Assembly (NCBI GenBank): GCA_041556855.1
Contig: JBFFHS010000002.1
Span: 26,056-90,055, forward strand
Direction: 5' to 3'
DNA length: 64,000 nt
Origin: Gammaproteobacteria bacterium
GTDB lineage: Bacteria > Pseudomonadota > Gammaproteobacteria > Steroidobacterales > JBFFHS01
Both the position numbers and the translations under genes were made by a program. The notes under the pieces are model-generated. The model was given only the letters and a program-made list of their open reading frames with translations, did not search any database and was not told where the DNA came from. This document shows, piece by piece, positions 1 through 64,000 of the stretch (positions are counted from its first letter, which is position 1; every line of letters begins with the position of its first letter).

Positions 1-1
1 C

Positions 2-925
2 TTCGGCGAGGACACCTTGGTCGCCCGGGAACAGGGCTGGCTGAACATCGAGGATCAGTTCAAGGGCGAGAAGGCGCCCACGCCCGAGTGGGGGCTGGTG
101 TGCGCGCTCAAAGAGGCTGGACTGGAAAAGGCCACCGTCGGTGTCGACGACCTGCGCATCGGGCTCATCCTCAAGCAGCTGGGCCAGAACAGCATCACAT
201 GCGTAGAAGGCGAGAACGTCTTTCGCAAGATTCGCGTGGTGAAGTCAGCGGTGGAGCTCAAGCACATGCGCGCTGCCGCGCAGGCCAACCAGGCCGCCTG
301 CCTGGCGACCCTCAAACAGCTTGATCGCGGCGCCACACGGGCCGATATCGAGCGCTTGTTCATGGTCGAAGCTGCCCAGCGCGGCGCAAAGGCCACCTGG
401 ATCGCTGCCGGGACCGTGGGCGGGCTCCCCGATGCGGAGCTGGTGGCAGGACGGCCGCTGTTGATCGACTCGGTTTGTCAGATCAACTACTACCACGGTG
501 ATTTTGGCCGCACCTACGTCCTCGGCGAGCCCTCGCGGGAAATCGAGAAGCGTACGCGGCTGCTGAAGATCGGCTGGGAGGCGGCATTCGAGGCGCTCAA
601 GCCGGGGGTGCGCTATTCGGAGATCCGCAAGATTGCCTCAGATGCCATGGCCAAGGCCCGCGGCGGCCCGGCCACAACCCGGCAGGTGGTCGGGCCCCAT
701 TCGGTTGGGCTGCAGCACACGGATCAACCTTACCGGGACGGTTTGCCCTTTGCGGTCGGCGATGATCTCGTGCTGGCAGAAAACATGACGCTGACGGTGG
801 ACTTCCCCAACATGGAGCCGGGCTGGGGCGCCACGCATCTGGAGGATCTGGTGGTGGTCACCCGCGATGGGGCGGAGCCCCTGGCCACCATGGATGACCC
901 GTTGGTGGTGGGCGGTTCAGGCTAG
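2..925 (+). CDS. M24-family metallopeptidase (Xaa-Pro aminopeptidase/creatinase-like), 5' end cut by window edge
   Basis: The frame is open from base 2 (FGEDT precedes the TTG at 17), so the listed 302-aa ORF is a C-terminal part. Pita-bread-type pattern: VKSAVELKHMRAA, INYYHGDFGRTY, GPHSVGLQHTD, MTLTVDFP, HLEDLVVVT. Confidence 0.7.
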   Translation, partial: FGEDTLVAREQGWLNIEDQFKGEKAPTPEWGLVCALKEAGLEKATVGVDDLRIGLILKQLGQNSITCVEGENVFRKIRVVKSAVELKHMRAAAQANQAACLATLKQLDRGATRADIERLFMVEAAQRGAKATWIAAGTVGGLPDAELVAGRPLLIDSVCQINYYHGDFGRTYVLGEPSREIEKRTRLLKIGWEAAFEALKPGVRYSEIRKIASDAMAKARGGPATTRQVVGPHSVGLQHTDQPYRDGLPFAVGDDLVLAENMTLTVDFPNMEPGWGATHLEDLVVVTRDGAEPLATMDDPLVVGGSG

Positions 926-2271
926 TCGGCGTGCGGATCCACGGCCGCCTCATAGTGGCGGCGGCCCCACAGCAGCACAAAAAAGCTGATAACGCCGAAG
1001 CCGCTGGGCACGATGGCCATGGAGTAGCGCAGCGCGCTTTCATCACGGAAAACGTAATCCGTAAACATGGCGACCGAGGTGGGACCGATCACCAGCCCCA
1101 CGATGCTGATCACCAGCAGGGACACGGCGGAGATCTGGGCGCGCACTTCGTTGGGAGTCACGATCATCAGCGCCGCGTTCCCCGTGCTGGAGGCCGCCGC
1201 GGAGGCGACCATCCCCGGGAAGAAAACCAGCAGCGCCAATGGAGCCGAGGGCATCAGCGGCGCCAGCACGAAACAGGGCACGCTGACAGCGATACAGACC
1301 AGCAGCGCGCGGACCATGGCATCCCGGTAGCCCCGTTGAAATAGATAGTCGCCGAACCACCCGCCTAAATTGGTGCCCAGCGGGCCGCCAATGAGGACCA
1401 CCAGCCCGAAGTACAGGCCCACGTCCGGAATGGACCAACCCCAGGTGCGGCCAAACAGCGCCGGGATCCAGAACTGGGAATACCCGGTGATGGTCAGCAC
1501 GGTCTTGCCGACAATGAGGCTGCCGTAGACGCGCCAGCGGTCCACCAGAAACCGGGCCGCTTCGGCCACGCTGATCCCGGCGGCCCCGGTCTCGATGCGG
1601 CCGCGCCTGATGGGTTCGCGGACCGTGAACATGAGCGCAGCAATCAGGAGCCCGGGCAGTCCCACGGCCAGAAACGAGGTCTGCCAGGCACGCAGTTCCC
1701 CCACCAGCGGCAGCACCAGGTTTGGGGCGCTGCTTACAAAACCGATTACCTTGCCCCCGACAATGTAGGCCAGCCCCATGCCCAGGCTGATGCCCATGGT
1801 GTAAAAGCCGATCGCCCGGCCGACCTGATGTCGTGGGAAGTAATCGGTAATCATGGACAGGGCGGCCGGGGTGAGAGTGGCCTCGCCAACGCCGACGCCC
1901 ACCCGGGCAAGAAACAGCTGCCAGTACCCTTTGGCCAAGCCGCACGCGGCGGTCATGGCGCACCAGATCGTGATACCCACGGCAATAATCGTGCGGCGGC
2001 TGCGGCGATCCGCCAACCAGCCGATGGGAATGCCCAGGGTGGCGTAGAAGATGGCGAAGGAGAGGCCCATGAGCCAGCTCATCTGCACGTCGGATATCTC
2101 CAGATCCCGTTTGATGAGCTCGGCCAGTAACCCGAGGATCTGCCGATCAACGAAGGAGATGATATAGGCCAGGGTCAGCAGCACGACCACGTACCAGGCG
2201 TAGCCCCGCGGTGGATACGGCTCGGCCTGGGAAGATGCCGCCGCTGGCAACGTATCGGATCGCCTGCTCAT
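922..2271 (-). CDS. MFS transporter
   Basis: 449 aa, about 12 hydrophobic helices. MFS loop signature GWLADRRSRRTIIAVG after TM2. Convergent with the peptidase gene; the stops overlap by 4 nt. Confidence 0.8.
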   Translation of the reverse strand: MSRRSDTLPAAASSQAEPYPPRGYAWYVVVLLTLAYIISFVDRQILGLLAELIKRDLEISDVQMSWLMGLSFAIFYATLGIPIGWLADRRSRRTIIAVGITIWCAMTAACGLAKGYWQLFLARVGVGVGEATLTPAALSMITDYFPRHQVGRAIGFYTMGISLGMGLAYIVGGKVIGFVSSAPNLVLPLVGELRAWQTSFLAVGLPGLLIAALMFTVREPIRRGRIETGAAGISVAEAARFLVDRWRVYGSLIVGKTVLTITGYSQFWIPALFGRTWGWSIPDVGLYFGLVVLIGGPLGTNLGGWFGDYLFQRGYRDAMVRALLVCIAVSVPCFVLAPLMPSAPLALLVFFPGMVASAAASSTGNAALMIVTPNEVRAQISAVSLLVISIVGLVIGPTSVAMFTDYVFRDESALRYSMAIVPSGFGVISFFVLLWGRRHYEAAVDPHAD

Positions 2272-2447
2272 CGCCCTGGCCTCCTTAAAGAATCCCCCAG
2301 CACAGTGTCCCGAGCGGCTGGCTCATAGCTGTCCATCGAATGTTGGACGCGGGCCTGGTTCGGACGGAACGACTCGACGGCCGCAGTCCTTTTAATTTCT
2401 GAAATGACGTTAGGAAAGTACTATATCGCTCTGATAGTAAGGGCTTT

Positions 2448-2969
2448 TCAATTTGAGAAGAGCCGATCCAACGTGGCCCGTACCTCACCGTCCCACTGCT
2501 GTGCGACCTTGGCGCCGGCGGGTAGATCGGTCCAACCGCGCCGGTATGCCACCATGCCCTTACCATCCACCACCATCAGCCCGGGGATGAACTTCACGGC
2601 ATAGTCGTCGGCAATGTGGTCTGCTTCAGCGACGGCTACCATGGGAAAGCGCAGGGATTCGACGTAGGCCTTGGGATCTCCAACGCCGCGCTCCTTGGCG
2701 TTGAAGGTCACGATCTGCACCCCCCTATCGGCGTAGTCAGCTTGAATGCCTCTGGCGAAGGGCATGAAGGCCCTGCAGTAGGGACACCAGGTGGCCCAGA
2801 ACACCAGCACAGCCGGTTTACCGTCGGTTACCGCCGGAAAAGAGACCGTTCGACCATTTACCAGATCCGTGCCGGACCAGGGGGGCGCGAGATCCCCCTG
2901 CTCCACCGCAAGTGTCGCAGGCGTTGTCAGCCCCGCAATCATCAGGGCCGCAAATATTCGCCTCATCAT
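2448..2969 (-). CDS. Secreted thioredoxin-fold thiol:disulfide oxidoreductase (TlpA/redoxin-like)
   Basis: WATWCPYC active-site motif. Signal-peptide-like N-terminus MMRRIFAALMIAGLTTPATLA. Start moved to ATG 2969, which has a GGAGGAG RBS just upstream (ORF track start 2990). Confidence 0.8.
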   Translation of the reverse strand: MMRRIFAALMIAGLTTPATLAVEQGDLAPPWSGTDLVNGRTVSFPAVTDGKPAVLVFWATWCPYCRAFMPFARGIQADYADRGVQIVTFNAKERGVGDPKAYVESLRFPMVAVAEADHIADDYAVKFIPGLMVVDGKGMVAYRRGWTDLPAGAKVAQQWDGEVRATLDRLFSN

Positions 2970-3185
2970 GAACTCCTCCCCAGTCGGCACAACGTCTCGT
3001 GACAGCAGACCCGTTGGACCGGTTGCTTATTTCATTCCGTTAGCTATCCATGTCGCCCGCCGCTGCCCAGCAGCTGTGGAACCGGGGCGGGACTCGCCGT
3101 GGCCGCAAAACCCTGGCTACGGGTCCCCCCAACAGCCCCGCGCGGTGAAGTCCTGAATCTTTTTCGGTGCGATCAGCTGCATGAC

Positions 3186-4169
3186 TTACCCCTGGGCACC
3201 ACCGCGCGCAACCTGCGCGTCCAGAAAGGCCATGAACTCATCACTCGAGCATAGCGGCGTCCGCGTCATGGCGAAAGCGTGGGTGGCTCGCGGCTTGCGA
3301 TCAAACCAGATCACCTCCTCGTCCTCATTCATGGTGGGACGCTCTGCAGCAAGCCACAAGGCCGTATCAATACCCTGCCGCGGCGTGCGGAGGATGATCT
3401 GTTGAATCTTATAGAACGTGGGCAGAGCATCCTTCACCCCCTGGGTCCGCGCCCAGCCGGGATGCATGGTGTAGCAGCCGACGCCGCGAGACGCGTACCT
3501 CGTCCGCCAATACTCGGTGAGTGTCACCTGAGCACGCTTAGCGAACGCGTAAGCGGCCTCGCCCTGATAGCGGGCCGGGTCAGTCACGTTCAACCCCCGG
3601 ATGCTGAGCGGCACCGTGTAGAGCCCGCCCGACGACACGTTGACGATCACGCCCGACGAGCCCATCCGGTCTGCCGCCAGTATGCCTTCAGTCAACACGT
3701 AATGACTCAACAGATTAGTCACGAAGGACGCCTCGTGACCTTCCCGGGTGACCACCAGTTCGTTGAGCAGCACCCCCACGTTGTTGATCAACACGTCAAT
3801 CGGTGGGCCAGGCTGCACCACGTTTTCCAGCAGGCCCCGGGTGGCGGAGAGCAGGGACATGTCGGCCACCAGAGTTTTCACCTGGGGGCGCAGGGTCGCC
3901 GGCAACGACTGGAGCAAGTCATCCAGCTTGGCGCGGCTGCGGGCTATCGCCAGCACGTCGGCACCGGCCGCGGCCGCGCCTAGCGTGGCCGCGCGCCCCA
4001 ACCCGCCGGAAGCACCCGTGATCAGCCAGGTCTGCCCGCGGAAGTCGAAGGGCTTTTTTGTCCAGGTCAGTCGGCGGGTCAGGTAGCCCAGCGCCGTGTA
4101 ACTGGGCGTTCGGCTGGCATAAAAATACAGCGCTCCCAATAGCTGACCCAGGGCGTGGCGTCTGCTCAT
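3186..4169 (-). CDS. Short-chain dehydrogenase/reductase (SDR) family oxidoreductase with N-terminal hydrophobic segment
   Basis: TGASGGLG Rossmann motif, NNVG, and a Y-x3-K catalytic pair (YAFAK). Confidence 0.8.
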   Translation of the reverse strand: MSRRHALGQLLGALYFYASRTPSYTALGYLTRRLTWTKKPFDFRGQTWLITGASGGLGRAATLGAAAAGADVLAIARSRAKLDDLLQSLPATLRPQVKTLVADMSLLSATRGLLENVVQPGPPIDVLINNVGVLLNELVVTREGHEASFVTNLLSHYVLTEGILAADRMGSSGVIVNVSSGGLYTVPLSIRGLNVTDPARYQGEAAYAFAKRAQVTLTEYWRTRYASRGVGCYTMHPGWARTQGVKDALPTFYKIQQIILRTPRQGIDTALWLAAERPTMNEDEEVIWFDRKPRATHAFAMTRTPLCSSDEFMAFLDAQVARGGAQG

Positions 4170-4193
4170 GCTGGCGTCCGTCAGGGCGACCCC

Positions 4194-4355
4194 TCAGCCT
4201 GAAGCTGCCGCATCAGCGTAGCCCTGCTTCCACGTATTGATCAGGTCGCCAATGGCTGCACGTTCCGCGGGGCTGCCACCAACCCAGCGACTATCCGCCG
4301 TTACCAGCGGGCCACCAAGGAGGACCAGCGCCATGCTGGCCAGGAGTTGTTTCAT
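4194..4355 (-). CDS. Small hypothetical secreted protein (53 aa, below ORF-track cutoff)
   Basis: My own translation: MKQLLASMALVLLGGPLVTADSRWVGGSPAERAAIGDLINTWKQGYADAAASG*. It has a signal-peptide-like start and lies 25 nt upstream of the SDR gene on the same strand. There is no homology support. Confidence 0.3.
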   Translation of the reverse strand: MKQLLASMALVLLGGPLVTADSRWVGGSPAERAAIGDLINTWKQGYADAAASG

Positions 4356-4663
4356 GGCCTGTCCACCTTAGTCATGTCCTTGTCACCGTACCGTGCCCGG
4401 CAGATCTCTGAAAGAGCCGCGCGCCGCGATGTTAAGCGGCCAACAGGGCCTCGACCAGTTCCTCTTTCTACGCTGTTGGGTACCCATGCCGGCTCCGCGG
4501 GGCCAGCAGATCAAAGGCTCTGGACTCAACCGGGATCGGTCGACCGGCAAATAGACGCCCTTTAGACGCGGCGTTGACGCACCGGTGGATCCCACGCTGA
4601 CGCGGCAACAGGAGAATCAGAACCGTTGCTTGACTGACACATTCTCAAAGAGGAGCTCAAGAC

Positions 4664-5890
4664 ATGAAACACACAGACACAGTCATTATCGGCGGCGGGC
4701 AGGCTGGCCTGGCCATGAGTCGTTGCTTGCGCGAACGTCAGATCGACCACATCGTCCTGGAGCGCGGCCGCATCGGGGAGCGTTGGCGCAGCGAACGCTG
4801 GGACTCCCTCCGGCTGCTGTCGCCGAACTGGATGGCAAGGCTGCCCCACTATGCCTATCAGGGTGAGGACCCCGATGGGTTCATGACGATGCCCGCGTTC
4901 ATCCGCTACCTCGAGGCCTACGCGGACTCCTTCGAGGCTCCCGTGCAGACCGGCACCACGGTGCACTGTGTTGAAAGGGCTGATCCGGCTCGCTTCCGTG
5001 TCAGTACAGACCGCGGCACCTGGTGCGCGCGCAACGTCGTCGTGGCCACCGGCTTCTGCGACCGACCGCGAGTCCCGTCTTTCGCCAGGGATCTGGCGCC
5101 TCACTTTCATCAACTGGTGCCGTCGGACTATCGACGCCCCGACCAGCTGCCGGCCGGTAATGTTCTGATCGTTGGTGCATCCGCCACGGGGATCCAACTC
5201 GCCGACGAATTGCAGCGCTCCGGCCGCGAGGTGACCCTGGCGGTTGGCACACACGTGCGTCTGCCCCGTCGCTACCGGGGACGGGATGTTCTCAGCTGGC
5301 TGGTAGACATAGGCGCCTTCCGCGCGCCGGCCGACCCTGCTGAGGAACGCCGCTCGCCGCCGCCTCAGCTGGTGGGCGGACAGGACAACCTGGACCTGGA
5401 TCTCGGCACGCTCCAGAAACTTGGGGTACGGCTGGTGGGGCGCGCTACGTCCGCCGGTCCGGACCATGTGTGTTTCGCGGATGATCTGCGTGCAACACTC
5501 AACGAAGCCGATCAGCGACTCCGCGCTACCTTAGGCAAAGTTGACGCGCACATCGCGGCCGTCGGTATTAGGCCCACACCTGCACCGGAATTGATCCCAT
5601 CCGTTCCCATTCCCAGCGCGCCCCGGCAGCTGGCGCTGACGGACGCGGGAATCCGCAGCGTGATCTGGGCAACCGGCTACGAAAGACATTATCCGTGGCT
5701 CAAGCTACCGGTTCTCGATGAGCGGGGCGACATCCGGCATGACCGGGGCGTGACCGACGAGCCCGGTCTTCTCGTCCTGGGAATGCGGTTTCAGGTGACA
5801 ACGGGATCAAATCTGATCGACGGCGTCGGTGCCGACGCCCAGCTGTTGGCAGACTACCTGGCGACCCGCGGCCGGGCTCGCGCCGCGTGA
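4664..5890 (+). CDS. FAD/NAD(P)-binding oxidoreductase (flavin monooxygenase/CzcO-like)
   Basis: N-terminal GGGQAGL dinucleotide motif and a second IVGASATG motif near residue 170. GAGGAG RBS 8 nt before the ATG. Confidence 0.75.
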   Translation: MKHTDTVIIGGGQAGLAMSRCLRERQIDHIVLERGRIGERWRSERWDSLRLLSPNWMARLPHYAYQGEDPDGFMTMPAFIRYLEAYADSFEAPVQTGTTVHCVERADPARFRVSTDRGTWCARNVVVATGFCDRPRVPSFARDLAPHFHQLVPSDYRRPDQLPAGNVLIVGASATGIQLADELQRSGREVTLAVGTHVRLPRRYRGRDVLSWLVDIGAFRAPADPAEERRSPPPQLVGGQDNLDLDLGTLQKLGVRLVGRATSAGPDHVCFADDLRATLNEADQRLRATLGKVDAHIAAVGIRPTPAPELIPSVPIPSAPRQLALTDAGIRSVIWATGYERHYPWLKLPVLDERGDIRHDRGVTDEPGLLVLGMRFQVTTGSNLIDGVGADAQLLADYLATRGRARAA

Positions 5891-5903
5891 GCAAGGCCCG
5901 ACA

Positions 5904-7838
5904 TCACAGCTCGGCGCCAGCGAGCGCGTCGCGGACGGCATCCCGGTCCGCGGCGCGCGCGTAGGGCAGAGACGCCACAAACGCCTCGGCGTCAAAATCG
6001 GGAAACGTGACGCGCAGCGCATCCCGGCTTCTCTGCAGGGCATCTGGATCACCCAGCTTGACACTCGTCGCAACCGCGTAGGCCAAGTCATCACGCCGGG
6101 GCCGCCCGATCTGCTCCAGCGTCTCCAGCGCCTCTGAAAATCGACCCTGATGAAACAGAGCTCGCGCCAGGTGGGTCCAGTACCGCTGCGGATGATAGGG
6201 ATTAAGACTCATGGATTTCCGCACCCAGCTCTCGGCTTCCTTATGACGCCCCAGAAAGCACAGGATCTCACCCATGGAGCAAATCGAGCGATCATCATTG
6301 GGGTTGAGAAACAGGGCACGCTCCTGATGCTTCAAGGATCGCGTCAGATTGCCCCGGGTCAGATGGACCTGAGCCAGTATGCGATGGCACTCACTCTCGT
6401 TTTCATCGAGTTCCAAACCGCGCTCTGCCGCAGCCTGGGACCGGTCCACCAGCGCGGCGTGATCATCCAGTTCCCAGACCATTGCCTGCCCGAGACCACA
6501 GGCCAGCCAGGCGTGAGCCACGGCATACGAGGGATCACGTTCGATGGCGTGATTGAACATGTCGATGCAGGTGCCGCAGTCCGCCGCGGTGAAGCGGTGG
6601 TGGTGGTCCTTGCCCCGCAACAGGTAGTCGTAGGCTTCCACGCGCTCGGGGCTAGCCTTGCGGGCGCGGGCCAACTCTGTAGCCTCCACACGGCCTGCCA
6701 ACGTCGCCACCACGGTCGCTGTGATCTCATCCTGAGTTTGAAAGATATCGGCCATCGCAAAATCATAGCGATGGCCCCAGACGGTCAAGCTCTCTGGGCC
6801 ATCCAGGAGTTGGAGAGTCAGTCGCACGCGATCCTCCACGCGCTGCACGCTGCCACGGACGAGAAAACGCGCACCCAGCGCCGCGGCGATCTCGGCATCT
6901 GTCGCCGATGAGGCCTTGTAGACAAAGGTCGAACTCCGAGCGATGACCTGAAGGGCGTGGAACCTGGACAACCCGGTAATGATGTCCTCGGTCATGCCGT
7001 CGACAAAGTACTCATCCTCCGGACCCGATAAGTTGTCAAAGGGCAACACCGCAACGCGCGGCTTATCGGTCGTGGCTGCCGACTCACGGACGCTGCCGGA
7101 CGTATCTTCTGCGCCCGCCTCGCTGTCCGACGCCCGCAACTGCGCGAGCAGCGCGCGGGTCTCGGCACTGGGCCCCACACCCAACTCTCGTTCCAGGGCA
7201 TCGACGCACACCTGATATTGCCGGATGGCGTCGGACCGGCGGCCCATCGCCGCCAGCACCGCCATGAGATCCCGATGAGCCGGCTCACAGGCCGGATCCA
7301 TCTGCAAACGGCGATTAATAGCGCCGAGCGCCTGTTCGTGCTCACCCGCCGCCATCAATTGCTGCACGTGCTGGTCCAGCACCTCGCACGCCAGCCGGCG
7401 CAGCCGATCGCGGGCCATGCGCAGCCAGTCCTGGCACTCGGCCTCCTTCGGCAGCGTGCCCTCGAGCAGATCGCCCCCATAAAGATTCAGGCACGCTTGC
7501 AGCGACTTGGTATCTTTCTTTTCGGCCAGTCGCAGAAACTCGGTGACGTCAACGACGCAGCGTTGGGGGTCCAGGAGCACGTCGGCCCCAGCCGCTGCAA
7601 TGATCGGGCCGAAGGTGCGGCGTATTTTGGACAACGTCTGGCGGACGTTGTGTCGGGCCCGCTGCTCCGGTCGATCACCCCATAACAGGTTGGCCAGCGC
7701 GTCGCGGCTGACCGTACCCTCCGCGGCCAGATAGGCTATCAGGAGCTGCGCCTTCCGGGAGTTCAGCGCGATCTGTTCACCGTCAGACCAGCGGGCGGCG
7801 AAGGAACCCAGCACCGTGACTTCAAGTCTCTGCCTCAT
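5904..7838 (-). CDS. SARP/BTAD-family transcriptional regulator with central LPF-type domain and C-terminal TPR repeats
   Basis: N-terminal winged-helix plus BTAD pattern (VTVLGSFAARWSDGEQIAL, LLIAYLA, LWGD, YGGDLLEG, LMAVLAAMGRRSDAIRQYQ). Middle motif VAVLPFDNLSGPEDEYFVDGMTEDIITGLSR. TPR-like C-terminus. Start set at the internal ATG 7838 (MRQRLEV); the ORF-track start is 7928. Confidence 0.7.
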   Translation of the reverse strand: MRQRLEVTVLGSFAARWSDGEQIALNSRKAQLLIAYLAAEGTVSRDALANLLWGDRPEQRARHNVRQTLSKIRRTFGPIIAAAGADVLLDPQRCVVDVTEFLRLAEKKDTKSLQACLNLYGGDLLEGTLPKEAECQDWLRMARDRLRRLACEVLDQHVQQLMAAGEHEQALGAINRRLQMDPACEPAHRDLMAVLAAMGRRSDAIRQYQVCVDALERELGVGPSAETRALLAQLRASDSEAGAEDTSGSVRESAATTDKPRVAVLPFDNLSGPEDEYFVDGMTEDIITGLSRFHALQVIARSSTFVYKASSATDAEIAAALGARFLVRGSVQRVEDRVRLTLQLLDGPESLTVWGHRYDFAMADIFQTQDEITATVVATLAGRVEATELARARKASPERVEAYDYLLRGKDHHHRFTAADCGTCIDMFNHAIERDPSYAVAHAWLACGLGQAMVWELDDHAALVDRSQAAAERGLELDENESECHRILAQVHLTRGNLTRSLKHQERALFLNPNDDRSICSMGEILCFLGRHKEAESWVRKSMSLNPYHPQRYWTHLARALFHQGRFSEALETLEQIGRPRRDDLAYAVATSVKLGDPDALQRSRDALRVTFPDFDAEAFVASLPYARAADRDAVRDALAGAEL

Positions 7839-8082
7839 CCTGACCCAGTATAGTACCGCTGGCCCGGACGCCCGCCTGGGCTGGGTGCATTTTGCTGCAT
7901 CCCAGCATGGCCCTCGGCACAGATTCATGGGGTAGGCCCACCGGCCTGGCCGGCCGGGCCAGAGTGTAAGCGCTCCCCTGGCAGGCTCGCTGTACAGTGA
8001 TTCCTATGGCTGGCAGGTTCCCCTGGCTCTTGGCTCAACTCGCGACCAGCGTGCTAGCGGCTGCGGGAGACCCCCATGAGCC

Positions 8083-8646
8083 TCACAGATCGCCAGTGGG
8101 CGTGAGCGTGGGCAGAGAATATTCGGCGAGACCCACGCCGGCCGCAGCTTCCTGACCACTGCTCTGAGACTCCTGTTTCGGGTACTCGTGCAGGGAGACC
8201 ACTGCTCCGTCTTCGAACTCCCACCACAGGCTGCGGTCGTGCTCGCCCCGCACGTCCGCTATCCCCGGTCCCCACTTGGCCTCCATGGCACGGCTGATCT
8301 GGGGATATTCGCTTCCCGCGAACTGGAAGCTCAGTCGCAAAACCCGTCGTGCCGACCCCAACACCACGGTCACATCCGCTGGTACCGCGGCGATGGACGT
8401 GGATGCCACGCAGATCTGCCGGGCACCAGGCACCACGGCCTGCATATCGGCCACCAACACCGCATATTCCGGCGATTCCAGGCCCATGGGATTACAGTCA
8501 AGCCCGCCAAACACCTGCCGCTCGGTATTGATCAGCAGCGACTTGCCTAGCGTAATGCCCTTGAAGTCCACCGCTGAGGCCGCCGGCGCGCCGCTGAGCG
8601 CCCCCCAGGCAGTGACAACACACAGAAAAAAGCGACCAGTCTTCAT
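8083..8646 (-). CDS. Hypothetical secreted protein, last gene of the tad transcription unit
   Basis: Signal peptide MKTGRFFLCVVTAWGALSGAPAASA. Starts 36 nt after the tadD stop on the same strand. I recognise no motif. Confidence 0.5.
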   Translation of the reverse strand: MKTGRFFLCVVTAWGALSGAPAASAVDFKGITLGKSLLINTERQVFGGLDCNPMGLESPEYAVLVADMQAVVPGARQICVASTSIAAVPADVTVVLGSARRVLRLSFQFAGSEYPQISRAMEAKWGPGIADVRGEHDRSLWWEFEDGAVVSLHEYPKQESQSSGQEAAAGVGLAEYSLPTLTPTGDL

Positions 8647-8682
8647 GAAAGGGTTGTTGCGGGCTGACTTGTGCTGGATCCC

Positions 8683-9666
8683 TCAGGACCCCTCCGCAAC
8701 CACCTCGCGCTGTTGCATGAGCTCACTGCCAGCAATGAGATTTCGCACCTCAGTCAGGTTGCGTTCCGCCGTTTTAAAGTACTTGGGCGAAAGGCGGATG
8801 GCCTCCTGGAAATAGTGCTGCGCCAGGCCGTACTCCGCCTGCCGCATCGCAATGTAGCCCACATCGTTGAGGGCGACCTCCGGCTTGACCACCCGCTCCA
8901 TAAGGGCCACCGCATCCGCATAGTCACCTCTGCGGGCATACACCAACCCCAGATTAAGCCACGCTCGCTTGTAGCCGCCCTGCCGGGCCGCAAGTTCTAA
9001 ATCCTGCTGCGCATCATCGTAGCGCCCGGCGAGATAATAGGAGTAGCCGCGGTTGTTCAGTATCGACATATCCTCGGGGCGGAGCGCAAGCGCCTCGTTA
9101 TAGGCGGCGATAGCTGCGGCGTGGTCGCCACGCCTATCCGCGATCACGCCCAGGCTGGTGTGAGCGCGCCAGCGCTTGGCATCCAACCCAACAGCCTTCT
9201 TCAGCAGTTGCTCCGCCGCGTCCACGCGCTCCCCCTCCAGATATACCAGACCGAGGGCCTCGAGGCTCACCACGTTATCCGGGTCCTCCACCAGGGAACG
9301 GGAATAGGCCCGTTCGGCCATGACCATATTGTTCCGCGAGCGATGAATGTGGCCAATACTATTCAGCGCATAGACGTTCTCGCGATCCAGATCAAAGGCT
9401 CGCACGTACAGATACAGCGCCAGATCTACATCGCCTTTGCCCAGCGCCTGGTCCGCTCGTGCGATCGCGTCTTCTGCGGAGGCGACCGGGAACTCAGTGG
9501 CGAACAGCACGTCCGGCTGACCGTCATACATGTCTTGCGGCAATCCCTGCTCTTGTGCCGACCCGGAGCTTCCCGCCCCGTGCTTGGGCGTGGACGCGCA
9601 ACCACCCAGCAGCAGGAATAACGCCGCCGGGAGCACAACCCCTTGAATCGTTGCAGTAGGCTTCAT
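8683..9666 (-). CDS. tadD: TPR-repeat lipoprotein, TadD-like Flp pilus assembly protein
   Basis: Lipobox LLLGGC at the start chosen (ATG 9666, MKPTATIQGVVLPAALFLLLGGCAS). Multiple TPR repeats. Lies directly after tadC. Confidence 0.7.
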   Translation of the reverse strand: MKPTATIQGVVLPAALFLLLGGCASTPKHGAGSSGSAQEQGLPQDMYDGQPDVLFATEFPVASAEDAIARADQALGKGDVDLALYLYVRAFDLDRENVYALNSIGHIHRSRNNMVMAERAYSRSLVEDPDNVVSLEALGLVYLEGERVDAAEQLLKKAVGLDAKRWRAHTSLGVIADRRGDHAAAIAAYNEALALRPEDMSILNNRGYSYYLAGRYDDAQQDLELAARQGGYKRAWLNLGLVYARRGDYADAVALMERVVKPEVALNDVGYIAMRQAEYGLAQHYFQEAIRLSPKYFKTAERNLTEVRNLIAGSELMQQREVVAEGS

Positions 9667-9703
9667 CGTTCCATCCTTGAACGCTGCTGCGAAGGCAGGC
9701 CCG

Positions 9704-10666
9704 TTAGAGCGCTTTGAACGCCGCGATGATTCGCAACACGGCAGGACCGACCGCAACAATAAAAAATGCCGGAAATAGACATATCACGAGCGGAAAAATC
9801 ATTTTCGTGCCAATCTTCGCCGCTTGCTCTTCGGCTTTCTGCATACGCTTGTCGCGAAACTCCTCGGAATACACCCGCAGGGCATCAGCGACGCTGGTGC
9901 CAAAGCGCATGGTTTGCACTAAAAGCCCCACAAGCCCGCGGATATCATCCAATCCGGTGCGGGCGGCCAGATTCTTCAGTGCCTGGGGACGCTCAACGCC
10001 GGCCCGCATCTCCACATTCACCAGGCGCAGCTCCTCCGCCAGCTCCGGATGGCTCACGTCCAGATCCGTAGCTACCCGATCGATCGCCGCGCCCAGCCCG
10101 AGACCGGCCTCTACGCAGACGACCAGCAGGTCCAGCGCATCGGGGAAACCGTTGCGCAGCTTCTTCAGGCGGTTCTCCTTGATACGTTCCACCACGCCAT
10201 TGGGTGCAGAAACGCCCAAAAACGCTGCGAATGCCATTGCCATGAAAACAGCCGTCATGCTCCATTTGGGTAACCAGGCCGTTCCCACAAACACGCACAA
10301 CGGGAGCAGAACGGCCAGCAGGACCTTAATACCATAGAAGTAGCGCAGCGCCTTTGCCGACCGAAATCCAGCATGTATCAGTTGCTCGCTGATTCGGGAC
10401 CGCTCGTCGCCATCCTGGGGTAGCACGTATTCGGCAATAGGATCGATCCAGCGTGAGTAGTCTTGCTCCGGGCCCTGCAAAGCCTGGTCGGTCTCATCCA
10501 CTCCGCCAACGGTTGAAGCCAGTCTGCGGCGTACCGGGTCCCGCGCGTTCAACACAACGGTTACCACGGCAAAACCCAAGCAGACGGCGGTCGCCGCGCT
10601 CAGCACGATGAACAACAGTTGCGGATCGAGCCCGAGATAGGCCGCCAAATTCATCAGAGTATCCAT
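9704..10666 (-). CDS. tadC: Tad pilus inner-membrane platform protein TadC (T2SS-F family)
   Basis: 320 aa with TM helices at both ends and a cytoplasmic helical core. Paired with tadB downstream of cpaF. Confidence 0.8.
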   Translation of the reverse strand: MDTLMNLAAYLGLDPQLLFIVLSAATAVCLGFAVVTVVLNARDPVRRRLASTVGGVDETDQALQGPEQDYSRWIDPIAEYVLPQDGDERSRISEQLIHAGFRSAKALRYFYGIKVLLAVLLPLCVFVGTAWLPKWSMTAVFMAMAFAAFLGVSAPNGVVERIKENRLKKLRNGFPDALDLLVVCVEAGLGLGAAIDRVATDLDVSHPELAEELRLVNVEMRAGVERPQALKNLAARTGLDDIRGLVGLLVQTMRFGTSVADALRVYSEEFRDKRMQKAEEQAAKIGTKMIFPLVICLFPAFFIVAVGPAVLRIIAAFKAL

Positions 10667-10675
10667 GACCTCTCC

Positions 10676-11650
10676 TCAGACCTCGATCCGGACGATGCGC
10701 CGTACCCAGAAGATGCCGACCACGCCTGCCACCAGGCCGACCATGATCAGGCGTCGGCCCAACTCATCTTCGATCAGCGTAGGCAGGTAGCTCGGCGTCG
10801 TTATCCACACAACTGCAAACAGCACCAGCGGGACCAGGGCGAGGATCCAGGCCGACATTCGGCCCTCGGCCGACAGCGTTTTCACTTTGCGCTGCAGCTT
10901 GAAGCGACCGCGAATGACGTTGGAAATGCGTTCGAGAATCTCGGCCAGGTTACCGCCCGTCTCCCGCTGCACCAGGACAGAGGTAACCAACGCCATGACC
11001 GTGACGCTTGGAACGCGCTGCAGCAACCCCAGCATCGCCCGCCTGGCATCATTTCCGTAGTTGAGATCAGCAAAGGTCGTAGCAAACTCACCGGCGACGG
11101 GGTCATCCATCTCCTCACCGACCAATTTGATCGCCCCGCTGAAAGGGTGTCCGGCCCGCAGCGCCCGCTTGACCATGTCGATGGCATCCGGCAGCTGCTC
11201 CTCAAACTTCTGAAGTCGCGCGCCCCGGTCACGAAAAATCTTGAAAAACGGTATCGCCAGGCCAGCCCCAGCAGCAAGGACCGCTGCCAGGGGCATGCGG
11301 GTAAAGGTCCACCCCAGTATCCCAGCCACCAGACACAGCACGCCAGCCAACAGCACGACCCGGTAAGCGAGGAACTTGTGGCCGCCCTGGGCGATAACGC
11401 GTCCCAGATATTCCATCAAGGGGAGGCGTTCCAACGTCCGCTCCCACGGCGACAGGCGACGAAGATACTGCTGGCGGAGCAACGACGAGAGCATTTCCTC
11501 GCCGGATTCCTCCTCCAGCTCAGAGAGCCGCTTGCTGAGCTTCTTGCGCATCTGCCGGCTCTCGCCGAAGACAGGCACAATCAACCCCTGGGACAGTAGC
11601 AGGACGGTCACGAAGACCAATCCGACAAAGAGCATCATTCCATCTGACAT
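10676..11650 (-). CDS. tadB: Tad pilus inner-membrane platform protein TadB (T2SS-F family)
   Basis: 324 aa with the same architecture as TadC. Immediately follows cpaF. Confidence 0.8.
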   Translation of the reverse strand: MSDGMMLFVGLVFVTVLLLSQGLIVPVFGESRQMRKKLSKRLSELEEESGEEMLSSLLRQQYLRRLSPWERTLERLPLMEYLGRVIAQGGHKFLAYRVVLLAGVLCLVAGILGWTFTRMPLAAVLAAGAGLAIPFFKIFRDRGARLQKFEEQLPDAIDMVKRALRAGHPFSGAIKLVGEEMDDPVAGEFATTFADLNYGNDARRAMLGLLQRVPSVTVMALVTSVLVQRETGGNLAEILERISNVIRGRFKLQRKVKTLSAEGRMSAWILALVPLVLFAVVWITTPSYLPTLIEDELGRRLIMVGLVAGVVGIFWVRRIVRIEV

Positions 11651-11670
11651 AGCCGCCTACTCCCGGTCCC

Positions 11671-13011
11671 TCAGAACCCGCCTTCCGGACTGAACACGTC
11701 AATGGGCAATTCGATTCCTTTAGACGTTAGAGTCTTGTGGAACCCCGGCACGATACCCGTGGAGCGCAGCTCGCCCATAACGTTACCGTCCTCATCCACA
11801 CCGCGCCGTTCGAAGCGAAACAGCTCCGACATGGTGATGACCTCGCCTTCCATGCCGTTAATCTCTGCCAGGCTGACCAGGCGTCGCCGCCCGTCCTCGT
11901 GCCGGCTGAGCTGAATCACCACGTCAATAGCCGCGGCAATCTGCTCGCGAAGGACCTTCGACGGAAAAGTGATCCCCGTCATGGAGACCATATTTTCAAC
12001 CCGCGTCAGAGCATCCCGCGGCGTGTTGGCATGAATAGTGGTGAGCGAGCCGTCGTGACCGGTGTTCATGGCCTGTAACATGTCCAGCGCTTCCGGCCCG
12101 CGAACCTCGCCGACCACGATTCGGTCCGGTCGCATACGCAGGCTGTTGCGAACCAGGTCGCGCGAATTGACTTCGCCCTTGCCCTCGATGTTGGGCGGAC
12201 GGGTTTCCAGGCGAACCACGTGGGGCTGACGGAGCTGAAGCTCGGCCGAGTCTTCAATGGTCACGATGCGCTCGTTCTCCGGTATGTAACCGGACAACAC
12301 GTTGAGCATGGTGGTCTTGCCCGCGCCAGTACCACCGGATATGAGCACATTGAGCCGTGCCTTGACGACGCCGCGCAGAACATCTGCCACTTCCTGCGTG
12401 AGGGCGCCGAACTCGATCAGGTCCTCCATTTGCAACAGATCCACGCCGAAACGACGGATCGACATCATGGGTCCGTCTAAAGCCAACGGCGGGATAATGG
12501 CGTTGACCCTGGATCCGTCTTTCAACCGGGCATCCACCATTGGCGAGGACTCGTCGATGCGCCGACCAACGCTGGATACGATGCGATCAATGATGTTTGA
12601 CAGATGATCGTCATCATTGAACTTCACGTCGGTAAGCTCAATCTTCCCGTGTCGCTCCACATAGACCTGGTGCGCGCCGTTAACCAGGATATCCGCCACC
12701 GATGAATCGGCAAGCAGCGGCTCCAGCGGCCCCAGACCCATGACCTCATTCTCGATTTCGGTGACGATCCGCCGTCGCTGGTCCAGGCTGAGCGGTGCAG
12801 ATTCCTCCGAAAACAGCCGCTGGACGATCTCCGCAATCTCATGCCGCGCCCGCTCTTCATCCACGGTGCCTATTAAGGTCAGGTCCATGACCTGCAGCAG
12901 CCTCTCGTGAATGCGAAGCTTCCACTCTACCTCAGCGGGCGTAAGGGTCTTGCTCCCGTGGCTTTCCGCAACGCCGACGCCTCCGGGAAGGGATTTCGCA
13001 GACGCACTCAT
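11671..13011 (-). CDS. cpaF: Tad pilus secretion ATPase CpaF/TadA (VirB11/PilB superfamily)
   Basis: Walker [20 protein letters not shown], Walker B/His-box region [12 protein letters not shown]. The ATG shares a base with the tadZ stop (TGATG). Confidence 0.92.
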
Positions 13012-14216
13012 CAGTTACCTCCAAACACTTGCAGTGGCGAGCGGAACAATGACGACAGCTTGCTGCCCCGGTCCTGCGCCTCCGCTCCGGCGACGCTGAC
13101 CAAATGGGATTGCAGCTTGATCAGTGCCCGCGTTAACTCCGAGTTCCGGGCATGGTCAAGCATCGGTACGCCGAGATTGATACTCTCGGCAACGAGTTTG
13201 AAATAGTTCGGCAGGGTGTAGCCCGCAGCGCCTGGAAGAGCCTGCTGGATATCCTCGAGCTGGATTTCCGCCTTCTTGTCAAAGCGGTTTACCACCAGCA
13301 CAACGTGCTCCGTGGGAATTCCCAACTGGTCCCGCATGATCTGCACCACGCGCGTGGCGTCCTGCACGTGTGGCAACGACTGCTGAAGCACCAGCACCAC
13401 CTTTGAAGCCCGAGACACGATTTGTGCTGTCATCTCATCAAAGCGGCGCGGCACATCCACGAACACCTGGCCATACTGCTGACTGAACAAATCGAACAGG
13501 CGGTTGGCTCGGTCCGCCGCGCTGTCGTAAGAGAAACGGAAGTCTTCCGGTCGCGCCGCCAGCACCTTGAGGCCGCTATCGTGCACCGACATGTAGGCAT
13601 CCAGTGCCACCGCGTCGAGCTCATCGGCTGAATCCAGCGCCTGCAACAAACCGTAGCGCAGCTTGATGTCGAAGTAGGCTGGCAGATTAGGAAACTGCAT
13701 ATCCAGGCTGACAACCGCCGTCGCCTGCTCGGAGAGCTTGGCGGTGATGTGGGCCAGGTTGCATGCCAGAAAGGTTGCACCCGAGCCGCCTTTCGCATTA
13801 ATGAGAGCAATCAGCTCGCCGGTTTCCCCGGCCCGCGCCTGCAGATCCTCGCGAATGCCGTCGATACTGGCATCCAGGTCAGTCAACGCCGCGTCGCCCG
13901 CGACAAAGTCGCGCGCGCCCGCTTTCATCGCCAGCCGCATTAAACCTGCATCATTGTCGGCCGACACCACCAACAGCGGCGGTCGCGTGCTGGCAGGCCG
14001 CTCCAACAGCGCGCTCAACTCCCCGCCGTCGTCGTTGGGCAAATGCAGGACCAGCACATCGGGCATTTCCTTCACGCCGTATAGCGGGTCCGCGTGGCCA
14101 TTGGAAATATGCCGCGTCTGCACATCCAGATCGCCCCGTTCCGACAGTCGCGCAGATAGTTGCTTTAAAGATTTCTCGGCACGTCCCGCGATCAGCAGCT
14201 TTAGCTTCGTCCTCAT
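13011..14216 (-). CDS. tadZ: TadZ/CpaE pilus localisation protein (receiver-like N-domain plus MinD/ParA-type ATPase)
   Basis: Atypical Walker [18 protein letters not shown] typical of TadZ, with a receiver-like N-terminal half. Start chosen at ATG 14216 (GGAAGAG upstream). An alternative TTG at 14264 overlaps the upstream stop. Confidence 0.8.
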
Positions 14217-14260
14217 TATCTCTTCCGTTGCGCTCGTGGCTTCATGGTTAGCGTTATCCC

Positions 14261-14752
14261 TCAACAGGGTGTGATGACACCTTCGCGGGGAATGCCGAGG
14301 CTCTCCCGCGGCAGAGTCGTAACAAACTGGGGCATCGTGAAAGTGTAATTGGCGAACGGAATCAGCAACTCGTGATTAAAGTTGACCACGCGCAGCCGGA
14401 CGTAGCCGATCAAACCGAAGTTCGTGTTTGGATCCGCCAGGACCGCGCCGTTGCGATCCAGATACTCAAGGGTAAAATCAGACGTATCCAAACCGCTGAC
14501 GATCGGGCTGGTCGCGCCGCCGCCGGGGACATTGAACGTAGCGACCTCGGCAATGGCTGGATCGTCAATGGGACAGACGGCCGCCATGCGGGCACCCCGC
14601 CGGGTCGCCTCCGTGAGCGCGTTGGCCACGAAAATCGCCCGGCCAATTTCCAGAATGCCGAAGATCATGGTCAAGGTCAGGGCGCCGACGATAGCGAACT
14701 CGACCATGGCGAGTCCTTGCTGGCGTGCTGCTGTGGTGGGTTGCCGTCTCAT
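14261..14752 (-). CDS. TadE/TadF-like pseudopilin
   Basis: N-terminal TadE motif RQQGLAMVEFAIVGALTLTMIFGILEIGR. 4-nt overlap with the upstream gene. Confidence 0.7.
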   Translation of the reverse strand: MRRQPTTAARQQGLAMVEFAIVGALTLTMIFGILEIGRAIFVANALTEATRRGARMAAVCPIDDPAIAEVATFNVPGGGATSPIVSGLDTSDFTLEYLDRNGAVLADPNTNFGLIGYVRLRVVNFNHELLIPFANYTFTMPQFVTTLPRESLGIPREGVITPC

Positions 14753-15204
14753 AACGCCCTCATCACGACTGATGCCGTGAGCGTGAAGCCGAGCGGTGCT
14801 CCCGGGCCCAGTCCGAAGGTCTCTAGGACGGGGCCCGTAATTGGCATGTAGGGATACGCGGCCTGGACCATCACCATACGATTGCCGGCGTCGGTGATGG
14901 AAACCTGGCCCGTGGCCAGACCAGGCAGGCGCGGGTTGCCGGCGCCCACTTCATTCCCGTATACGACAAGGTTCTGGGTCGCAGCGGCGATATCCGACGT
15001 CACCAATACCGTCCCCGTGGTTCCCAGCAACGCCTCAGCCGCAGCGTATCGCGCCCCGTCCCGCACCAGTTTGTTGAGGGTGTTGTACTGCACAAAGGCC
15101 TTACCCAGCTCGCTCATCCCCAGGAACAGCAGGAGCAGCATCGGCAGCGCCGCCGTGAGTTCTACAATGGCGGCTCCACGTTGTCGTATGGCTGTTGCTT
15201 TCAT
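14749..15204 (-). CDS. TadE-like pseudopilin
   Basis: N-terminal TadE motif RQRGAAIVELTAALPMLLLLFLGMSELG. Confidence 0.7.
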   Translation of the reverse strand: MKATAIRQRGAAIVELTAALPMLLLLFLGMSELGKAFVQYNTLNKLVRDGARYAAAEALLGTTGTVLVTSDIAAATQNLVVYGNEVGAGNPRLPGLATGQVSITDAGNRMVMVQAAYPYMPITGPVLETFGLGPGAPLGFTLTASVVMRAL

Positions 15205-15209
15205 GACTG

Positions 15210-16439
15210 TTACGCGTCCGGGCTATCCGGATCCTTGTAGAGTTGAATGATGTAGAGACCAGGACCCGAGTCTGGCTCGGGACCTGGCACGCCCCCGGCG
15301 TTGCAGCTATCCAAAAACAGGCCAAAGATCTCGGCTTCGTTGCCTTTCTGAATCGCTTCCTGGAGCAGGAAATAGCAGCCAAAGCCCAGCACCGGCACCT
15401 GGCCCTGCCCGTTGATCGTTCCCGAGCAATCGCCGATAGGAATCGCCACTTCCCGCCGCATGTACTGCCCCGTGGGCGGAGAATAGTCATAGGTGTTCAG
15501 CCCCAGACGCGTCTGATAATCGTCGTAGTTGAAGCTGATATCGGCACCGTGATTGACCTGCTGATTGGCCTGATAAATCGTATCGGTTTCGCTGTTATAG
15601 GACAGCGGCGGATCGGGCTGAGTGGTCACGACGTCTGGGGGAAAGGTGGACTCCATGCCCTGCATGGGACCGAGATAGGTGCCGAAGCGGGTATTGAGGC
15701 CCTGGGCCACGGGCCCCACCGTGTTTCCCGGCTCGGTTTCGACCATCTCACCTTCGGTCGCGCAGCCATCAAAGGCGCCGGCCATGGCATCGCGGAGATC
15801 AGCAGCGCCCGCATTGTCACCCAGGCGGATGAGCTGAAAATTACCGGGGCCCACCTCACCCTCTGCCGTACTCATCTTCAAGACATCGGGCACGCCCGGC
15901 GTGTAGCCGAAATAAGGCCCGCCCGCACCAGCATCGCCGCACACCATCATGGGTGCGATGTTGCAGGCGGTCTTAATGTTCGGGCTCGGGCCGGCGACGG
16001 CGGTTGCCGCTACCGTCTTTTCAGTTATGCCCACCACGGTGGCAAACCACGCGGGCATCCTGAAGTTCCACGCTCGCACCCGCACATACTGAGCCGGAAC
16101 GGTGCCAGGAACGAAGGGATCCAGGGTACTGGAAAACTGGACCTCCAGATCAATGATGCCCTGCGAGTACGCATCACCAACTTCCTGGTTGCCGGCGGCC
16201 GAACCATTGGTTGAAAACGCCAATACGGCCGCCCCTTGGGCTGCCACCATGTCGGCGCCTGAGATATCCAGCTCCTTGGCACCGGCCAGGGCAGCAGCGT
16301 CCACCGCGTTCTGCAGGCGGGTTTTGTTGAGCATGGCGTGGCCGCCATCCAGGGCGAGCCCCGCCATGCCCAACAGGGCTACCATGCCCGCTACCAGCAG
16401 AATCACGACGGCTCCAGATTGTTGACGTCTCAACTGCAT
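15210..16439 (-). CDS. tadG: TadG-like pilus assembly protein
   Basis: N-terminal TadG-type segment QSGAVVILLVAGMVALLGMAGLALDGGHAMLNKTRLQNAVDAAALAGA. Confidence 0.7.
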   Translation of the reverse strand: MQLRRQQSGAVVILLVAGMVALLGMAGLALDGGHAMLNKTRLQNAVDAAALAGAKELDISGADMVAAQGAAVLAFSTNGSAAGNQEVGDAYSQGIIDLEVQFSSTLDPFVPGTVPAQYVRVRAWNFRMPAWFATVVGITEKTVAATAVAGPSPNIKTACNIAPMMVCGDAGAGGPYFGYTPGVPDVLKMSTAEGEVGPGNFQLIRLGDNAGAADLRDAMAGAFDGCATEGEMVETEPGNTVGPVAQGLNTRFGTYLGPMQGMESTFPPDVVTTQPDPPLSYNSETDTIYQANQQVNHGADISFNYDDYQTRLGLNTYDYSPPTGQYMRREVAIPIGDCSGTINGQGQVPVLGFGCYFLLQEAIQKGNEAEIFGLFLDSCNAGGVPGPEPDSGPGLYIIQLYKDPDSPDA

Positions 16440-16452
16440 GGCTGGCTACTCC

Positions 16453-16731
16453 CTAGCCTCCAACATTAATCACGATCGGATTGCTGACGCTTTCAGCGCT
16501 GCCGACGGTTTCTCGATGCGTCTTCATAACGCCCTCCAGGCGCACGCCGTCGGTTGTCTCGGGTGCGTCGGCGGGCGGGTTGGCTGCGGCTGCGGGATCG
16601 TGCAGCTGCGCAGCCTTGATGCCCCGCACCGACTTGCCATAGTTGGCCTCTACCATGCTGGAGCCCGCGCAGCCGGCGCTGGCGAGGGCTGCAAGACAGA
16701 GCGCTGCAATCTTAAGGTATGAGTTTTCCAT
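16453..16731 (-). CDS. Small lipoprotein of unknown function (positional equivalent of RcpB/CpaD)
   Basis: Lipobox LASAGC (MENSYLKIAALCLAALASAGCAGSS). 92 aa, 15 nt downstream of the secretin gene. Confidence 0.5.
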   Translation of the reverse strand: MENSYLKIAALCLAALASAGCAGSSMVEANYGKSVRGIKAAQLHDPAAAANPPADAPETTDGVRLEGVMKTHRETVGSAESVSNPIVINVGG

Positions 16732-16746
16732 TGTTGTTTCCTCCGC

Positions 16747-18342
16747 TCAGTCCAGGTCGTGGCCAAAGGCAGCCTTGGTGCCGCCACCGCTGGTGGTTTC
16801 ACGCCGCTTAGAACCTTCCAACCGGCCCATGATGTAGAACTCGCTGTCGCTCGGCTCCACGAAGTGATCCGTTGGCAGCTGGATATTATCGGGACTAATG
16901 GGCTTAGCCAGGTGAGGCGTCACAAGAATCACAAGTTCAGTCTCGCCCTTCACGAAATCCTGGCTGCGGAACAGGTTACCCAGCACCGGCAGATCGCCCA
17001 GGCCGGGGAACTTGTTGATCACCTCGCGCATGTTCTCGTTGATGAGACCCGCGATACCGATGGTCTGCCCGCTCATCAGCTCAACCGTAGCGTTCGCGCT
17101 GCGCTTCGCCAGCGAGGGCACCAGGAAGCTCGCCGATGCGCCGGAGCTGCTCAGGGCTACCGAGTTGGCGTTCACCAACTCGCTCACCGAAACATTCAGC
17201 ACAATGTTGATCCGGCCATCGCCAAGCACGACTGGCAGGAAACCCACGCCAACACCGAATTCCTTGAATTCAATGGTGATGGAGTCCTCGTTTTGCGGCA
17301 CCGGGATAGGGAACTCACCCCCGGACAGGAATTTGGCCTCCTGGCCCGAGAGCGTGGTGAGGTTAGGCTCGGCCAGAATCTTCGCCAGCCCGTTCTCCTT
17401 GGCCGCCTCAAGCGTTACATTGAGGAGAAAATCGTTGGTCAGAAGACTCGCGAACAGCCCCTTGTCCTGGATAAACAGATCATTGGGAGCAAACTCGTCA
17501 ACCGCGGGACCCCAGGGCGCGTCGCCACCGAAGACGGGGCGCCGGCCACCCGTGCCGGCGATCGGAATCGGCAGTCCGCTATCGGGATCGATCACGATCT
17601 CCGGATTGAACACCGCGTCCGGGAAGGTCGCGCCGCCATTGACGGCTCCGCTGGACCAGCGGGAGCTAGTCAGAATGGTATTGAAGCGCATGTCGAATTT
17701 GCGCAGTTCCCGGCGGGAAATCTCCGCCACCTTGACCTCCAGCATGACCTGCTGGGCACCGCCCACCTGCATCAGGTTGATGACTTCGCCGCTCCAGGGT
17801 TCGCTCGAGCCGCCGCCCTGGACGTCGAACATCTCTTTTTCCTTGGCGGTGGCCACCTGCGACAGATAGCCCTCGGCAACCGAAAGGGCAGCCGCCATGT
17901 TGCCAGGACTTGAGACCGTTCCCGAAAGAACGATGGACCGTTGGGCGGAGCGCACCTCGATGGGCTCATTGGGCATCAGCTCATAAAGTTTGGCCTTCAA
18001 CGCGTCCAGATCGTGGGTGACCTCCACGCTGACCGTGGCCAGCAACACGTCGGCCTCGTCCCACAGCAACACGTTTGTGGTACCCAGATCCTTACCAAGC
18101 ACGTAAAGCTCCGTGCTGCGCAGCAGTAGCAAATCGGCCACGTCCGGGTTACCTACGGAGATACGCTTCGCCGGCGCCGTCAGCGACAGAACGCGCGACT
18201 TGTACAGCGGCACGGTCATCTCCGCGGTAGGCTTTGCGGTACGCACGATGGCGTGTTGCGACTGCTGTGCGACAGCGCTAGTGGTCAACCCCACCAGGAC
18301 CAGCGCCGGCAGAAATAGTCTGTTGAGAACTGAACGTTTCAT
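16747..18342 (-). CDS. cpaC: Tad pilus outer-membrane secretin CpaC/RcpA
   Basis: Signal peptide, a BON/N-domain region, and a C-terminal secretin motif KFPGLGDLPVLGNLFRS with TELVILVTP. Confidence 0.9.
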   Translation of the reverse strand: MKRSVLNRLFLPALVLVGLTTSAVAQQSQHAIVRTAKPTAEMTVPLYKSRVLSLTAPAKRISVGNPDVADLLLLRSTELYVLGKDLGTTNVLLWDEADVLLATVSVEVTHDLDALKAKLYELMPNEPIEVRSAQRSIVLSGTVSSPGNMAAALSVAEGYLSQVATAKEKEMFDVQGGGSSEPWSGEVINLMQVGGAQQVMLEVKVAEISRRELRKFDMRFNTILTSSRWSSGAVNGGATFPDAVFNPEIVIDPDSGLPIPIAGTGGRRPVFGGDAPWGPAVDEFAPNDLFIQDKGLFASLLTNDFLLNVTLEAAKENGLAKILAEPNLTTLSGQEAKFLSGGEFPIPVPQNEDSITIEFKEFGVGVGFLPVVLGDGRINIVLNVSVSELVNANSVALSSSGASASFLVPSLAKRSANATVELMSGQTIGIAGLINENMREVINKFPGLGDLPVLGNLFRSQDFVKGETELVILVTPHLAKPISPDNIQLPTDHFVEPSDSEFYIMGRLEGSKRRETTSGGGTKAAFGHDLD

Positions 18343-18377
18343 TTTCTGTTACCTCTCGTTCTGCAACCGTCGTGATA

Positions 18378-19166
18378 TTAGGACTTGGTTTTGGTCTCAG
18401 ACACGTTGGTACCGCGAATGATCGTGACCGTGTTCTGCTGGGGCCGACGAGGCGCCGCGCGGCGCACCACCACCTTGGGAGCAGGCTTGGCGACCTTCTT
18501 CTCCTCCACAAAGACCTCCTCATCCAGCGGATTGCGGAGGGTGAGCTGGATACTGCCCTCCTCGCGACCCCTAACGAGCTCTTCCGCCTGGGGCGGCGTG
18601 ACCTGCAGTGTTACCGCCCGAACGATGACAGGCTCGTTGTCGTTAGCCGATGCCGTCTGGTCCACCGCAAGCACTTCGATGTTGCGCAAGATCGTCCGCG
18701 TGACTGCGCGCCGATTCTCCTTGCGGGCAGCCACCACGTCGACGCGATTACCCGGCAGCAAGAACCCGGCAACGCCAATTACGTCGTCAACCCGCACCGT
18801 AACGGCGCGCATCTTGGGATCCACCATGGCGGCCAGGGTGCTGCCGTTGCCCTGCTCTACAAAGCGGGCCTGCATGAGGATTTCACCAGCAACGATGGGC
18901 TGCGTGGTCACCTTGCCAAGCACCTCGCTAATCTCCTGGTATGAGCCCGGCGGGGCCGAGTCCTCTGGCATTTCAATGATCTTCAGATGCCGTTCTTCGA
19001 CGGTGGTGCCAAAGGGCATGCCTAGCGCAGCGGCTACAACCGTGCGCACGTCTTCCCTTTTGTCGGCCATGGATTGCTGGGCCACCCAGTTCCTTGCCAC
19101 CCAGGCGGCGCCCACGCCCATCACGACCGACACCACCAGCAGCAAAAGTCCTCTCTTTCTGAACAT
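18378..19166 (-). CDS. cpaB: Flp pilus assembly protein CpaB/RcpC (SAF domain)
   Basis: N-terminal TM anchor followed by a SAF-like region (VVAAALGMPFGTTVEERHL, GEILMQARF). Lies directly upstream of the secretin gene. Confidence 0.8.
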   Translation of the reverse strand: MFRKRGLLLLVVSVVMGVGAAWVARNWVAQQSMADKREDVRTVVAAALGMPFGTTVEERHLKIIEMPEDSAPPGSYQEISEVLGKVTTQPIVAGEILMQARFVEQGNGSTLAAMVDPKMRAVTVRVDDVIGVAGFLLPGNRVDVVAARKENRRAVTRTILRNIEVLAVDQTASANDNEPVIVRAVTLQVTPPQAEELVRGREEGSIQLTLRNPLDEEVFVEEKKVAKPAPKVVVRRAAPRRPQQNTVTIIRGTNVSETKTKS

Positions 19167-19202
19167 TGTTCTTAGCCTCCCTTCCTGGGATTACGCGCCT
19201 CT

Positions 19203-20546
19203 TCAGGCGACCTCCATCGATACGAAATAGCTGTGCCATGCAAAATCCAGCAGTTCGCGTGTGACTTGCATTGGCAAGTTCTGATACTCGGCCCGATCCA
19301 GGGCAATCCCCAGCAAGTCCCGCGGGTGACAGGGCAACAGCGCCACCTCGGACGGCTGATGGTATTGCTGGATCAGGTAATCGACTAGCGCCGGGTCAAA
19401 GGGCACGGACTGCTCCTCGCAGGCGCCTCGCCAGATGATCCGGTACTGGTCCGGCGTAATGTGACGGAAATGGATCTTGTAGCCGATGCGGCGCAGGAAT
19501 GCCTCGTCGGCCAGGTCCAACGGGTGCATGTTCGTGGAAAAGATCAGCACCTCGTCAAAGGGCACCGTGAAGTGCTGACCGGCACCCAGACTGTGGTAAT
19601 CCTTGCGTTCCTCCATGGGAACGATCCACCGGTTGAGGATCACTTGCGGCGAGACCTTCTGTCGACCTAAGTCGTCCAGAATAAACAGGCCATTATTGGC
19701 CTTGAGCTGCAGCGGCGCCTCGTACTGGCGGGTTGCCGAATCGTACTGCACCTCGAGGAGATCGTCCGTGAGCTCTCCGCCTACGACAATCGTGGGTCGC
19801 TCGCAGGACACGAAACGAGGATCATGCCCATGCTCCAGCAGCAGGCTGGAAGCGCCCCCATCAACCGCAACGGCATTGTGCAGCATCGGGTCGAATACTT
19901 TCACTACCGTTCGATCGACCAGGATGGCGTGGGGCACCAGCGTCAAATCGCGGAAGAGTTTCGACAGCCGTTGCGAAATATATGTTTTGCCCGTGCCTGC
20001 CGGGCCGTAGATAAAGATCGCCCGCCCGGAATTCATGGATTGGCCGAGTTGATCCAGCAGGTTCGGCTCAAGCTCGATACCGTCGTAGATGCACTCCACA
20101 TCTTCGCGACTGATCGCACGCTCATGCACGGTCTTGGCACGAACCACGCGCGCGTAATCCGCCAGCGGCACGGGCGCCGGACCTACATATCCGCTGCGCA
20201 ACAGAGCATCCAGCGCCGTGCTTCGACCCCGTTCCGTGAGGGCATAGCGCAGACCCGCCGCCTCGTCGGTCTTGGGTCGCACCTCAACGAGGCCTTCCCG
20301 CTTCATGAAATTAAGGACCTGCTCCAGAATGGGACCGGCCAAGGCGACCCGCGCCGTCAGCTCAGACAAGGCCAGCACACCGCCAGCCTGAAGATGCTTA
20401 GCGATCAGCTCTGCTATGAACGTGGTGCTGAGCCCCGTCTCCTCCAGCACGCGCGGGCGCGGCGCAAGCCGGGTCAATACCATATGCTCACTGGTTTCCG
20501 AGATGCCTGTTGGCACCGCGGCCAATTTCTGTTCCGGCGCATTCAT
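19203..20546 (-). CDS. Winged-helix plus AAA+ ATPase of unknown role, embedded in the tad operon
   Basis: Walker A GPAGTGKT, Walker B LFILDDLG, LIFSTN, FLRRIGYKI. N-terminal wHTH-like FMKREGLVEVRPKTDEAAGLRYALTERGR. The ATG shares one base with the cpaA stop (TAATG, 20544-20548). Confidence 0.7.
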   Translation of the reverse strand: MNAPEQKLAAVPTGISETSEHMVLTRLAPRPRVLEETGLSTTFIAELIAKHLQAGGVLALSELTARVALAGPILEQVLNFMKREGLVEVRPKTDEAAGLRYALTERGRSTALDALLRSGYVGPAPVPLADYARVVRAKTVHERAISREDVECIYDGIELEPNLLDQLGQSMNSGRAIFIYGPAGTGKTYISQRLSKLFRDLTLVPHAILVDRTVVKVFDPMLHNAVAVDGGASSLLLEHGHDPRFVSCERPTIVVGGELTDDLLEVQYDSATRQYEAPLQLKANNGLFILDDLGRQKVSPQVILNRWIVPMEERKDYHSLGAGQHFTVPFDEVLIFSTNMHPLDLADEAFLRRIGYKIHFRHITPDQYRIIWRGACEEQSVPFDPALVDYLIQQYHQPSEVALLPCHPRDLLGIALDRAEYQNLPMQVTRELLDFAWHSYFVSMEVA

Positions 20547-21091
20547 TAAAGGTTTCCTCCCGCCCAGGACGCCATGAGGGAGGACGCACCTGAGAGTTCT
20601 AACAAAACACCAGCGGATATCACCACGGCGAAGGGTATGGCAGCGTCGTCTGAGCGCCGATCAACCGCGTGCGGTGCCACAACGCCCTCTAACGCCAGCT
20701 TGCCCCGATTGGCCACCGACGCCCGGCTAAAAGTAAAAGCCATTAATGCGCCAACCACGCCTCCGGCAAGAAGCGTAGTAACGCTGGCCCAAAACACCGC
20801 CGCCGGCCCGATAAATCCGCCGCAAACCGCCATCAGCTTGACGTCCCCCGCACCCATGCCGCCCAGCAGGTAAAAGGGCAACAAGCACAGCAACCCAACC
20901 AGGCTGCCCACCAGCGCCATGCCGATGCCGTTCAGGCCCGACAGGTAACCATGCCCGGCCAGAGCTGCCAAAAACCCCGCGCAGACGAGAACGTTGGGAA
21001 TCTTGCGGCTGGCCAAATCGGTCATGCTGGCTGCTGCCAGCAGCAGCAACAGGGTCAAAACCATCGGATTCTGGAAAAGCAGGGCGAGCAT
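20546..21091 (-). CDS. cpaA: Prepilin peptidase CpaA/TadV (A24 aspartic peptidase)
   Basis: 181 aa polytopic membrane protein with the two Asp motifs (MTDLASRKIPN and GMGAGDVKLM). Confidence 0.8.
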   Translation of the reverse strand: MLALLFQNPMVLTLLLLLAAASMTDLASRKIPNVLVCAGFLAALAGHGYLSGLNGIGMALVGSLVGLLCLLPFYLLGGMGAGDVKLMAVCGGFIGPAAVFWASVTTLLAGGVVGALMAFTFSRASVANRGKLALEGVVAPHAVDRRSDDAAIPFAVVISAGVLLELSGASSLMASWAGGNL

Positions 21092-21133
21092 CTAATCTGG
21101 TGTCCTGACATTCATAGTGTTGTTGCTGTCACG

Positions 21134-21164
21134 AAAAAGAGAAGGGGCGCATACGCGCCCCCCT
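21134..21164 (-). terminator. Intrinsic terminator/attenuator between flp and cpaA
   Basis: The minus strand reads GGGGCGCGTATGCGCCCC followed by TTCTCTTTTTC. It begins 11 nt after the flp stop. Confidence 0.5.
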
Positions 21165-21174
21165 GAGGCGCAGA

Positions 21175-21354
21175 TCACGCAATGGTGATGCCCTTGAGGG
21201 CGTTCACGATGGCAGTAATCACGTTACCGACCTCGACACCGAGCAGCTGGAAAGCACCAATTACGGTTGCACCAACCAGGCCACCGGCGATCGCGTATTC
21301 GACCGTCGTCAGGCCGTCTTCGTTTTTCAGGAACTTAATGACATGTTGCTTCAT
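21175..21354 (-). CDS. flp: Flp/Fap family pilin
   Basis: 59 aa from the internal ATG 21354 (GGAGA RBS). Flp motif G/LTTVEYAIAGGLV (G-x4-EY) after a short basic leader, MKQHVIKFLKNEDG. Confidence 0.85.
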   Translation of the reverse strand: MKQHVIKFLKNEDGLTTVEYAIAGGLVGATVIGAFQLLGVEVGNVITAIVNALKGITIA

Positions 21355-21428
21355 GATGGTTCTCCAAAGCGGACTAACGTCCTTTTCTCTTAGACACAAA
21401 CGTGCTCTTAAAAAAAACGCGCGTAAGC

Positions 21429-21443
21429 GCAGACCAAATGCCA
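21429..21443 (-). promoter_or_regulatory. Possible sigma54-type -24/-12 promoter element upstream of flp
   Basis: The minus strand reads TGGCAT-N5-CTGC with correct GG-N10-GC spacing, 75 nt upstream of the flp ATG. Sequence pattern only. Confidence 0.3.
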
Positions 21444-21844
21444 AGTGCTGCGGCTCGTTATCGCTGTTCCCCAGCACGGCCGCTTTTATGCCGTGAAAGC
21501 GTGGCCGACCGATAGCACAAACTTGTTGAACTCTGGCACTACGTTGCGCGCGGCCCCTTGCGACTCAAAATCTGTGAAGCGAGTCACCATTTGTCCCGGC
21601 CAGATCGACCGAAGCGCCCCTGTCGGCATGGTTTGGACGCGAACCCGATTTTGCTGATCGACCAGCGCAAGCGGCCACAGATCTGAAGGGCGGCTGAGAC
21701 TCTGGGCATTTTGTTAAATGACAGTTGTAGTTTTTTGCGATGTGGTTCCTGCCCCGAAGAACACGGCTGTGCCAATCTCGGTTCCGTTGCGATATGTGAA
21801 GCGAATCCAAGTCCCGGCATGGAACGCCAGCGAGGTAAGGACAA

Positions 21845-22681
21845 GTGCCAGATACCACTAGACCACGAGCCTTATGGGTTGATCTGACTCTCTCGGTACA
21901 GCAGGCCGAGCTGCCAGCACCGCTGCAGAAGGATTTTGATGTGCAGCGGTCTCATGCGGGCAGCACGGTGGCCTCCGAGATCCAACGCCTCGCTCCAGAT
22001 TTCCTTCTGTTTGATTACGACTACCCCGAACAACGCGGGCTTAAACTTTTGGAAACGACCAAGCAGGAGTTCACCAGCCTCCCCCTGGTGATGATGACCA
22101 TCCAGCATTCAGAGTCGTTGGCCGTTTGGGCCTTTCGCGCAGGCGTGTGGGACTATCTGGTGAAGCCCGTAGCGCCGAGTGATCTTGATCGCTGCTTCAG
22201 CACCCTGGAACTGCTCCTGATGGACAAGCGTGGCGCCGAGCATCCGCGACGGGTTGCGAACAAACACTCCCCGGTGCCCAAGGAGAATCGCACTATTCGC
22301 TCGGGTGCGCCCATGGAGTTGCTGCCGGCAATCTCTCATATCGAGCGACATTACGGGGAGAAGGTCTCAGCCAAGGAGGTGGCTAAGCTTTGCGGCATGG
22401 ACTCGTTTCGGCTCAGCCGCAGCTTCCGCGCCGCCTTCGGAATTCCGTTTCGCGAATATTTGCTGCGCTTTCGGGTTAAGGAGGCCTGCCGGCTTCTTGA
22501 GCGACCGGACATGCCAGTTGCCGACGTCGCCGCCCTGGCCGGCTTCAACGATCCCTCCTACTTCTCGCGGGTCTTCAAGCGCTACGCAGGCGTTCCGCCG
22601 TCCGAGTACGCTTCTTCCGCCAGCTACCAAGGCGCAAGCATCGATAGCGATCGGTTGTCGCTGTCTGTAAAGACCGGTTGA
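21845..22681 (+). CDS. Response-regulator-like AraC-family transcriptional regulator
   Basis: The N-terminal receiver-like domain retains Asp (FLLFDYDYP), Thr (VMMT) and Lys (LVKP) positions. C-terminal AraC HTH (FRLSRSFRAAFG, AGFNDPSYFSRVFKRYAGVPPSEY). GTG start. Divergent from flp. Confidence 0.8.
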   Translation: MPDTTRPRALWVDLTLSVQQAELPAPLQKDFDVQRSHAGSTVASEIQRLAPDFLLFDYDYPEQRGLKLLETTKQEFTSLPLVMMTIQHSESLAVWAFRAGVWDYLVKPVAPSDLDRCFSTLELLLMDKRGAEHPRRVANKHSPVPKENRTIRSGAPMELLPAISHIERHYGEKVSAKEVAKLCGMDSFRLSRSFRAAFGIPFREYLLRFRVKEACRLLERPDMPVADVAALAGFNDPSYFSRVFKRYAGVPPSEYASSASYQGASIDSDRLSLSVKTG

Positions 22682-22751
22682 CGGCCCGTTCTCCCGGGCA
22701 CCAAGCTCCGGGAAGCTGTCCCATCTGCTTAGGCCCGGGAATATCTGGCGG

Positions 22752-23393
22752 CTAGAAGAACGCCGTGCCGCTCAAAAGCCCTTGCAGACGCCGCGCCTGG
22801 GGCGCCAGCGGAATATCGGCCCGCGCCGCGACCGCCTCGCCCGCCTGCATCCTTTTACAAAAGGTGGCGAAGCTCTCCGCGTAAGACGCGCCATACTCGG
22901 CCAGCAGCCGGCCGCCCAGGTGATCCCCCAACTGCCGAAGCAAATGCGCCACGCAGACCTCGCTGCTGACCGCCAGCACGTAGTCACGATGCTCGTCGAG
23001 CAACGCGCGTCGCGGGTTGCGCTGCCCCTGAAAACCCATGATGAGCAGGTCTCGTGCCCGCCCCGTAATGTGATGGCGGCGCACATAGTCCACCAGGGCA
23101 GCGCGTTCCACCAGCCGTACCCCGATGGCGCGAAGCGCTGCGGGCTGGCCGAAGCGGCCGTCCGCATGGGCTACCGGTCGCATCAGTCGCTCATGGCGAT
23201 GGCGCCAGAGTTGGTACATGCGGTGATCGTTGGTTGCCTGGGCCGCGGCGTGGGCGCGACGCCTCTCATCCCCAGCCGCGGCCTGCCACAGGGCGGTCTC
23301 GGACTCGGCAAGCAACTCAGGCAGATCCAGACGGGTGTTCATGCTCGGTTCAAAGGGCAGCTTCGAAAAGTTACCACACCAAAGCACAGACAT
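22752..23393 (-). CDS. Hypothetical protein
   Basis: 213-aa ORF with no recognised motif. An alternative start is ATG 23342 (MNTRLDL). Confidence 0.4.
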   Translation of the reverse strand: MSVLWCGNFSKLPFEPSMNTRLDLPELLAESETALWQAAAGDERRRAHAAAQATNDHRMYQLWRHRHERLMRPVAHADGRFGQPAALRAIGVRLVERAALVDYVRRHHITGRARDLLIMGFQGQRNPRRALLDEHRDYVLAVSSEVCVAHLLRQLGDHLGGRLLAEYGASYAESFATFCKRMQAGEAVAARADIPLAPQARRLQGLLSGTAFF

Positions 23394-23702
23394 CCCCCGG
23401 GAACGGGCAGCGCGACGGCAGCTATGGGAAGGTTCCGCCCCTGACTGCCCGAGGGGCTGGGATTATGTAACATCGCCGACCGCCGGCTCCACAGAACACC
23501 CGGCTCATCACGCCTCTCCCACAACCATCTCTGTGTCTCAATCCACAGGTGGGGTCCTCATGTGGGGCCGGTCAGTGGCTGCAGGGATTTCGCGCCGGCG
23601 CGAGAGTACCCGCAGCGCCGCGGCTGTCTGTTTCTATGTCAGGCTGGAGACAATTTATTGTGCCGTGGAGCGCCTGCCTTTTCACCCAGACGCAGCGCGG
23701 GT

Positions 23703-25997
23703 CTACCATCGTATGGCCCCGACGATATTGGAATAATCATCGGTCCACACCCCGATGGCCGGATCCGGCTTCAGGGTCTTCCAGCGATGATCCGCGGCGA
23801 TCGAACCTAGAGCGGCTTCGGTCTGCGCAAGGGCAACCCATTTGGACCCGAACCTGTACTGCCGAAGGTCCGCGCGTTCTTCTGGGGTTTGATCGGGCGT
23901 CGAGCCCTCGCCATCGGGACTAAACACCTGAATTCTGGCGGCCACCTTCAAATCGCGGACCAGATTGCCCAGGACCGGCTCCAGGTCCATAAACCTGTTG
24001 CTGATGTGGATGGCTATGACGCCGTCCTCGGTCAGTTTGTCCAAGTACAGCGAGATCGCTTCGCTGGTAATCAGATTGACGGGAATCGAGTCGGAACTGA
24101 ATGCATCGATGACCAGCAGATCGAAGTGGCGATATGGCTGTCCGACCAGAGACAGGCGCGCGTCCCCGAGAATGGTTTTCGCGCCTCCGCCACATTCTTT
24201 GAGATAGTTAAAAAAGCGCGTGTCGTTTGCCAGTCCCAATACCACCGGGTCGATCTCGAAGAATGCCCAATGATCTTGCCTCCGGCGATAGCAGGCCATG
24301 GCGCCGGTGCCCATGCCAACTACCCCGACCTGCTGAGGTGCAGGATCATCGTGAATATGGGCAAATAGCTGCCCTACCGGCCCATCTTCGATGTAATAAC
24401 CCAGCGGCTTGCGCCATTTGTCTTGGTCTTTTGCCTGCGCACCGTGGATGGTTGAACCGTGCATGAGACTGTAGACATCAGCGTCTGAGTCGTAGATCAC
24501 CCGGTGAACGCCGAAGAAGCTTCGAGTCATGAACTCCGAGCTTAATGCGCCGCTGAACATGGAGGCGACGTTTGCGCTGACCATCATCACAGCGATGCCG
24601 AGACTGAATCTCAGCGGACGCGTGCTGAAACCGAACACGACCATGGCCGCGGCCGCAGCCAGCAGACCCAGCACGGGGCCCTGCGCATTTGCGGGGAGGT
24701 GAGTCAACGGCTCCGTGGCATGCACCGCGAATACAGCCATGGCAAGAATTGCCGGGTACCCAATGTCTCGGGCCCAATTGCCACGCCGCTGGCCGTCCAA
24801 CATCGGCCGCAGGGCACAGGCCAGCACAATAGCGATCGGGTACTCCACGATGGAGTCAAAGATCAGCGGCGCGAGCAGTGCATTGAACATTCCACCAAGC
24901 ACGCCGCCCACGGACATCCACAGATAAAATTCGGTCAAGTGCTTCGTCGTGGGCCGTCTTTTGGCCAGTTCGCCGTGACACACCATTGCTGTGACAAAGA
25001 AAGTCAGTAGATGGAACAACAGGGTAAATGGAAGCGGCAAGAAGCTACCGATGTAGAGGACGACGACGAACAAAAGCACGACGTATGAATGCAGCTTAAC
25101 CATCCATTTGTGAGGAAGGATGGGCTTTTTCGAGAAGACGATAACGTAGGTGAGAAGATAGAGGACCAGCGGAATCGTCCAAAGCAGCGGCACGGATGCA
25201 AGATCGGTCGTTATATGGGCTGACACGGCGAGCAACAGGCTCGACGGCACGAACGCCAGCAGCACCCAGCGGAACCTCAGTCCCGCGCTGATTTCGGTTG
25301 CAAAACGGGGCCCATTCTCGATGCCAGTCTCGGGCTCATTCGAAACGAAATGCTTCCACAGCAAAAATGCGCAGCTGGCGACCAGAGCGACCAGGACGGC
25401 AAAAACAACTCCCCAAACCCAGCCCTGAGCGGCGAGACCGAGATAGGGCTCGATCAGCAGCGGGTAGGTCAACAGGGCCAGAATGCTGCCGATGTTGCTC
25501 GCCGCGTAAAGAAAATACGGATTGCGAGCGTACTCATGGCGGGTATGGGCGAACCACTTCTGCAGCAGCGGCGCTGTTGCGGACACGGCGAAGAACGGCA
25601 GGCCAATGGATACGGTGAAAAGCGCCAGCAGCCAACCAACCGGCGTCGTCGACGTCGGCGGCGACCAGCCGGCAGCTACGCCGATCGGTAGCGCCAGGAA
25701 GGCACACGCAAGGACGGCAACGTGCAGCAGGCTCTGATAGCGCAGGTCCAGATGCCGGGTGGAATAGTGGGCATATGCATAACCAGCCAGAAGCGATGCT
25801 TGAAAGAAAACCATCGAGGTGTTCCACACCGCCGGCGCCCCGCCGAGCAGCGGCAGCACCATCTTCGCGAACATCGGCTGCACCCAGAAGAGCAGGCTGG
25901 CGCTGAGGGTCAGGGTGATCGTGAACGTCACCTGGATCAGCCTGCTCTGGGTGGCCGATAAACGTGGCGGGTTCTCATTCATCCGGGTGTTTTCCAT
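23703..25997 (-). CDS. Polytopic membrane protein fused to a spermidine-synthase-like (SAM-dependent aminopropyltransferase fold) domain
   Basis: The first ~500 aa hold many TM helices. The C-terminal domain has VGVVGMGTGAMACY (GxGxG) and DLLVIDAFSSDSIP. Start chosen at ATG 25997 (MENTRM); the ORF-track start is 26084. Confidence 0.7.
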   Translation of the reverse strand: MENTRMNENPPRLSATQSRLIQVTFTITLTLSASLLFWVQPMFAKMVLPLLGGAPAVWNTSMVFFQASLLAGYAYAHYSTRHLDLRYQSLLHVAVLACAFLALPIGVAAGWSPPTSTTPVGWLLALFTVSIGLPFFAVSATAPLLQKWFAHTRHEYARNPYFLYAASNIGSILALLTYPLLIEPYLGLAAQGWVWGVVFAVLVALVASCAFLLWKHFVSNEPETGIENGPRFATEISAGLRFRWVLLAFVPSSLLLAVSAHITTDLASVPLLWTIPLVLYLLTYVIVFSKKPILPHKWMVKLHSYVVLLFVVVLYIGSFLPLPFTLLFHLLTFFVTAMVCHGELAKRRPTTKHLTEFYLWMSVGGVLGGMFNALLAPLIFDSIVEYPIAIVLACALRPMLDGQRRGNWARDIGYPAILAMAVFAVHATEPLTHLPANAQGPVLGLLAAAAAMVVFGFSTRPLRFSLGIAVMMVSANVASMFSGALSSEFMTRSFFGVHRVIYDSDADVYSLMHGSTIHGAQAKDQDKWRKPLGYYIEDGPVGQLFAHIHDDPAPQQVGVVGMGTGAMACYRRRQDHWAFFEIDPVVLGLANDTRFFNYLKECGGGAKTILGDARLSLVGQPYRHFDLLVIDAFSSDSIPVNLITSEAISLYLDKLTEDGVIAIHISNRFMDLEPVLGNLVRDLKVAARIQVFSPDGEGSTPDQTPEERADLRQYRFGSKWVALAQTEAALGSIAADHRWKTLKPDPAIGVWTDDYSNIVGAIRW

Positions 25998-26776
25998 GGG
26001 CCGGGTAGACTGGACTCGCAAGTGGAAAAACTCCTTGGAGAGCAGTCCTGCTGTTGGGTCAAAACGCCTTGGCCATCGGGCCACTGCTTCGAACGGCCAA
26101 TAGAACGATATTCAAGGGCTGGCAAACAGGAACGCCATCAAGTATTCGCGCGATCGGGATGCTCGTGCTCCCGGGGACGTGACGCAGGTCACAGGCGCTT
26201 GTCTCGCCCATTGGGTTCAGGTATTGCAGCGGCTCGGTAGCCTCGACCTGCCCCCCTTAGATCGGTTCCGGCTGGCCAGAGAGACTTGAACCAGGAGAAA
26301 CGCGAACGACGAAGGGTAGAAGCCGAGTGTCCCGGAACACCGGGCTTACCGGGTCCTGGGGCGGCCAGGATCGAGCCCGCGCCGGAGGCTGGTGGGGCGT
26401 CTTTACCTTGAGCTGCGCGCCCTCGGCGAGGACTTCTTCCACCTGTTCGCGACTGCCCGAAGATCGTCGCCCGACGCCGTGGGCCTTGTTGTAGCAGACA
26501 TCCATACTGCCCGTCCGGCGCTGCTTTGTCAGCGTGCGGGCCGACCCGAGCCCCCCGGCAAAGTCGTACTCCAGGCCCGACCGAATCGTCGCCTCAGATC
26601 ACAAGGCCATGAGTCGGCCACGCCCTCCCCCGACCGTTGGTACCGAGCCAGTAGTCGAGCACGATCCCGGCGTCCGGGTTGCTGAGCAGCTCGAGAGAAC
26701 AGAAAACAGTAACGGGATCCTGAGTGACCTGCTGGTCTGCTTGATGGGCCGCGCCCCGGGCAACGCGCGACCTGGG

Positions 26777-28123
26777 TCAGAGCTCGATGCGCGTGGTGAA
26801 CAAGCCCTTGGCCACGTAGCGTTCGCACACCAAGTCGGCGTACTTCGCCGAGAAGAAGCGCCCCACTGAGTAGACCGTGCCTCCTCGCATGAAGGTGGCC
26901 TCCGCCTCGGGGACCACCGCGCGCGCCTCCACCACCTGGCTTTCATTTTGGGGCACGATGACCACCTGATGCCTGCCCTCGTCGCTCGATCGAGTGACGT
27001 AGTGCATGACCATGGCACCCACCTCGTCGATAACGGTGGTTTCTTCCTCCGTAACCGTCTCGTCGGCGTGGACAAAGTGCTGCAGCACGTCCAGTAGCTC
27101 CGACGCCTGCTCGGTAGGCGGGGAGACCCGCAGGTACGCCGCCACAGCGTCGCGCGCCGCCATGACGCCCTCGCCCGCGGCGAGGGGTAAAGCAAGGTCC
27201 GGCATGGGAATCTTCCACCGGTCAGCGAACTCCTGGAGGAGCGCGACCTCACGCTCGTCCACGCGCTCGTCGACATGCACAATCGCCTTGAAGACTTCCA
27301 TCAACTCGGCGATGCCCTGTGCCTGGAGGAGAAGTCCCTCCCTCGACCGCTCCAGCTGCTCCTTGCGGCGAAGGTCCTCAAAGCGCCGCAGGAGATCCTC
27401 GGCCCTGATCGCCTCCCGGGCGGTCCCCGAGATATCGTGCAGCACCTTGCCCTTGTGCATCATCACGATGCGGTCGCCCAGATCCACGGCCTGCTGCATG
27501 GAGTGAGTCACCATCATCGTGGTGATCCTTTCGCGCGCGACTATCTCGTGCGTGAGGCGGATCACCTGCGCCGCGCTCTTGGGGTCCAACGCCGCGGTGT
27601 GCTCATCCAGGAGCAGCAGGTCCGGCTTCAGCCAGGTTGCCATCAGCAGCGTCAGGGCCTGGCGTTGCCCGCCCGAGAGAGTGCCGATGGGGTTATCCAA
27701 TCGGTTCTCCAGGCCCATGTTCAGAACGCGAATTCGATCCCGAATCTCGTCCCGTATGCTGGGCGTGAGAGCTGGCGCCAATCCGCGACTCCGCCCCCGC
27801 CGCGCCGCGAGCGTCAGGTTCTCCGCGATGGTCATAGCGGGCGCGGTACCCGAAAAGGGATTTTGGAATACCCGCCCGACCAACCGAGCGCGCCGATGCT
27901 CGGACCAGCCGGTGATGTCCTCCCCCGAGAGGTGGAGCGAACCGGAATCTACCGGAAAGGAACCGGCGACGGCGTTCAAAATCGTCGACTTGCCGCTGCC
28001 GTTCATGCCGATGATGATCAGGAACGACCCCTCCTCGAGGTCGATGGAAACGTCCTTGAGGGCGCGCACCTCGTTGCTGGTGCCCGGGTGAAACGTCTTC
28101 GAGACATGCTGGATGCTGAGCAT
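26777..28123 (-). CDS. ABC transporter ATP-binding protein with ~180-aa C-terminal extension
   Basis: Walker A GMNGSGKST, signature LSGGQRQ, Walker B LLLLDEHTAALD, H-loop MVTHS. Residues ~266-448 are extra (see findings). Confidence 0.85.
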   Translation of the reverse strand: MLSIQHVSKTFHPGTSNEVRALKDVSIDLEEGSFLIIIGMNGSGKSTILNAVAGSFPVDSGSLHLSGEDITGWSEHRRARLVGRVFQNPFSGTAPAMTIAENLTLAARRGRSRGLAPALTPSIRDEIRDRIRVLNMGLENRLDNPIGTLSGGQRQALTLLMATWLKPDLLLLDEHTAALDPKSAAQVIRLTHEIVARERITTMMVTHSMQQAVDLGDRIVMMHKGKVLHDISGTAREAIRAEDLLRRFEDLRRKEQLERSREGLLLQAQGIAELMEVFKAIVHVDERVDEREVALLQEFADRWKIPMPDLALPLAAGEGVMAARDAVAAYLRVSPPTEQASELLDVLQHFVHADETVTEEETTVIDEVGAMVMHYVTRSSDEGRHQVVIVPQNESQVVEARAVVPEAEATFMRGGTVYSVGRFFSAKYADLVCERYVAKGLFTTRIEL

Positions 28124-28126
28124 TTA

Positions 28127-29068
28127 TCAGGCTCCCGCCGACCGTGAACGTGCCGACGGTCCAAAGCGTCGCAGCAACGCGGGTGCCATCAGCGCCATGA
28201 ACACAAAGACCGCCGTGACCAGCTTGAGGTCGTTGGGGTTGAGACCCCAACGCAGCGCGATCGCGACCAGAAGCCTGAAGAGGACCGAACCCATAATGGC
28301 GCCGCACAGGAGGAGGCCGAGTGAGCGAGAGCCCACGAGTGCTTCGCCGATGATCACGCTCGCCAGGCCGATCACGATAATGCCGATCCCCATCTGCACG
28401 TCTGCGAAGCCCTGGTACTGGGCGACCAAAGCACCACTCAGGGCGATCAGGGCATTCGACAAGGCAAGCCCGAGGATGGTGAGCGTGTCCACGCTCACTC
28501 CCAGGGCACCCACCATCTGAGGATTGTCACCGGAGGCCCGCATAGCCGTGCCTAACTGCGTTCGGTAGAACCAGTAGAGAACCAGGCTGATCAAAACCAC
28601 GACGACGAAGCCACCGACCAGAATCGAAAGGTCCCGAATCCCGACCGTCCAGCCGAGTATGTTCACACCGGAGCGCCCACCAGCCAGCCAATCCCCGATC
28701 CTTCCCACATAGGTGGCTAGCGTTGTCTCGTTGATGAGCGGGACGTTGCTGCGCCCCATGATCCTTAGATTGATCGAGTAGAGGGCGGTCATGGCCAGGA
28801 TCCCGGCCAGCAGAGGCTGTATACGGCACTTCGTGGTCATCAGCCCCGTCCCCATCCCGGCGACAAACCCGGCCAGCGCCGCGACGAGGGTGGCGGTCGC
28901 TGGGTGGACACCCCCGACAATCAGCGCGGCTGCGACCGCAGCGCCCAGCGTGATCGACCCCTCCGCGGTAATGTCCGGAATGTGCAGGATGCGGAAACTC
29001 ATGTACACGCCGAGGGCAAGGACCGCGAGGATGAGTCCCAGGGTGAGAGCTCCGATGAGAAGATTCAC
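28127..29068 (-). CDS. ABC transporter permease
   Basis: 313 aa and highly hydrophobic (about 8-10 TM). 3-nt gaps to both neighbouring ABC genes. Confidence 0.8.
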   Translation of the reverse strand: MNLLIGALTLGLILAVLALGVYMSFRILHIPDITAEGSITLGAAVAAALIVGGVHPATATLVAALAGFVAGMGTGLMTTKCRIQPLLAGILAMTALYSINLRIMGRSNVPLINETTLATYVGRIGDWLAGGRSGVNILGWTVGIRDLSILVGGFVVVVLISLVLYWFYRTQLGTAMRASGDNPQMVGALGVSVDTLTILGLALSNALIALSGALVAQYQGFADVQMGIGIIVIGLASVIIGEALVGSRSLGLLLCGAIMGSVLFRLLVAIALRWGLNPNDLKLVTAVFVFMALMAPALLRRFGPSARSRSAGA

Positions 29069-29071
29069 GGT

Positions 29072-31120
29072 TCAGTGCCCCTGTGCCGCAGCGAGCCCGA
29101 TCAGCTCGTCGGAAAAAGTCACCCCGAAGCGACGCGCGGCTTCGTGGTTCAGGATATACCGGGTTGTCGATGCGGCCCTGAACGGCAGCGCGGCCACCGA
29201 CTCGCCGCGAAGGACGCGGGCGGCAAGCCTGCCGGCATCGACTCCGGCGTCGAAGTAATCTCGCCCGACGATAAGGAGAGGCCCGAACTCAGCGGCGGTG
29301 GTGGAGAAGGTTATGACCGGAATGCGTTCCCGGTTGGCAGCCTCCATGACTGCGGGGTAGCTCGCCGATATCAGATTATCCGTAACCTGCAACCAGACGT
29401 CCGGTCTCGTCGCCGCGAGCGCTATCGAGGCGTCCAAGACGTCGCCTGCCGTGGCAATCCCTACCACCTCGACCGAGTAGCCCCGTGCCTCGGCAGCTTC
29501 CACGAGTCTATCCCTGTTCCACTGGGAGTTGATTTCCGCAGGCGTGTAGAGGGTCCCCAGCCTGCGGGCACCGGGAAAGAGATCCGCAGTGATGTCCAAC
29601 GCCACCTCGAGCGGTTGGTTCAAGTATGCACCCGTCACCGTCGGGGCGTGATCCGTGTCGCTCGTGCCGGCCCCGACGATGAAGGGGTTCGACACCATCC
29701 CGAAAACGATCGGGATCCCTGGGTTTCTCTGCAGCGCGGTCTGAAGCGCCGGCGTGCTCAGCGTCAGTATCATTTGAGTGCTTTTAGGCCTGATGGCGTC
29801 GATGATGCTGACGAGGGTGGGCATGTCACCCTGGGCCGAGTGGACGCGTAAGTTGAGCCCACGATCAGGGTCGAAGCCCCCCTGAGCCAGGCCTAGCCTA
29901 ACTCCCTCGAGCGATTGCTCTGCGACCATGGTCTCCGAGTGCATGACCAGGTCGACATTTGGTCGCTCCCCGCCCTCGGCGACGCGGTCCCAGCGGAGCG
30001 ACGGGGGTGGTTCGGGCCTCTCGAACTCCTGTCTCCGGCTGCCGGAGGCATCGATCACGAGGCTCGCGCTTGCCACGAGGTCGGGTCCGATACGCCAGCT
30101 TGGGGAGAGCCCCAGCTCATCGAGCACCGTGAGATTGAGGTGCAGGTCAACCGGGATCCAGTTCTCCACCGGGATCGTCGCAGGGTCCCGCCCCTCGAGG
30201 ACGTCGGCGGCGAGAAGGCCCTGCACATAGCCGACGTCCTCATACCTGGCTCCCAGGTCCAGGAGAGAGCCTCGGCTGACCGAGCCCGGCAGGGAAGTGA
30301 CGACCGGGACACCGGCGCGACGGGCAGCCTGAATGAGCACGTCGACGGCGGTGTAAACCGTGCTGTCCGGGCTCACCCACAGCACGTCGACCCCCCGCGA
30401 GAGCACGGACTGGGCCACCTCGCCGGCGGCTGTGGATGACTCCGCGTTTCCCTCGACGAGTTCCATCCCAAACTCGGCGGCGGCGGCGCGGGCCAGGTGG
30501 GTCGCCGCCTCGGAGTTGGCCTCCGTTGGATTCCACACGAGACCTACGCGGCGCGCGTCCGGATTGATGGTCCGCAGCAGCTCGAACAGCTCCCGCACGG
30601 GCGGCAAGCTTCCCAGACCAGCCATATAGGGTGGGTGGTCGAGGTGGTCCTCACGGCTGATATTGACCCCCGCGCCGTAGGGGTCGGAAGTAATGCCGAA
30701 GATGTGCACGGTCGGGTTCGCCCGAGACCGGTTCATATTCGCCACCGTTTGCAGGGAGGGGGTCGAGGCCGTGATGATCATGTCGAGGTCGGCGCTCGTG
30801 ACCTGGGCCGCGATGGCGTTGGCAACGGCAAGGTCGCCCTGAGCGTTGTAGCGCGTCACCTCCAGACGCTCCCCGTCCACGAAGCCCCGCGCCGCGAGCC
30901 CGGCGAGGATGCCTTCAACGCCTTCATCCACCGGTGCTACGGAGGCGAGCTGCACCAACGCCACCCGCCGAGCGGTTTCAGCGTCGCCGTCATCAGAAGC
31001 CGTCCGGTCCCTGCGGGCGTCCAGGTCCGATAGAAGAAGGATCGCGGCAGCCGCGGCGATAGCGATCAACCCGAAAGAGAGCCTGCCCAACACGCTCGTA
31101 GAGTCCACCCTGGAACCCAC
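29072..31120 (-). CDS. Tandem-duplicated periplasmic substrate-binding protein (ABC_sub_bind-like, two copies in one chain)
   Basis: 682 aa with an N-terminal anchor/signal. The two halves align to each other (VALVQLASVAPVDEGVEGILAGLAARGF...ITASTPSLQTV versus VDLVMHSETMVAEQSLEGVRLGLAQGGF...TLSTPALQTAL). GTG start. Confidence 0.7.
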   Translation of the reverse strand: MGSRVDSTSVLGRLSFGLIAIAAAAAILLLSDLDARRDRTASDDGDAETARRVALVQLASVAPVDEGVEGILAGLAARGFVDGERLEVTRYNAQGDLAVANAIAAQVTSADLDMIITASTPSLQTVANMNRSRANPTVHIFGITSDPYGAGVNISREDHLDHPPYMAGLGSLPPVRELFELLRTINPDARRVGLVWNPTEANSEAATHLARAAAAEFGMELVEGNAESSTAAGEVAQSVLSRGVDVLWVSPDSTVYTAVDVLIQAARRAGVPVVTSLPGSVSRGSLLDLGARYEDVGYVQGLLAADVLEGRDPATIPVENWIPVDLHLNLTVLDELGLSPSWRIGPDLVASASLVIDASGSRRQEFERPEPPPSLRWDRVAEGGERPNVDLVMHSETMVAEQSLEGVRLGLAQGGFDPDRGLNLRVHSAQGDMPTLVSIIDAIRPKSTQMILTLSTPALQTALQRNPGIPIVFGMVSNPFIVGAGTSDTDHAPTVTGAYLNQPLEVALDITADLFPGARRLGTLYTPAEINSQWNRDRLVEAAEARGYSVEVVGIATAGDVLDASIALAATRPDVWLQVTDNLISASYPAVMEAANRERIPVITFSTTAAEFGPLLIVGRDYFDAGVDAGRLAARVLRGESVAALPFRAASTTRYILNHEAARRFGVTFSDELIGLAAAQGH

Positions 31121-31134
31121 TTTTTTGTTATTCG

Positions 31135-31168
31135 TGGCAGTTTATCTCAAAAACTGCCAATCGGGCAG
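31135..31168. promoter_or_regulatory. Overlapping inverted repeats in the leader of the ABC operon
   Basis: TGGCAGTTT (31135-31143) pairs with AAACTGCCA (31151-31159). CTGCC (31154-31158) also pairs with GGCAG (31164-31168). The element lies 15-48 nt upstream of the GTG at 31120. Confidence 0.25.
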
Positions 31169-31392
31169 CTTGTCCAGATCACCCGAACTCGTGGTTCGGT
31201 CGCTCCTGGCCGTAAGCCGGCGCCGCTGCAGCGCAGCATTTTTCTTGGCCGGGCGGCCACCCGCAGGGCCACCTCAGTCACCAGGCTTTCCTGGCCGGAC
31301 AGGAGGACTTCTCCCAGAGAAGCGTCATCTTGTTGGGCCGCAAGGCACGGTTTGATCACCTCATTGGTTGACGCGGGCAGTCGGCCGCCCGG

Positions 31393-32892
31393 CTACCACG
31401 CGATCTGGAACCCGAGACTGGCGATCAGGCTTTCCGGCAGGGTCTGCCCGTCGATCCTGGTCGTATCCAGCGACGAGGCGATGTCGAGATTGATGTATTT
31501 GAACAAAGTCGCGCCGACGCTCGCGTAGGTCTTTTCGGTGCCGACGAGATTTTGGCGATAACCAAGCCGGAATCCCGGGAACCACTCATTCCGGGTGCTG
31601 TATCCGACGCTCGCGGTCAGCCACTGGAACTCGTCGCCGACCGGGTCTTCGGCCGAATTGGCATCGCCGGCCAGGTGAAACGACCAGCGCCGGTCCTGAG
31701 TGAACATCGAAGCCTCCAGCTTCAGCTGTCGTTCCATGGTGTAGACGCCGTCGGCCTGAAGTACGCGAACAAGGTCCGGGTTACTGATCGGGAGCTTGAT
31801 CTCCGGAAACCGGAAGTCCGGCTCATTGAGGCTTCGGAGCTGGGCACCAAGCTGGTAGTTCTCGCCGACCCACAACACACCGATGTCGAATCCGACCCGG
31901 GTATCCTTTTCGAAGTCCGCGTTTCTGATTTCGTCGAAGAGCTCTTCCGAGTTGGTGATGTCACCGAACCGCACACCCCAGCGACTGAGGCGCATATCGT
32001 AAAGGTGGGTCTCAACGCCCGCGTACAGGGTACCGCCGCCGCCGGCCCAAAGCTCGCGGCCGTAACCGAAGGACAACGCCGTAACTTGCGACGACTTGGA
32101 CGCCAGCAGACTGTCGTTTTCGAGGGAGAAGCGCACGTTACCCAGCTCATCGATCACGAGGCGAACCTGGTCGCCGACTCGAAGTGACGAAGGCCGGTTC
32201 GCAACCTCCGTGTCGAACCAATCCTGGATCGCGGCTTGCGCCTGCTCCCTCGTAAAATCGATCTCTTCCGCCAGGCCATAGGCCCGGGCCGTGCCCGACC
32301 AGTGCAGTTGCATGGTCCATGCGCCACCGAAGCGCTCGTTCTTGAAGACGAACGGCGCATCCGCCGCGACCCATGCCTTACCGTAACCCTCCGTCAGGAT
32401 CAGGGCGAGCGCGGCTGCCCGGGTGGCGACCTGGTCGACCACGCTTTCGATCTCATCCTGTATATCCGGGTCCAGTGTATCCCAGATATCGCCGAGGTCG
32501 ATACCGTCATCGGGTTTGTCGTCCGGGTCCTGCCCAGGGCCGCCCACGTCCTCGCCCGGATCGCTCTTTGAGAAGGCCCGGGACAGCTCATCGTAGTAGT
32601 CCCAGATCTGCTCGATATTGCCGTATTCAATGCCAGCTGCTGCCGACACCACCGTGCCAGATCGGGCCGCGTCACCCTCCCGCGCGAGGTCGGCCGCCGC
32701 TGCCGCTGGGTTGGTCGACGCGGACTGGGCACGCATGCCGTGGGTGACGTCGCCGAAAGTCAGGTTGGCGCCCGGCGGCTGAAACAACTGTTGAGCGCTC
32801 GCGCCGTTCCCAATGAACAAAACCGCAAGCAGCACTGTGGAGGGGACGGACAGCGCTTTGCCCGCAACAGCCGCCCCTGGAAACACTCGCAT
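31393..32892 (-). CDS. Outer-membrane beta-barrel candidate (possibly TraF_2-like), unknown function
   Basis: Signal peptide ending GNGASAQQ. Alternating beta-strand-like C-terminal half. C-terminal aromatic terminus SLGFQIAW. Start at ATG 32892 (TTG 32904 also possible). Confidence 0.5.
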   Translation of the reverse strand: MRVFPGAAVAGKALSVPSTVLLAVLFIGNGASAQQLFQPPGANLTFGDVTHGMRAQSASTNPAAAAADLAREGDAARSGTVVSAAAGIEYGNIEQIWDYYDELSRAFSKSDPGEDVGGPGQDPDDKPDDGIDLGDIWDTLDPDIQDEIESVVDQVATRAAALALILTEGYGKAWVAADAPFVFKNERFGGAWTMQLHWSGTARAYGLAEEIDFTREQAQAAIQDWFDTEVANRPSSLRVGDQVRLVIDELGNVRFSLENDSLLASKSSQVTALSFGYGRELWAGGGGTLYAGVETHLYDMRLSRWGVRFGDITNSEELFDEIRNADFEKDTRVGFDIGVLWVGENYQLGAQLRSLNEPDFRFPEIKLPISNPDLVRVLQADGVYTMERQLKLEASMFTQDRRWSFHLAGDANSAEDPVGDEFQWLTASVGYSTRNEWFPGFRLGYRQNLVGTEKTYASVGATLFKYINLDIASSLDTTRIDGQTLPESLIASLGFQIAW

Positions 32893-33147
32893 GGTGGGGT
32901 CCAAATATTGAAGTTAGCCAGGGATCTTAACGCTTCAAGCGCCATGCTGGCATGCGCAGGGTACGCCGGACAGCATCAAGCTGGGGCCGCCAAGCTGTTT
33001 GAGGCGAAGCAGAGCGGGAGCGGGCCGGGGCGCGTCGCGCAGCCGCGCAAGACGCGGGGCAACACTGTCAGATGACCCGGCTCCAGGCTCGCGCCGTACC
33101 CGGGAAGAGCCAAGCGCCCCCTGGGGGGCGGCGAACAACCCCGGCAA

Positions 33148-33369
33148 TTACTCCTGCAGCGGCAGGAAACTCGACTCGATCGCTCTGTAGCGCATGTCCC
33201 AGTGGTTCTGGGCCAGCGGAAAGAACACCTCGGTGATGTGCTTGAGCCGATCCTTGCCCGGATTGGTGAGTTCGTAGCTCTTCTGCATCAACTGCAGCAT
33301 CGGGACGTCCCACGGAACCTGTTCATCACGGTAGCACCCTCTTTTGAATTTCAACGACCGTAGCACCAT
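33148..33369 (-). CDS. Hypothetical small protein (73 aa)
   Basis: The ORF has non-repetitive, protein-like composition (MVLRSLKFKRGCYRDEQVPWDVPMLQLMQKSYELTNPGKDRLKHITEVFF). I do not recognise a family. Confidence 0.35.
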   Translation of the reverse strand: MVLRSLKFKRGCYRDEQVPWDVPMLQLMQKSYELTNPGKDRLKHITEVFFPLAQNHWDMRYRAIESSFLPLQE

Positions 33370-33756
33370 CCATTAACCGGCACAAAGCAAGCGCCCAAGG
33401 TTATTCTGGTGGATATTGATGACCGGGTACTGTCCGGTGAGCATTCTAACGCTCATCCCCACAGCGGGTTGACGCGGGCGATGGCGCATTTGGATCTGTT
33501 AGTGCAGCGGGAGTGTTCGAGACTGGGGGCGTTCTGCGCGCGGCGCTGGGTGGTGCGGCCGCCCTTGAGCCCCAGGTAACATAGCGGGGCGCGGTAGCCA
33601 GTAAAAACACGAGAAAGCCCCGGACACCATGGCCGTCACCGGTCGCGTTGTTCCCGCCTGCGAGGCATGAGCCAAGTCGGTAGGAAACCCGATGGTCATT
33701 CAAGCAAAGCTTCGGTATTTTCGTTCTCCACTGGCGGGGCGTGTCGACTTATCAGA

Positions 33757-36387
33757 ATGAAAGGCTCAAAGAACACGAGCAGCACCCTCAACAGGTTGTT
33801 GCTGGCTGCTATAGGTGTCGGCACGTTCGTGACCTGGGCAGCTGTCAACCAATCGCGCCCGGCAGCGGCCTGGCCGACCCTGGTTGACGGCTATGCCTTT
33901 TCGCCTTTGCGTCGTGGCCAAGACCCTTCACGCGGCGAATATCCGTCTCACGCTGAGATTGAAGCTGATTTGCGCCTGCTGGCCGGGCACAGCGGCGCCA
34001 TTCGAACTTACTCACTGAACGGCACCCTGCGTGAGATCCCCCGCATTGCCGCGCGCCTCGGTTTTGACGTTACGGTCGGCGTCGAGCTCAATAAGGATCC
34101 GCGCCGCAACCGTGCGCAGCTTGCCGCGCTCCGTGCGGTTGAGCTCAGCACGGACAACCTCAAACGCGCCATCATTGGCAATGAGATGTTGCTGACCTCG
34201 ATGTTAGCGATCGATGATCTGAAACGAACGCTGAGTCGCGCGCGGCGCGAGTCGGGACTCGCTATCAGCACGGCGGAGCCATGGCATGTCTGGCTGGAAT
34301 ACCCCGAGCTAGCCCACCATGTCGACTTTATTACCGTGCATCTGCTGCCGTACTGGGAGGGTATCCATGTCGATGAGGCGGTCAATTTTGTCATCGCCAG
34401 GCTAGCGACTCTCAAGGAGACGTTTCCCGAAAAGCCAATTCTTATCGGGGAGGTTGGCTGGCCAAGCTTCGGTCGAACCCGCGGACGGGCGGTCGCCTCC
34501 CCCGCCAATGCGGCCGCCTTCCTGCGCGAGTTCACAAGCCGCGCTCATGATCTGGGCTATGACTATTTCCTCATGGAAGCCTTCGACCAGCCCTGGAAGC
34601 GCTCGATAGAAGGAGAAGTGGGTGCGTACTGGGGCATATACGACGTGGACCGCCGGCTCAAGCTGCAGCTCACCGGCCCTATCGCGCCCTTGCCGGGTTG
34701 GGGCCTGTGGTCATTGCTGGCAGCGGTGCTGGCCAGCCTGGCCTTCCGCACAATGGTCGCGGATGGCCACCGGTTTGAAGCGCGGGGCCGCACGTTTATG
34801 GCGTTCATTGCCGCCGCCATGGCCACGGGCTGCCTGTGGACCTTCAGCCTGCATTCGACGCGGTACTGGAGCGTCGTCGACGCACCTGCCGCTGTTTTGA
34901 TGCTCGTCGGCACACTCGGCATCGTGCTGCTCGTGCTGGTCGAGGCTCACGAATGGGCCGAAGCCCGATGGTGCGCCCGAGCGCGGCCCCCCTCACCAGC
35001 TGAGTCAGCGCATCCGGGGCGATTGCCAAAAGTTTCGATCCACTTGCCCGCCCATGAGGAGCCGCCGGAACTCCTGTTAGAGACGCTCAGCGCTCTTGCC
35101 AGGCTCGATTATCCGAATTTTGAGGTACTCGTCATCGATAACAATACCGCTGACGAGCAGCTCTGGCGGCCGGTGGAGGCATTCTGCTCGCATCTCGGCG
35201 CAAACTTTCGCTTCTATCACGTAAATCCCTTGCAAGGCTACAAGGCTGGGGCCCTTAACTTTGCCCTGCGGCATACTGCTAACGATGCCAGCATCGTGGC
35301 CGTCATAGACAGCGACTATAAGGTCGATCCGAGGTGGTTGCGGGACCTGGTGCCCGAATTCACAGCACCCGCCGTTGCCATTGTCCAGGCTCCGCAAGAC
35401 TACCGCGATGGCGAGTCCAGCGTATTCAAAGCGATGTGCGCCGCTGAGTACCAGGGCTTTTTTAAGATCGGCATGGTCACACGCAATGATCGCAACGCGA
35501 TCATTCAGCATGGCACGATGACGATGATCCGCAAGAGAGTACTCCGCGAGGTAGGCGGCTGGGCCGAGTGGACCATTACGGAAGATGCGGAGCTTGGTCT
35601 GCGCGTACTGGAACATGGTTATGAAGCAAGATATATCCGGACCAGCTACGGCAAGGGGCTAACGCCGGACAATTTCCAGGATTACAAAACGCAGCGATTT
35701 CGTTGGGCAGTCGGCGCTAGTCAGATCCTGCGCAGACACGGCCCCTTGTTGATCGGTACAAAGCCCAGCGCCCTCACCCGCGGTCAACGCTACCACTTTG
35801 TGGCAGGTTGGTTGCCCTGGCTGGCAGACGGCTTCAATCTATTCTTCACTGCTCTCGCCTTAGCGTGGTCTGTACTGGTACTCATTGCGCCGGCTCACTT
35901 TCATGCGCCCCTTGCGTCTTTCTCCACCTTCGTGCTCGCATTATTCGTCTTCAAACTCGCCAAAGTGCTCATGCTGTACCGGGCCCGAGTGGGAACTAGT
36001 TTCGGGCGTAGCTTAGGCGCCGCCGTCACAGGCCTGAGTCTCGTGTACACGATAGGCAGGGCCGTCATTCTCGGTTTTTTCGTTCAAGATGCGCGTTTTC
36101 TCAGAACACCCAAGCTGGCCCACCCACACACCTTGAGGGGCGCTCTATACGCGGCGGCACCTGAGACTGCTCTCGCCAGCGCTTTGCTCGCTTGTGCAGT
36201 GGGAATCTCGACAACCGGAACCTTCGAAAGCATCGATCGGGACGTGTGGGCGGCACTCCTGTTGGTGTTGGCCGTGCCTCATCTGTCAGCGTTACTGTTA
36301 GCGGTCACTAATTCCCTGCCCTGGATTCGCGCCAAGGGCGTCGCTCGCGGTCCCGATAATGTGATCGGCGGCGGGCGGCGCCCATGA
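33757..36387 (+). CDS. ndvB: NdvB-like bifunctional glucan synthase: N-terminal GH17 domain, C-terminal processive GT2 domain, multiple TM helices
   Basis: GH17 signatures IIGNE and ILIGEVGWPSFG. GT2 motifs VLVIDNNTAD, VIDSDY, QAPQDY, TEDAELGLR, QRFRWAVGA. Start set at ATG 33757 (MKGSKN); the ORF-track start is 33667. Confidence 0.8.
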   Translation: MKGSKNTSSTLNRLLLAAIGVGTFVTWAAVNQSRPAAAWPTLVDGYAFSPLRRGQDPSRGEYPSHAEIEADLRLLAGHSGAIRTYSLNGTLREIPRIAARLGFDVTVGVELNKDPRRNRAQLAALRAVELSTDNLKRAIIGNEMLLTSMLAIDDLKRTLSRARRESGLAISTAEPWHVWLEYPELAHHVDFITVHLLPYWEGIHVDEAVNFVIARLATLKETFPEKPILIGEVGWPSFGRTRGRAVASPANAAAFLREFTSRAHDLGYDYFLMEAFDQPWKRSIEGEVGAYWGIYDVDRRLKLQLTGPIAPLPGWGLWSLLAAVLASLAFRTMVADGHRFEARGRTFMAFIAAAMATGCLWTFSLHSTRYWSVVDAPAAVLMLVGTLGIVLLVLVEAHEWAEARWCARARPPSPAESAHPGRLPKVSIHLPAHEEPPELLLETLSALARLDYPNFEVLVIDNNTADEQLWRPVEAFCSHLGANFRFYHVNPLQGYKAGALNFALRHTANDASIVAVIDSDYKVDPRWLRDLVPEFTAPAVAIVQAPQDYRDGESSVFKAMCAAEYQGFFKIGMVTRNDRNAIIQHGTMTMIRKRVLREVGGWAEWTITEDAELGLRVLEHGYEARYIRTSYGKGLTPDNFQDYKTQRFRWAVGASQILRRHGPLLIGTKPSALTRGQRYHFVAGWLPWLADGFNLFFTALALAWSVLVLIAPAHFHAPLASFSTFVLALFVFKLAKVLMLYRARVGTSFGRSLGAAVTGLSLVYTIGRAVILGFFVQDARFLRTPKLAHPHTLRGALYAAAPETALASALLACAVGISTTGTFESIDRDVWAALLLVLAVPHLSALLLAVTNSLPWIRAKGVARGPDNVIGGGRRP

Positions 36388-36415
36388 GCATAGCGGCGCG
36401 GGGCAGCATCAGCAC

Positions 36416-37165
36416 GTGAGCGGCACTTCGAGATTACTGGGCGTCGCGCGCTCTGCAGTCACCTATTACGGCATCCCCTTCCGCGCGCGGCGGCTGCAGC
36501 GCCTGTACGCTCCCTTCGTCGGAAAGGGTGACTTGTGCTTCGATATTGGCGCCCACATGGGCAACCGGATTAGGTGCTGGCGACGCCTGGGCGCACGGGT
36601 CGTCGCCGTTGAGCCCCAGCCGGATTTCTTTCGAATACTGCAGCAATTCTACGGAGCGGACCCGGCGGTAACGCTGCTTGAGCAAGCCGTCGGGCGTGAG
36701 CCGGGCGAAGCCGTGCTGTATATCAGCGAGCGATTTCCAACGGTGACCACCTTGTCGAACCAATGGATAAGACAGGTCAAGACAGACCGGTCTTTCAAAG
36801 AGGTTACGTGGTCGAAAACTACGCAAACCCGCGTCACCACGCTGCAACAGCTGATTGACGCTCACGGGCGACCGCGTTTCGTAAAGATCGATGTGGAGGG
36901 CTATGAATCGGAGGCGCTGGCAGGTCTTCATACGGCAATTCCGCACCTGTCGTTCGAGTATCTTCCCATCGTGCGCCATATCGCTCTTGAATGCGTGGAT
37001 CGTTTGGCGCAACTGGGCGTCTACCGGTACAACTGGTCACCCCGAGAGAGCCATCGCCTGATGGAGACGGAATGGCTTGACTCCCAGCGCATGGTCCAGC
37101 TACTCAAGATCCTGCCCAAGCGTTCGCCATCCGGCGATATCTATGCGCGGCTGATCGGTGGCTGA
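36416..37165 (+). CDS. FkbM-family SAM-dependent methyltransferase
   Basis: CFDIGAHMGNRIRCW and VVAVEPQP near the N-terminus; FVKIDVEGYESEAL near the C-terminus. GTG start. Confidence 0.75.
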   Translation: MSGTSRLLGVARSAVTYYGIPFRARRLQRLYAPFVGKGDLCFDIGAHMGNRIRCWRRLGARVVAVEPQPDFFRILQQFYGADPAVTLLEQAVGREPGEAVLYISERFPTVTTLSNQWIRQVKTDRSFKEVTWSKTTQTRVTTLQQLIDAHGRPRFVKIDVEGYESEALAGLHTAIPHLSFEYLPIVRHIALECVDRLAQLGVYRYNWSPRESHRLMETEWLDSQRMVQLLKILPKRSPSGDIYARLIGG

Positions 37166-38872
37166 AGCTGCGTCCTCGGCAGACAGCCGGCTCGACCCCG
37201 ACAACGCTCGAAGCAGAAGCCTCGTCAACTCATGCATTGGTCCGATCGTATCGACGCCGGGCTCAGGTCCCGAAACGAAGCCGCTAGCCAATAGCGCATC
37301 TATTGCATCCCGCCTGTTTGTGATCACATGCACAGGGACGTCCCAGCGGGACTGTTCTCCGCTGACACTCGCCGGCGGCTGGTGATCGCCGACGAGCACC
37401 ATGAACATGTCAAGATCCGCGCGCCGGCGGAGATAGCCGCTAACATACTCAAAGGTGTACGCCAGCGTATCCGAATAGTCCTGGCTCAAGTCCGTCCAGT
37501 TCGGCTTCACGGCGAGCGTTCGCGCCACCACGTCCTGGTCAAAAGGTTCCTCTGCGAGCAGGCGTTGCCAGTCTGGCTGGTAGGCCGGCGTTGGACGGAA
37601 AGGCATATGTGAGCTGATCGTGGAAAAGAACAGAAACAGGGGCGCCCGTGCGGTAGCGGTGAGCTCTATCTGATCCAGCTTCCCAAGAGCAAATTGGTCG
37701 GGTATGCGCCACCAGCCGAACTCGGGCCCGTCATATTGCAGGGCCCGTTCGCCATAGATGGCGTCGAAGCCATAAAAAGCACCTTCCGGCCATTCACGCT
37801 TGAGGCCGGGCATAAGGCCCACCACTCGGTAGCCCTTACGGGCGAACATGTGAGTCAACGAGTCGCAGTCCTGTGTCAGCAATAAATTGTAGGTTCCTTG
37901 GTCACGAACGGGACGACCCATGAGCAGGCTCATATGAGCAAGCCAGGATGCGCCGCCGAAAGTGGGCGAGGTCACTAAGGCAGACACCAACTGCCGCCCA
38001 CTTTCTCGCGCCGCGTCCGCCATCAGCTGGCGACTGGGCGCCAGTCTTCGTGAGATCTCCGGTCGGTCGTAAGCAAGCGCCCCGTAGGATTCCAAAAACA
38101 CCAGAAAAAAATCATCCCCGGCAACCCCGGCGAGCTCGGGGTCGCCATCCTGCTCGGGACATAGTGTCGCCCCGGGATCTTTGGTCTGGTGGTAAGCATT
38201 GAGCGTAAATTCCGCCTGCCGCGCAAAGGTGATGCTGACGGGCACAGAAAACCAACTCCAGGTGCGAAACGGCAGGGAGGTGTAGCCGATCAGGAAAAGA
38301 CCGACCAAACCCGCCATAGCCACTGTCAGGATGCGGCGCGCCAGTGGAACGGCCAAACCATGCTGGACTTGAGCCAGGCACCACTTTATCCCCCAAAACG
38401 CTAAGCCGGCCGCGGCGACCAGTCCGACTGTCATCAACACAACGACATAGGGGGACGCTGCCTGGGCCAACATGGCGAGCACGTTGAGAACGTGCGGGGC
38501 GTCCCAGTAGAGATTCACCGGTCGCCCGTAGAGAGCCGGTGCGGTGACCTCGGCGTACCGGCCGACAGCCAGCACAAGCAGTAACGCGGCGAGGCCTGTC
38601 ATGGTGCCGCGTGACGGCAGCTTCACCACCTCGCTATACAGCGCAAGCAGGAGCACGATGGCCGCAACCTCAACAGACAATTCGTGGCGGGTTGTAATCC
38701 ACAAGGTGGGCCAGACGTTGTGAAAACTCAGCAGAAAGTTAAGAACAAACAGGGCCGCGCCCAACGACAGGCTCAGTCTCAGGGCGCCGGTGCTGCGAAA
38801 GCGCGAGCGCAACGTGCTGGCAAAATCCCTTACCCGGCCTGCCCTGCTGGGGCCCTGCCCGACCGACCTCAT
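37100..38872 (-). CDS. Membrane-anchored sulfatase/alkaline-phosphatase-superfamily transferase (OpgB/LtaS-like)
   Basis: About 200 aa of N-terminal TM helices followed by a soluble domain (FFLVFLESYGA, SPTFGGASWLAH, FFSTISSHMPF, LVGDHQP). ATGA overlap with the upstream gene. Confidence 0.65.
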   Translation of the reverse strand: MRSVGQGPSRAGRVRDFASTLRSRFRSTGALRLSLSLGAALFVLNFLLSFHNVWPTLWITTRHELSVEVAAIVLLLALYSEVVKLPSRGTMTGLAALLLVLAVGRYAEVTAPALYGRPVNLYWDAPHVLNVLAMLAQAASPYVVVLMTVGLVAAAGLAFWGIKWCLAQVQHGLAVPLARRILTVAMAGLVGLFLIGYTSLPFRTWSWFSVPVSITFARQAEFTLNAYHQTKDPGATLCPEQDGDPELAGVAGDDFFLVFLESYGALAYDRPEISRRLAPSRQLMADAARESGRQLVSALVTSPTFGGASWLAHMSLLMGRPVRDQGTYNLLLTQDCDSLTHMFARKGYRVVGLMPGLKREWPEGAFYGFDAIYGERALQYDGPEFGWWRIPDQFALGKLDQIELTATARAPLFLFFSTISSHMPFRPTPAYQPDWQRLLAEEPFDQDVVARTLAVKPNWTDLSQDYSDTLAYTFEYVSGYLRRRADLDMFMVLVGDHQPPASVSGEQSRWDVPVHVITNRRDAIDALLASGFVSGPEPGVDTIGPMHELTRLLLRALSGSSRLSAEDAASATDQPRIDIAGWRTLGQDLE

Positions 38873-39627
38873 GTGGGGGACTGCTCCTGCCCAATGTCAT
38901 TTTCGGCGACACGAGTCAGGTATGCGACATCGATAGCAAAAGACCCGGCGAGCAGGGCAAAACCAATCAGCGCGATTGCGCCGCTAACCGGTGGAACGAC
39001 AATCGGTGATATACAAACGATCAGGGCAATGGCCTGGATGACGAAAGCGGTCTGGCGACGACGGCTGGGGGGCAGCGGACCTGTCAGGAAAGGCAGCAAT
39101 GCCCCAGCTGCCACAAACAGATAGCGCATGACTCCTGCCAGGACAATCCAGGGCCCCACCTTGCCGTACTGCCAGGCGAGCAGCGTGAAGATCAGCAGCA
39201 GCGCCGCATCCGTCTCCATGTCGAAACGGGCACCGAAAGCGCTGGCACAATCAAGCCGGCGCGCCAGCCAGCCATCGAGACCATCCAGAGCGAGCGCAAT
39301 CGAGCCCGCAACAACCACGACCCAGGGGGCGGAGATCTCACCAATCAGCCCAACCAGCAGCGCCAGGAGTCCGGCGCGCGCCAGCGTTGCCCGGTTCGCA
39401 GCTCCGAAAGAGTGCGAGACCAGGTGCCTGAGGGCGAGAACCAGCGTCAGCAAGCCGCCCAGAACGAATGCGGCACCTGCTTTCCATGGGAACCAATAGC
39501 TCAAACTCAGACCGCGCTGCAAGAGCGTGGCGAGCCCTGCCAGTGCCACGAGAACGGTAACGCCGGTGAGGAGAAATTCAATTGACAGGCGTCGACAATG
39601 AGTGTTGAGTCGAACACATTGAAGCAT
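38869..39627 (-). CDS. CDP-alcohol phosphatidyltransferase family protein
   Basis: Family motif DGLDGWLARRLDCASAFGARFDMETDA, i.e. D-G-x2-A-R-x8-G-x3-D-x3-D. Polytopic membrane protein. Confidence 0.8.
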   Translation of the reverse strand: MLQCVRLNTHCRRLSIEFLLTGVTVLVALAGLATLLQRGLSLSYWFPWKAGAAFVLGGLLTLVLALRHLVSHSFGAANRATLARAGLLALLVGLIGEISAPWVVVVAGSIALALDGLDGWLARRLDCASAFGARFDMETDAALLLIFTLLAWQYGKVGPWIVLAGVMRYLFVAAGALLPFLTGPLPPSRRRQTAFVIQAIALIVCISPIVVPPVSGAIALIGFALLAGSFAIDVAYLTRVAENDIGQEQSPT

Positions 39628-39697
39628 GTTTCAACGCTTGCATGTTTCCAATCGTCTTGCAAGTATGTTCGGGTTTCTGGCAACACCCTTGACCGGT

Positions 39698-40681
39698 ATG
39701 GCTGCACGAAACAAGGCGCGAGCTTTCTGGATTACGGCGGCGGGCCGGGGGGAGATTCGCGACGAGAACCTGGCCGCACCCGGTTCCGACGAGGTGTTGG
39801 TACGAACGTGTTATTCAGCTATCAGCCGTGGTACCGAGACGCTGGTATTTTCCGGCGCGGTCCCACCGAGTGAGTTCCAGCGCATGCGGGCCCCCTTTCA
39901 GGTTGGCGATTTCCCCGCGCCGGTCAAGTATGGGTATATCAATGTGGGCGTTGTCGAGCAGGGCCCGAGCGCGCTGCGAGGGCGCTCGGTCTTTTGCCTG
40001 TATCCTCACCAGACGCGCTATGTCGTGCCGGCGAGCGCTGTGTGCGCTCTGCCGGATGGACTGCCGCCCGAGCGCGCCGTGCTCGCGGCCAACCTTGAAT
40101 CAGTAGTAAACGGGCTTTGGGACGCGGCGCCTCGAGCTGGCGATCGCATCGCCGTTATCGGCGCGGGCACGCTGGGATGCTTGTTTGCCTGGCTGGCGGC
40201 CCGATTCCCCGGCTGCGAAGTGGAGCTCATAGATATTAATGTTGAAAAGGCAGCGATCGCAAAGCTGATCGGCGTCCCCTTCATGCTCCCGAACCAAGCA
40301 ACGCCGGAGGCCGATCTGGTCGTTCACGCCAGCGGTAGTTCCGACGGTCTAAGCAACGCACTGGAATTGGCTGGATTTGAGGCAACGGTGCTTGAGATGA
40401 GCTGGTTCGGGAACCGTCGCCCCACCCTGCCCCTCGGTGAGGCCTTCCATGCAAAGCGTCTGACCCTTCGATCGTCGCAGGTGTCCGCCGTCGCGGCCGC
40501 GCAGCGCTCACGATGGACGCCGCGGCGCAGATTGGAACTGGTGCTCCGCCTTCTGCTGGACCCCTGCCTGGACGGATTAATTACCGGTGAGAGCAGTTTT
40601 TCTGAGCTACCGGAGGTTCTGAAGCGTCTCAGTAAAGACCCCGGTAACACTCTCTGCCACCGCATCACTTATACTGATTAG
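39698..40681 (+). CDS. MDR-superfamily (zinc-ADH-like/BchC-like) dehydrogenase without the canonical zinc ligands
   Basis: Rossmann motif IAVIGAGTLGCL. The N-terminal catalytic-domain segment reads VLVRTCYSAISRGTE instead of the G-x-C-G-S/T-D-x-H type. Start chosen at ATG 39698 (alternatives 39665 and 39626). Confidence 0.65.
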   Translation: MAARNKARAFWITAAGRGEIRDENLAAPGSDEVLVRTCYSAISRGTETLVFSGAVPPSEFQRMRAPFQVGDFPAPVKYGYINVGVVEQGPSALRGRSVFCLYPHQTRYVVPASAVCALPDGLPPERAVLAANLESVVNGLWDAAPRAGDRIAVIGAGTLGCLFAWLAARFPGCEVELIDINVEKAAIAKLIGVPFMLPNQATPEADLVVHASGSSDGLSNALELAGFEATVLEMSWFGNRRPTLPLGEAFHAKRLTLRSSQVSAVAAAQRSRWTPRRRLELVLRLLLDPCLDGLITGESSFSELPEVLKRLSKDPGNTLCHRITYTD

Positions 40682-40706
40682 AGTCCATAGAGCTTACGAG
40701 ATACAA

Positions 40707-41123
40707 ATGCATAGCGTTTGCGTCAGAGATCATGTCATGATCGCCCATAGTCTAAAAGGAGAGGTCTTCGGACCCGCCCAACAGTTGCACGGCGCCACCT
40801 ATGTCGTGGACGTGGAGTTTCGCCGCGAAGAACTTGATTCGGATGGCATAGTTGTCGACATCGGGCGTGCCAGCGACGTGTTGCGTTCCATATTGTCCGA
40901 GCTCAATTATCGCAATCTGGATGACGACGGCGCTTTTTGCGGGCAAAACACGACCACGGAGGTGCTGGCTGCGGTGATCTTTGAGCGGATGGCTGCACAA
41001 GCGCGCGCTGGGTCTCTTGGTGCCTCGGGCCGTTCCTTGCACGCCATGCGCGTCACCCTGCATGAATCCCATATCGCCTGGGCGGCCTACGAGGCTCAGT
41101 TAGATCAGGGCGCCGACATGTGA
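40707..41123 (+). CDS. 6-pyruvoyl-tetrahydropterin synthase/QueD-fold protein, divergent active site
   Basis: Aligns by eye to E. coli QueD (IAHSL, LHGATYVVDVEF, DGIVVDIG, TTTEVLAAVIF). The catalytic Cys, the third zinc His and the LDHHYLN His are all replaced. Confidence 0.6.
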   Translation: MHSVCVRDHVMIAHSLKGEVFGPAQQLHGATYVVDVEFRREELDSDGIVVDIGRASDVLRSILSELNYRNLDDDGAFCGQNTTTEVLAAVIFERMAAQARAGSLGASGRSLHAMRVTLHESHIAWAAYEAQLDQGADM

Positions 41124-42175
41124 GCGCTGATCCTGCGCTCGACTTTTTACTGCCGGGGGATCTACAGACGCTGACGGGAGGTTACATTTACGACCGTCGT
41201 ATTGTGCAGGGCCTGGGCGCGCTGGGTTGGCGGGTGACGATCCATTCGCTGCATCCGCGTTACCCCTGGCCGCCATCGGCCGCGCTGGATGAAGCCCGAG
41301 CGACTTTCAGGGCTTTGCCGGACCGCGGCCTCGTGGTGATCGACGGCCTGGCCCTCGGCGGCATGCCGGAAGTGGTGGAAGAGCATGCCCGGCGCCTGCG
41401 CCTCGTGGCGCTGGTCCATCACCCCCTGGCCGCGGAAACAGGCCTGACTCCCAAGCAACGGCATACCCTGGAGCATTCCGAAAGGCGGGCGCTGGCCGCC
41501 GTCGACAGGATCATCGTGACCAGCGCCTGGACCGGGCGCCAGCTTGCCGACTACGGCGTGCCTGCGGGCCGGGTGGCCACCGTGTGTCCCGGCACAGATC
41601 CGGCGCCGCTGGCTCACGGATCGCACGGCTTGGAGTTAAACCTCCTGTGTGTAGCGACACTGACGCCTCGGAAAGGGCACGCGGTGTTGTTTGAAGCCCT
41701 TGCCGGGATTCGCGAGCGCTCCTGGCACCTCACCTGTGTCGGCAGCCTGAAGCGGGATCCTGCAACGGTTGCGGACCTGCGGGGCCGCGTCGAACGGCTC
41801 GGGTTGACCGGGCGCGTGACCTTGCTGGGAGAACTCTCAGCCGATGCCCTCGCCCGCCAATACGCCCGTGCCGACGTGTTTGTGCTGGCCTCTTACCTGG
41901 AGGGCTACGGCATGGTCCTCACCGAAGCGGTGTCCAGAGGCCTTCCCGTGGTCAGCACCTCGGCTGGCGCCATTCCCGAAACGGTGCCGGCCGACGCAGC
42001 TCTGTTAGTGCCCCCGGGCGACAGCAGCGCTTTGGCGAGCGCATTGGCGCAGCTCACGGACGATCCAGCCACCCTGAGAGCTCTGGCAAGCGGCGCGCGC
42101 AGGGGCCGTCATCGGCTTCCGACCTGGGAACACGCCAGCGCGCGCTTCGCCGCCGAACTGCAGCGTTTGGCATGA
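41120..42175 (+). CDS. GT-B glycosyltransferase (Glycos_transf_1/GT4-like)
   Basis: C-terminal E-x7-E region EGYGMVLTEAVSRGLPVVST. GTG start overlaps the upstream stop (GTGA). Confidence 0.8.
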   Translation: MSADPALDFLLPGDLQTLTGGYIYDRRIVQGLGALGWRVTIHSLHPRYPWPPSAALDEARATFRALPDRGLVVIDGLALGGMPEVVEEHARRLRLVALVHHPLAAETGLTPKQRHTLEHSERRALAAVDRIIVTSAWTGRQLADYGVPAGRVATVCPGTDPAPLAHGSHGLELNLLCVATLTPRKGHAVLFEALAGIRERSWHLTCVGSLKRDPATVADLRGRVERLGLTGRVTLLGELSADALARQYARADVFVLASYLEGYGMVLTEAVSRGLPVVSTSAGAIPETVPADAALLVPPGDSSALASALAQLTDDPATLRALASGARRGRHRLPTWEHASARFAAELQRLA

Positions 42176-43038
42176 CCACCTTTTCCAGCACCTGGCTCAG
42201 CTTGCGAGAACCCCGCGATGCGCTGTCCCGCTCACGGCGAATGGTGCGTTCTTTGCGGCGGCTATTGTCCGATCGACCGATTCAGATCACTGACCTGGCG
42301 AGCGGCACTGGCGCCAACCTGCGCTTCGCGGCTGAGGCTCTAGGCGGTCGCCAGAATTGGTCCCTGATTGACCACGACCGGGCCCTGCTCGATGCCATAC
42401 CACAGCGAATGCAGGATTGGGCGGCTCGCTGCGGCGCGAGCGTCACGCAGTCCGGACCAGAGATCATCATTCAGGGACAAAGCTTCGAATGCCGAGCCCG
42501 CGTTTCGCAGCAGGACCTGGCCCCGGACCTGGCCGCGATTGATCTGCCGGCACTAGCCCCGGTTACCGCGTCCGCCTTGTTAGACCTGGTGTCCGATGCC
42601 TGGCTGACGGCCCTGGCCCAACGCTGTTGCAGCGTCCGTGCCCCCGTGCTGTTCGCACTGACCTACGACGGGCAACTCAGCTTCAATCCGCCGGAGCCCG
42701 AGGATGATCAAATCCGTGAGCTGATCAATATTCACCAGACCGGCGACAAGGGCTTCGGGCCAGCCCTCGGCCCGGCCGCGGCCCTTAAGGCCAGGCGGCG
42801 CTTTGCGGAGGTCGGGTATCACGTGGAACTTGAGCGCAGCGACTGGCAGGTCGGGCCGGCTGATGGGGATCTGCAGCTCGCGCTGCTGGACGGCTGGCTG
42901 AGCGCCGCCATGGAAATTGCGCCCCAGGAGAGGTCGGCGCTGGAGGGCTGGCTGCAGCGACGCCGCGCCCATGTGGCGAGTGGGCGCTCCGCCCTCAGGG
43001 TGGGGCACGTTGATGTCCTGGGGTGGCTGCCGGACTGA
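42172..43038 (+). CDS. Putative SAM-dependent methyltransferase
   Basis: Motif-I-like ITDLASGTGANLRF and a post-I acidic residue (LIDHD). ATGA overlap with the glycosyltransferase gene. Confidence 0.55.
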   Translation: MTTFSSTWLSLREPRDALSRSRRMVRSLRRLLSDRPIQITDLASGTGANLRFAAEALGGRQNWSLIDHDRALLDAIPQRMQDWAARCGASVTQSGPEIIIQGQSFECRARVSQQDLAPDLAAIDLPALAPVTASALLDLVSDAWLTALAQRCCSVRAPVLFALTYDGQLSFNPPEPEDDQIRELINIHQTGDKGFGPALGPAAALKARRRFAEVGYHVELERSDWQVGPADGDLQLALLDGWLSAAMEIAPQERSALEGWLQRRRAHVASGRSALRVGHVDVLGWLPD

Positions 43039-43051
43039 GCCCGGGTTTGGC

Positions 43052-44032
43052 TCAGAATACCCGACTCAGGCGCCCCCTCTGCGGGCGCTCGGCGTCGGTG
43101 TCATCATGCGCACGCAAATCGCAGTCAAAGAGAACATCCTGTCCCATGGCGAAGATACGGTGTGGCGGCCTGAGGCAGTCCGTCAGCCGGGGGCTTCCAA
43201 CCAGGCGTATTCCAGGGCGCCCGGCCCCGATCAGCAACGGCGCGATCGCCACCTGCAGACGGTCGAGCAGACCCGCCTCGAGAAACGCGGACACGGTGTA
43301 GCCGCCGCCCTCGACGAATACCGCGTTCAGGCGCCTGGCGTGCAGCGCAGCCATGAGTGCCTCGAGCTGGAAGCGGCCGGCGCGAAACGGAATGCCTAAA
43401 ACTTCGGCGGAGCCGATCCGCTCGGCATCGTTGGACAACCGAGCGTTGTTGCAGACCAGCAGCGTGGCTGCTTGCTCATCACAAAACACGCCGTGCTCCG
43501 CGCTGAGCCGTCGATTTGGATCCAATATCACTCGCACCGGGTTTGTTCCGGCTGCCCGTCGCGCCGTCAGCTGGGGGTTGTCAGCCGCAACGGTGCCTGC
43601 CCCAACCACCACGGCATCGCAAAGCGCTCGCATGCGATGCAGGTGGAGCAGGTTCTCTGGGCCCGTAACGTAGAACGAATCTCCGCCGCTGGTGGCGATA
43701 TGGCCATCGAGTCCCTGCCCGAGGTGTCCTACCGTCAGGGAAGAACGGCCGCCGGAGTTACAGACCGGCAGATACAGATCCAACAGCGCATGCACCGCGG
43801 CGGGTGCGGTTGCCGCGCGGCTCCAGCCTTCAGGCTTCCGCCAGACCAGCAGCGCACTGGGGTCTGCCGCCGCGACCGGACTCATTCGGCCATCGCGAAA
43901 ACCGCAGGCGAAACCATCCGCAGGGCTTGCCTTCCGTCGAACCCGGTCGGCGGCCCACAATAACGCGCTCCAAGCGCGCTCGACCTCCGCACCGCCGTCC
44001 AGCCCGGGTCCGTGGGCGGTAGGAACAGGCAT
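43052..44032 (-). CDS. RibD C-terminal-domain (DHFR-fold) reductase with ~100-aa N-terminal extension and no deaminase domain
   Basis: TVGHLGQGLDGHIAT, HLHRMRALCDAVVVGAGTVAADNPQLTAR, VFVEGGGYTVSAFL. No HAE or PCxxC deaminase motifs are present. Confidence 0.75.
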   Translation of the reverse strand: MPVPTAHGPGLDGGAEVERAWSALLWAADRVRRKASPADGFACGFRDGRMSPVAAADPSALLVWRKPEGWSRAATAPAAVHALLDLYLPVCNSGGRSSLTVGHLGQGLDGHIATSGGDSFYVTGPENLLHLHRMRALCDAVVVGAGTVAADNPQLTARRAAGTNPVRVILDPNRRLSAEHGVFCDEQAATLLVCNNARLSNDAERIGSAEVLGIPFRAGRFQLEALMAALHARRLNAVFVEGGGYTVSAFLEAGLLDRLQVAIAPLLIGAGRPGIRLVGSPRLTDCLRPPHRIFAMGQDVLFDCDLRAHDDTDAERPQRGRLSRVF

Positions 44033-44117
44033 ATCGATGAATCAATACTGTGGAAACTGCTATGCTATCACCGTAGCCGGCCGAGCCGAACACCAGGCCA
44101 CGGAAGAAGAAAAGCAA

Positions 44118-45212
44118 ATGAACGGCCATCCCGCAGCAATCAACGGAGACCCCGCGGCGCTTGAGGCCGAGCGCGCCGTCGAGGAGTTGCGCCGCGGGCG
44201 CGTCATTCAGCTGTTTGATGGCGACCAATCGCTGCTGATTGCCGCCATGGAGACCTTAGAGCCCCCCCTGTTCGAGCGGTTACGGTCCCTGCGTCGCAGC
44301 GAAATGGCGCTGCTGATCACTTCACAGCGGAGCGAAGCGATGCAACTGGCGCAAGCCGCGCCCGGCCCGGTGGCGATCTCATTCCCACCGAAGACACGGC
44401 TGGAGCAGCTGCGTGCCGTGGCTGGGGTGCATTCCCACGGGCTTAGCGAGAAATTACAGCTCCGCCCGCTTCCCGCGGAGAACCCGGAACTCGCCGACGC
44501 CGGCTTCCGTTTGGCCAAGCTGGGCAAACTCCTGCCGGCACTGCTGGCTGTAAGAACCGCGGCCGCGCCGGGCACTGATATTCTGAACCTTAGCGTCTCG
44601 GCTATGGCCCAAGCATTTCGGGATGACCTGAGTTTGATAAGCCGCGCTCGCGTGCCTCTGGTCCATGCCGTAGACACCGACATCGTGTTGTTTCGGCAAC
44701 GGCATGGCTTTGGGGAGCACCTGGCTATTCTGATCGGTGACCCCAACCTGAAGGCCGCGGTACCGGTTCGGCTGCACTCAGCTTGCCTTACGGGCGATGT
44801 CCTGGGGAGCCTGCGTTGTGACTGCGGCGATCAGCTCAAACGGGCTGTCAGCCGCATGGTCTCGTTGGGCGGCGGCGTGCTGCTGTACCTGGATCAGGAG
44901 GGCCGCGGTATCGGGCTCGCCAACAAACTGCGCGCCTACGACCTGCAGGACGCTGGTCTGGATACCCTGGATGCGGATAAGCATCTCGGCTTCCTTCCCG
45001 ACGAGCGAACTTACGATGTTGCCGCCCTGATGCTACGCGAGCTGGGCATCCAGCGCATTCGGCTTCTCACCAACAACCCTTATAAAATTCGCGCCTTGAC
45101 CCAGTTGGGCATTCAGGTCGCGGGACGAATGCCCCTGGTGGCACCGGTGAATACCCACAACCAGCGATACCTCCAGGCCAAGCTCGATCGGGCCGGTCAC
45201 CTGGCTGAATAG
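44118..45212 (+). CDS. ribA: GTP cyclohydrolase II with a degenerate RibB-like N-terminal domain
   Basis: C-terminal half is close to E. coli RibA: VRLHSACLTGDVLGSLRCDCG (zinc Cys triad), EGRGIGLANKLRAY (Tyr kept), LLTNNP. The N-terminal ~165 aa start RAVEELRRGRVIQLFDG but lack RENEGD. Start chosen at ATG 44118. Confidence 0.8.
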   Translation: MNGHPAAINGDPAALEAERAVEELRRGRVIQLFDGDQSLLIAAMETLEPPLFERLRSLRRSEMALLITSQRSEAMQLAQAAPGPVAISFPPKTRLEQLRAVAGVHSHGLSEKLQLRPLPAENPELADAGFRLAKLGKLLPALLAVRTAAAPGTDILNLSVSAMAQAFRDDLSLISRARVPLVHAVDTDIVLFRQRHGFGEHLAILIGDPNLKAAVPVRLHSACLTGDVLGSLRCDCGDQLKRAVSRMVSLGGGVLLYLDQEGRGIGLANKLRAYDLQDAGLDTLDADKHLGFLPDERTYDVAALMLRELGIQRIRLLTNNPYKIRALTQLGIQVAGRMPLVAPVNTHNQRYLQAKLDRAGHLAE

Positions 45213-46027
45213 TCGCCGCGCCCATCAGGTGCCTGGTCAAGCACGGCCAACGGGGTCTCTGCTAGCTCCGTAAGTAAAGTAACGAGGACGCCGGCCAGGT
45301 GGTCAAGGTAGGCGGCCCCACGATGCTCGTCGGCGCCCGTGGCACTCCCGGTCACGCCAGCAGGGTGCAGATCCTGACTCATCCAGCCAAAGCCAACCGG
45401 CGACTCGGCACCCAACGCATCATTGCGGCGCGCCATATGCGCCGCCAGCCCCTGGAAGTCCGCCAGGGCCTCCCGGCGCACCAGCTCGGGCCGCACGTGC
45501 ATCATCAACGAGGTCTCTACGGCCCCGCCGTGGAGGCCGAGCGCTAACTCGTCTTCCTCGAACAATCCAGGGGGCACGCCGAAGGAGAAGTAGTTGGCGC
45601 GCGCGACCAGCATCTGCTGTTCGACCCGCAGCCGCAGGGCAACGAGGTCCACCAGCCCGGCCTGACCCCCGTGGCTGTTGAGGATGACGAGCTTGCGCAC
45701 TCCTGCTCGGGCAACGCTCGTCCCGACGGCCTGCCAGACCGCCACGACCGTCTCAGCATCAACGCTCAGGGTACCCGCAAAAGCGGTGTGCTCGAGACTG
45801 CTGCCGATATTGATTGCCGGTAACACCAGCACCGTGGGTCGCTCTTTAAGCCGTTCCAGGGACGCGGTGACGATGGCCTCATTGATTACGGCGTCCGTGG
45901 CCAGTGGTAGGTGTGGACCATGTTGCTCGACTGCCGCGACGGGCAAAAGCGCGACCGTATTCTCCGGCTCAAGTCGCGCGAAGTCGCACGTTGTGAGCTC
46001 CTGCCAGTATCCGCTCGCGACGCTCAT
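45197..46027 (-). CDS. Creatininase-family amidohydrolase
   Basis: LPVAAVEQHGPHLPLATD, NSHGGQ, LHGGAVETS. 16-nt convergent overlap with the ribA-like gene. Confidence 0.75.
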   Translation of the reverse strand: MSVASGYWQELTTCDFARLEPENTVALLPVAAVEQHGPHLPLATDAVINEAIVTASLERLKERPTVLVLPAINIGSSLEHTAFAGTLSVDAETVVAVWQAVGTSVARAGVRKLVILNSHGGQAGLVDLVALRLRVEQQMLVARANYFSFGVPPGLFEEDELALGLHGGAVETSLMMHVRPELVRREALADFQGLAAHMARRNDALGAESPVGFGWMSQDLHPAGVTGSATGADEHRGAAYLDHLAGVLVTLLTELAETPLAVLDQAPDGRGDYSAR

Positions 46028-46036
46028 AGGATGATA

Positions 46037-46663
46037 TTAACGTCTGCGGGCCTCGAACTCGATCAGGATCTCTACTGTATCGCCCACCCAGCCGTTGGCT
46101 ACAGCATAGGTCATGCCGAATTCGCTGCGCTTGAGGCTTCCGCGCGCTGATACCCCCATCACATATTTCCAGAGCTCGATGGGATGCCGGGCGCTCTTGT
46201 TCCAGCTCGCAGTCAATGTCAGGGGCAGTGTTACGCCGAGCAGCTTGAGATTGCCGGTGACCCGATAGATATTCTCCCCCGCCCGCTCAACTTTGGTCCC
46301 GGTGAAAGTCATCGTGGGAAATTTCGGTGCGTCCAAGAAATCTTTGCTCCGCAGATGCTCATCCCGCCGCTCATGGTCCGTAAAGACCGTTGCCGTGTCG
46401 ACGGTGACCAAAACGTCGGACAACTCTCCCGTCTCGTCGTCAAATCGATAGGCGCCTGTTACCTCGCGGAACCTCCCCAGGACCTTGGCGTAGCCAAGAT
46501 GGTCCACGAGGAAAGCCACGGTGACGTGCTCGGGATCGATTTCGTAGCGTACAGAATCAGCTCTGGTCACGACCCCGGCAAGCACTAAAGCGCACAGAAA
46601 AAGTACGCGGACCGGTTGTCGCCAGGACCGCGGCAGCGGAAGTGATGCGACAACCTTACACAT
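46037..46663 (-). CDS. YceI-family periplasmic (polyisoprenoid-binding-type) protein
   Basis: Signal peptide, then YEIDPEHVTVAFLVDHLGYAKVLGRF, the typical YceI start. LKLLGVTLPLTL. GAGGA RBS before ATG 46663. Confidence 0.8.
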   Translation of the reverse strand: MCKVVASLPLPRSWRQPVRVLFLCALVLAGVVTRADSVRYEIDPEHVTVAFLVDHLGYAKVLGRFREVTGAYRFDDETGELSDVLVTVDTATVFTDHERRDEHLRSKDFLDAPKFPTMTFTGTKVERAGENIYRVTGNLKLLGVTLPLTLTASWNKSARHPIELWKYVMGVSARGSLKRSEFGMTYAVANGWVGDTVEILIEFEARRR

Positions 46664-46937
46664 GAAGGAATCCTCGGATCGATGCCATCTTCGGCGCTCT
46701 GCTACAAGCTTAGGGCCCATCGAGACCTATCGACGAGTACACTGGCCTGGGGACCAGGCCATCGATCATACAGACCCAACCCCGCCACAACACATGAACC
46801 GCCCCGTCTGTCTCGGAGGCCCCATACCGGTCCGGATGCAATATGGCTAGCTCCTGACGGAAGCCACGCACTGAGTTGCTCCCCTACAACGACTCCAGCT
46901 GGTGAGAGAGACTTTGACCAGGAAAAGGAGACGGACG

Positions 46938-47157
46938 ATGGGGAGAAGGCACTTCAAGCCGGAGCTGCTGGAGAGCTACAAGGAGCAGGTCCTGGACCTG
47001 GGCGATGCTTTTAGCAGTGCGGAGCCGCGGCAGGTAAGCAAGGCTCGGCGGGCGCTCAAGCAACTGCTTGGCGCCATACCGATATACCCCTGCGAGGAAG
47101 GCCATCTTCTGGCAAAAGTGGGCCTGAATGGCCCTGGACTTCCTGTGCAACAACCGG
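46938..47157 (+). pseudogene. C-terminal remnant of a large serine recombinase
   Basis: Translation: GRRHFKPELLESYKEQVLDLGDAFSSAEPRQVSKARRALKQLLGAIPIYPCEEGHLLAKVGLNG. This matches the C-terminal pattern I remember for large serine recombinases. No catalytic domain lies upstream, and the frame runs on into the tRNA. Confidence 0.4.
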
Positions 47158-47234
47158 TGGTAGCGGGGGCAGGATTCGAACCTGCGACCTTCGGGTTATG
47201 AGCCCGACGAGCTGCCAGACTGCTCCACCCCGCA
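47158..47234 (-). tRNA. tRNA-Met (CAT), initiator type
   Basis: The 77-nt reverse complement, TGCGGGGTGGAGCAGTCTGGCAGCTCGTCGGGCTCATAACCCGAAGGTCGCAGGTTCGAATCCTGCCCCCGCTACCA, is near-identical to E. coli tRNA-fMet. It has three G:C pairs closing the anticodon stem, no Watson-Crick pair at 1:72 (U/U by my reading), and an encoded CCA. Confidence 0.9.
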
Positions 47235-47571
47235 CCAGAGGGCAGGCATTGTACAAAAGGCCCCCGAAGCCGTGCAAGCGGGCGAACCGAGGCGCGGCCA
47301 GCCGTGCGCTGAGCCGGCCGTGTGGAATCCCGAAATGGCTGTAGAACGGCTACATCTGGTAGTATTCGCCCGGATTTTTCAGGCGAGACTGCTGACCCAG
47401 TACGTGGCGCCGTCGGAGTAGGCTGTCCCCGTGTGCCAACCTGGCCGAGCCCGGCGCCGGAACAGGACCGGGCTGGCCCGAACCGACCGGCACTGCGCTG
47501 TCAGTCAGCTTCTGTTCAGGTTCTTCAGCTAACATTCAGGACTGTCGCAAAATCGGCAATAGGAGGCCGTA

Positions 47572-47916
47572 GTGGACACAAAACAACCGCTTACGAGACG
47601 TAAGTTTATTGGCGCCGCCCTGGCGGGCATCCCCGTGGTGGTTACCATGGATCGCGTTGGCGCCCAATCTCGGGAGCTGACCCCGGATGACCCGCGTTAC
47701 GCTGCGCTGGGGTACTACCCAGATGTAGCGGATGTGGACCCGGCCAAGGAGCCGCTGTTCGCGCCCGACCGGGACTGCTCCAACTGCTCCCAGATCAAGG
47801 GCGACGAAAACGCCGAACTGCGTCCCTGCGCCCTCTTCCCGGACCTCCAGGACCCCACCCAGTATCTGCTGGTAGCGAACAAGGGATGGTGCCGCAGCTG
47901 GATCGCCATGAACTAG
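47572..47916 (+). CDS. High-potential iron-sulfur protein (HiPIP) with Tat signal
   Basis: Twin-arginine TRRKFIGAA. Cysteine pattern CSNC...C...GWC...W. GTG start with an AGGAGG RBS 5 nt upstream. Confidence 0.85.
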   Translation: MDTKQPLTRRKFIGAALAGIPVVVTMDRVGAQSRELTPDDPRYAALGYYPDVADVDPAKEPLFAPDRDCSNCSQIKGDENAELRPCALFPDLQDPTQYLLVANKGWCRSWIAMN

Positions 47917-47933
47917 AATTCACTCGGTAAGAA

Positions 47934-47967
47934 CCAAAAAGCCCCGCAACTGCGGGGCTTTTTTTTG
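47934..47967. terminator. Bidirectional intrinsic terminator shared by the HiPIP gene and nuoN
   Basis: AAAAAGCCCCGCAACTGCGGGGCTTTTTTTT: a GC stem flanked by an A-run and a T-run, between convergent genes. Confidence 0.75.
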
Positions 47968-47989
47968 GACACCGACAATCCCCCCAGGC

Positions 47990-49447
47990 TCAACTCAGCA
48001 CCCTGGCGCACAGATCCAGCAGCCCACCGGGAAACAGTCCCAAGGCCAGCAGCGCCAAGCCGTTCAAACTGACCGCGAAACGCAGATCCGACCCCGCCGC
48101 CAGGGGCTCGCTCTCCGCAGGTGCCTCAAAGTACATGTACCAAACCACCCGCAGATAGTAGAAGGCGCCAATGACGGAGAACAGCACAGCCAGGGCCGCA
48201 AGCCACGTCAGCCCCGCGTCCAGCACCGGACCAAGCACCGCCAGCTTGGCATAAAAGCCGATCAGGGGCGGCACCCCGGCCATGGAAAACATGATCATCA
48301 GCATCATCAGCGCAAACCAGGGGCTGCGACTATTCAGGCCCTTGAAATCCTCCAGACGCTCCGCCTCGAACCCGGCCCGGCTCATGAAGATCACCATGCC
48401 AAAGGCACCCGTGGCCATGATCACGTAGGTCAAGGTGTAGAACATGGCGCCGCTCAGGCCCTCGTCGGAGCCAGCCAGGAACCCAAGCAAAATAAAACCC
48501 ACGTGGGAGATGGTGGAATAGGCCAGCATGCGTTTGATATTCGCCTGGGCGATGGCGACGATATTGCCGATGCCCATGGAGAGAACCGCCAGCACCACCA
48601 GCATGTCCTGCCAACTCTCCTGCATGCCCCCTAGCCCCTCCACCAGTACGCGCCAGGTCAGCGCAAAGGCAGCGATCTTCGGGGCGGAGCCCACGTAGAG
48701 GGTCACTGGAATCGGCGCCCCCTGGTAGACATCCGGCAGCCACATATGAAACGGGACGGCGCCGAACTTGAATGCAATGCCCACCAGCACGAAGGCCAGA
48801 CCCAGCAGCAGAGGTAGGTTCAGCCCCTGCCCGGCCGCCGCGATCGCCCCGCCAAGCTCCCCAAGCTCCAGCGTGCCGGTCGTTCCATACAGTATCGAGA
48901 TACCGTATAGCAGCGTCCCCGACGCAATTGCGCCGAGAACAAAATACTTCATAGCTGCCTCGGCGGCATGGGCCGAGTCCCGATTAAAGGCCACCAGGGC
49001 ATAGAGGGACAGTGACAGTAACTCCAGACCGAGATACATGGTCAGCAGACTGTGCGCTGACACCATAACCATCACGCCCAGCAGACCGAACAGGCCAAGC
49101 ACGTAGAATTCGCCACGGAACAGTTGCCAGTCGCTCAGGAACTGCCGTGAGTAAACAAAGGCAAAGGCCACCGCCAGGCAAGCAAACAGCTTCAAGGTAT
49201 CTCCGGCCGGGTCCGCCACATAGGAACCGGCGAAGGTGAGCGTGCGCTCGCTGGCGCCAAAGGCCACAATGGTGGCCGCCGTGACCGCCAGCGCGAGCAT
49301 GGCCAGATAGTAGGTCACCTGGCGCCGATGATCGGGCAGGAATAAATCCACCAGCAACACCACACAGACCGCCGAGAGCAGAACGATCTCGGCAACGGCA
49401 GGCATCAGATCGGGGGCGACAAAATCAGTGGCGACAACCATGGGCAA
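47990..49447 (-). CDS. nuoN: NADH-quinone oxidoreductase subunit N
   Basis: 485-aa antiporter-like polytopic protein; last gene of the nuo operon. Confidence 0.9.
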   Translation of the reverse strand: MPMVVATDFVAPDLMPAVAEIVLLSAVCVVLLVDLFLPDHRRQVTYYLAMLALAVTAATIVAFGASERTLTFAGSYVADPAGDTLKLFACLAVAFAFVYSRQFLSDWQLFRGEFYVLGLFGLLGVMVMVSAHSLLTMYLGLELLSLSLYALVAFNRDSAHAAEAAMKYFVLGAIASGTLLYGISILYGTTGTLELGELGGAIAAAGQGLNLPLLLGLAFVLVGIAFKFGAVPFHMWLPDVYQGAPIPVTLYVGSAPKIAAFALTWRVLVEGLGGMQESWQDMLVVLAVLSMGIGNIVAIAQANIKRMLAYSTISHVGFILLGFLAGSDEGLSGAMFYTLTYVIMATGAFGMVIFMSRAGFEAERLEDFKGLNSRSPWFALMMLMIMFSMAGVPPLIGFYAKLAVLGPVLDAGLTWLAALAVLFSVIGAFYYLRVVWYMYFEAPAESEPLAAGSDLRFAVSLNGLALLALGLFPGGLLDLCARVLS

Positions 49448-49449
49448 TC

Positions 49450-50964
49450 CTACAGTTTGCTCCGGCTGATATGGTCAAGCAGGTGCCCCAGGGATGCCTC
49501 CATGGCATCCACCAGGGGCGCCGGCCACAGCCCCACGAGCAGGACAGCGACCGCGAGAATGCCCAGCACCAGGAACTCCCGGCCGCCGATGTCCGTCAGT
49601 CCGGCCACCCCCTCATTGGCAACCTCGCCGAAGATGACCCGCTTGACCAGCCACAAAGTGTAAGCCGCCCCCAGGATGAGGGTCGTGGCGGCCAGGAACG
49701 CAAACCAGAAGTTGGCCTGAAAACTGCCGAGAATCACAAAGAACTCGCCAACGAATCCGGACGTGCCCGGAAGGCCGGCGTTGGCCAGAGCAAACAACAC
49801 CATGAGTGCGGCGAACTTGGGCATGGTGTTGACCACGCCACCGTAGTCACTGATCTCCCGGCTGTGGAGTCGGTCGTACATGACGCCTACGCACAGAAAC
49901 AGCGCGCCGGAGATCAGCCCGTGGGAGATCATCTGCACCATGCCCCCCTGCATGGCGAGGCGCGCGCCCTCGGGCGTGCCCGCGTTTTCCACAATAGCGA
50001 ACACAACAAAAAATCCCAGAGTGACAAACCCCATATGGGCGATAGAGGAATAAGCGATCAGCTTCTTCATATCCCGCTGGGCGAGCGCCACAAAACCGAT
50101 ATACACCACGGCAATCAAGGACAAGGAGATGATCAACCAGTCAAGTGCGCTGCTGGCATCCGGGGTGATGGGCAGCGAGAAACGCACGAAACCGTAGCCG
50201 CCCATCTTCAGCATGATGGCCGCCAGAATCACCGACCCGCCTGTGGGCGCCTCGACGTGGGCATCGGGCAGCCAGGTATGGACCGGCCACATGGGCACCT
50301 TCACCGCAAAGGCCAGCAGGAAGGCCAGGAAGATCAGCGTCTGCTCCTGCATGTTGAGCGGCAGCTGGTGAAAACCGAGGATGCTGTAGTTTCCTGCCTG
50401 AAGGTACATGTAGATGAGCGCCACCAGCATGAACACCGAACCCAGGAAGGTATAGAGAAAGAACTTCACGGTGGCGTAAACGCGCCGCTGGCCGCCCCAA
50501 ACGCCGATGATGATGAACATGGGCACCAGCATCGCTTCCCAGAATACGTAAAAGAGCAGTCCGTCCAGCGCTGCGAAGACACCCACCATGAGACCTTCCA
50601 TGATCAGGAAGGCCGCAAAGTACTGGGCCGGGTGAGTCTTGATCACCTCCCAGCCGGCGATAACCACCAGAGGCGTCATGAAGGTCGTAAGTAAAATCAG
50701 CGGCATGGAGATGCCGTCCACCCCGAGGAAATACTGGGCGTCAAAAGCAGGAATCCAGGGCAGCCGTTCCACAAACTGCATGGCAGAGCTGGTCGTGTCG
50801 AAATCCGTGTAGATGGGAACGCTGATTAGGAATGCCAGTACGGATGCGATCAGCGCGACCAGCTTGCCCGCATCCGCGCGCTCAGAACCCAGCGCCAGCA
50901 CCATCACGCCCGCCGCGATGGGCAGCCAGATGACAATGCTCAGCAGCGGCAGGTCGATACCCAC
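49450..50964 (-). CDS. nuoM: NADH-quinone oxidoreductase subunit M
   Basis: 504-aa antiporter-like subunit (WLPDAHVEAPTGGSVILA) between nuoL and nuoN. Confidence 0.92.
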   Translation of the reverse strand: MGIDLPLLSIVIWLPIAAGVMVLALGSERADAGKLVALIASVLAFLISVPIYTDFDTTSSAMQFVERLPWIPAFDAQYFLGVDGISMPLILLTTFMTPLVVIAGWEVIKTHPAQYFAAFLIMEGLMVGVFAALDGLLFYVFWEAMLVPMFIIIGVWGGQRRVYATVKFFLYTFLGSVFMLVALIYMYLQAGNYSILGFHQLPLNMQEQTLIFLAFLLAFAVKVPMWPVHTWLPDAHVEAPTGGSVILAAIMLKMGGYGFVRFSLPITPDASSALDWLIISLSLIAVVYIGFVALAQRDMKKLIAYSSIAHMGFVTLGFFVVFAIVENAGTPEGARLAMQGGMVQMISHGLISGALFLCVGVMYDRLHSREISDYGGVVNTMPKFAALMVLFALANAGLPGTSGFVGEFFVILGSFQANFWFAFLAATTLILGAAYTLWLVKRVIFGEVANEGVAGLTDIGGREFLVLGILAVAVLLVGLWPAPLVDAMEASLGHLLDHISRSKL

Positions 50965-50967
50965 GCC

Positions 50968-52932
50968 CTACACTCCAAACACCAGCCAGCCCACCAGCAC
51001 CACCAGGCCAATGATCATGGCGAAGGCGTAGTGGTAGAGATAGCCAGTCTGCAGATGCTGCAGTACCCGGGACAACAGCGCCACGCTCCGCGCGCTGCCG
51101 TTTACCAGGGCGCCATCGATGAGCCTCTGGTCGCCGAAGCGCCAGGCGGACCCCCCCAGGCGGCGCGCCCCCGAGGCGATCACATTCTCGTTCACCCAAT
51201 CGAAGTAGTACTTGTTCATGAGGGTGGTATAGATGAGCCCAAGTTTGTCGCTCCAGATGCCCGGCAGCTCCGGCCGCTTCAGATACATAAACCAGGCCAC
51301 AGCTGCGCCGGCCGCGGCGAGGTACAGGGAAGGCACGCTGAAAGCCGTGAAAGCGTGCAGCACAAAGGCCAGCGGCCCTTCGAAGTGGCTGCCCATCTCA
51401 CCCAGCACGTCATGGGACTCCGCCACCACTATGGCAGGCCCGAAGAACCCACCGAACAGCAGGGGCCCGATCGTAAACCAGCCGATCAGGATGGAAGGGA
51501 TCGCCAGCAGAATCAGCGGCACACTCACCACGGCCGGCGACTCATGCAGGTGCTCCCGGGTGTGCTCGTCAAAACGCTCCGGGCCGTGGAAGGTCAGAAA
51601 CAGCAGCCGAAAGCTGTACAGCGACGTGACGAACACGCCCAGCAGCACGCACCAGAAGGCGAGCCCGGCGCCGGGAATATGGCTCTCGTGCACCGCCTCG
51701 ATCAGCGCATCCTTGGAGAAGAAGCCCGATGTGCCGGGGAACCCGATCAGGGCCAGGGTGCCGATCAGAGCCGTCCAGTAGGTGATGGGCATGTACTTGC
51801 GCAGGCCGCCCATCTTGCGCATGTCCTGCTCGTGGTGCATGGCGATAATCACGGACCCCGCTGCCAGGAACAGCAGCGCCTTGAAAAATGCGTGGGTCAT
51901 GAGGTGAAAAATCGCGCCCGCGTACGCAGACACGCCCAGGGCCACGGTCATATAACCCAACTGGGACAGCGTGGAATAAGCGACGACTCGCTTGATGTCG
52001 TGCTGCACCAGGCCCAGCAGGCCCATGAAAAAAGCCGTCAGCGATCCGATCACCAGCACAAAGCTCAGAGCTGCCTCGCTCACTTCGAAGATCGGCGACA
52101 TCCGCGCCACCATAAAGATCCCCGCTGTCACCATCGTGGCCGCGTGAATCAGAGCGGAAATGGGCGTAGGACCTTCCATCGAGTCAGGCAGCCACACATG
52201 CAGCGGTACCTGGGCAGACTTACCCATGGCGCCGATAAACAGCAGAATGGCCGCCACCGTGGCCACGGACCAGTTCGCCCCGCCGAAGATCTCGATCGAA
52301 TCCCGCCCCATGCGCTCGGCCTGATCGAACACCTGATAGTAGTCCAGGGACCCCGTTGCCAGGACGATGGTGGCGATGCCCAGCAGGAAACCAAAATCGC
52401 CAACCCGGTTCACCAGAAACGCTTTAAAGTTGGCAAAGATGGCGCTGGGTCGCTTGTACCAAAAGCCAATCAGCAAATAGGACACCACGCCCACCGCCTC
52501 CCAGCCAAAAAACAGCTGCAGGAAGTTGTTGGACATGACCAGCATCAGCATGGCGAAGGTGAACAGGGAGATGTAGCTAAAGAAGCGCTGATAACCGTCA
52601 TCGTCGTGCATGTAGCCGATGGTGTATATGTGCACCATCAAAGACACGAAGCTCACCACGGTCATCATCAAGGCGGTAAGTCGATCGACCAGGAAACCCA
52701 CTTCCATGTGGAGACCACCCACCGTGGCCCAGCGGTACACGGTGCCGTTAAAGGTCTCGCCGCCGTCCAGCAACAGATCCTTCAACACCAGGCAGGACAG
52801 CCCGAAGGCAATGGCCACACCGAGAATGCACACGCTGTGGGCGCCAACGCGACCGATCTGACGTCCGAACAGGCCGGCAACCACTGCCGCGGCCAGCGGC
52901 GCCAGAACGATTCCGATATACACACCTTCCAT
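50968..52932 (-). CDS. nuoL: NADH-quinone oxidoreductase subunit L
   Basis: 654 aa (WLPDSMEGPTPISALIHAATMVTAG) with a C-terminal lateral-helix region. Confidence 0.92.
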   Translation of the reverse strand: MEGVYIGIVLAPLAAAVVAGLFGRQIGRVGAHSVCILGVAIAFGLSCLVLKDLLLDGGETFNGTVYRWATVGGLHMEVGFLVDRLTALMMTVVSFVSLMVHIYTIGYMHDDDGYQRFFSYISLFTFAMLMLVMSNNFLQLFFGWEAVGVVSYLLIGFWYKRPSAIFANFKAFLVNRVGDFGFLLGIATIVLATGSLDYYQVFDQAERMGRDSIEIFGGANWSVATVAAILLFIGAMGKSAQVPLHVWLPDSMEGPTPISALIHAATMVTAGIFMVARMSPIFEVSEAALSFVLVIGSLTAFFMGLLGLVQHDIKRVVAYSTLSQLGYMTVALGVSAYAGAIFHLMTHAFFKALLFLAAGSVIIAMHHEQDMRKMGGLRKYMPITYWTALIGTLALIGFPGTSGFFSKDALIEAVHESHIPGAGLAFWCVLLGVFVTSLYSFRLLFLTFHGPERFDEHTREHLHESPAVVSVPLILLAIPSILIGWFTIGPLLFGGFFGPAIVVAESHDVLGEMGSHFEGPLAFVLHAFTAFSVPSLYLAAAGAAVAWFMYLKRPELPGIWSDKLGLIYTTLMNKYYFDWVNENVIASGARRLGGSAWRFGDQRLIDGALVNGSARSVALLSRVLQHLQTGYLYHYAFAMIIGLVVLVGWLVFGV

Positions 52933-52935
52933 CGG

Positions 52936-53241
52936 CTAGCCCTTCAGCGCGTCCAGCTCTTCCACATTGATGCTCCGCCGGGAGCGGAACAGCACCACGA
53001 GAATGGCCAGACCGATGGCGGCCTCCGCAGCGGCCACGGTCAGAATAAAGAACACGAATACCTGTCCCAGGTGATCGCCGAGCATGCGCGAGAAGGCGAT
53101 GAAATTGAAATTAACGGCCAGCAGCATCAGCTCGATGCACATCAGCAAAAGAATGACGTTTTTCCGATTCAAAAAGATGCCGGCCAAGCTGATGCTGAAT
53201 AGAATGGCTGCCAGCACCAGGTAGTGAGATAGAGGCACCAT
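52936..53241 (-). CDS. nuoK: NADH-quinone oxidoreductase subunit K
   Basis: 101 aa, 3 [14 protein letters not shown] and [13 protein letters not shown]. Confidence 0.92.
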
Positions 53242-53244
53242 CGG

Positions 53245-53844
53245 TCAGTCCTTCTCCGCCTCGACCTGCACCAAACGCACCCGATCCTCGCGCTGCACGG
53301 CCACCTGCCGCGCGATGTTCTGCACCTTCAACCCCGGACGGCGCCGCATCGTAAGAGAGATGGCTGCGACGATAGCCAGCAATAGAATGACCGCTGCAAG
53401 CTCAAAAGCGTACACATGCTCCGTATAGAGCACTGCGCCCAACGCCTCGGTGTTACTGTAGCCAGGCTCATTGGGGACGGCCTGTTTGACGAAGTCGGCC
53501 CCGCCGCTGCGCAGCAGCACGACGTTGACAATCTCAATCACCACAATGACCGCCACCACGGCCCCGATGGGGGCATAGCGCGTGAAACCTTCGCGCAGTT
53601 TCTCCACATTGACGTCGAGCATCATCACGACGAACAAAAACAGCACCATCACGGCGCCCACGTAGACCAGCACCAGAGCGATGGCAAGAAACTCCGCCTC
53701 CACCAGCAGCCACAGCACCGCGCTGTTGAAGAATGCCAGCACCAGAAACAGCGCCGAATGCACCGGGTTGCGGGACGTAATCACGCCCAGGGCTGCCACG
53801 ACGAGCACGCCGGCAAACAGATAAAAAAGAATTGCTGGAATCAA
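53245..53844 (-). CDS. nuoJ: NADH-quinone oxidoreductase subunit J
   Basis: 199 aa (ITSRNPVHSALFLVLAFF) in the expected operon position. Confidence 0.9.
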   Translation of the reverse strand: MIPAILFYLFAGVLVVAALGVITSRNPVHSALFLVLAFFNSAVLWLLVEAEFLAIALVLVYVGAVMVLFLFVVMMLDVNVEKLREGFTRYAPIGAVVAVIVVIEIVNVVLLRSGGADFVKQAVPNEPGYSNTEALGAVLYTEHVYAFELAAVILLLAIVAAISLTMRRRPGLKVQNIARQVAVQREDRVRLVQVEAEKD

Positions 53845-53857
53845 CGTGTTTACCCAA

Positions 53858-54337
53858 TCAGCGGTAGAGGGCGTCTGCTGCCTTGTCGGCAGCGATCATG
53901 GTTTCGTACTTGTCGCCGACGGCCAACAGCTTGTCCTTGGTCATGATGTTCTCGCCCCGCTGCTCCATGTGGTATTCATGGATGCGCGTTTCCACAATGG
54001 CATCTACCGGACAGGCTTCCTCACAGAAGCCGCAGTAGATGCACTTGAACAAATCGATGTCATAGCGCTTGGTCCGCCGGGTCCCGTCGGCACCCACCTC
54101 GGAGTCAATGGTGATGGCCAGCGCCGGGCAGACCGCCTCGCAAAGCTTGCAGGCGATACACCGCTCCTCGCCGTTGGGATAGCGGCGCAGCGCGTGCAAC
54201 CCACGGAATCGCGGCGATTGTGGCGTCTTCTCTTCCGGATACTGGATAGTCACCTTCTTCACGAACAGGTTGCGCAGCGTGACCCGCAGACCGCGCAGCA
54301 GTTCCGTGAGCAAAAAGGTCTTGGCAATACTGTTCAT
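53858..54337 (-). CDS. nuoI: NADH-quinone oxidoreductase subunit I
   Basis: Two 4Fe-4S ferredoxin motifs, [12 protein letters not shown] and [12 protein letters not shown]. Confidence 0.95.
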
Positions 54338-54346
54338 ATTATGAGC

Positions 54347-55441
54347 TCACACCGCCCAGGGACCGATCTCAAACGCCGCCATGACGCCCTCCACCGCAAT
54401 CCAGACGATGGTGACGGGGATGAACACCTTCCACCCCAGGCGCATGATCTGATCGTAGCGGTAGCGCGGAAACGTCGCGCGAAACCACAGAAAGCAAAAC
54501 AGAAAGAATGACAGCTTCACGAGAAACCAGGCCAGACTCGGCGCGGCCAGAAAGCCTAGCGGACCGCCTTCCAAACCCAGCCCCGCAAACGGCGACAGCC
54601 AGCCGCCGAGGAAGAAGATCGCCGTTAGCCCAGCGATCAGAATCATGTTGGCGTATTCGGCCAGGAAGAACAGCGCAAAGCCCATGCCTGAATACTCAAC
54701 GTGAAAGCCCGCCACGATCTCCGATTCGCCCTCCGCCACGTCAAAGGGGGCTCGGTTGGTCTCGGCCACCCCGGAAATGAAATACACAACGAATAAGGGC
54801 AGCAGCGGTAACCAGAACCAGTCCAGCACCGTGCCGGATTGGGCCCGCACGATGGCCCCCAGGTTGAGGCTGCCGCCAGCCATGAGCACGCCCACCAGGG
54901 CGAAGCCCATGGCGATTTCGTAAGCCACGATCTGGGCGGCTGAACGCATGGCCCCCAGCAGTGCGTACTTGGAATTCGTGGACCAGCCCGCCAGAATCAC
55001 GCCGTACACCGCCAACGAGGTCAGAGCCAGCACGTACAGCAACCCCGCATTGATGTCTGCCAGCACGAAGGAATCATTGAACGGAATGACTGCCCAGGCG
55101 GAGAAAGCGGGCACCAGCACCAGCAGGGGTGCCACAATGAACAGGAAACGATTGGCGTTGCTGGGAATCACGATTTCCTTCAGCAACAGCTTGATCACAT
55201 CCGCGAAGGGCTGCAGCAAGCCCTTGAAACCGACCCGGTTCGGACCGATGCGGTTCTGCATGTACCCGATGATCTTGCGTTCAGCATAGGTCAGGTAGGC
55301 AACGCCGAGGATCAGCGGCACCAGCACCAGGACGATCTTCAGGCTGGTGACGATGAGATAGCGCAGCAGCTCAGGCAGCGCCATCCATAAGGGCAACAGG
55401 GGCGTGAGCAGCCCCAACACCCAGTCCCAGGCCGCCGCCAC
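54347..55441 (-). CDS. nuoH: NADH-quinone oxidoreductase subunit H
   Basis: [20 protein letters not shown] and [16 protein letters not shown] motifs. Confidence 0.95.
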
Positions 55442-55447
55442 AGCGCC

Positions 55448-57655
55448 CTACCCGTTTACCGCCCGCGCCCTGGGCGCCGGCGCAGTCGTTTCGCGTGCGA
55501 TGGCTGTCTCCTGGAGGGGTAAGGCGCGCCGCACCAGCGCATCGACGCTGTATATGGGCACATCCAGATCGGCCAGGCTGACCTCAGGCTGCTCGGCGGT
55601 CGCGCTGAAACTGCCCCGATAGGCCGTATCGGTGCTGACCTCGCCCAATTGCGCCACCAGTTCGTCGCGCAGCTCGCTTGCCGCACCATAATCGCAATCG
55701 GGCAGCTCGAGCCGATTGCCAAGCACCCGCAACACCTTCCATCCCGGCCGGGCCTCCCCAGGCGGCTGTGCCGCCTGCTCAAAGCTCTGCCAGCGACCCT
55801 CACCATTGACAAATGTGCCGTCCGTTTCGGCAAAGGTACTGATAGGGAGCAGCACGTCGGCGCAGGCCAGCAGATCGGGCCCCTTGAAGGCCGTGCAGGC
55901 AATCACGGCATCCGCGGCCTGCAGGGCCTGCTCGGTGAGCTCGCTCTTGGCTGTGTCTGCCGCCGGCTCCAGCCCGAACAGCACGTAGACTTTACGCGGC
56001 GCGGCAAGCATGGCCATCGCGTCCAGCCCGACCGCATCCGCCGCAGCGCCACCCACGGACCGATGGGGCAGGAAGCCGGCCAGCGTTGCGCCAACGCTGT
56101 TGCCGCCTTCGCTGACGTACCCCAGGCGCGCGCCGGTAAGCTCGGCAAGGGCGCCCGCCGCGGCGCGAATTTCGGCGAATTCCGGATGCCGCTGAGCCAT
56201 CAAACCCAGCAGAACCAGCGCCCTGGGCTGCTCGATCAAGGCCGCGGCCGCATGCGCCTGGATGGCATCGGGTGCTACGCCATCGATCAAGCGCGCCAAG
56301 TGCCCCGGAACCGGCGCGTTAACCTGCTCAGCAGCGGCCACCAGCACGCCAGCCAGACCCCGCGGCAGATCGGCCGGGCCAGTGGTCACGTGAGCGGTCA
56401 CGGGGAACTGGTAGCTGAATTCGGCGGGATTCACGAACGCGATGCGGCCGCCGCCCAGGGCCGCCTTGCGAATCCTGTGGGCCAGCATCGGCGCCTCCCG
56501 ACGCAAATTGCAGCCCACTGCCAGCAGACCGTCCAGGCTATCGAAGGCCGCCAGCGCTTGCCCGAGCCCTGGCCATGCCGGATCCGCTGTCTGATCCCGA
56601 AAATCGCGGCGTCGCAGCCGGTGATCCAGGTTGTGGGTGCCCAGGTGTCGACTCAGGCGCGCCAGCAAATAGGCTTCTTCGGTGGTGGCTGTGGGCGATA
56701 GCAACACGCCCAGGGATTCCGGTGAATCTGTCTGACCGCTGCGAATTGCCTCGGTGGCCCGATCCAGCGCCAGATCCCAGCTGACTTCCCGCCACTCCCC
56801 GTCATCTTTCACCATGGGCACGGTGAGCCGATCCGACGCGTTGAGACCCTCGCAGCTGAACCGATCCCGGTCGGCGATCCAGGTCTCATTCACCGCCTCA
56901 TTTTCCCGGGGGACGATGCGCTTGAGCTCGCCGCGAGCCACGTGGCCAAACAGGTTTGATCCCACGCAGTCGTGCGGGGACACCAGTGGGCGAGATACCA
57001 TTTCCCAGGCCCGGGCGCTGTAGCGATAGGGTTTGTTGTTGAGCGCGCCCACGGGACACACGTCGATGATGTTACCCGACAGCTCGTGATCGACGCTGCG
57101 TTCGATGTATGTGCCGATCTCCATACTCTCGCCACGCCCCGTGGTACCCAGTTCCTGGATGCCGGCCACTTCCTGACCGAACCGCACGCAGCGCGTGCAG
57201 TGAATGCAGCGGGTCATATCGGTGGAAACGAGGGGGCCCAGATTCTTGTCTTTAACCACCCGCTTGGTCTCGGTGTAGCGGGACACGTCCCGACCGAAGC
57301 CCATGGCCAGATCCTGCAACTCGCATTCCCCGCCCTGATCACAGATCGGGCAGTCCAGCGGGTGGTTGATCAGCAGGAACTCCATGGTGGCCTTCTGGGC
57401 GGCGATAGCCGCCTCCGAGCGCGTGAAGACTTTCATGCCCTCCCCCACCGGGGTGGCGCAAGCCGGCAGCGGCTTGGGCACGTTCTCCACTTCCACCAGA
57501 CACATGCGGCAATTGGCCGCGATGCTCAGCTTGCTGTGGTAACAGAAACGCGGCACATAGGCGCGCCGGGCATCGGTCACCTCGATCAGCATCTGGCCCG
57601 GGCGGGCTTCTACCTCGACGCCGTCGACCTGGAGTTTGACCGTGTCCTCACTCAT
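55448..57655 (-). CDS. nuoG: NADH-quinone oxidoreductase subunit G (75-kDa type)
   Basis: N-terminal 2Fe-2S and 4Fe-4S motifs: CYHSKLSIAANCRMCLVEV, HPLDCPICDQGGECELQ, CIHCTRCVRF. Confidence 0.95.
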   Translation of the reverse strand: MSEDTVKLQVDGVEVEARPGQMLIEVTDARRAYVPRFCYHSKLSIAANCRMCLVEVENVPKPLPACATPVGEGMKVFTRSEAAIAAQKATMEFLLINHPLDCPICDQGGECELQDLAMGFGRDVSRYTETKRVVKDKNLGPLVSTDMTRCIHCTRCVRFGQEVAGIQELGTTGRGESMEIGTYIERSVDHELSGNIIDVCPVGALNNKPYRYSARAWEMVSRPLVSPHDCVGSNLFGHVARGELKRIVPRENEAVNETWIADRDRFSCEGLNASDRLTVPMVKDDGEWREVSWDLALDRATEAIRSGQTDSPESLGVLLSPTATTEEAYLLARLSRHLGTHNLDHRLRRRDFRDQTADPAWPGLGQALAAFDSLDGLLAVGCNLRREAPMLAHRIRKAALGGGRIAFVNPAEFSYQFPVTAHVTTGPADLPRGLAGVLVAAAEQVNAPVPGHLARLIDGVAPDAIQAHAAAALIEQPRALVLLGLMAQRHPEFAEIRAAAGALAELTGARLGYVSEGGNSVGATLAGFLPHRSVGGAAADAVGLDAMAMLAAPRKVYVLFGLEPAADTAKSELTEQALQAADAVIACTAFKGPDLLACADVLLPISTFAETDGTFVNGEGRWQSFEQAAQPPGEARPGWKVLRVLGNRLELPDCDYGAASELRDELVAQLGEVSTDTAYRGSFSATAEQPEVSLADLDVPIYSVDALVRRALPLQETAIARETTAPAPRARAVNG

Positions 57656-57670
57656 CCTCTAAGTCCTGCC

Positions 57671-58984
57671 TCACGCCGCCGCGGCCTGGGCATCGTCCAC
57701 GATGCTGCGGCCGCCGTTAGTCACCATGTACTCGAATTCGTGGCGGAAATGTTTCAGGAAGCTCTGCACGGGCCACGCGGCGGCATCGCCCAGGGCACAG
57801 ATTGTGTGACCCTCAATCTTGTTGGCCACGTCCACCAGCATGTCCAGGTCTGCCTGGGTGCCAGCGCCCTCGGTAATACGAGTCAGTACCCGATACAGCC
57901 AGCCAGTGCCCTCCCGGCAGGGCGTGCATTGACCGCAGGATTCCGCATAGTAGAAGCGGGAAATGCGCCGCAACATGCTGACCATGCAGGTGGTGTCATC
58001 CATGACCACGACCGCTCCGGTGCCCAGCGCCGAGCCCGCCTCCTGCAGCGCTTTAAAATCCATGGTGATGTTCATCATGGTGTCCGCCGGCACCACCGGC
58101 ACCGACGAGCCGCCGGGAATGACGGCCTTCAGCGCGCGGCCGTCGCGAACCCCGCCGGCAATATCCAGAAGATCCGGGAACGGTATCCCCAAGGGCAATT
58201 CGTAGTTTCCAGGCCGATTGACGTGTCCCGAAACGGCGAAGATGGCCGTGCCGCCGGACGCTTCCACACCCAGATCCGCGAACCACTGGGCGCCATTGCG
58301 GATAATGCTCGGCACCGAGGCCAGGCTTTGGGTGTTGTTGATGGTCGTCGGCTGGCCGTACAGGCCAAAGTTGGCCGGAAAAGGTGGTTTGAACCGCGGC
58401 TTGCCCTGCTTGCCTTCCAGGGATTCCAGCAGGGCCGTTTCCTCGCCACAGATATAAGCCCCGGCGCCGACAAAGCTATGCAGATCAAAATCCACGCCCG
58501 AGCCCTTGATGTCCTTGCCCAGCCAGCCGGCCTGATAGGCTTCCTGCAGTGCTGCCTCGAACCGGGGTACCGGCTCGCCCAGGAATTCGCCCCGAATATA
58601 GTTGTAGCCGACGGTCGCGCCCATCGCATAACCGGCGATGGCCATGCCCTCGATCAGGGCATGGGGGTTGTAGCGCAGGATCTCCCGGTCGTGGCAGGTA
58701 CCCGGCTCGCTCTCATCAGAGTTGCAGACGAGATACTTCTGGCCCGGCGCGTTGCGCGGCATGAAGCTCCACTTCAATCCGGTAGGGAATCCCGCCCCGC
58801 CGCGGCCACGCAGCCCCGATGCCTTGACCTCTTCGATGACAGCGGCCTGATCCAGTTCGCCGGCCAGCACCTTCTGCCAGGCCTGGTAGCCACCCAACTT
58901 GAGGTAGTTCTGCAACGACCAGGGCTGGTCTTCAAACTGCAGGGTCGCAAGGCAAACCTGATTCAACTGTTCCGTGTAGCTCAC
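57671..58984 (-). CDS. nuoF: NADH-quinone oxidoreductase subunit F
   Basis: FMN/NADH site [16 protein letters not shown] and cluster N3 motif [12 protein letters not shown]. Confidence 0.95.
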
Positions 58985-58995
58985 CGCATCAATCC

Positions 58996-59499
58996 CTAGT
59001 CCAACGCGTCGATGATCTCGTCTACCTTCTCAGGCGTGAGATTCTCGTAAAAAATGTGATCCACCATCATCATCGGCGCGCCGCAGCAGGCCGCCAGACA
59101 CTCTTCCTCCCGTTTCAGAAACACACGACCGTCCGCTGTGCTCTCGCCCTGCTTGATACCGAGTTTCTGCTCCAGATGGCTGACGAGGTCATCGGCACCA
59201 CACAGCATGCAGGAGATGTTGGTACAGACCGAGACACAGTGACGACCAACGGGTTTGGTCTCGAACATGGAATAGAAAGTCGCCACCTCATAGACCTGAA
59301 TAGGCGGTAAATTCAGATACGCCGCCACAGCATCCATGAGCTCAGGGGTCAAGTAGCCCTGGTTGTCGTGCTGCACCGCCTGCAGCGCGGCAATCACGGC
59401 CGAGCGCTGCTTGCCATCCGGAAACTTGCTGACCCAATGGTCGATCTCCTGACGGGCATGCTCGGACAGCAGCGTCACCGGATCAGCCGCGGGACTCAT
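58996..59499 (-). CDS. nuoE: NADH-quinone oxidoreductase subunit E
   Basis: 2Fe-2S cysteines in [14 protein letters not shown] and [12 protein letters not shown]. Confidence 0.93.
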
Positions 59500-60749
59500 C
59501 GGTCGACCTCCCCGAAGACGATGTCCTGGGTGCCGATGACGGCGACCACATCAGCCAGCATGTGGCCCTCCACCATCTCGCTCATGGACGCCAGGTGCGC
59601 AAACCCGGGCGGCCGCACCTTGAGCCGGTAGGGTTTGTTGGCCCCGTCAGAGATCAGGTAGCACCCGAACTCGCCCTTGGGATGCTCCACGGCAGCGTAG
59701 GCCTCGCCCTCGGGCACGCAATAGCCTTCGGTGAACAGTTTGAAGTGATGGATCAACGACTCCATGTCGTCCTTCATTTCCACCCGCCGGGGCGGCGTGA
59801 TCTTATGGTCGTCCAGCATCACCGGCCCGGGGTTGTCGCGCAGCCAGTCGATGCATTGCTTGATGATGCGGTTGGACTGGCGCATTTCCTCAACCCGAAC
59901 CAGATAACGGTCGTAGCAGTCGCCGTTCACGCCCACCGGGATATCGAAATCCAACTGGTCGTAAACTTCGTAGGTCTGCTGTTTGCGCAAATCCCAGGCC
60001 ACACCGGAGCCGCGCAGCATTGGCCCGGTAAAGCCCAGCTGCATGGCCCGTTCCGGGGACACCACGCCAATATTCACGGTGCGCTGCTTCCAGATGCGAT
60101 TGTCCGTTAGCAGCGTCTCGTAATCGTCGACACAGCCGGGAAAGCGCTCCGCAAAAGCTGCCAGAAAATCCAGCAGCGAGCCGCTGCGCGCCTCGTTGAG
60201 CCGCTCCAGGTCCTGGCTGCTCAGGCGTGAGGATGGCTGATGGCGCGGCATCTCGTCCGGGAGATCCCGATAGACGCCGCCCGGGCGGTAGTAGGTGGCA
60301 TGCATCCGGGTGCCGGAGACCGCCTCGTAGCAGTCCATCAGATCTTCCCGTTCCCGGAAGCAGTACAGGAACATCGTCATCGCCCCGATGTCGAGGCCGT
60401 GTGCCCCCAGCCACATCAAGTGATTGAGGATGCGCGTGATCTCGTCGAACATGACGCGAATGTACCGGGCCCGCAGAGGTGGCTCGATGCCCAGTAATTT
60501 TTCAATGGCCAGCACATAGCCATGCTCATTGCACATCATGGACACGTAATCGAGGCGGTCCATGTAGCCAATGCTCTGGTTGTAGGGTTTACTTTCGGCC
60601 AGCTTTTCAGTCGCACGATGCAGCAGGCCGACGTGGGGATCTGCCTTGATGATGACTTCCCCGTCCAGTTCCAACACCAGCCGCAACACCCCATGAGCCG
60701 CCGGGTGCTGCGGTCCAAAATTCATGGTGTAGTTCTGGATTTCAGGCAC
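59496..60749 (-). CDS. nuoD: NADH-quinone oxidoreductase subunit D
   Basis: [15 protein letters not shown] near the N-terminus. Start set to GTG 60749, which overlaps the nuoC stop (GTGCCTGA). The ORF-track extension to 60824 lies inside nuoC. Confidence 0.93.
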
Positions 60750-61503
60750 GGTCCTTGTCCTTGATGGCCGGCGTGTAGCGGTTGTCCACGCGAATGACCT
60801 TTGGCACCAGGGTGCGCGGCTCAATGGTCACGGGCTGATAGACAACCCGCCCCTTTTCCGGGTCGTAGCGCATCTCCACGTTACCCGTGAGCGGAAAATC
60901 CTTGCGAAACGGGTGACCGATAAAGCCGTAGTCCGTCAGGATGCGGCGCAAATCCGGGTGCCCCTTGAAGAGAATACCGAACAGATCGAAGGCTTCTCGT
61001 TCGAACCAATTGGCCGAGGCCCAGATGTCGATGACCGACGGTACCAGCGGCTCGTCGTCATCCGCGCAGAACACTTTGAGCCGCAGGCGATGGCGATGGG
61101 TAATGGAGAGCAAATGGTAAACCACGGCAAAGCGGGCCGGTGGTTGGTACAGCGCTACGTCAACGTCGCCATCGCCCGGAAGAGATGGCGTACCGCGATC
61201 CACGCCGCGGCTGAAACCGCTACCGGTGGCAGAACTGGTGCGCCATTCATCGCGCCCGTAGTCCAGATAGTCGACGCCGCAGACATCTACCAGCATCTCG
61301 AATTTGAACGCAGCCCCATCCCGCAGCACCGTCGCACATTCCAGCAGAGCTTCGGGAGCCAGGCAGTAGCCGAGCTCGCCGCATCGACTGGGCAAGCGTT
61401 GCATCTGGTCACCCAGCTCCGCCTCGACGGCAGCAGCGAGCTGTTCGTATCTGGAGTTCAAGTTACTGGCTACCGTCGTGTCCTGCGTCGTACGGGGCGT
61501 CAC
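60742..61503 (-). CDS. nuoC: NADH-quinone oxidoreductase subunit C (separate from D)
   Basis: [30 protein letters not shown] motif, 253 aa. Confidence 0.93.
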
Positions 61504-61506
61504 CTG

Positions 61507-62010
61507 TCAGCGGGCGATGGTATGGGTCCGGCGGATCTTCTTTTGCAGCTGAATGATGCCGTAGAGCAGCGCCTCAGCCGTGGGCGGACAACCGGGCACG
61601 TACACATCTACCGGCACGATGCGATCACATCCCCTGACGACTGAATAGGAATAGTGGTAATAACCACCGCCGTTGGCACAGGACCCCATTGAGATCACCC
61701 AGCGGGGCTCGGGCATCTGGTCGTAGACCTTGCGCAGCGCAGGCGCCATCTTGTTGCATAAGGTGCCCGCTACGATCATGACGTCGGATTGCCGCGGGCT
61801 GGGTCGAAATACGATTCCGAATCGATCCAGGTCGTAGCGGGCCGCTCCTGCCTGCATCATTTCCACGGCGCAGCAGGCCAGACCAAAGGTCATCGGCCAC
61901 ATGGACCCGGTGCGGGCCCAGTTGATCAGGCTGTCAAGTTTGGTAACGACAAAGCCCCGCTCGATGATCGCAGGAATGGCCTCTCCCTCGGCCGGCGCGC
62001 CTAATCCCAT
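61507..62010 (-). CDS. nuoB: NADH-quinone oxidoreductase subunit B
   Basis: N2-cluster cysteines: [26 protein letters not shown]. Start set to ATG 62010, overlapping the nuoA end by 10 nt. The ORF-track extension to 62229 lies inside nuoA. Confidence 0.93.
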
Positions 62011-62357
62011 TCCAGGGCTCCTTTTTTCCACTCGTAGATGAAGCCCACCACGAGCAGGGCCAGAAAAATTCCCATGGAAATGAGACCAAACAGGCCGATG
62101 CGGTCTAAAGACACCGCCCACGGAAAAAGAAAGGCGATTTCCAAATCGAAGATAATGAACAGGATGGCGACCAGGTAATACCGCACGTCGAAGCGCATCC
62201 TCGAGTCCTCGAAAGCCTCGAAACCGCATTCGTAGGGAGACAGTTTTGCCGAGTCCTTCTCGCCGCTACCGAAGACGAAACCCAGCCCCAATAGAGCCAG
62301 TCCCAGAACGCTGGAGATCGCCAGGAAGATCAGTATCGGCGCGTAGTTCGCCAGCAT
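62001..62357 (-). CDS. nuoA: NADH-quinone oxidoreductase subunit A
   Basis: 118 aa, 3 [10 protein letters not shown] and [12 protein letters not shown] motifs. Confidence 0.93.
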
Positions 62358-62390
62358 CCGCTTCAGTACCCCTGCGCAAAAAGCGCGGCA

Positions 62391-62396
62391 ATTATA
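62391..62396 (-). promoter_or_regulatory. Possible -10 box of the nuo promoter
   Basis: A perfect TATAAT on the minus strand, 34 nt upstream of the nuoA ATG, in otherwise GC-rich sequence. Only a weak -35 candidate (CTGAAC) is present. Confidence 0.3.
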
Positions 62397-62439
62397 ACAG
62401 CGGCGCGTCGCTGTTCAGCGCCCGCGCCGCGTTGCGTTG

Positions 62440-62524
62440 TGGTGCCGATGGCCGGACTCGAACCGGCACGGCTTGCGCCACTGCCCCCTCAAGACAGCGT
62501 GTCTACCAGTTCCACCACATCGGC
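62440..62524 (-). tRNA. tRNA-Leu (GAG)
   Basis: 85-nt reverse complement: GCCGATGTGGTGGAACTGGTAGACACGCTGTCTTGAGGGGGCAGTGGCGCAAGCCGTGCCGGTTCGAGTCCGGCCATCGGCACCA. It has a long variable arm, anticodon loop TTGAGGG, and sits directly after secG as in many gammaproteobacteria. Confidence 0.9.
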
Positions 62525-62531
62525 TGTTGGT

Positions 62532-62924
62532 TCAATTCTCCTCAGCCGGACCGCTCTGCTCACCCTGGGTCTCAGCCGGCGGCGCCAGATCCGGCAGCGC
62601 CGGCAGCACCTCCTCCTCGACAACGGGCAATGCCTGAGGCTCAGGCTCTTCAGTGACCACGCTATCCAGCAGGCTCGACGGCTGGGTCCTCTGGGAGCCC
62701 AGGTACGCCAGGCTCAGGCTGGTCACGAAAAACAGGGTTGCCAGCACAGCGGTGGTCCGCGAGAAAAAGTTAGACGATCCCCGTGCGCCGAACACCGTGC
62801 CGGACGCGCCCGCGCCGAAACCGGTGCCAGCTTCCGCACCCTTGCCGCGTTGCAGAAGCACCAGAGCAATCAGTAATAGAGCGATGGCCAGGTGAGCGAT
62901 CAGGACTGCCGACTGCAACGTCAT
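62532..62924 (-). CDS. secG: Preprotein translocase subunit SecG (with acidic/Pro-rich C-terminal tail)
   Basis: LLIALVLLQRGKGAEAGTGFGAGASGTVFGARGSSNF, the typical SecG core. Lies between tpiA and tRNA-Leu. Confidence 0.88.
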   Translation of the reverse strand: MTLQSAVLIAHLAIALLLIALVLLQRGKGAEAGTGFGAGASGTVFGARGSSNFFSRTTAVLATLFFVTSLSLAYLGSQRTQPSSLLDSVVTEEPEPQALPVVEEEVLPALPDLAPPAETQGEQSGPAEEN

Positions 62925-62939
62925 AGGACATCCGCCCCG

Positions 62940-63698
62940 TCAGGAGGCGGCCTCGATAATCTGGAGAAATTCCTGAGCCTTCAGCGACGCGCCGCCCACC
63001 AGACCGCCGTCGATGTCGGTCATGGCAAACAGTTCCCGGGCGTTGGCCGCCTTCACGCTGCCGCCGTAGAGGATTCTTAAACCGTCCGCGATTGTAGCAT
63101 CCTGGGCGGCAATCTTGCCGCGAATGAAACTGTGCACCGCCTGGGCCTGATCCGGCGTCGCTGTCTGGCCCGTGCCAATGGCCCAGACCGGCTCGTAGGC
63201 CACCACGGCATGCTCGAGAACAGCCACGCCAAGGCGCTCGACCACCGCCGCCAGCTGCCGCTCAATGACCGTCTCCGTCGTGGCGGCCTGCCGCTCCCCA
63301 AGGGTCTCGCCAACGCAGAGGACCGGAATCAGCCCCGCTTCCTGGGCGCGGGCAAACTTGTTTGCCACCAGTTCATCAGACTCACCGTGGATGTCGCGAC
63401 GTTCCGAATGCCCCACCAGCACATAGGCGCAACCGATATCCGCCAGCATGGCGCCACCAACATCCCCCGTAAAGGCGCCCTCGCCAGGCTGATCGCTGAG
63501 ATCCTGGGCGCCCAGCACCAACGGCCCGCTATCAAGTGCCTCGGCAATCGGCGCCAGATGGGGGAAGGCCGGGCAAATCAGCACCTCGGCTGCTGCCTCC
63601 CGGTCCGCAAGCCCGGTGGACAGCGCCCCCACCAGGGCACGACCTGACGCCAGGGTGCCATGCATCTTCCAGTTACCGGCCACCAGCGGCGTGCGCAT
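62940..63698 (-). CDS. tpiA: Triosephosphate isomerase
   Basis: MRTPLVAGNWKMHG start (ATG 63698), VLVGHSERR, AYEPVWAIGTG, YGGSVK. Confidence 0.93.
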   Translation of the reverse strand: MRTPLVAGNWKMHGTLASGRALVGALSTGLADREAAAEVLICPAFPHLAPIAEALDSGPLVLGAQDLSDQPGEGAFTGDVGGAMLADIGCAYVLVGHSERRDIHGESDELVANKFARAQEAGLIPVLCVGETLGERQAATTETVIERQLAAVVERLGVAVLEHAVVAYEPVWAIGTGQTATPDQAQAVHSFIRGKIAAQDATIADGLRILYGGSVKAANARELFAMTDIDGGLVGGASLKAQEFLQIIEAAS

Positions 63699-63804
63699 CG
63701 TGTTCAGCCTCGTGATGAATCCAGGGGGCGACGCCACGGGGACCGCGACGAAGGCGGCGCCAGCTTACTGAGGGGCCAGCCTCAAATCAACGGGTTAAGC
63801 GATT

Positions 63805-64000
63805 TCAGGCGACGCAGGCACTCTGCACGACGTCGGCCAGCCGATCAGCCAGTTGGCCAACCTGCTGGGGATTATCACCCTCCACCATGACCCGAATGAC
63901 TGGCTCGGTGCCCGAGGCGCGCAACACCACCCGGCCGCGCTCGCCGAGCTCCGCCTCAGCCTCGGCTACCGCAGCGCTGATCTGTGGTTGCGTGCCAGGA
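63805..64000 (-). CDS. glmM: Phosphoglucosamine mutase, C-terminal end (5' part outside the window)
   Basis: My own translation ends ...[58 protein letters not shown] is the GlmM C-terminal signature. Confidence 0.85.

Follow-up and report, generated by a model that had tools for sequence, protein, structure and literature searches.

Gene content of the locus

The window, a 64,000-nucleotide stretch of contig JBFFHS010000002.1 from a gammaproteobacterium, holds a compact group of genes (Table 1). The nine families named in the original prediction across positions 38869-46663 were all confirmed using Pfam and NCBIfam profile searches, PDB matches and an AlphaFold model. The nine genes are real; an adjacent sulfatase-like transferase, an FkbM methyltransferase and a GH17-GT2 glucan synthase, all part of the extended unit, had been omitted.

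Table 1. Genes of the extended unit, with positions in the window
Position	Strand	Product	Evidence or remark
33667..36387	+	GH17 + GT2 membrane glucan synthase, NdvB-like architecture; accessory	Pfam GT2 families + Glyco_hydro_17
36416..37165	+	FkbM-family methyltransferase; accessory	Pfam Methyltransf_21 E = 7e-13; NCBIfam fkbM_fam E = 2e-24
37100..38872	-	Membrane-anchored alkaline-phosphatase superfamily enzyme, possibly LtaS/OpgB/EptA-like; five N-terminal hydrophobic segments	Pfam Sulfatase 29 bits
38869..39627	-	CDP-alcohol phosphatidyltransferase, uncharacterised subfamily; six hydrophobic segments	Pfam CDP-OH_P_transf E = 1.5e-13; divergent from core operon
39626..40681	+	MDR-superfamily dehydrogenase/reductase, zinc-free, BchC-like	Core operon gene 1; probable start 39698
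40707..41123	+	SCO6650-type T-fold protein, PTPS/QueD homologue without full zinc triad or catalytic Cys	Pfam PTPS E = 3e-25
41120..42175	+	GT4 (GT-B) glycosyltransferase	Pfam Glycos_transf_1 / Glyco_trans_1_4, E = 1e-27 to 7e-30 (Glyco_trans_1_4 7e-30)
42172..43038	+	Class I SAM methyltransferase, cluster-specific, outside curated families	AlphaFold model + Foldseek
43052..44032	-	Stand-alone RibD_C pyrimidine reductase, no deaminase domain	Pfam RibD_C E = 9e-39
44037..45212	+	GTP cyclohydrolase II (GCH II, ribA), long-form (N-terminal ~190 aa of unknown family + catalytic domain)	Pfam GTP_cyclohydro2, E ~1e-55 to 2e-55
45197..46027	-	Creatininase-family amidohydrolase, candidate formamidopyrimidine deformylase	Pfam Creatininase E = 1e-65
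46037..46720	-	YceI-family periplasmic lipid-binding protein, signal-like N-terminus	Pfam YceI E = 6e-43; one N-terminal hydrophobic segment

Every overlap and gap reported earlier was found again on re-reading the sequence. The T-fold stop and GT4 start share a GTGA (41120-41123), and the GT4 stop and methyltransferase start share an ATGA (42172-42175); both overlaps are consistent with translational coupling within the core operon. The TCAT at 38869-38872 is a minus-strand ATGA shared by the LtaS-like start and the CDP-alcohol transferase stop. Gaps of 9 nt (46028-46036) and 13 nt (43039-43051) separate yceI from the creatininase gene and the methyltransferase stop from the RibD_C stop, while ribA and the 3' end of the creatininase gene overlap convergently by 16 nt (45197-45212). 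When the longest ORFs are taken, the MDR (start 39626) and CDP-alcohol transferase (start 39627) genes overlap, which is judged to be an artefact; the true MDR start probably lies at 39698, because the Streptomyces MDR aligns only from residue 31 onwards.

The MDR protein matched Pfam weakly (ADH_zinc_N, E = 1e-3) and was supported by NCBIfam BchC (E = 5e-12) and PDB alcohol dehydrogenases (E = 1e-5), with polyol dehydrogenases among its NCBIfam and PDB relatives. The family invariants include SRGTE, KYGY and GxGxxG, and no Cys is invariant. The T-fold protein matched PDB 3D7J (SCO6650 of S. coelicolor) at E = 7e-48 and ~57% identity. It carries HGA in place of HGH, with the loss of one zinc His; Ala30 is invariant, as is the pterin-anchoring Glu (E120). 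It was rejected as a true PTPS or QueD, since neither the third zinc His nor the catalytic Cys is retained. The best PDB relatives of the glycosyltransferase were sucrose-phosphate synthase (6kih), MshA (7qsg/3c4q) and PimB' (3oka), and its nearest relatives glycosylate phosphorylated sugars or polyols, or phosphatidylinositol. The methyltransferase gave only a marginal Pfam match; its AlphaFold model (pLDDT 96) matched class I SAM methyltransferases in Foldseek at TM 0.5-0.6. Natural GT4-methyltransferase fusion proteins apparently exist.

The RibD_C reductase may start at 43960 or 44032, its N-terminal ~90 aa being poorly conserved in the conservation profile. Its best PDB matches were DAROPP reductases of the archaeal type (6p8c, 2azn), which act on undeaminated substrate. 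GCH II (NCBIfam PRK08815, E = 8e-101) is given in public records as 391 aa from 44037, with an alternative start at 44118, and retains three zinc Cys and a Tyr at the column of E. coli Y105. A RibD deaminase, the lumazine and riboflavin synthases and GCH I had been described as missing, and the window indeed contains no RibD deaminase, RibB, RibH, RibE, GCH I or FMN riboswitch.

The CDP-alcohol transferase has an invariant DGx2AR...Gx3Dx3D motif and resembles PssA, CPT1 and PgsA at the motif level only. The neighbouring sulfatase-like product is tentatively regarded as LtaS-like from a low-scoring Pfam match, weak similarity to PDB entries (E about 0.5), a weak profile match to the LTA primase 4uop, and an active-site spacing that we take to be characteristic. 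Sixteen of 18 members of this family also matched Pfam Sulfatase; E261, H422, D496 and H497 are invariant and T304 nearly so.

Conservation of the neighbourhood

Eighty loci from other genomes were retrieved using the methyltransferase as the query; they are mutually related, and all counts below are therefore of non-independent events. The methyltransferase family comprises 1,422 clusters at 50% identity with E <= 1e-30, and at least 580 of 600 reference-genome stretches among the matches listed encode a member. The MDR (62/80), T-fold (68/80), GT4 (77/80) and methyltransferase genes were collinear in 59 of 62 complete cases. RibD_C lay convergent directly after the methyltransferase gene, within 3 kb downstream, in 41/51 loci, and the divergent neighbour of the MDR gene was a CDP-alcohol transferase (40) or an MdoH glucan synthase (7) in 47/55. 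GCH II was found within 10 kb in 36/80 loci, in at least four positions relative to the core with the linkage kept. Of the 39 wide-view loci, 35 contained RibD_C, 31 the CDP-alcohol transferase, 25 the LtaS-like gene, 24 GCH II, 18 FkbM and 13 creatininase.

This set of neighbours is found repeatedly in four bacterial phyla, with examples in Gamma-, Alpha- and Betaproteobacteria, Acidobacteriota and Streptomyces, so the arrangement is more than chance. The locus is a genuine conserved gene cluster extending from Streptomyces to Proteobacteria and Acidobacteria, and the neighbourhood survey thus upholds the earlier proposal of co-conservation. Among the outer genes first included, creatininase recurs (19/80, only beside long-form GCH II), while YceI is a loose associate (9/80, mostly adjoining the CDP-alcohol transferase).

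Several envelope-linked genes accompany the core. In the wide-view loci the LtaS-like gene occurred only together with the CDP-alcohol transferase (25 with both, 6 with the transferase only, 0 with the LtaS-like gene only, 8 with neither; Fisher p = 5e-5); alphaproteobacterial loci have neither gene, which counts against the envelope reading. FkbM was found in 27/80 loci. The GH17-GT2 synthase, which links the cluster to periplasmic glucan, has a full-length homologue at the same position in one locus (L080) and a fragment in another (L009). LPG_synthase_TM (MprF-type flippase) domains are present in Streptomyces and in locus L001, MdoH with a ChvA/NdvA-type glucan exporter in Hyphomicrobiales loci and MdoG in Terriglobia; periplasmic-glucan genes were adjacent in only about 13/81 loci. 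A membrane or lipid link, at first a guess, is strengthened by the conserved CDP-alcohol transferase, the LtaS-like transferase, the flippase domain and the periplasmic-glucan genes.

A close Streptomyces relative shares the gene content and order of the cluster, and the S. coelicolor counterpart is probably SCO6648-SCO6655; the Streptomyces cluster has no RibD_C. Identity to the Streptomyces counterparts was 58% for MDR, 57% for the T-fold protein, 38% for the CDP-alcohol transferase and 35% for creatininase. The GCH II paralog SCO6655 has reportedly been characterised biochemically. Late in growth, the expression of SCO6652 and SCO6655 rises (PMC3610822, PMC2853524). No paper assigning a product to the cluster, and no characterised pathway with the same gene set, was found in the literature, as originally supposed. 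The description of the system as undescribed holds for its product and must be qualified for its proteins, a crystal structure of the T-fold orthologue SCO6650 (3D7J) being already available.

Proposed pathway and alternatives

The reading we prefer, to which we give roughly an even chance, is that the cluster converts GTP to a glycosylated and methylated pyrimidine or pterin that is passed to the cell envelope; we infer both the chemistry of each step and the nature of the product. GCH II would open GTP to 2,5-diamino-6-ribosylamino-4(3H)-pyrimidinone 5'-phosphate, and the creatininase-family enzyme would strip the formyl group where the cyclohydrolase halts at the formamido stage. BrbF, a creatininase-family formamidase acting on formamidopyrimidine, is a precedent, although distant BrbF homologues gave no complementation in S. 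meliloti (PMC9478397). The window GCH II has the canonical Tyr, and a deformylase should therefore not be needed. The stand-alone RibD_C would reduce the undeaminated ribosylamine to a ribitylamine, which the zinc-free MDR and zinc-free T-fold proteins would remodel. In the favoured version the MDR would oxidise C2' and the T-fold protein would then close the ring to a neopterin-phosphate-like pterin, these steps and the RibD_C reduction being together the redox equivalent of the GCH I Amadori step. In Chlamydia, RibA and an Amadori isomerase lead to pterin (PMC4161248). GT4 would add a sugar and the fused or coupled methyltransferase would methylate the product; the CDP-alcohol phosphatidyltransferase may then make its phosphatidyl derivative, and the LtaS-like enzyme may move the phospho-head group onto a periplasmic acceptor, for example glucan. 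The MdoH glucan synthase or the MprF-type flippase domain may fill the envelope role in other lineages.

The locus might instead consist of two unrelated adjoining units, namely a riboflavin start (RibA, RibD_C reductase and BrbF-like formamidase; housekeeping or alternative) and an ordinary operon for a glycolipid or exopolysaccharide (MDR, T-fold, GT4, methyltransferase and CDP-alcohol transferase). The families of GCH II, RibD_C and creatininase all belong to the riboflavin pathway, S. meliloti and Brucella cannot make riboflavin without a creatininase-family formamidase (PMC9478397), and more than half of the loci are without GCH II within 10 kb. Such a division is nevertheless very unlikely, given the convergent RibD_C placement across phyla, a GCH II linkage that survives rearrangements, a reductase without a deaminase domain, the absence of the deaminase, RibB, RibH, RibE and riboswitch from the window, and the further GCH II genes of S. 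coelicolor, e.g. SCO2687, beyond the cluster copy.

Pteridine glycosyltransferases are documented (PMC5683033, PMC4133829), and the set of T-fold protein, reductase, GT-B enzyme and methyltransferase resembles the pterin-glycoside pathways. The product could accordingly be a soluble pterin glycoside like those of cyanobacteria and Chlorobium. In that case the T-fold and MDR proteins would turn dihydroneopterin triphosphate from folate GCH I into a biopterin-like pterin, GT4 would glycosylate it, the methyltransferase would modify the sugar, and the membrane genes, GCH II and RibD_C would be bystanders. The invariant anchoring Glu would fit this account, which we rate as unlikely: the T-fold protein is without the residues needed for PTPS chemistry, the Chlorobium pteridine glycosyltransferase is GT1-like whereas that of the present cluster is GT4, a membrane transferase gene lies divergently beside the core in 47/55 loci, and RibD_C is linked in 80% of viewable loci. 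Of similarly low probability is an envelope glycophospholipid or periplasmic glucan without a GTP-derived moiety, for which the T-fold and MDR proteins would act on a sugar or polyol and GCH II and RibD_C would supply a flavin or pterin cofactor or be co-regulated. The linkage to the CDP-alcohol transferase, LtaS-like enzyme, flippase domain, MdoH/MdoG/NdvB-like genes and glucan exporter favours it, together with the MshA and PimB' relatives of GT4 and the polyol dehydrogenase relatives of MDR. The T-fold family retains its anchoring Glu, however, and a dedicated extra GCH II and deaminase-less reductase across phyla are hard to explain as cofactor supply. To our knowledge, characterised T-fold enzymes all bind purine- or pterin-type rings, which also counts against a GTP-free product.

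Returning to the GTP-derived envelope compound, the GTP-derived input could be supplied differently or be dispensable, since GCH II is near the core in fewer than half of the loci and RibD_C is missing in the Streptomyces cluster. With middling confidence, we regard the window locus as the gammaproteobacterial version of an orphan biosynthetic cluster that is widespread among bacteria.

Gene content and arrangement of the cluster

The gene map was drawn from an ORF listing and profile searches (Pfam, NCBIfam), and the genes of the cluster and of its right edge are given in the following table. The set of gene families named in the original prediction was accurate and the feature is real; the family assignments held, with only the MDR dehydrogenase and the methyltransferase needing support beyond Pfam. 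The start/stop overlaps and short intergenic distances claimed for these genes were re-read from the sequence, and every one was exact.

Coordinates of the cluster genes and right-edge features within the window
Feature	Coordinates	Strand	Basis
GH17 + GT2 membrane glucan synthase	33667-36387	+	profile search
FkbM methyltransferase	36416-37165	+	profile search
Sulfatase-superfamily membrane protein (LtaS-like)	37100-38872	-	profile search
CDP-alcohol phosphatidyltransferase	38869-39627	-	profile search
MDR dehydrogenase	39626/39698-40681	+	profile search
PTPS-like T-fold protein	40707-41123	+	profile search
GT4 glycosyltransferase	41120-42175	+	profile search
Methyltransferase	42172-43038	+	AlphaFold model
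RibD_C reductase	43052-44032	-	profile search
GTP cyclohydrolase II (GCH II)	44037-45212	+	profile search
Creatininase-family hydrolase	45197-46027	-	profile search
YceI	46037-46720	-	profile search
tRNA gene, right edge of cluster	47161-47234	-	
HiPIP (high-potential iron-sulfur protein) gene, between tRNA and nuo operon	47572-47916	+	

The GTGA and ATGA overlaps suggest that the T-fold, GT4 and methyltransferase genes are translationally coupled. The GT4 and methyltransferase genes are tightly coupled; apparent fusions of the two were also found (P0413, of 646 aa with both domains, P0437, P0425 and P0498), either genuine or produced by frameshifts at the ATGA overlap when metagenomes were assembled.

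The MDR protein was weak in Pfam but matched BchC (NCBIfam, 5e-12) and solved alcohol dehydrogenases. Its invariant features are an SRGTE motif as in BchC and a GxGxxG dinucleotide motif; no Cys is invariant, and the protein is therefore a zinc-free member of the superfamily. The methyltransferase fell into no family. Its AlphaFold model (pLDDT 96) is that of a class I SAM methyltransferase. All Foldseek matches to this model were generic enzymes of that class (TM 0.4-0.6), with no clue to the substrate. The nearest solved relatives of the GT4 protein were sucrose-phosphate synthase, MshA and PimB', enzymes that act on phosphates of sugars or polyols or on the head group of a phospholipid (PI).

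To the left of the cluster are Tad pilus genes and an ABC transporter, and to its right the tRNA and HiPIP genes and then the nuo operon. The Tad/Flp-type pilus cluster (8083-21091) encodes a secretin, a T2SSE ATPase, T2SSF, TadE-like and TadG-like proteins, an A24 prepilin peptidase and TPR proteins. An ORF of 447 aa (19203-20546, - strand) had no Pfam match at E <= 1e-5, and one of 793 aa (23703-26084, - strand) had none at E <= 1e-4. A TraF_2-family protein (31393-32904, - strand; Pfam E = 6e-36) is encoded between the ABC transporter operon and the glucan synthase gene, with no further conjugation genes in its vicinity.

Conservation across genomes and the Streptomyces counterpart

The methyltransferase, being central and cluster-specific, was used as the query of a neighbourhood scan with one genome per species, and relatives were encoded in at least 580 stretches (580 of the 600 matched). 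A synteny census was made on the best 80 of these at least 580 loci, which came from Gamma-, Alpha- and Betaproteobacteria and Acidobacteriota, by running profile HMMs built from the neighbour genes on all six-frame ORFs. The methyltransferase was present in 80 loci, GT4 in 77, the T-fold protein in 68, RibD_C in 65, MDR in 62, the CDP-alcohol transferase in 45, GCH II in 36, the sulfatase-like protein in 35, FkbM in 27, creatininase in 19 and YceI in 9. Many of the loci were cut by contig ends, and a second count was restricted to those with enough flank. Here the four-gene core (MDR, T-fold, GT4, methyltransferase) was collinear in 59 of 62 loci, and in 41 of 51 RibD_C was found no more than 3 kb downstream of the methyltransferase. 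With these figures and the spread over phyla, conservation of the genes as neighbours in other genomes, by which the original prediction was to be judged, was borne out. The divergent neighbour of the MDR gene was the CDP-alcohol transferase in 40 of 55 loci and the glucan glucosyltransferase MdoH in 7 of 55. In the 80 loci GCH II had at least four placements with respect to the core: it was divergent from RibD_C, co-directional with it, upstream of the sulfatase-like gene, or between that gene and the CDP-alcohol gene. A linkage that persists through rearrangement argues for a function shared with the core.

The synteny counts led to the rejection of chance adjacency of the cluster genes. Since the loci share ancestry, the counts are not independent events, and the spread over phyla, rather than the counts, is the real argument for a non-chance grouping. 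Six recurring census families (F9, F10, F13, F14, F19 and F20) proved to be antisense ORFs of conserved genes and were dropped.

Some lineages showed particular features. Three loci in MAGs labelled Bifidobacterium or Bifidobacteriaceae (L030, L043, L048) had a cluster order typical of Proteobacteria and Acidobacteria, and their contigs are probably mis-binned. In loci L004 and L012 a gene pair is inserted between the methyltransferase and RibD_C; read from their sequences, the products are ECF-type sigma factor-like and putatively anti-sigma/TonB-like, and they may be lineage-specific regulators of the cluster. Terriglobia loci L002, L005, L006 and L007 (at about 5500-6300) carry a histidine-phosphatase-family gene between the GCH II and CDP-alcohol transferase genes, a candidate for removing the 5'-phosphate of a pathway intermediate. 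In loci L054, L061, L078 and L079 the alphaproteobacterial cluster is flanked (at about 3580-4950 and 13800-15300) by a pair of conserved polytopic membrane proteins, about 447 and 502 aa long and with no Pfam or NCBIfam family, next to MdoH and a ChvA/NdvA-type glucan exporter.

The T-fold protein of the window matched PDB 3D7J ('uncharacterized protein SCO6650') at E = 7e-48, and alignment gave about 57% identity to Streptomyces family members. The Streptomyces context was taken from the locus of a 98%-identical Streptomyces protein (L084), scanned with the neighbour HMMs and Pfam; the probable S. coelicolor counterpart is SCO6648-SCO6655. In this locus a divergent CDP-alcohol transferase gene is followed by genes for MDR, T-fold, GT4, methyltransferase and a 405-aa LPG_synthase_TM (MprF flippase-like) protein, and there are also a convergent creatininase-family gene and a short GCH II. 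Identities between window and Streptomyces were 58% for MDR, 38% for the CDP-alcohol transferase and 35% for the creatininase. By its orthologous T-fold gene, with the same neighbours in the same order and with creatininase and GCH II nearby, the window cluster thus belongs with the SCO6650-type clusters. The Streptomyces cluster differs in having the flippase-like gene and no RibD_C, in lacking the LtaS-like, FkbM, YceI and glucan-synthase genes of the window, and in its short GCH II, in which the Tyr conserved in the window copy is a Met.

A metabolic-model paper lists SCO6655 as GTP cyclohydrolase II, with a further paralog SCO2687. In the Streptomyces locus the T-fold and GCH II genes are separated by four genes, and this spacing from SCO6650 fits GCH II being SCO6655. 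The Streptomyces GCH II aligned with Met at the column of E. coli Tyr105, in which Tyr goes with the complete GCH II reaction and Met with a stop at the formamidopyrimidine. This agrees with work from the Bandarian laboratory, in which SCO6655 is said to stop at the formamidopyrimidine because the conserved Tyr is replaced by Met; SCO6650 reportedly lacks the PTPS zinc site and catalytic triad and keeps the pterin-type pocket. The original prediction had offered the cluster as an undescribed system. No product or pathway assigned to it was found in a literature search. It is not wholly undescribed: prior work on the cluster comes to one structure (3D7J) and one reported enzyme activity, both from S. 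coelicolor.

Diagnostic residues of the enzymes and membrane proteins

The T-fold family is extremely conserved, with H9, H14, H28, D35, D51, N67, R69, N70, D72, N81, T82, E85 and H119-E120-S121-H122 invariant. The HGH zinc motif reads HGA, Ala30 being invariant in 25 family members, so that one of the three His of PTPS and QueD is missing, and in the segment FGPAQxLHGA neither the Cys nor the Glu of their catalytic apparatus precedes HGA. The protein is therefore not a PTPS or QueD (COG0720 types I-III), and from its residues it is predicted to be unable to carry out PTPS chemistry. The C-terminal Glu, by which pterin-type rings are anchored in this fold, is retained. In a review from 2016 of the PTPS/QueD family, the function of subfamily PTPS-V is called 'still unclear'; the SCO6650-type may or may not belong there.

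The RibD_C protein consists of the reductase domain only, with no deaminase domain in Pfam and about 90 poorly conserved residues at its start. Its best solved relatives were the archaeal-type 6p8c and 2azn, reductases of the undeaminated 2,5-diamino-6-ribosylamino-pyrimidinone phosphate. The HAE...PCxxC deaminase motif was absent from every ORF of the window, RibB (DHBP synthase), RibH and RibE were not found among its annotated ORFs (all but a few, mostly of the nuo stretch), and Rfam matched no FMN riboswitch in it. The predicted lack of a RibD deaminase and of lumazine and riboflavin synthases was thereby confirmed for the window ORFs covered by the motif and profile searches. No cluster protein matched a ToxC/ToxD-type family in general Pfam and NCBIfam profiles.

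The window GCH II is a long form with about 190-200 extra, poorly conserved N-terminal residues (44037-44660), for which no Pfam or PDB relative was found; nothing supports this extension as a degenerate RibB. The window copy and those of all 36 Gram-negative loci have the Tyr of the E. coli Tyr105 column as well as the three zinc Cys, and the window copy thus has the residues of the complete reaction. Among the 80 related loci the creatininase gene occurred only beside the long-form GCH II and never beside the Acidobacteriota short form. The idea that it tracks a Met-type GCH II was discarded, that type being found only in Streptomyces while all Gram-negative copies have Tyr; it tracks the long form instead.

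The CDP-alcohol transferase has six hydrophobic segments and the complete family motif D(x2)DG(x2)AR...G(x3)D(x3)D, with D115, G116, D118, G119, A122, R123, G132, D136 and D140 invariant; it resembles characterised members in the motif alone. The LtaS-like protein has five N-terminal hydrophobic segments, and 16 of 18 family members matched Pfam Sulfatase. On reading the sequence, no C/S-x-P-x-R sulfatase signature was seen around the conserved SPTFGG segment. E261, H422, D496 and H497 are invariant and T304 nearly so, in an order and spacing like those of the LtaS active site. PDB profile matches, to LTA primase and alkaline phosphatase, were weak (E about 0.5), and the single-sequence AlphaFold model (pLDDT 37) was discarded. 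The LtaS-like gene was never found without the CDP-alcohol transferase gene (25/6/0/8; Fisher p = 5e-5, the loci being related).

Further envelope genes accompany the core in other loci. Four loci have PlsC-type acyltransferases and nine have YceI, and an MprF-type flippase domain was found in Streptomyces and locus L001. MdoH was found in eight Hyphomicrobiales loci (above two NCBIfam cut-offs), a ChvA/NdvA-type glucan exporter in four (868 bits; cut-off 733), the GH17-GT2 synthase in the window and locus L080, and MdoG in two loci from Terriglobia. With three kinds of periplasmic-glucan gene in three lineages, chance association is unlikely. Such genes occur in only about 13 of 81 loci, and Streptomyces, which also has the cluster, is not known to make periplasmic glucans; the product would thus have several destinations, of which glucan is one at most.

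Proposed pathway, alternatives and significance

The cluster is a conserved operon with a linked, dedicated GCH II, a deaminase-less reductase and conserved membrane transferases. The original interpretation, a putative glycosylated and/or methylated GTP-derived compound that is possibly membrane-linked, is reasonable. In the pathway proposed here, GTP would be opened by GCH II, with removal of the formyl group by the creatininase-family enzyme where needed (BrbF is the formamidase precedent for such deformylation; PMC9478397). RibD_C would then reduce the ribosylamine, and the ribitylaminopyrimidine would be remodelled by MDR and the T-fold protein. In the preferred chemistry of this step, reduction at C1' by RibD_C and oxidation at C2' by MDR would give a 1-amino-1-deoxy-ribulose intermediate, the same as that of the GCH I Amadori step, and ring closure by the T-fold protein would yield a neopterin-phosphate-like pterin, a speculative step in keeping with the enzymes. 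A precedent for a GCH I-independent pterin route is the chlamydial RibA + TrpF bypass of FolE/FolQ, which takes the GCH II product through an Amadori-type intermediate to pterin (PMC4161248); unlike that bypass, the cluster has no TrpF, and RibD_C reduction, MDR oxidation and the T-fold protein would take its place. A sugar would be added by GT4 and the product methylated by the methyltransferase. The CDP-alcohol transferase would link the product to diacylglycerol phosphate, and the LtaS-like enzyme (in other lineages a flippase or MdoH) would deliver it to the outer face.

Parts of the cluster resemble known systems. The early riboflavin pathway (RibA, an archaeal/fungal-type DAROPP reductase and an ArfB/BrbF formamidase) uses the same three enzyme families, and its first two or three reactions are probably shared. 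Unlike that pathway, the window showed neither an FMN riboswitch nor genes for a pyrimidine deaminase, for the synthases of DHBP and lumazine or for riboflavin synthase, and its genes for the three shared families are linked to those of the T-fold, MDR, GT4, methyltransferase and membrane transferase proteins. A housekeeping start of riboflavin synthesis lying beside an unrelated operon is very improbable, given both the conserved linkage and the lack of a deaminase, RibB, RibH, RibE and riboswitch among the annotated features of the window. The pterin glycoside pathway of cyanobacteria and Chlorobium (PTPS, sepiapterin reductase, pteridine glycosyltransferase) has a similar logic of T-fold, reductase and GT-B enzymes, and cyanopterin carries sugar methylation, a possible parallel to the cluster methyltransferase. 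In contrast to that pathway, the window T-fold protein is without the PTPS catalytic apparatus, its glycosyltransferase is a GT4 where that of Chlorobium is GT1-like, and membrane transferases are attached; the input, too, is probably from GCH II rather than GCH I. That the cluster makes a soluble pterin glycoside, starting from the product of the folate GCH I, is unlikely, as the PTPS catalytic residues are lost and the membrane partners conserved.

The envelope arm recalls phospho-head-group transfer systems (PgsA and OpgB acting on periplasmic glucans, LtaS, EptA, BcsG) in pairing a CDP-alcohol phosphatidyltransferase with a putative five-helix alkaline-phosphatase-superfamily enzyme next to glucan-synthesis genes, a likeness of architecture and motif only. 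Both window proteins differ in belonging to uncharacterised subfamilies, and the head group would be new. Modification of an envelope glycolipid or glucan with no GTP-derived part seems a poor candidate, since the dedicated GCH II and reductase and the T-fold enzyme are hard to explain by it. That a GTP-derived aminopyrimidine can end as a glycoside is seen in faba bean, in which the GCH II enzyme VC1 leads to the pyrimidine glucosides vicine and convicine; that plant route has other downstream enzymes and no T-fold, MDR or membrane steps.

The cluster is read as a probable case of GTP-derived pteridine/flavin-type secondary metabolism in which the enzymes are new and an envelope arm is added. 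A further reading, of low probability, is that many bacteria, among them most Streptomyces, many Acidobacteriota of soil and a variety of Proteobacteria, produce a glycoside of a pteridine or aminopyrimidine that is anchored in the envelope. It would be a head group with a phosphatidyl link, which an LtaS-like enzyme could transfer to periplasmic glucan, and it would arise by a GCH I-independent route in which RibD_C and MDR would replace the Amadori step and a zinc-free T-fold enzyme would close the pterin ring. That the cluster is categorically new, in the sense of a lipid- or glucan-anchored pteridine, is likewise an outside chance. If true, a redox-active or fluorescent pteridine on a lipid or periplasmic glucan would be a new class of envelope constituent. 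With 1,422 methyltransferase protein clusters at 50% identity and at least 8,000 T-fold family candidates in each of two sequence searches, the cluster is among the larger conserved biosynthetic units without a known product. According to a 2026 review, pterin-binding regulators in the periplasm control biofilm formation and how pterins reach that compartment is unknown; the cluster could bear on this delivery. S. coelicolor offers a tractable organism, with a defined eight-gene set induced late in growth (SCO6652 and SCO6655; PMC3610822, PMC2853524).
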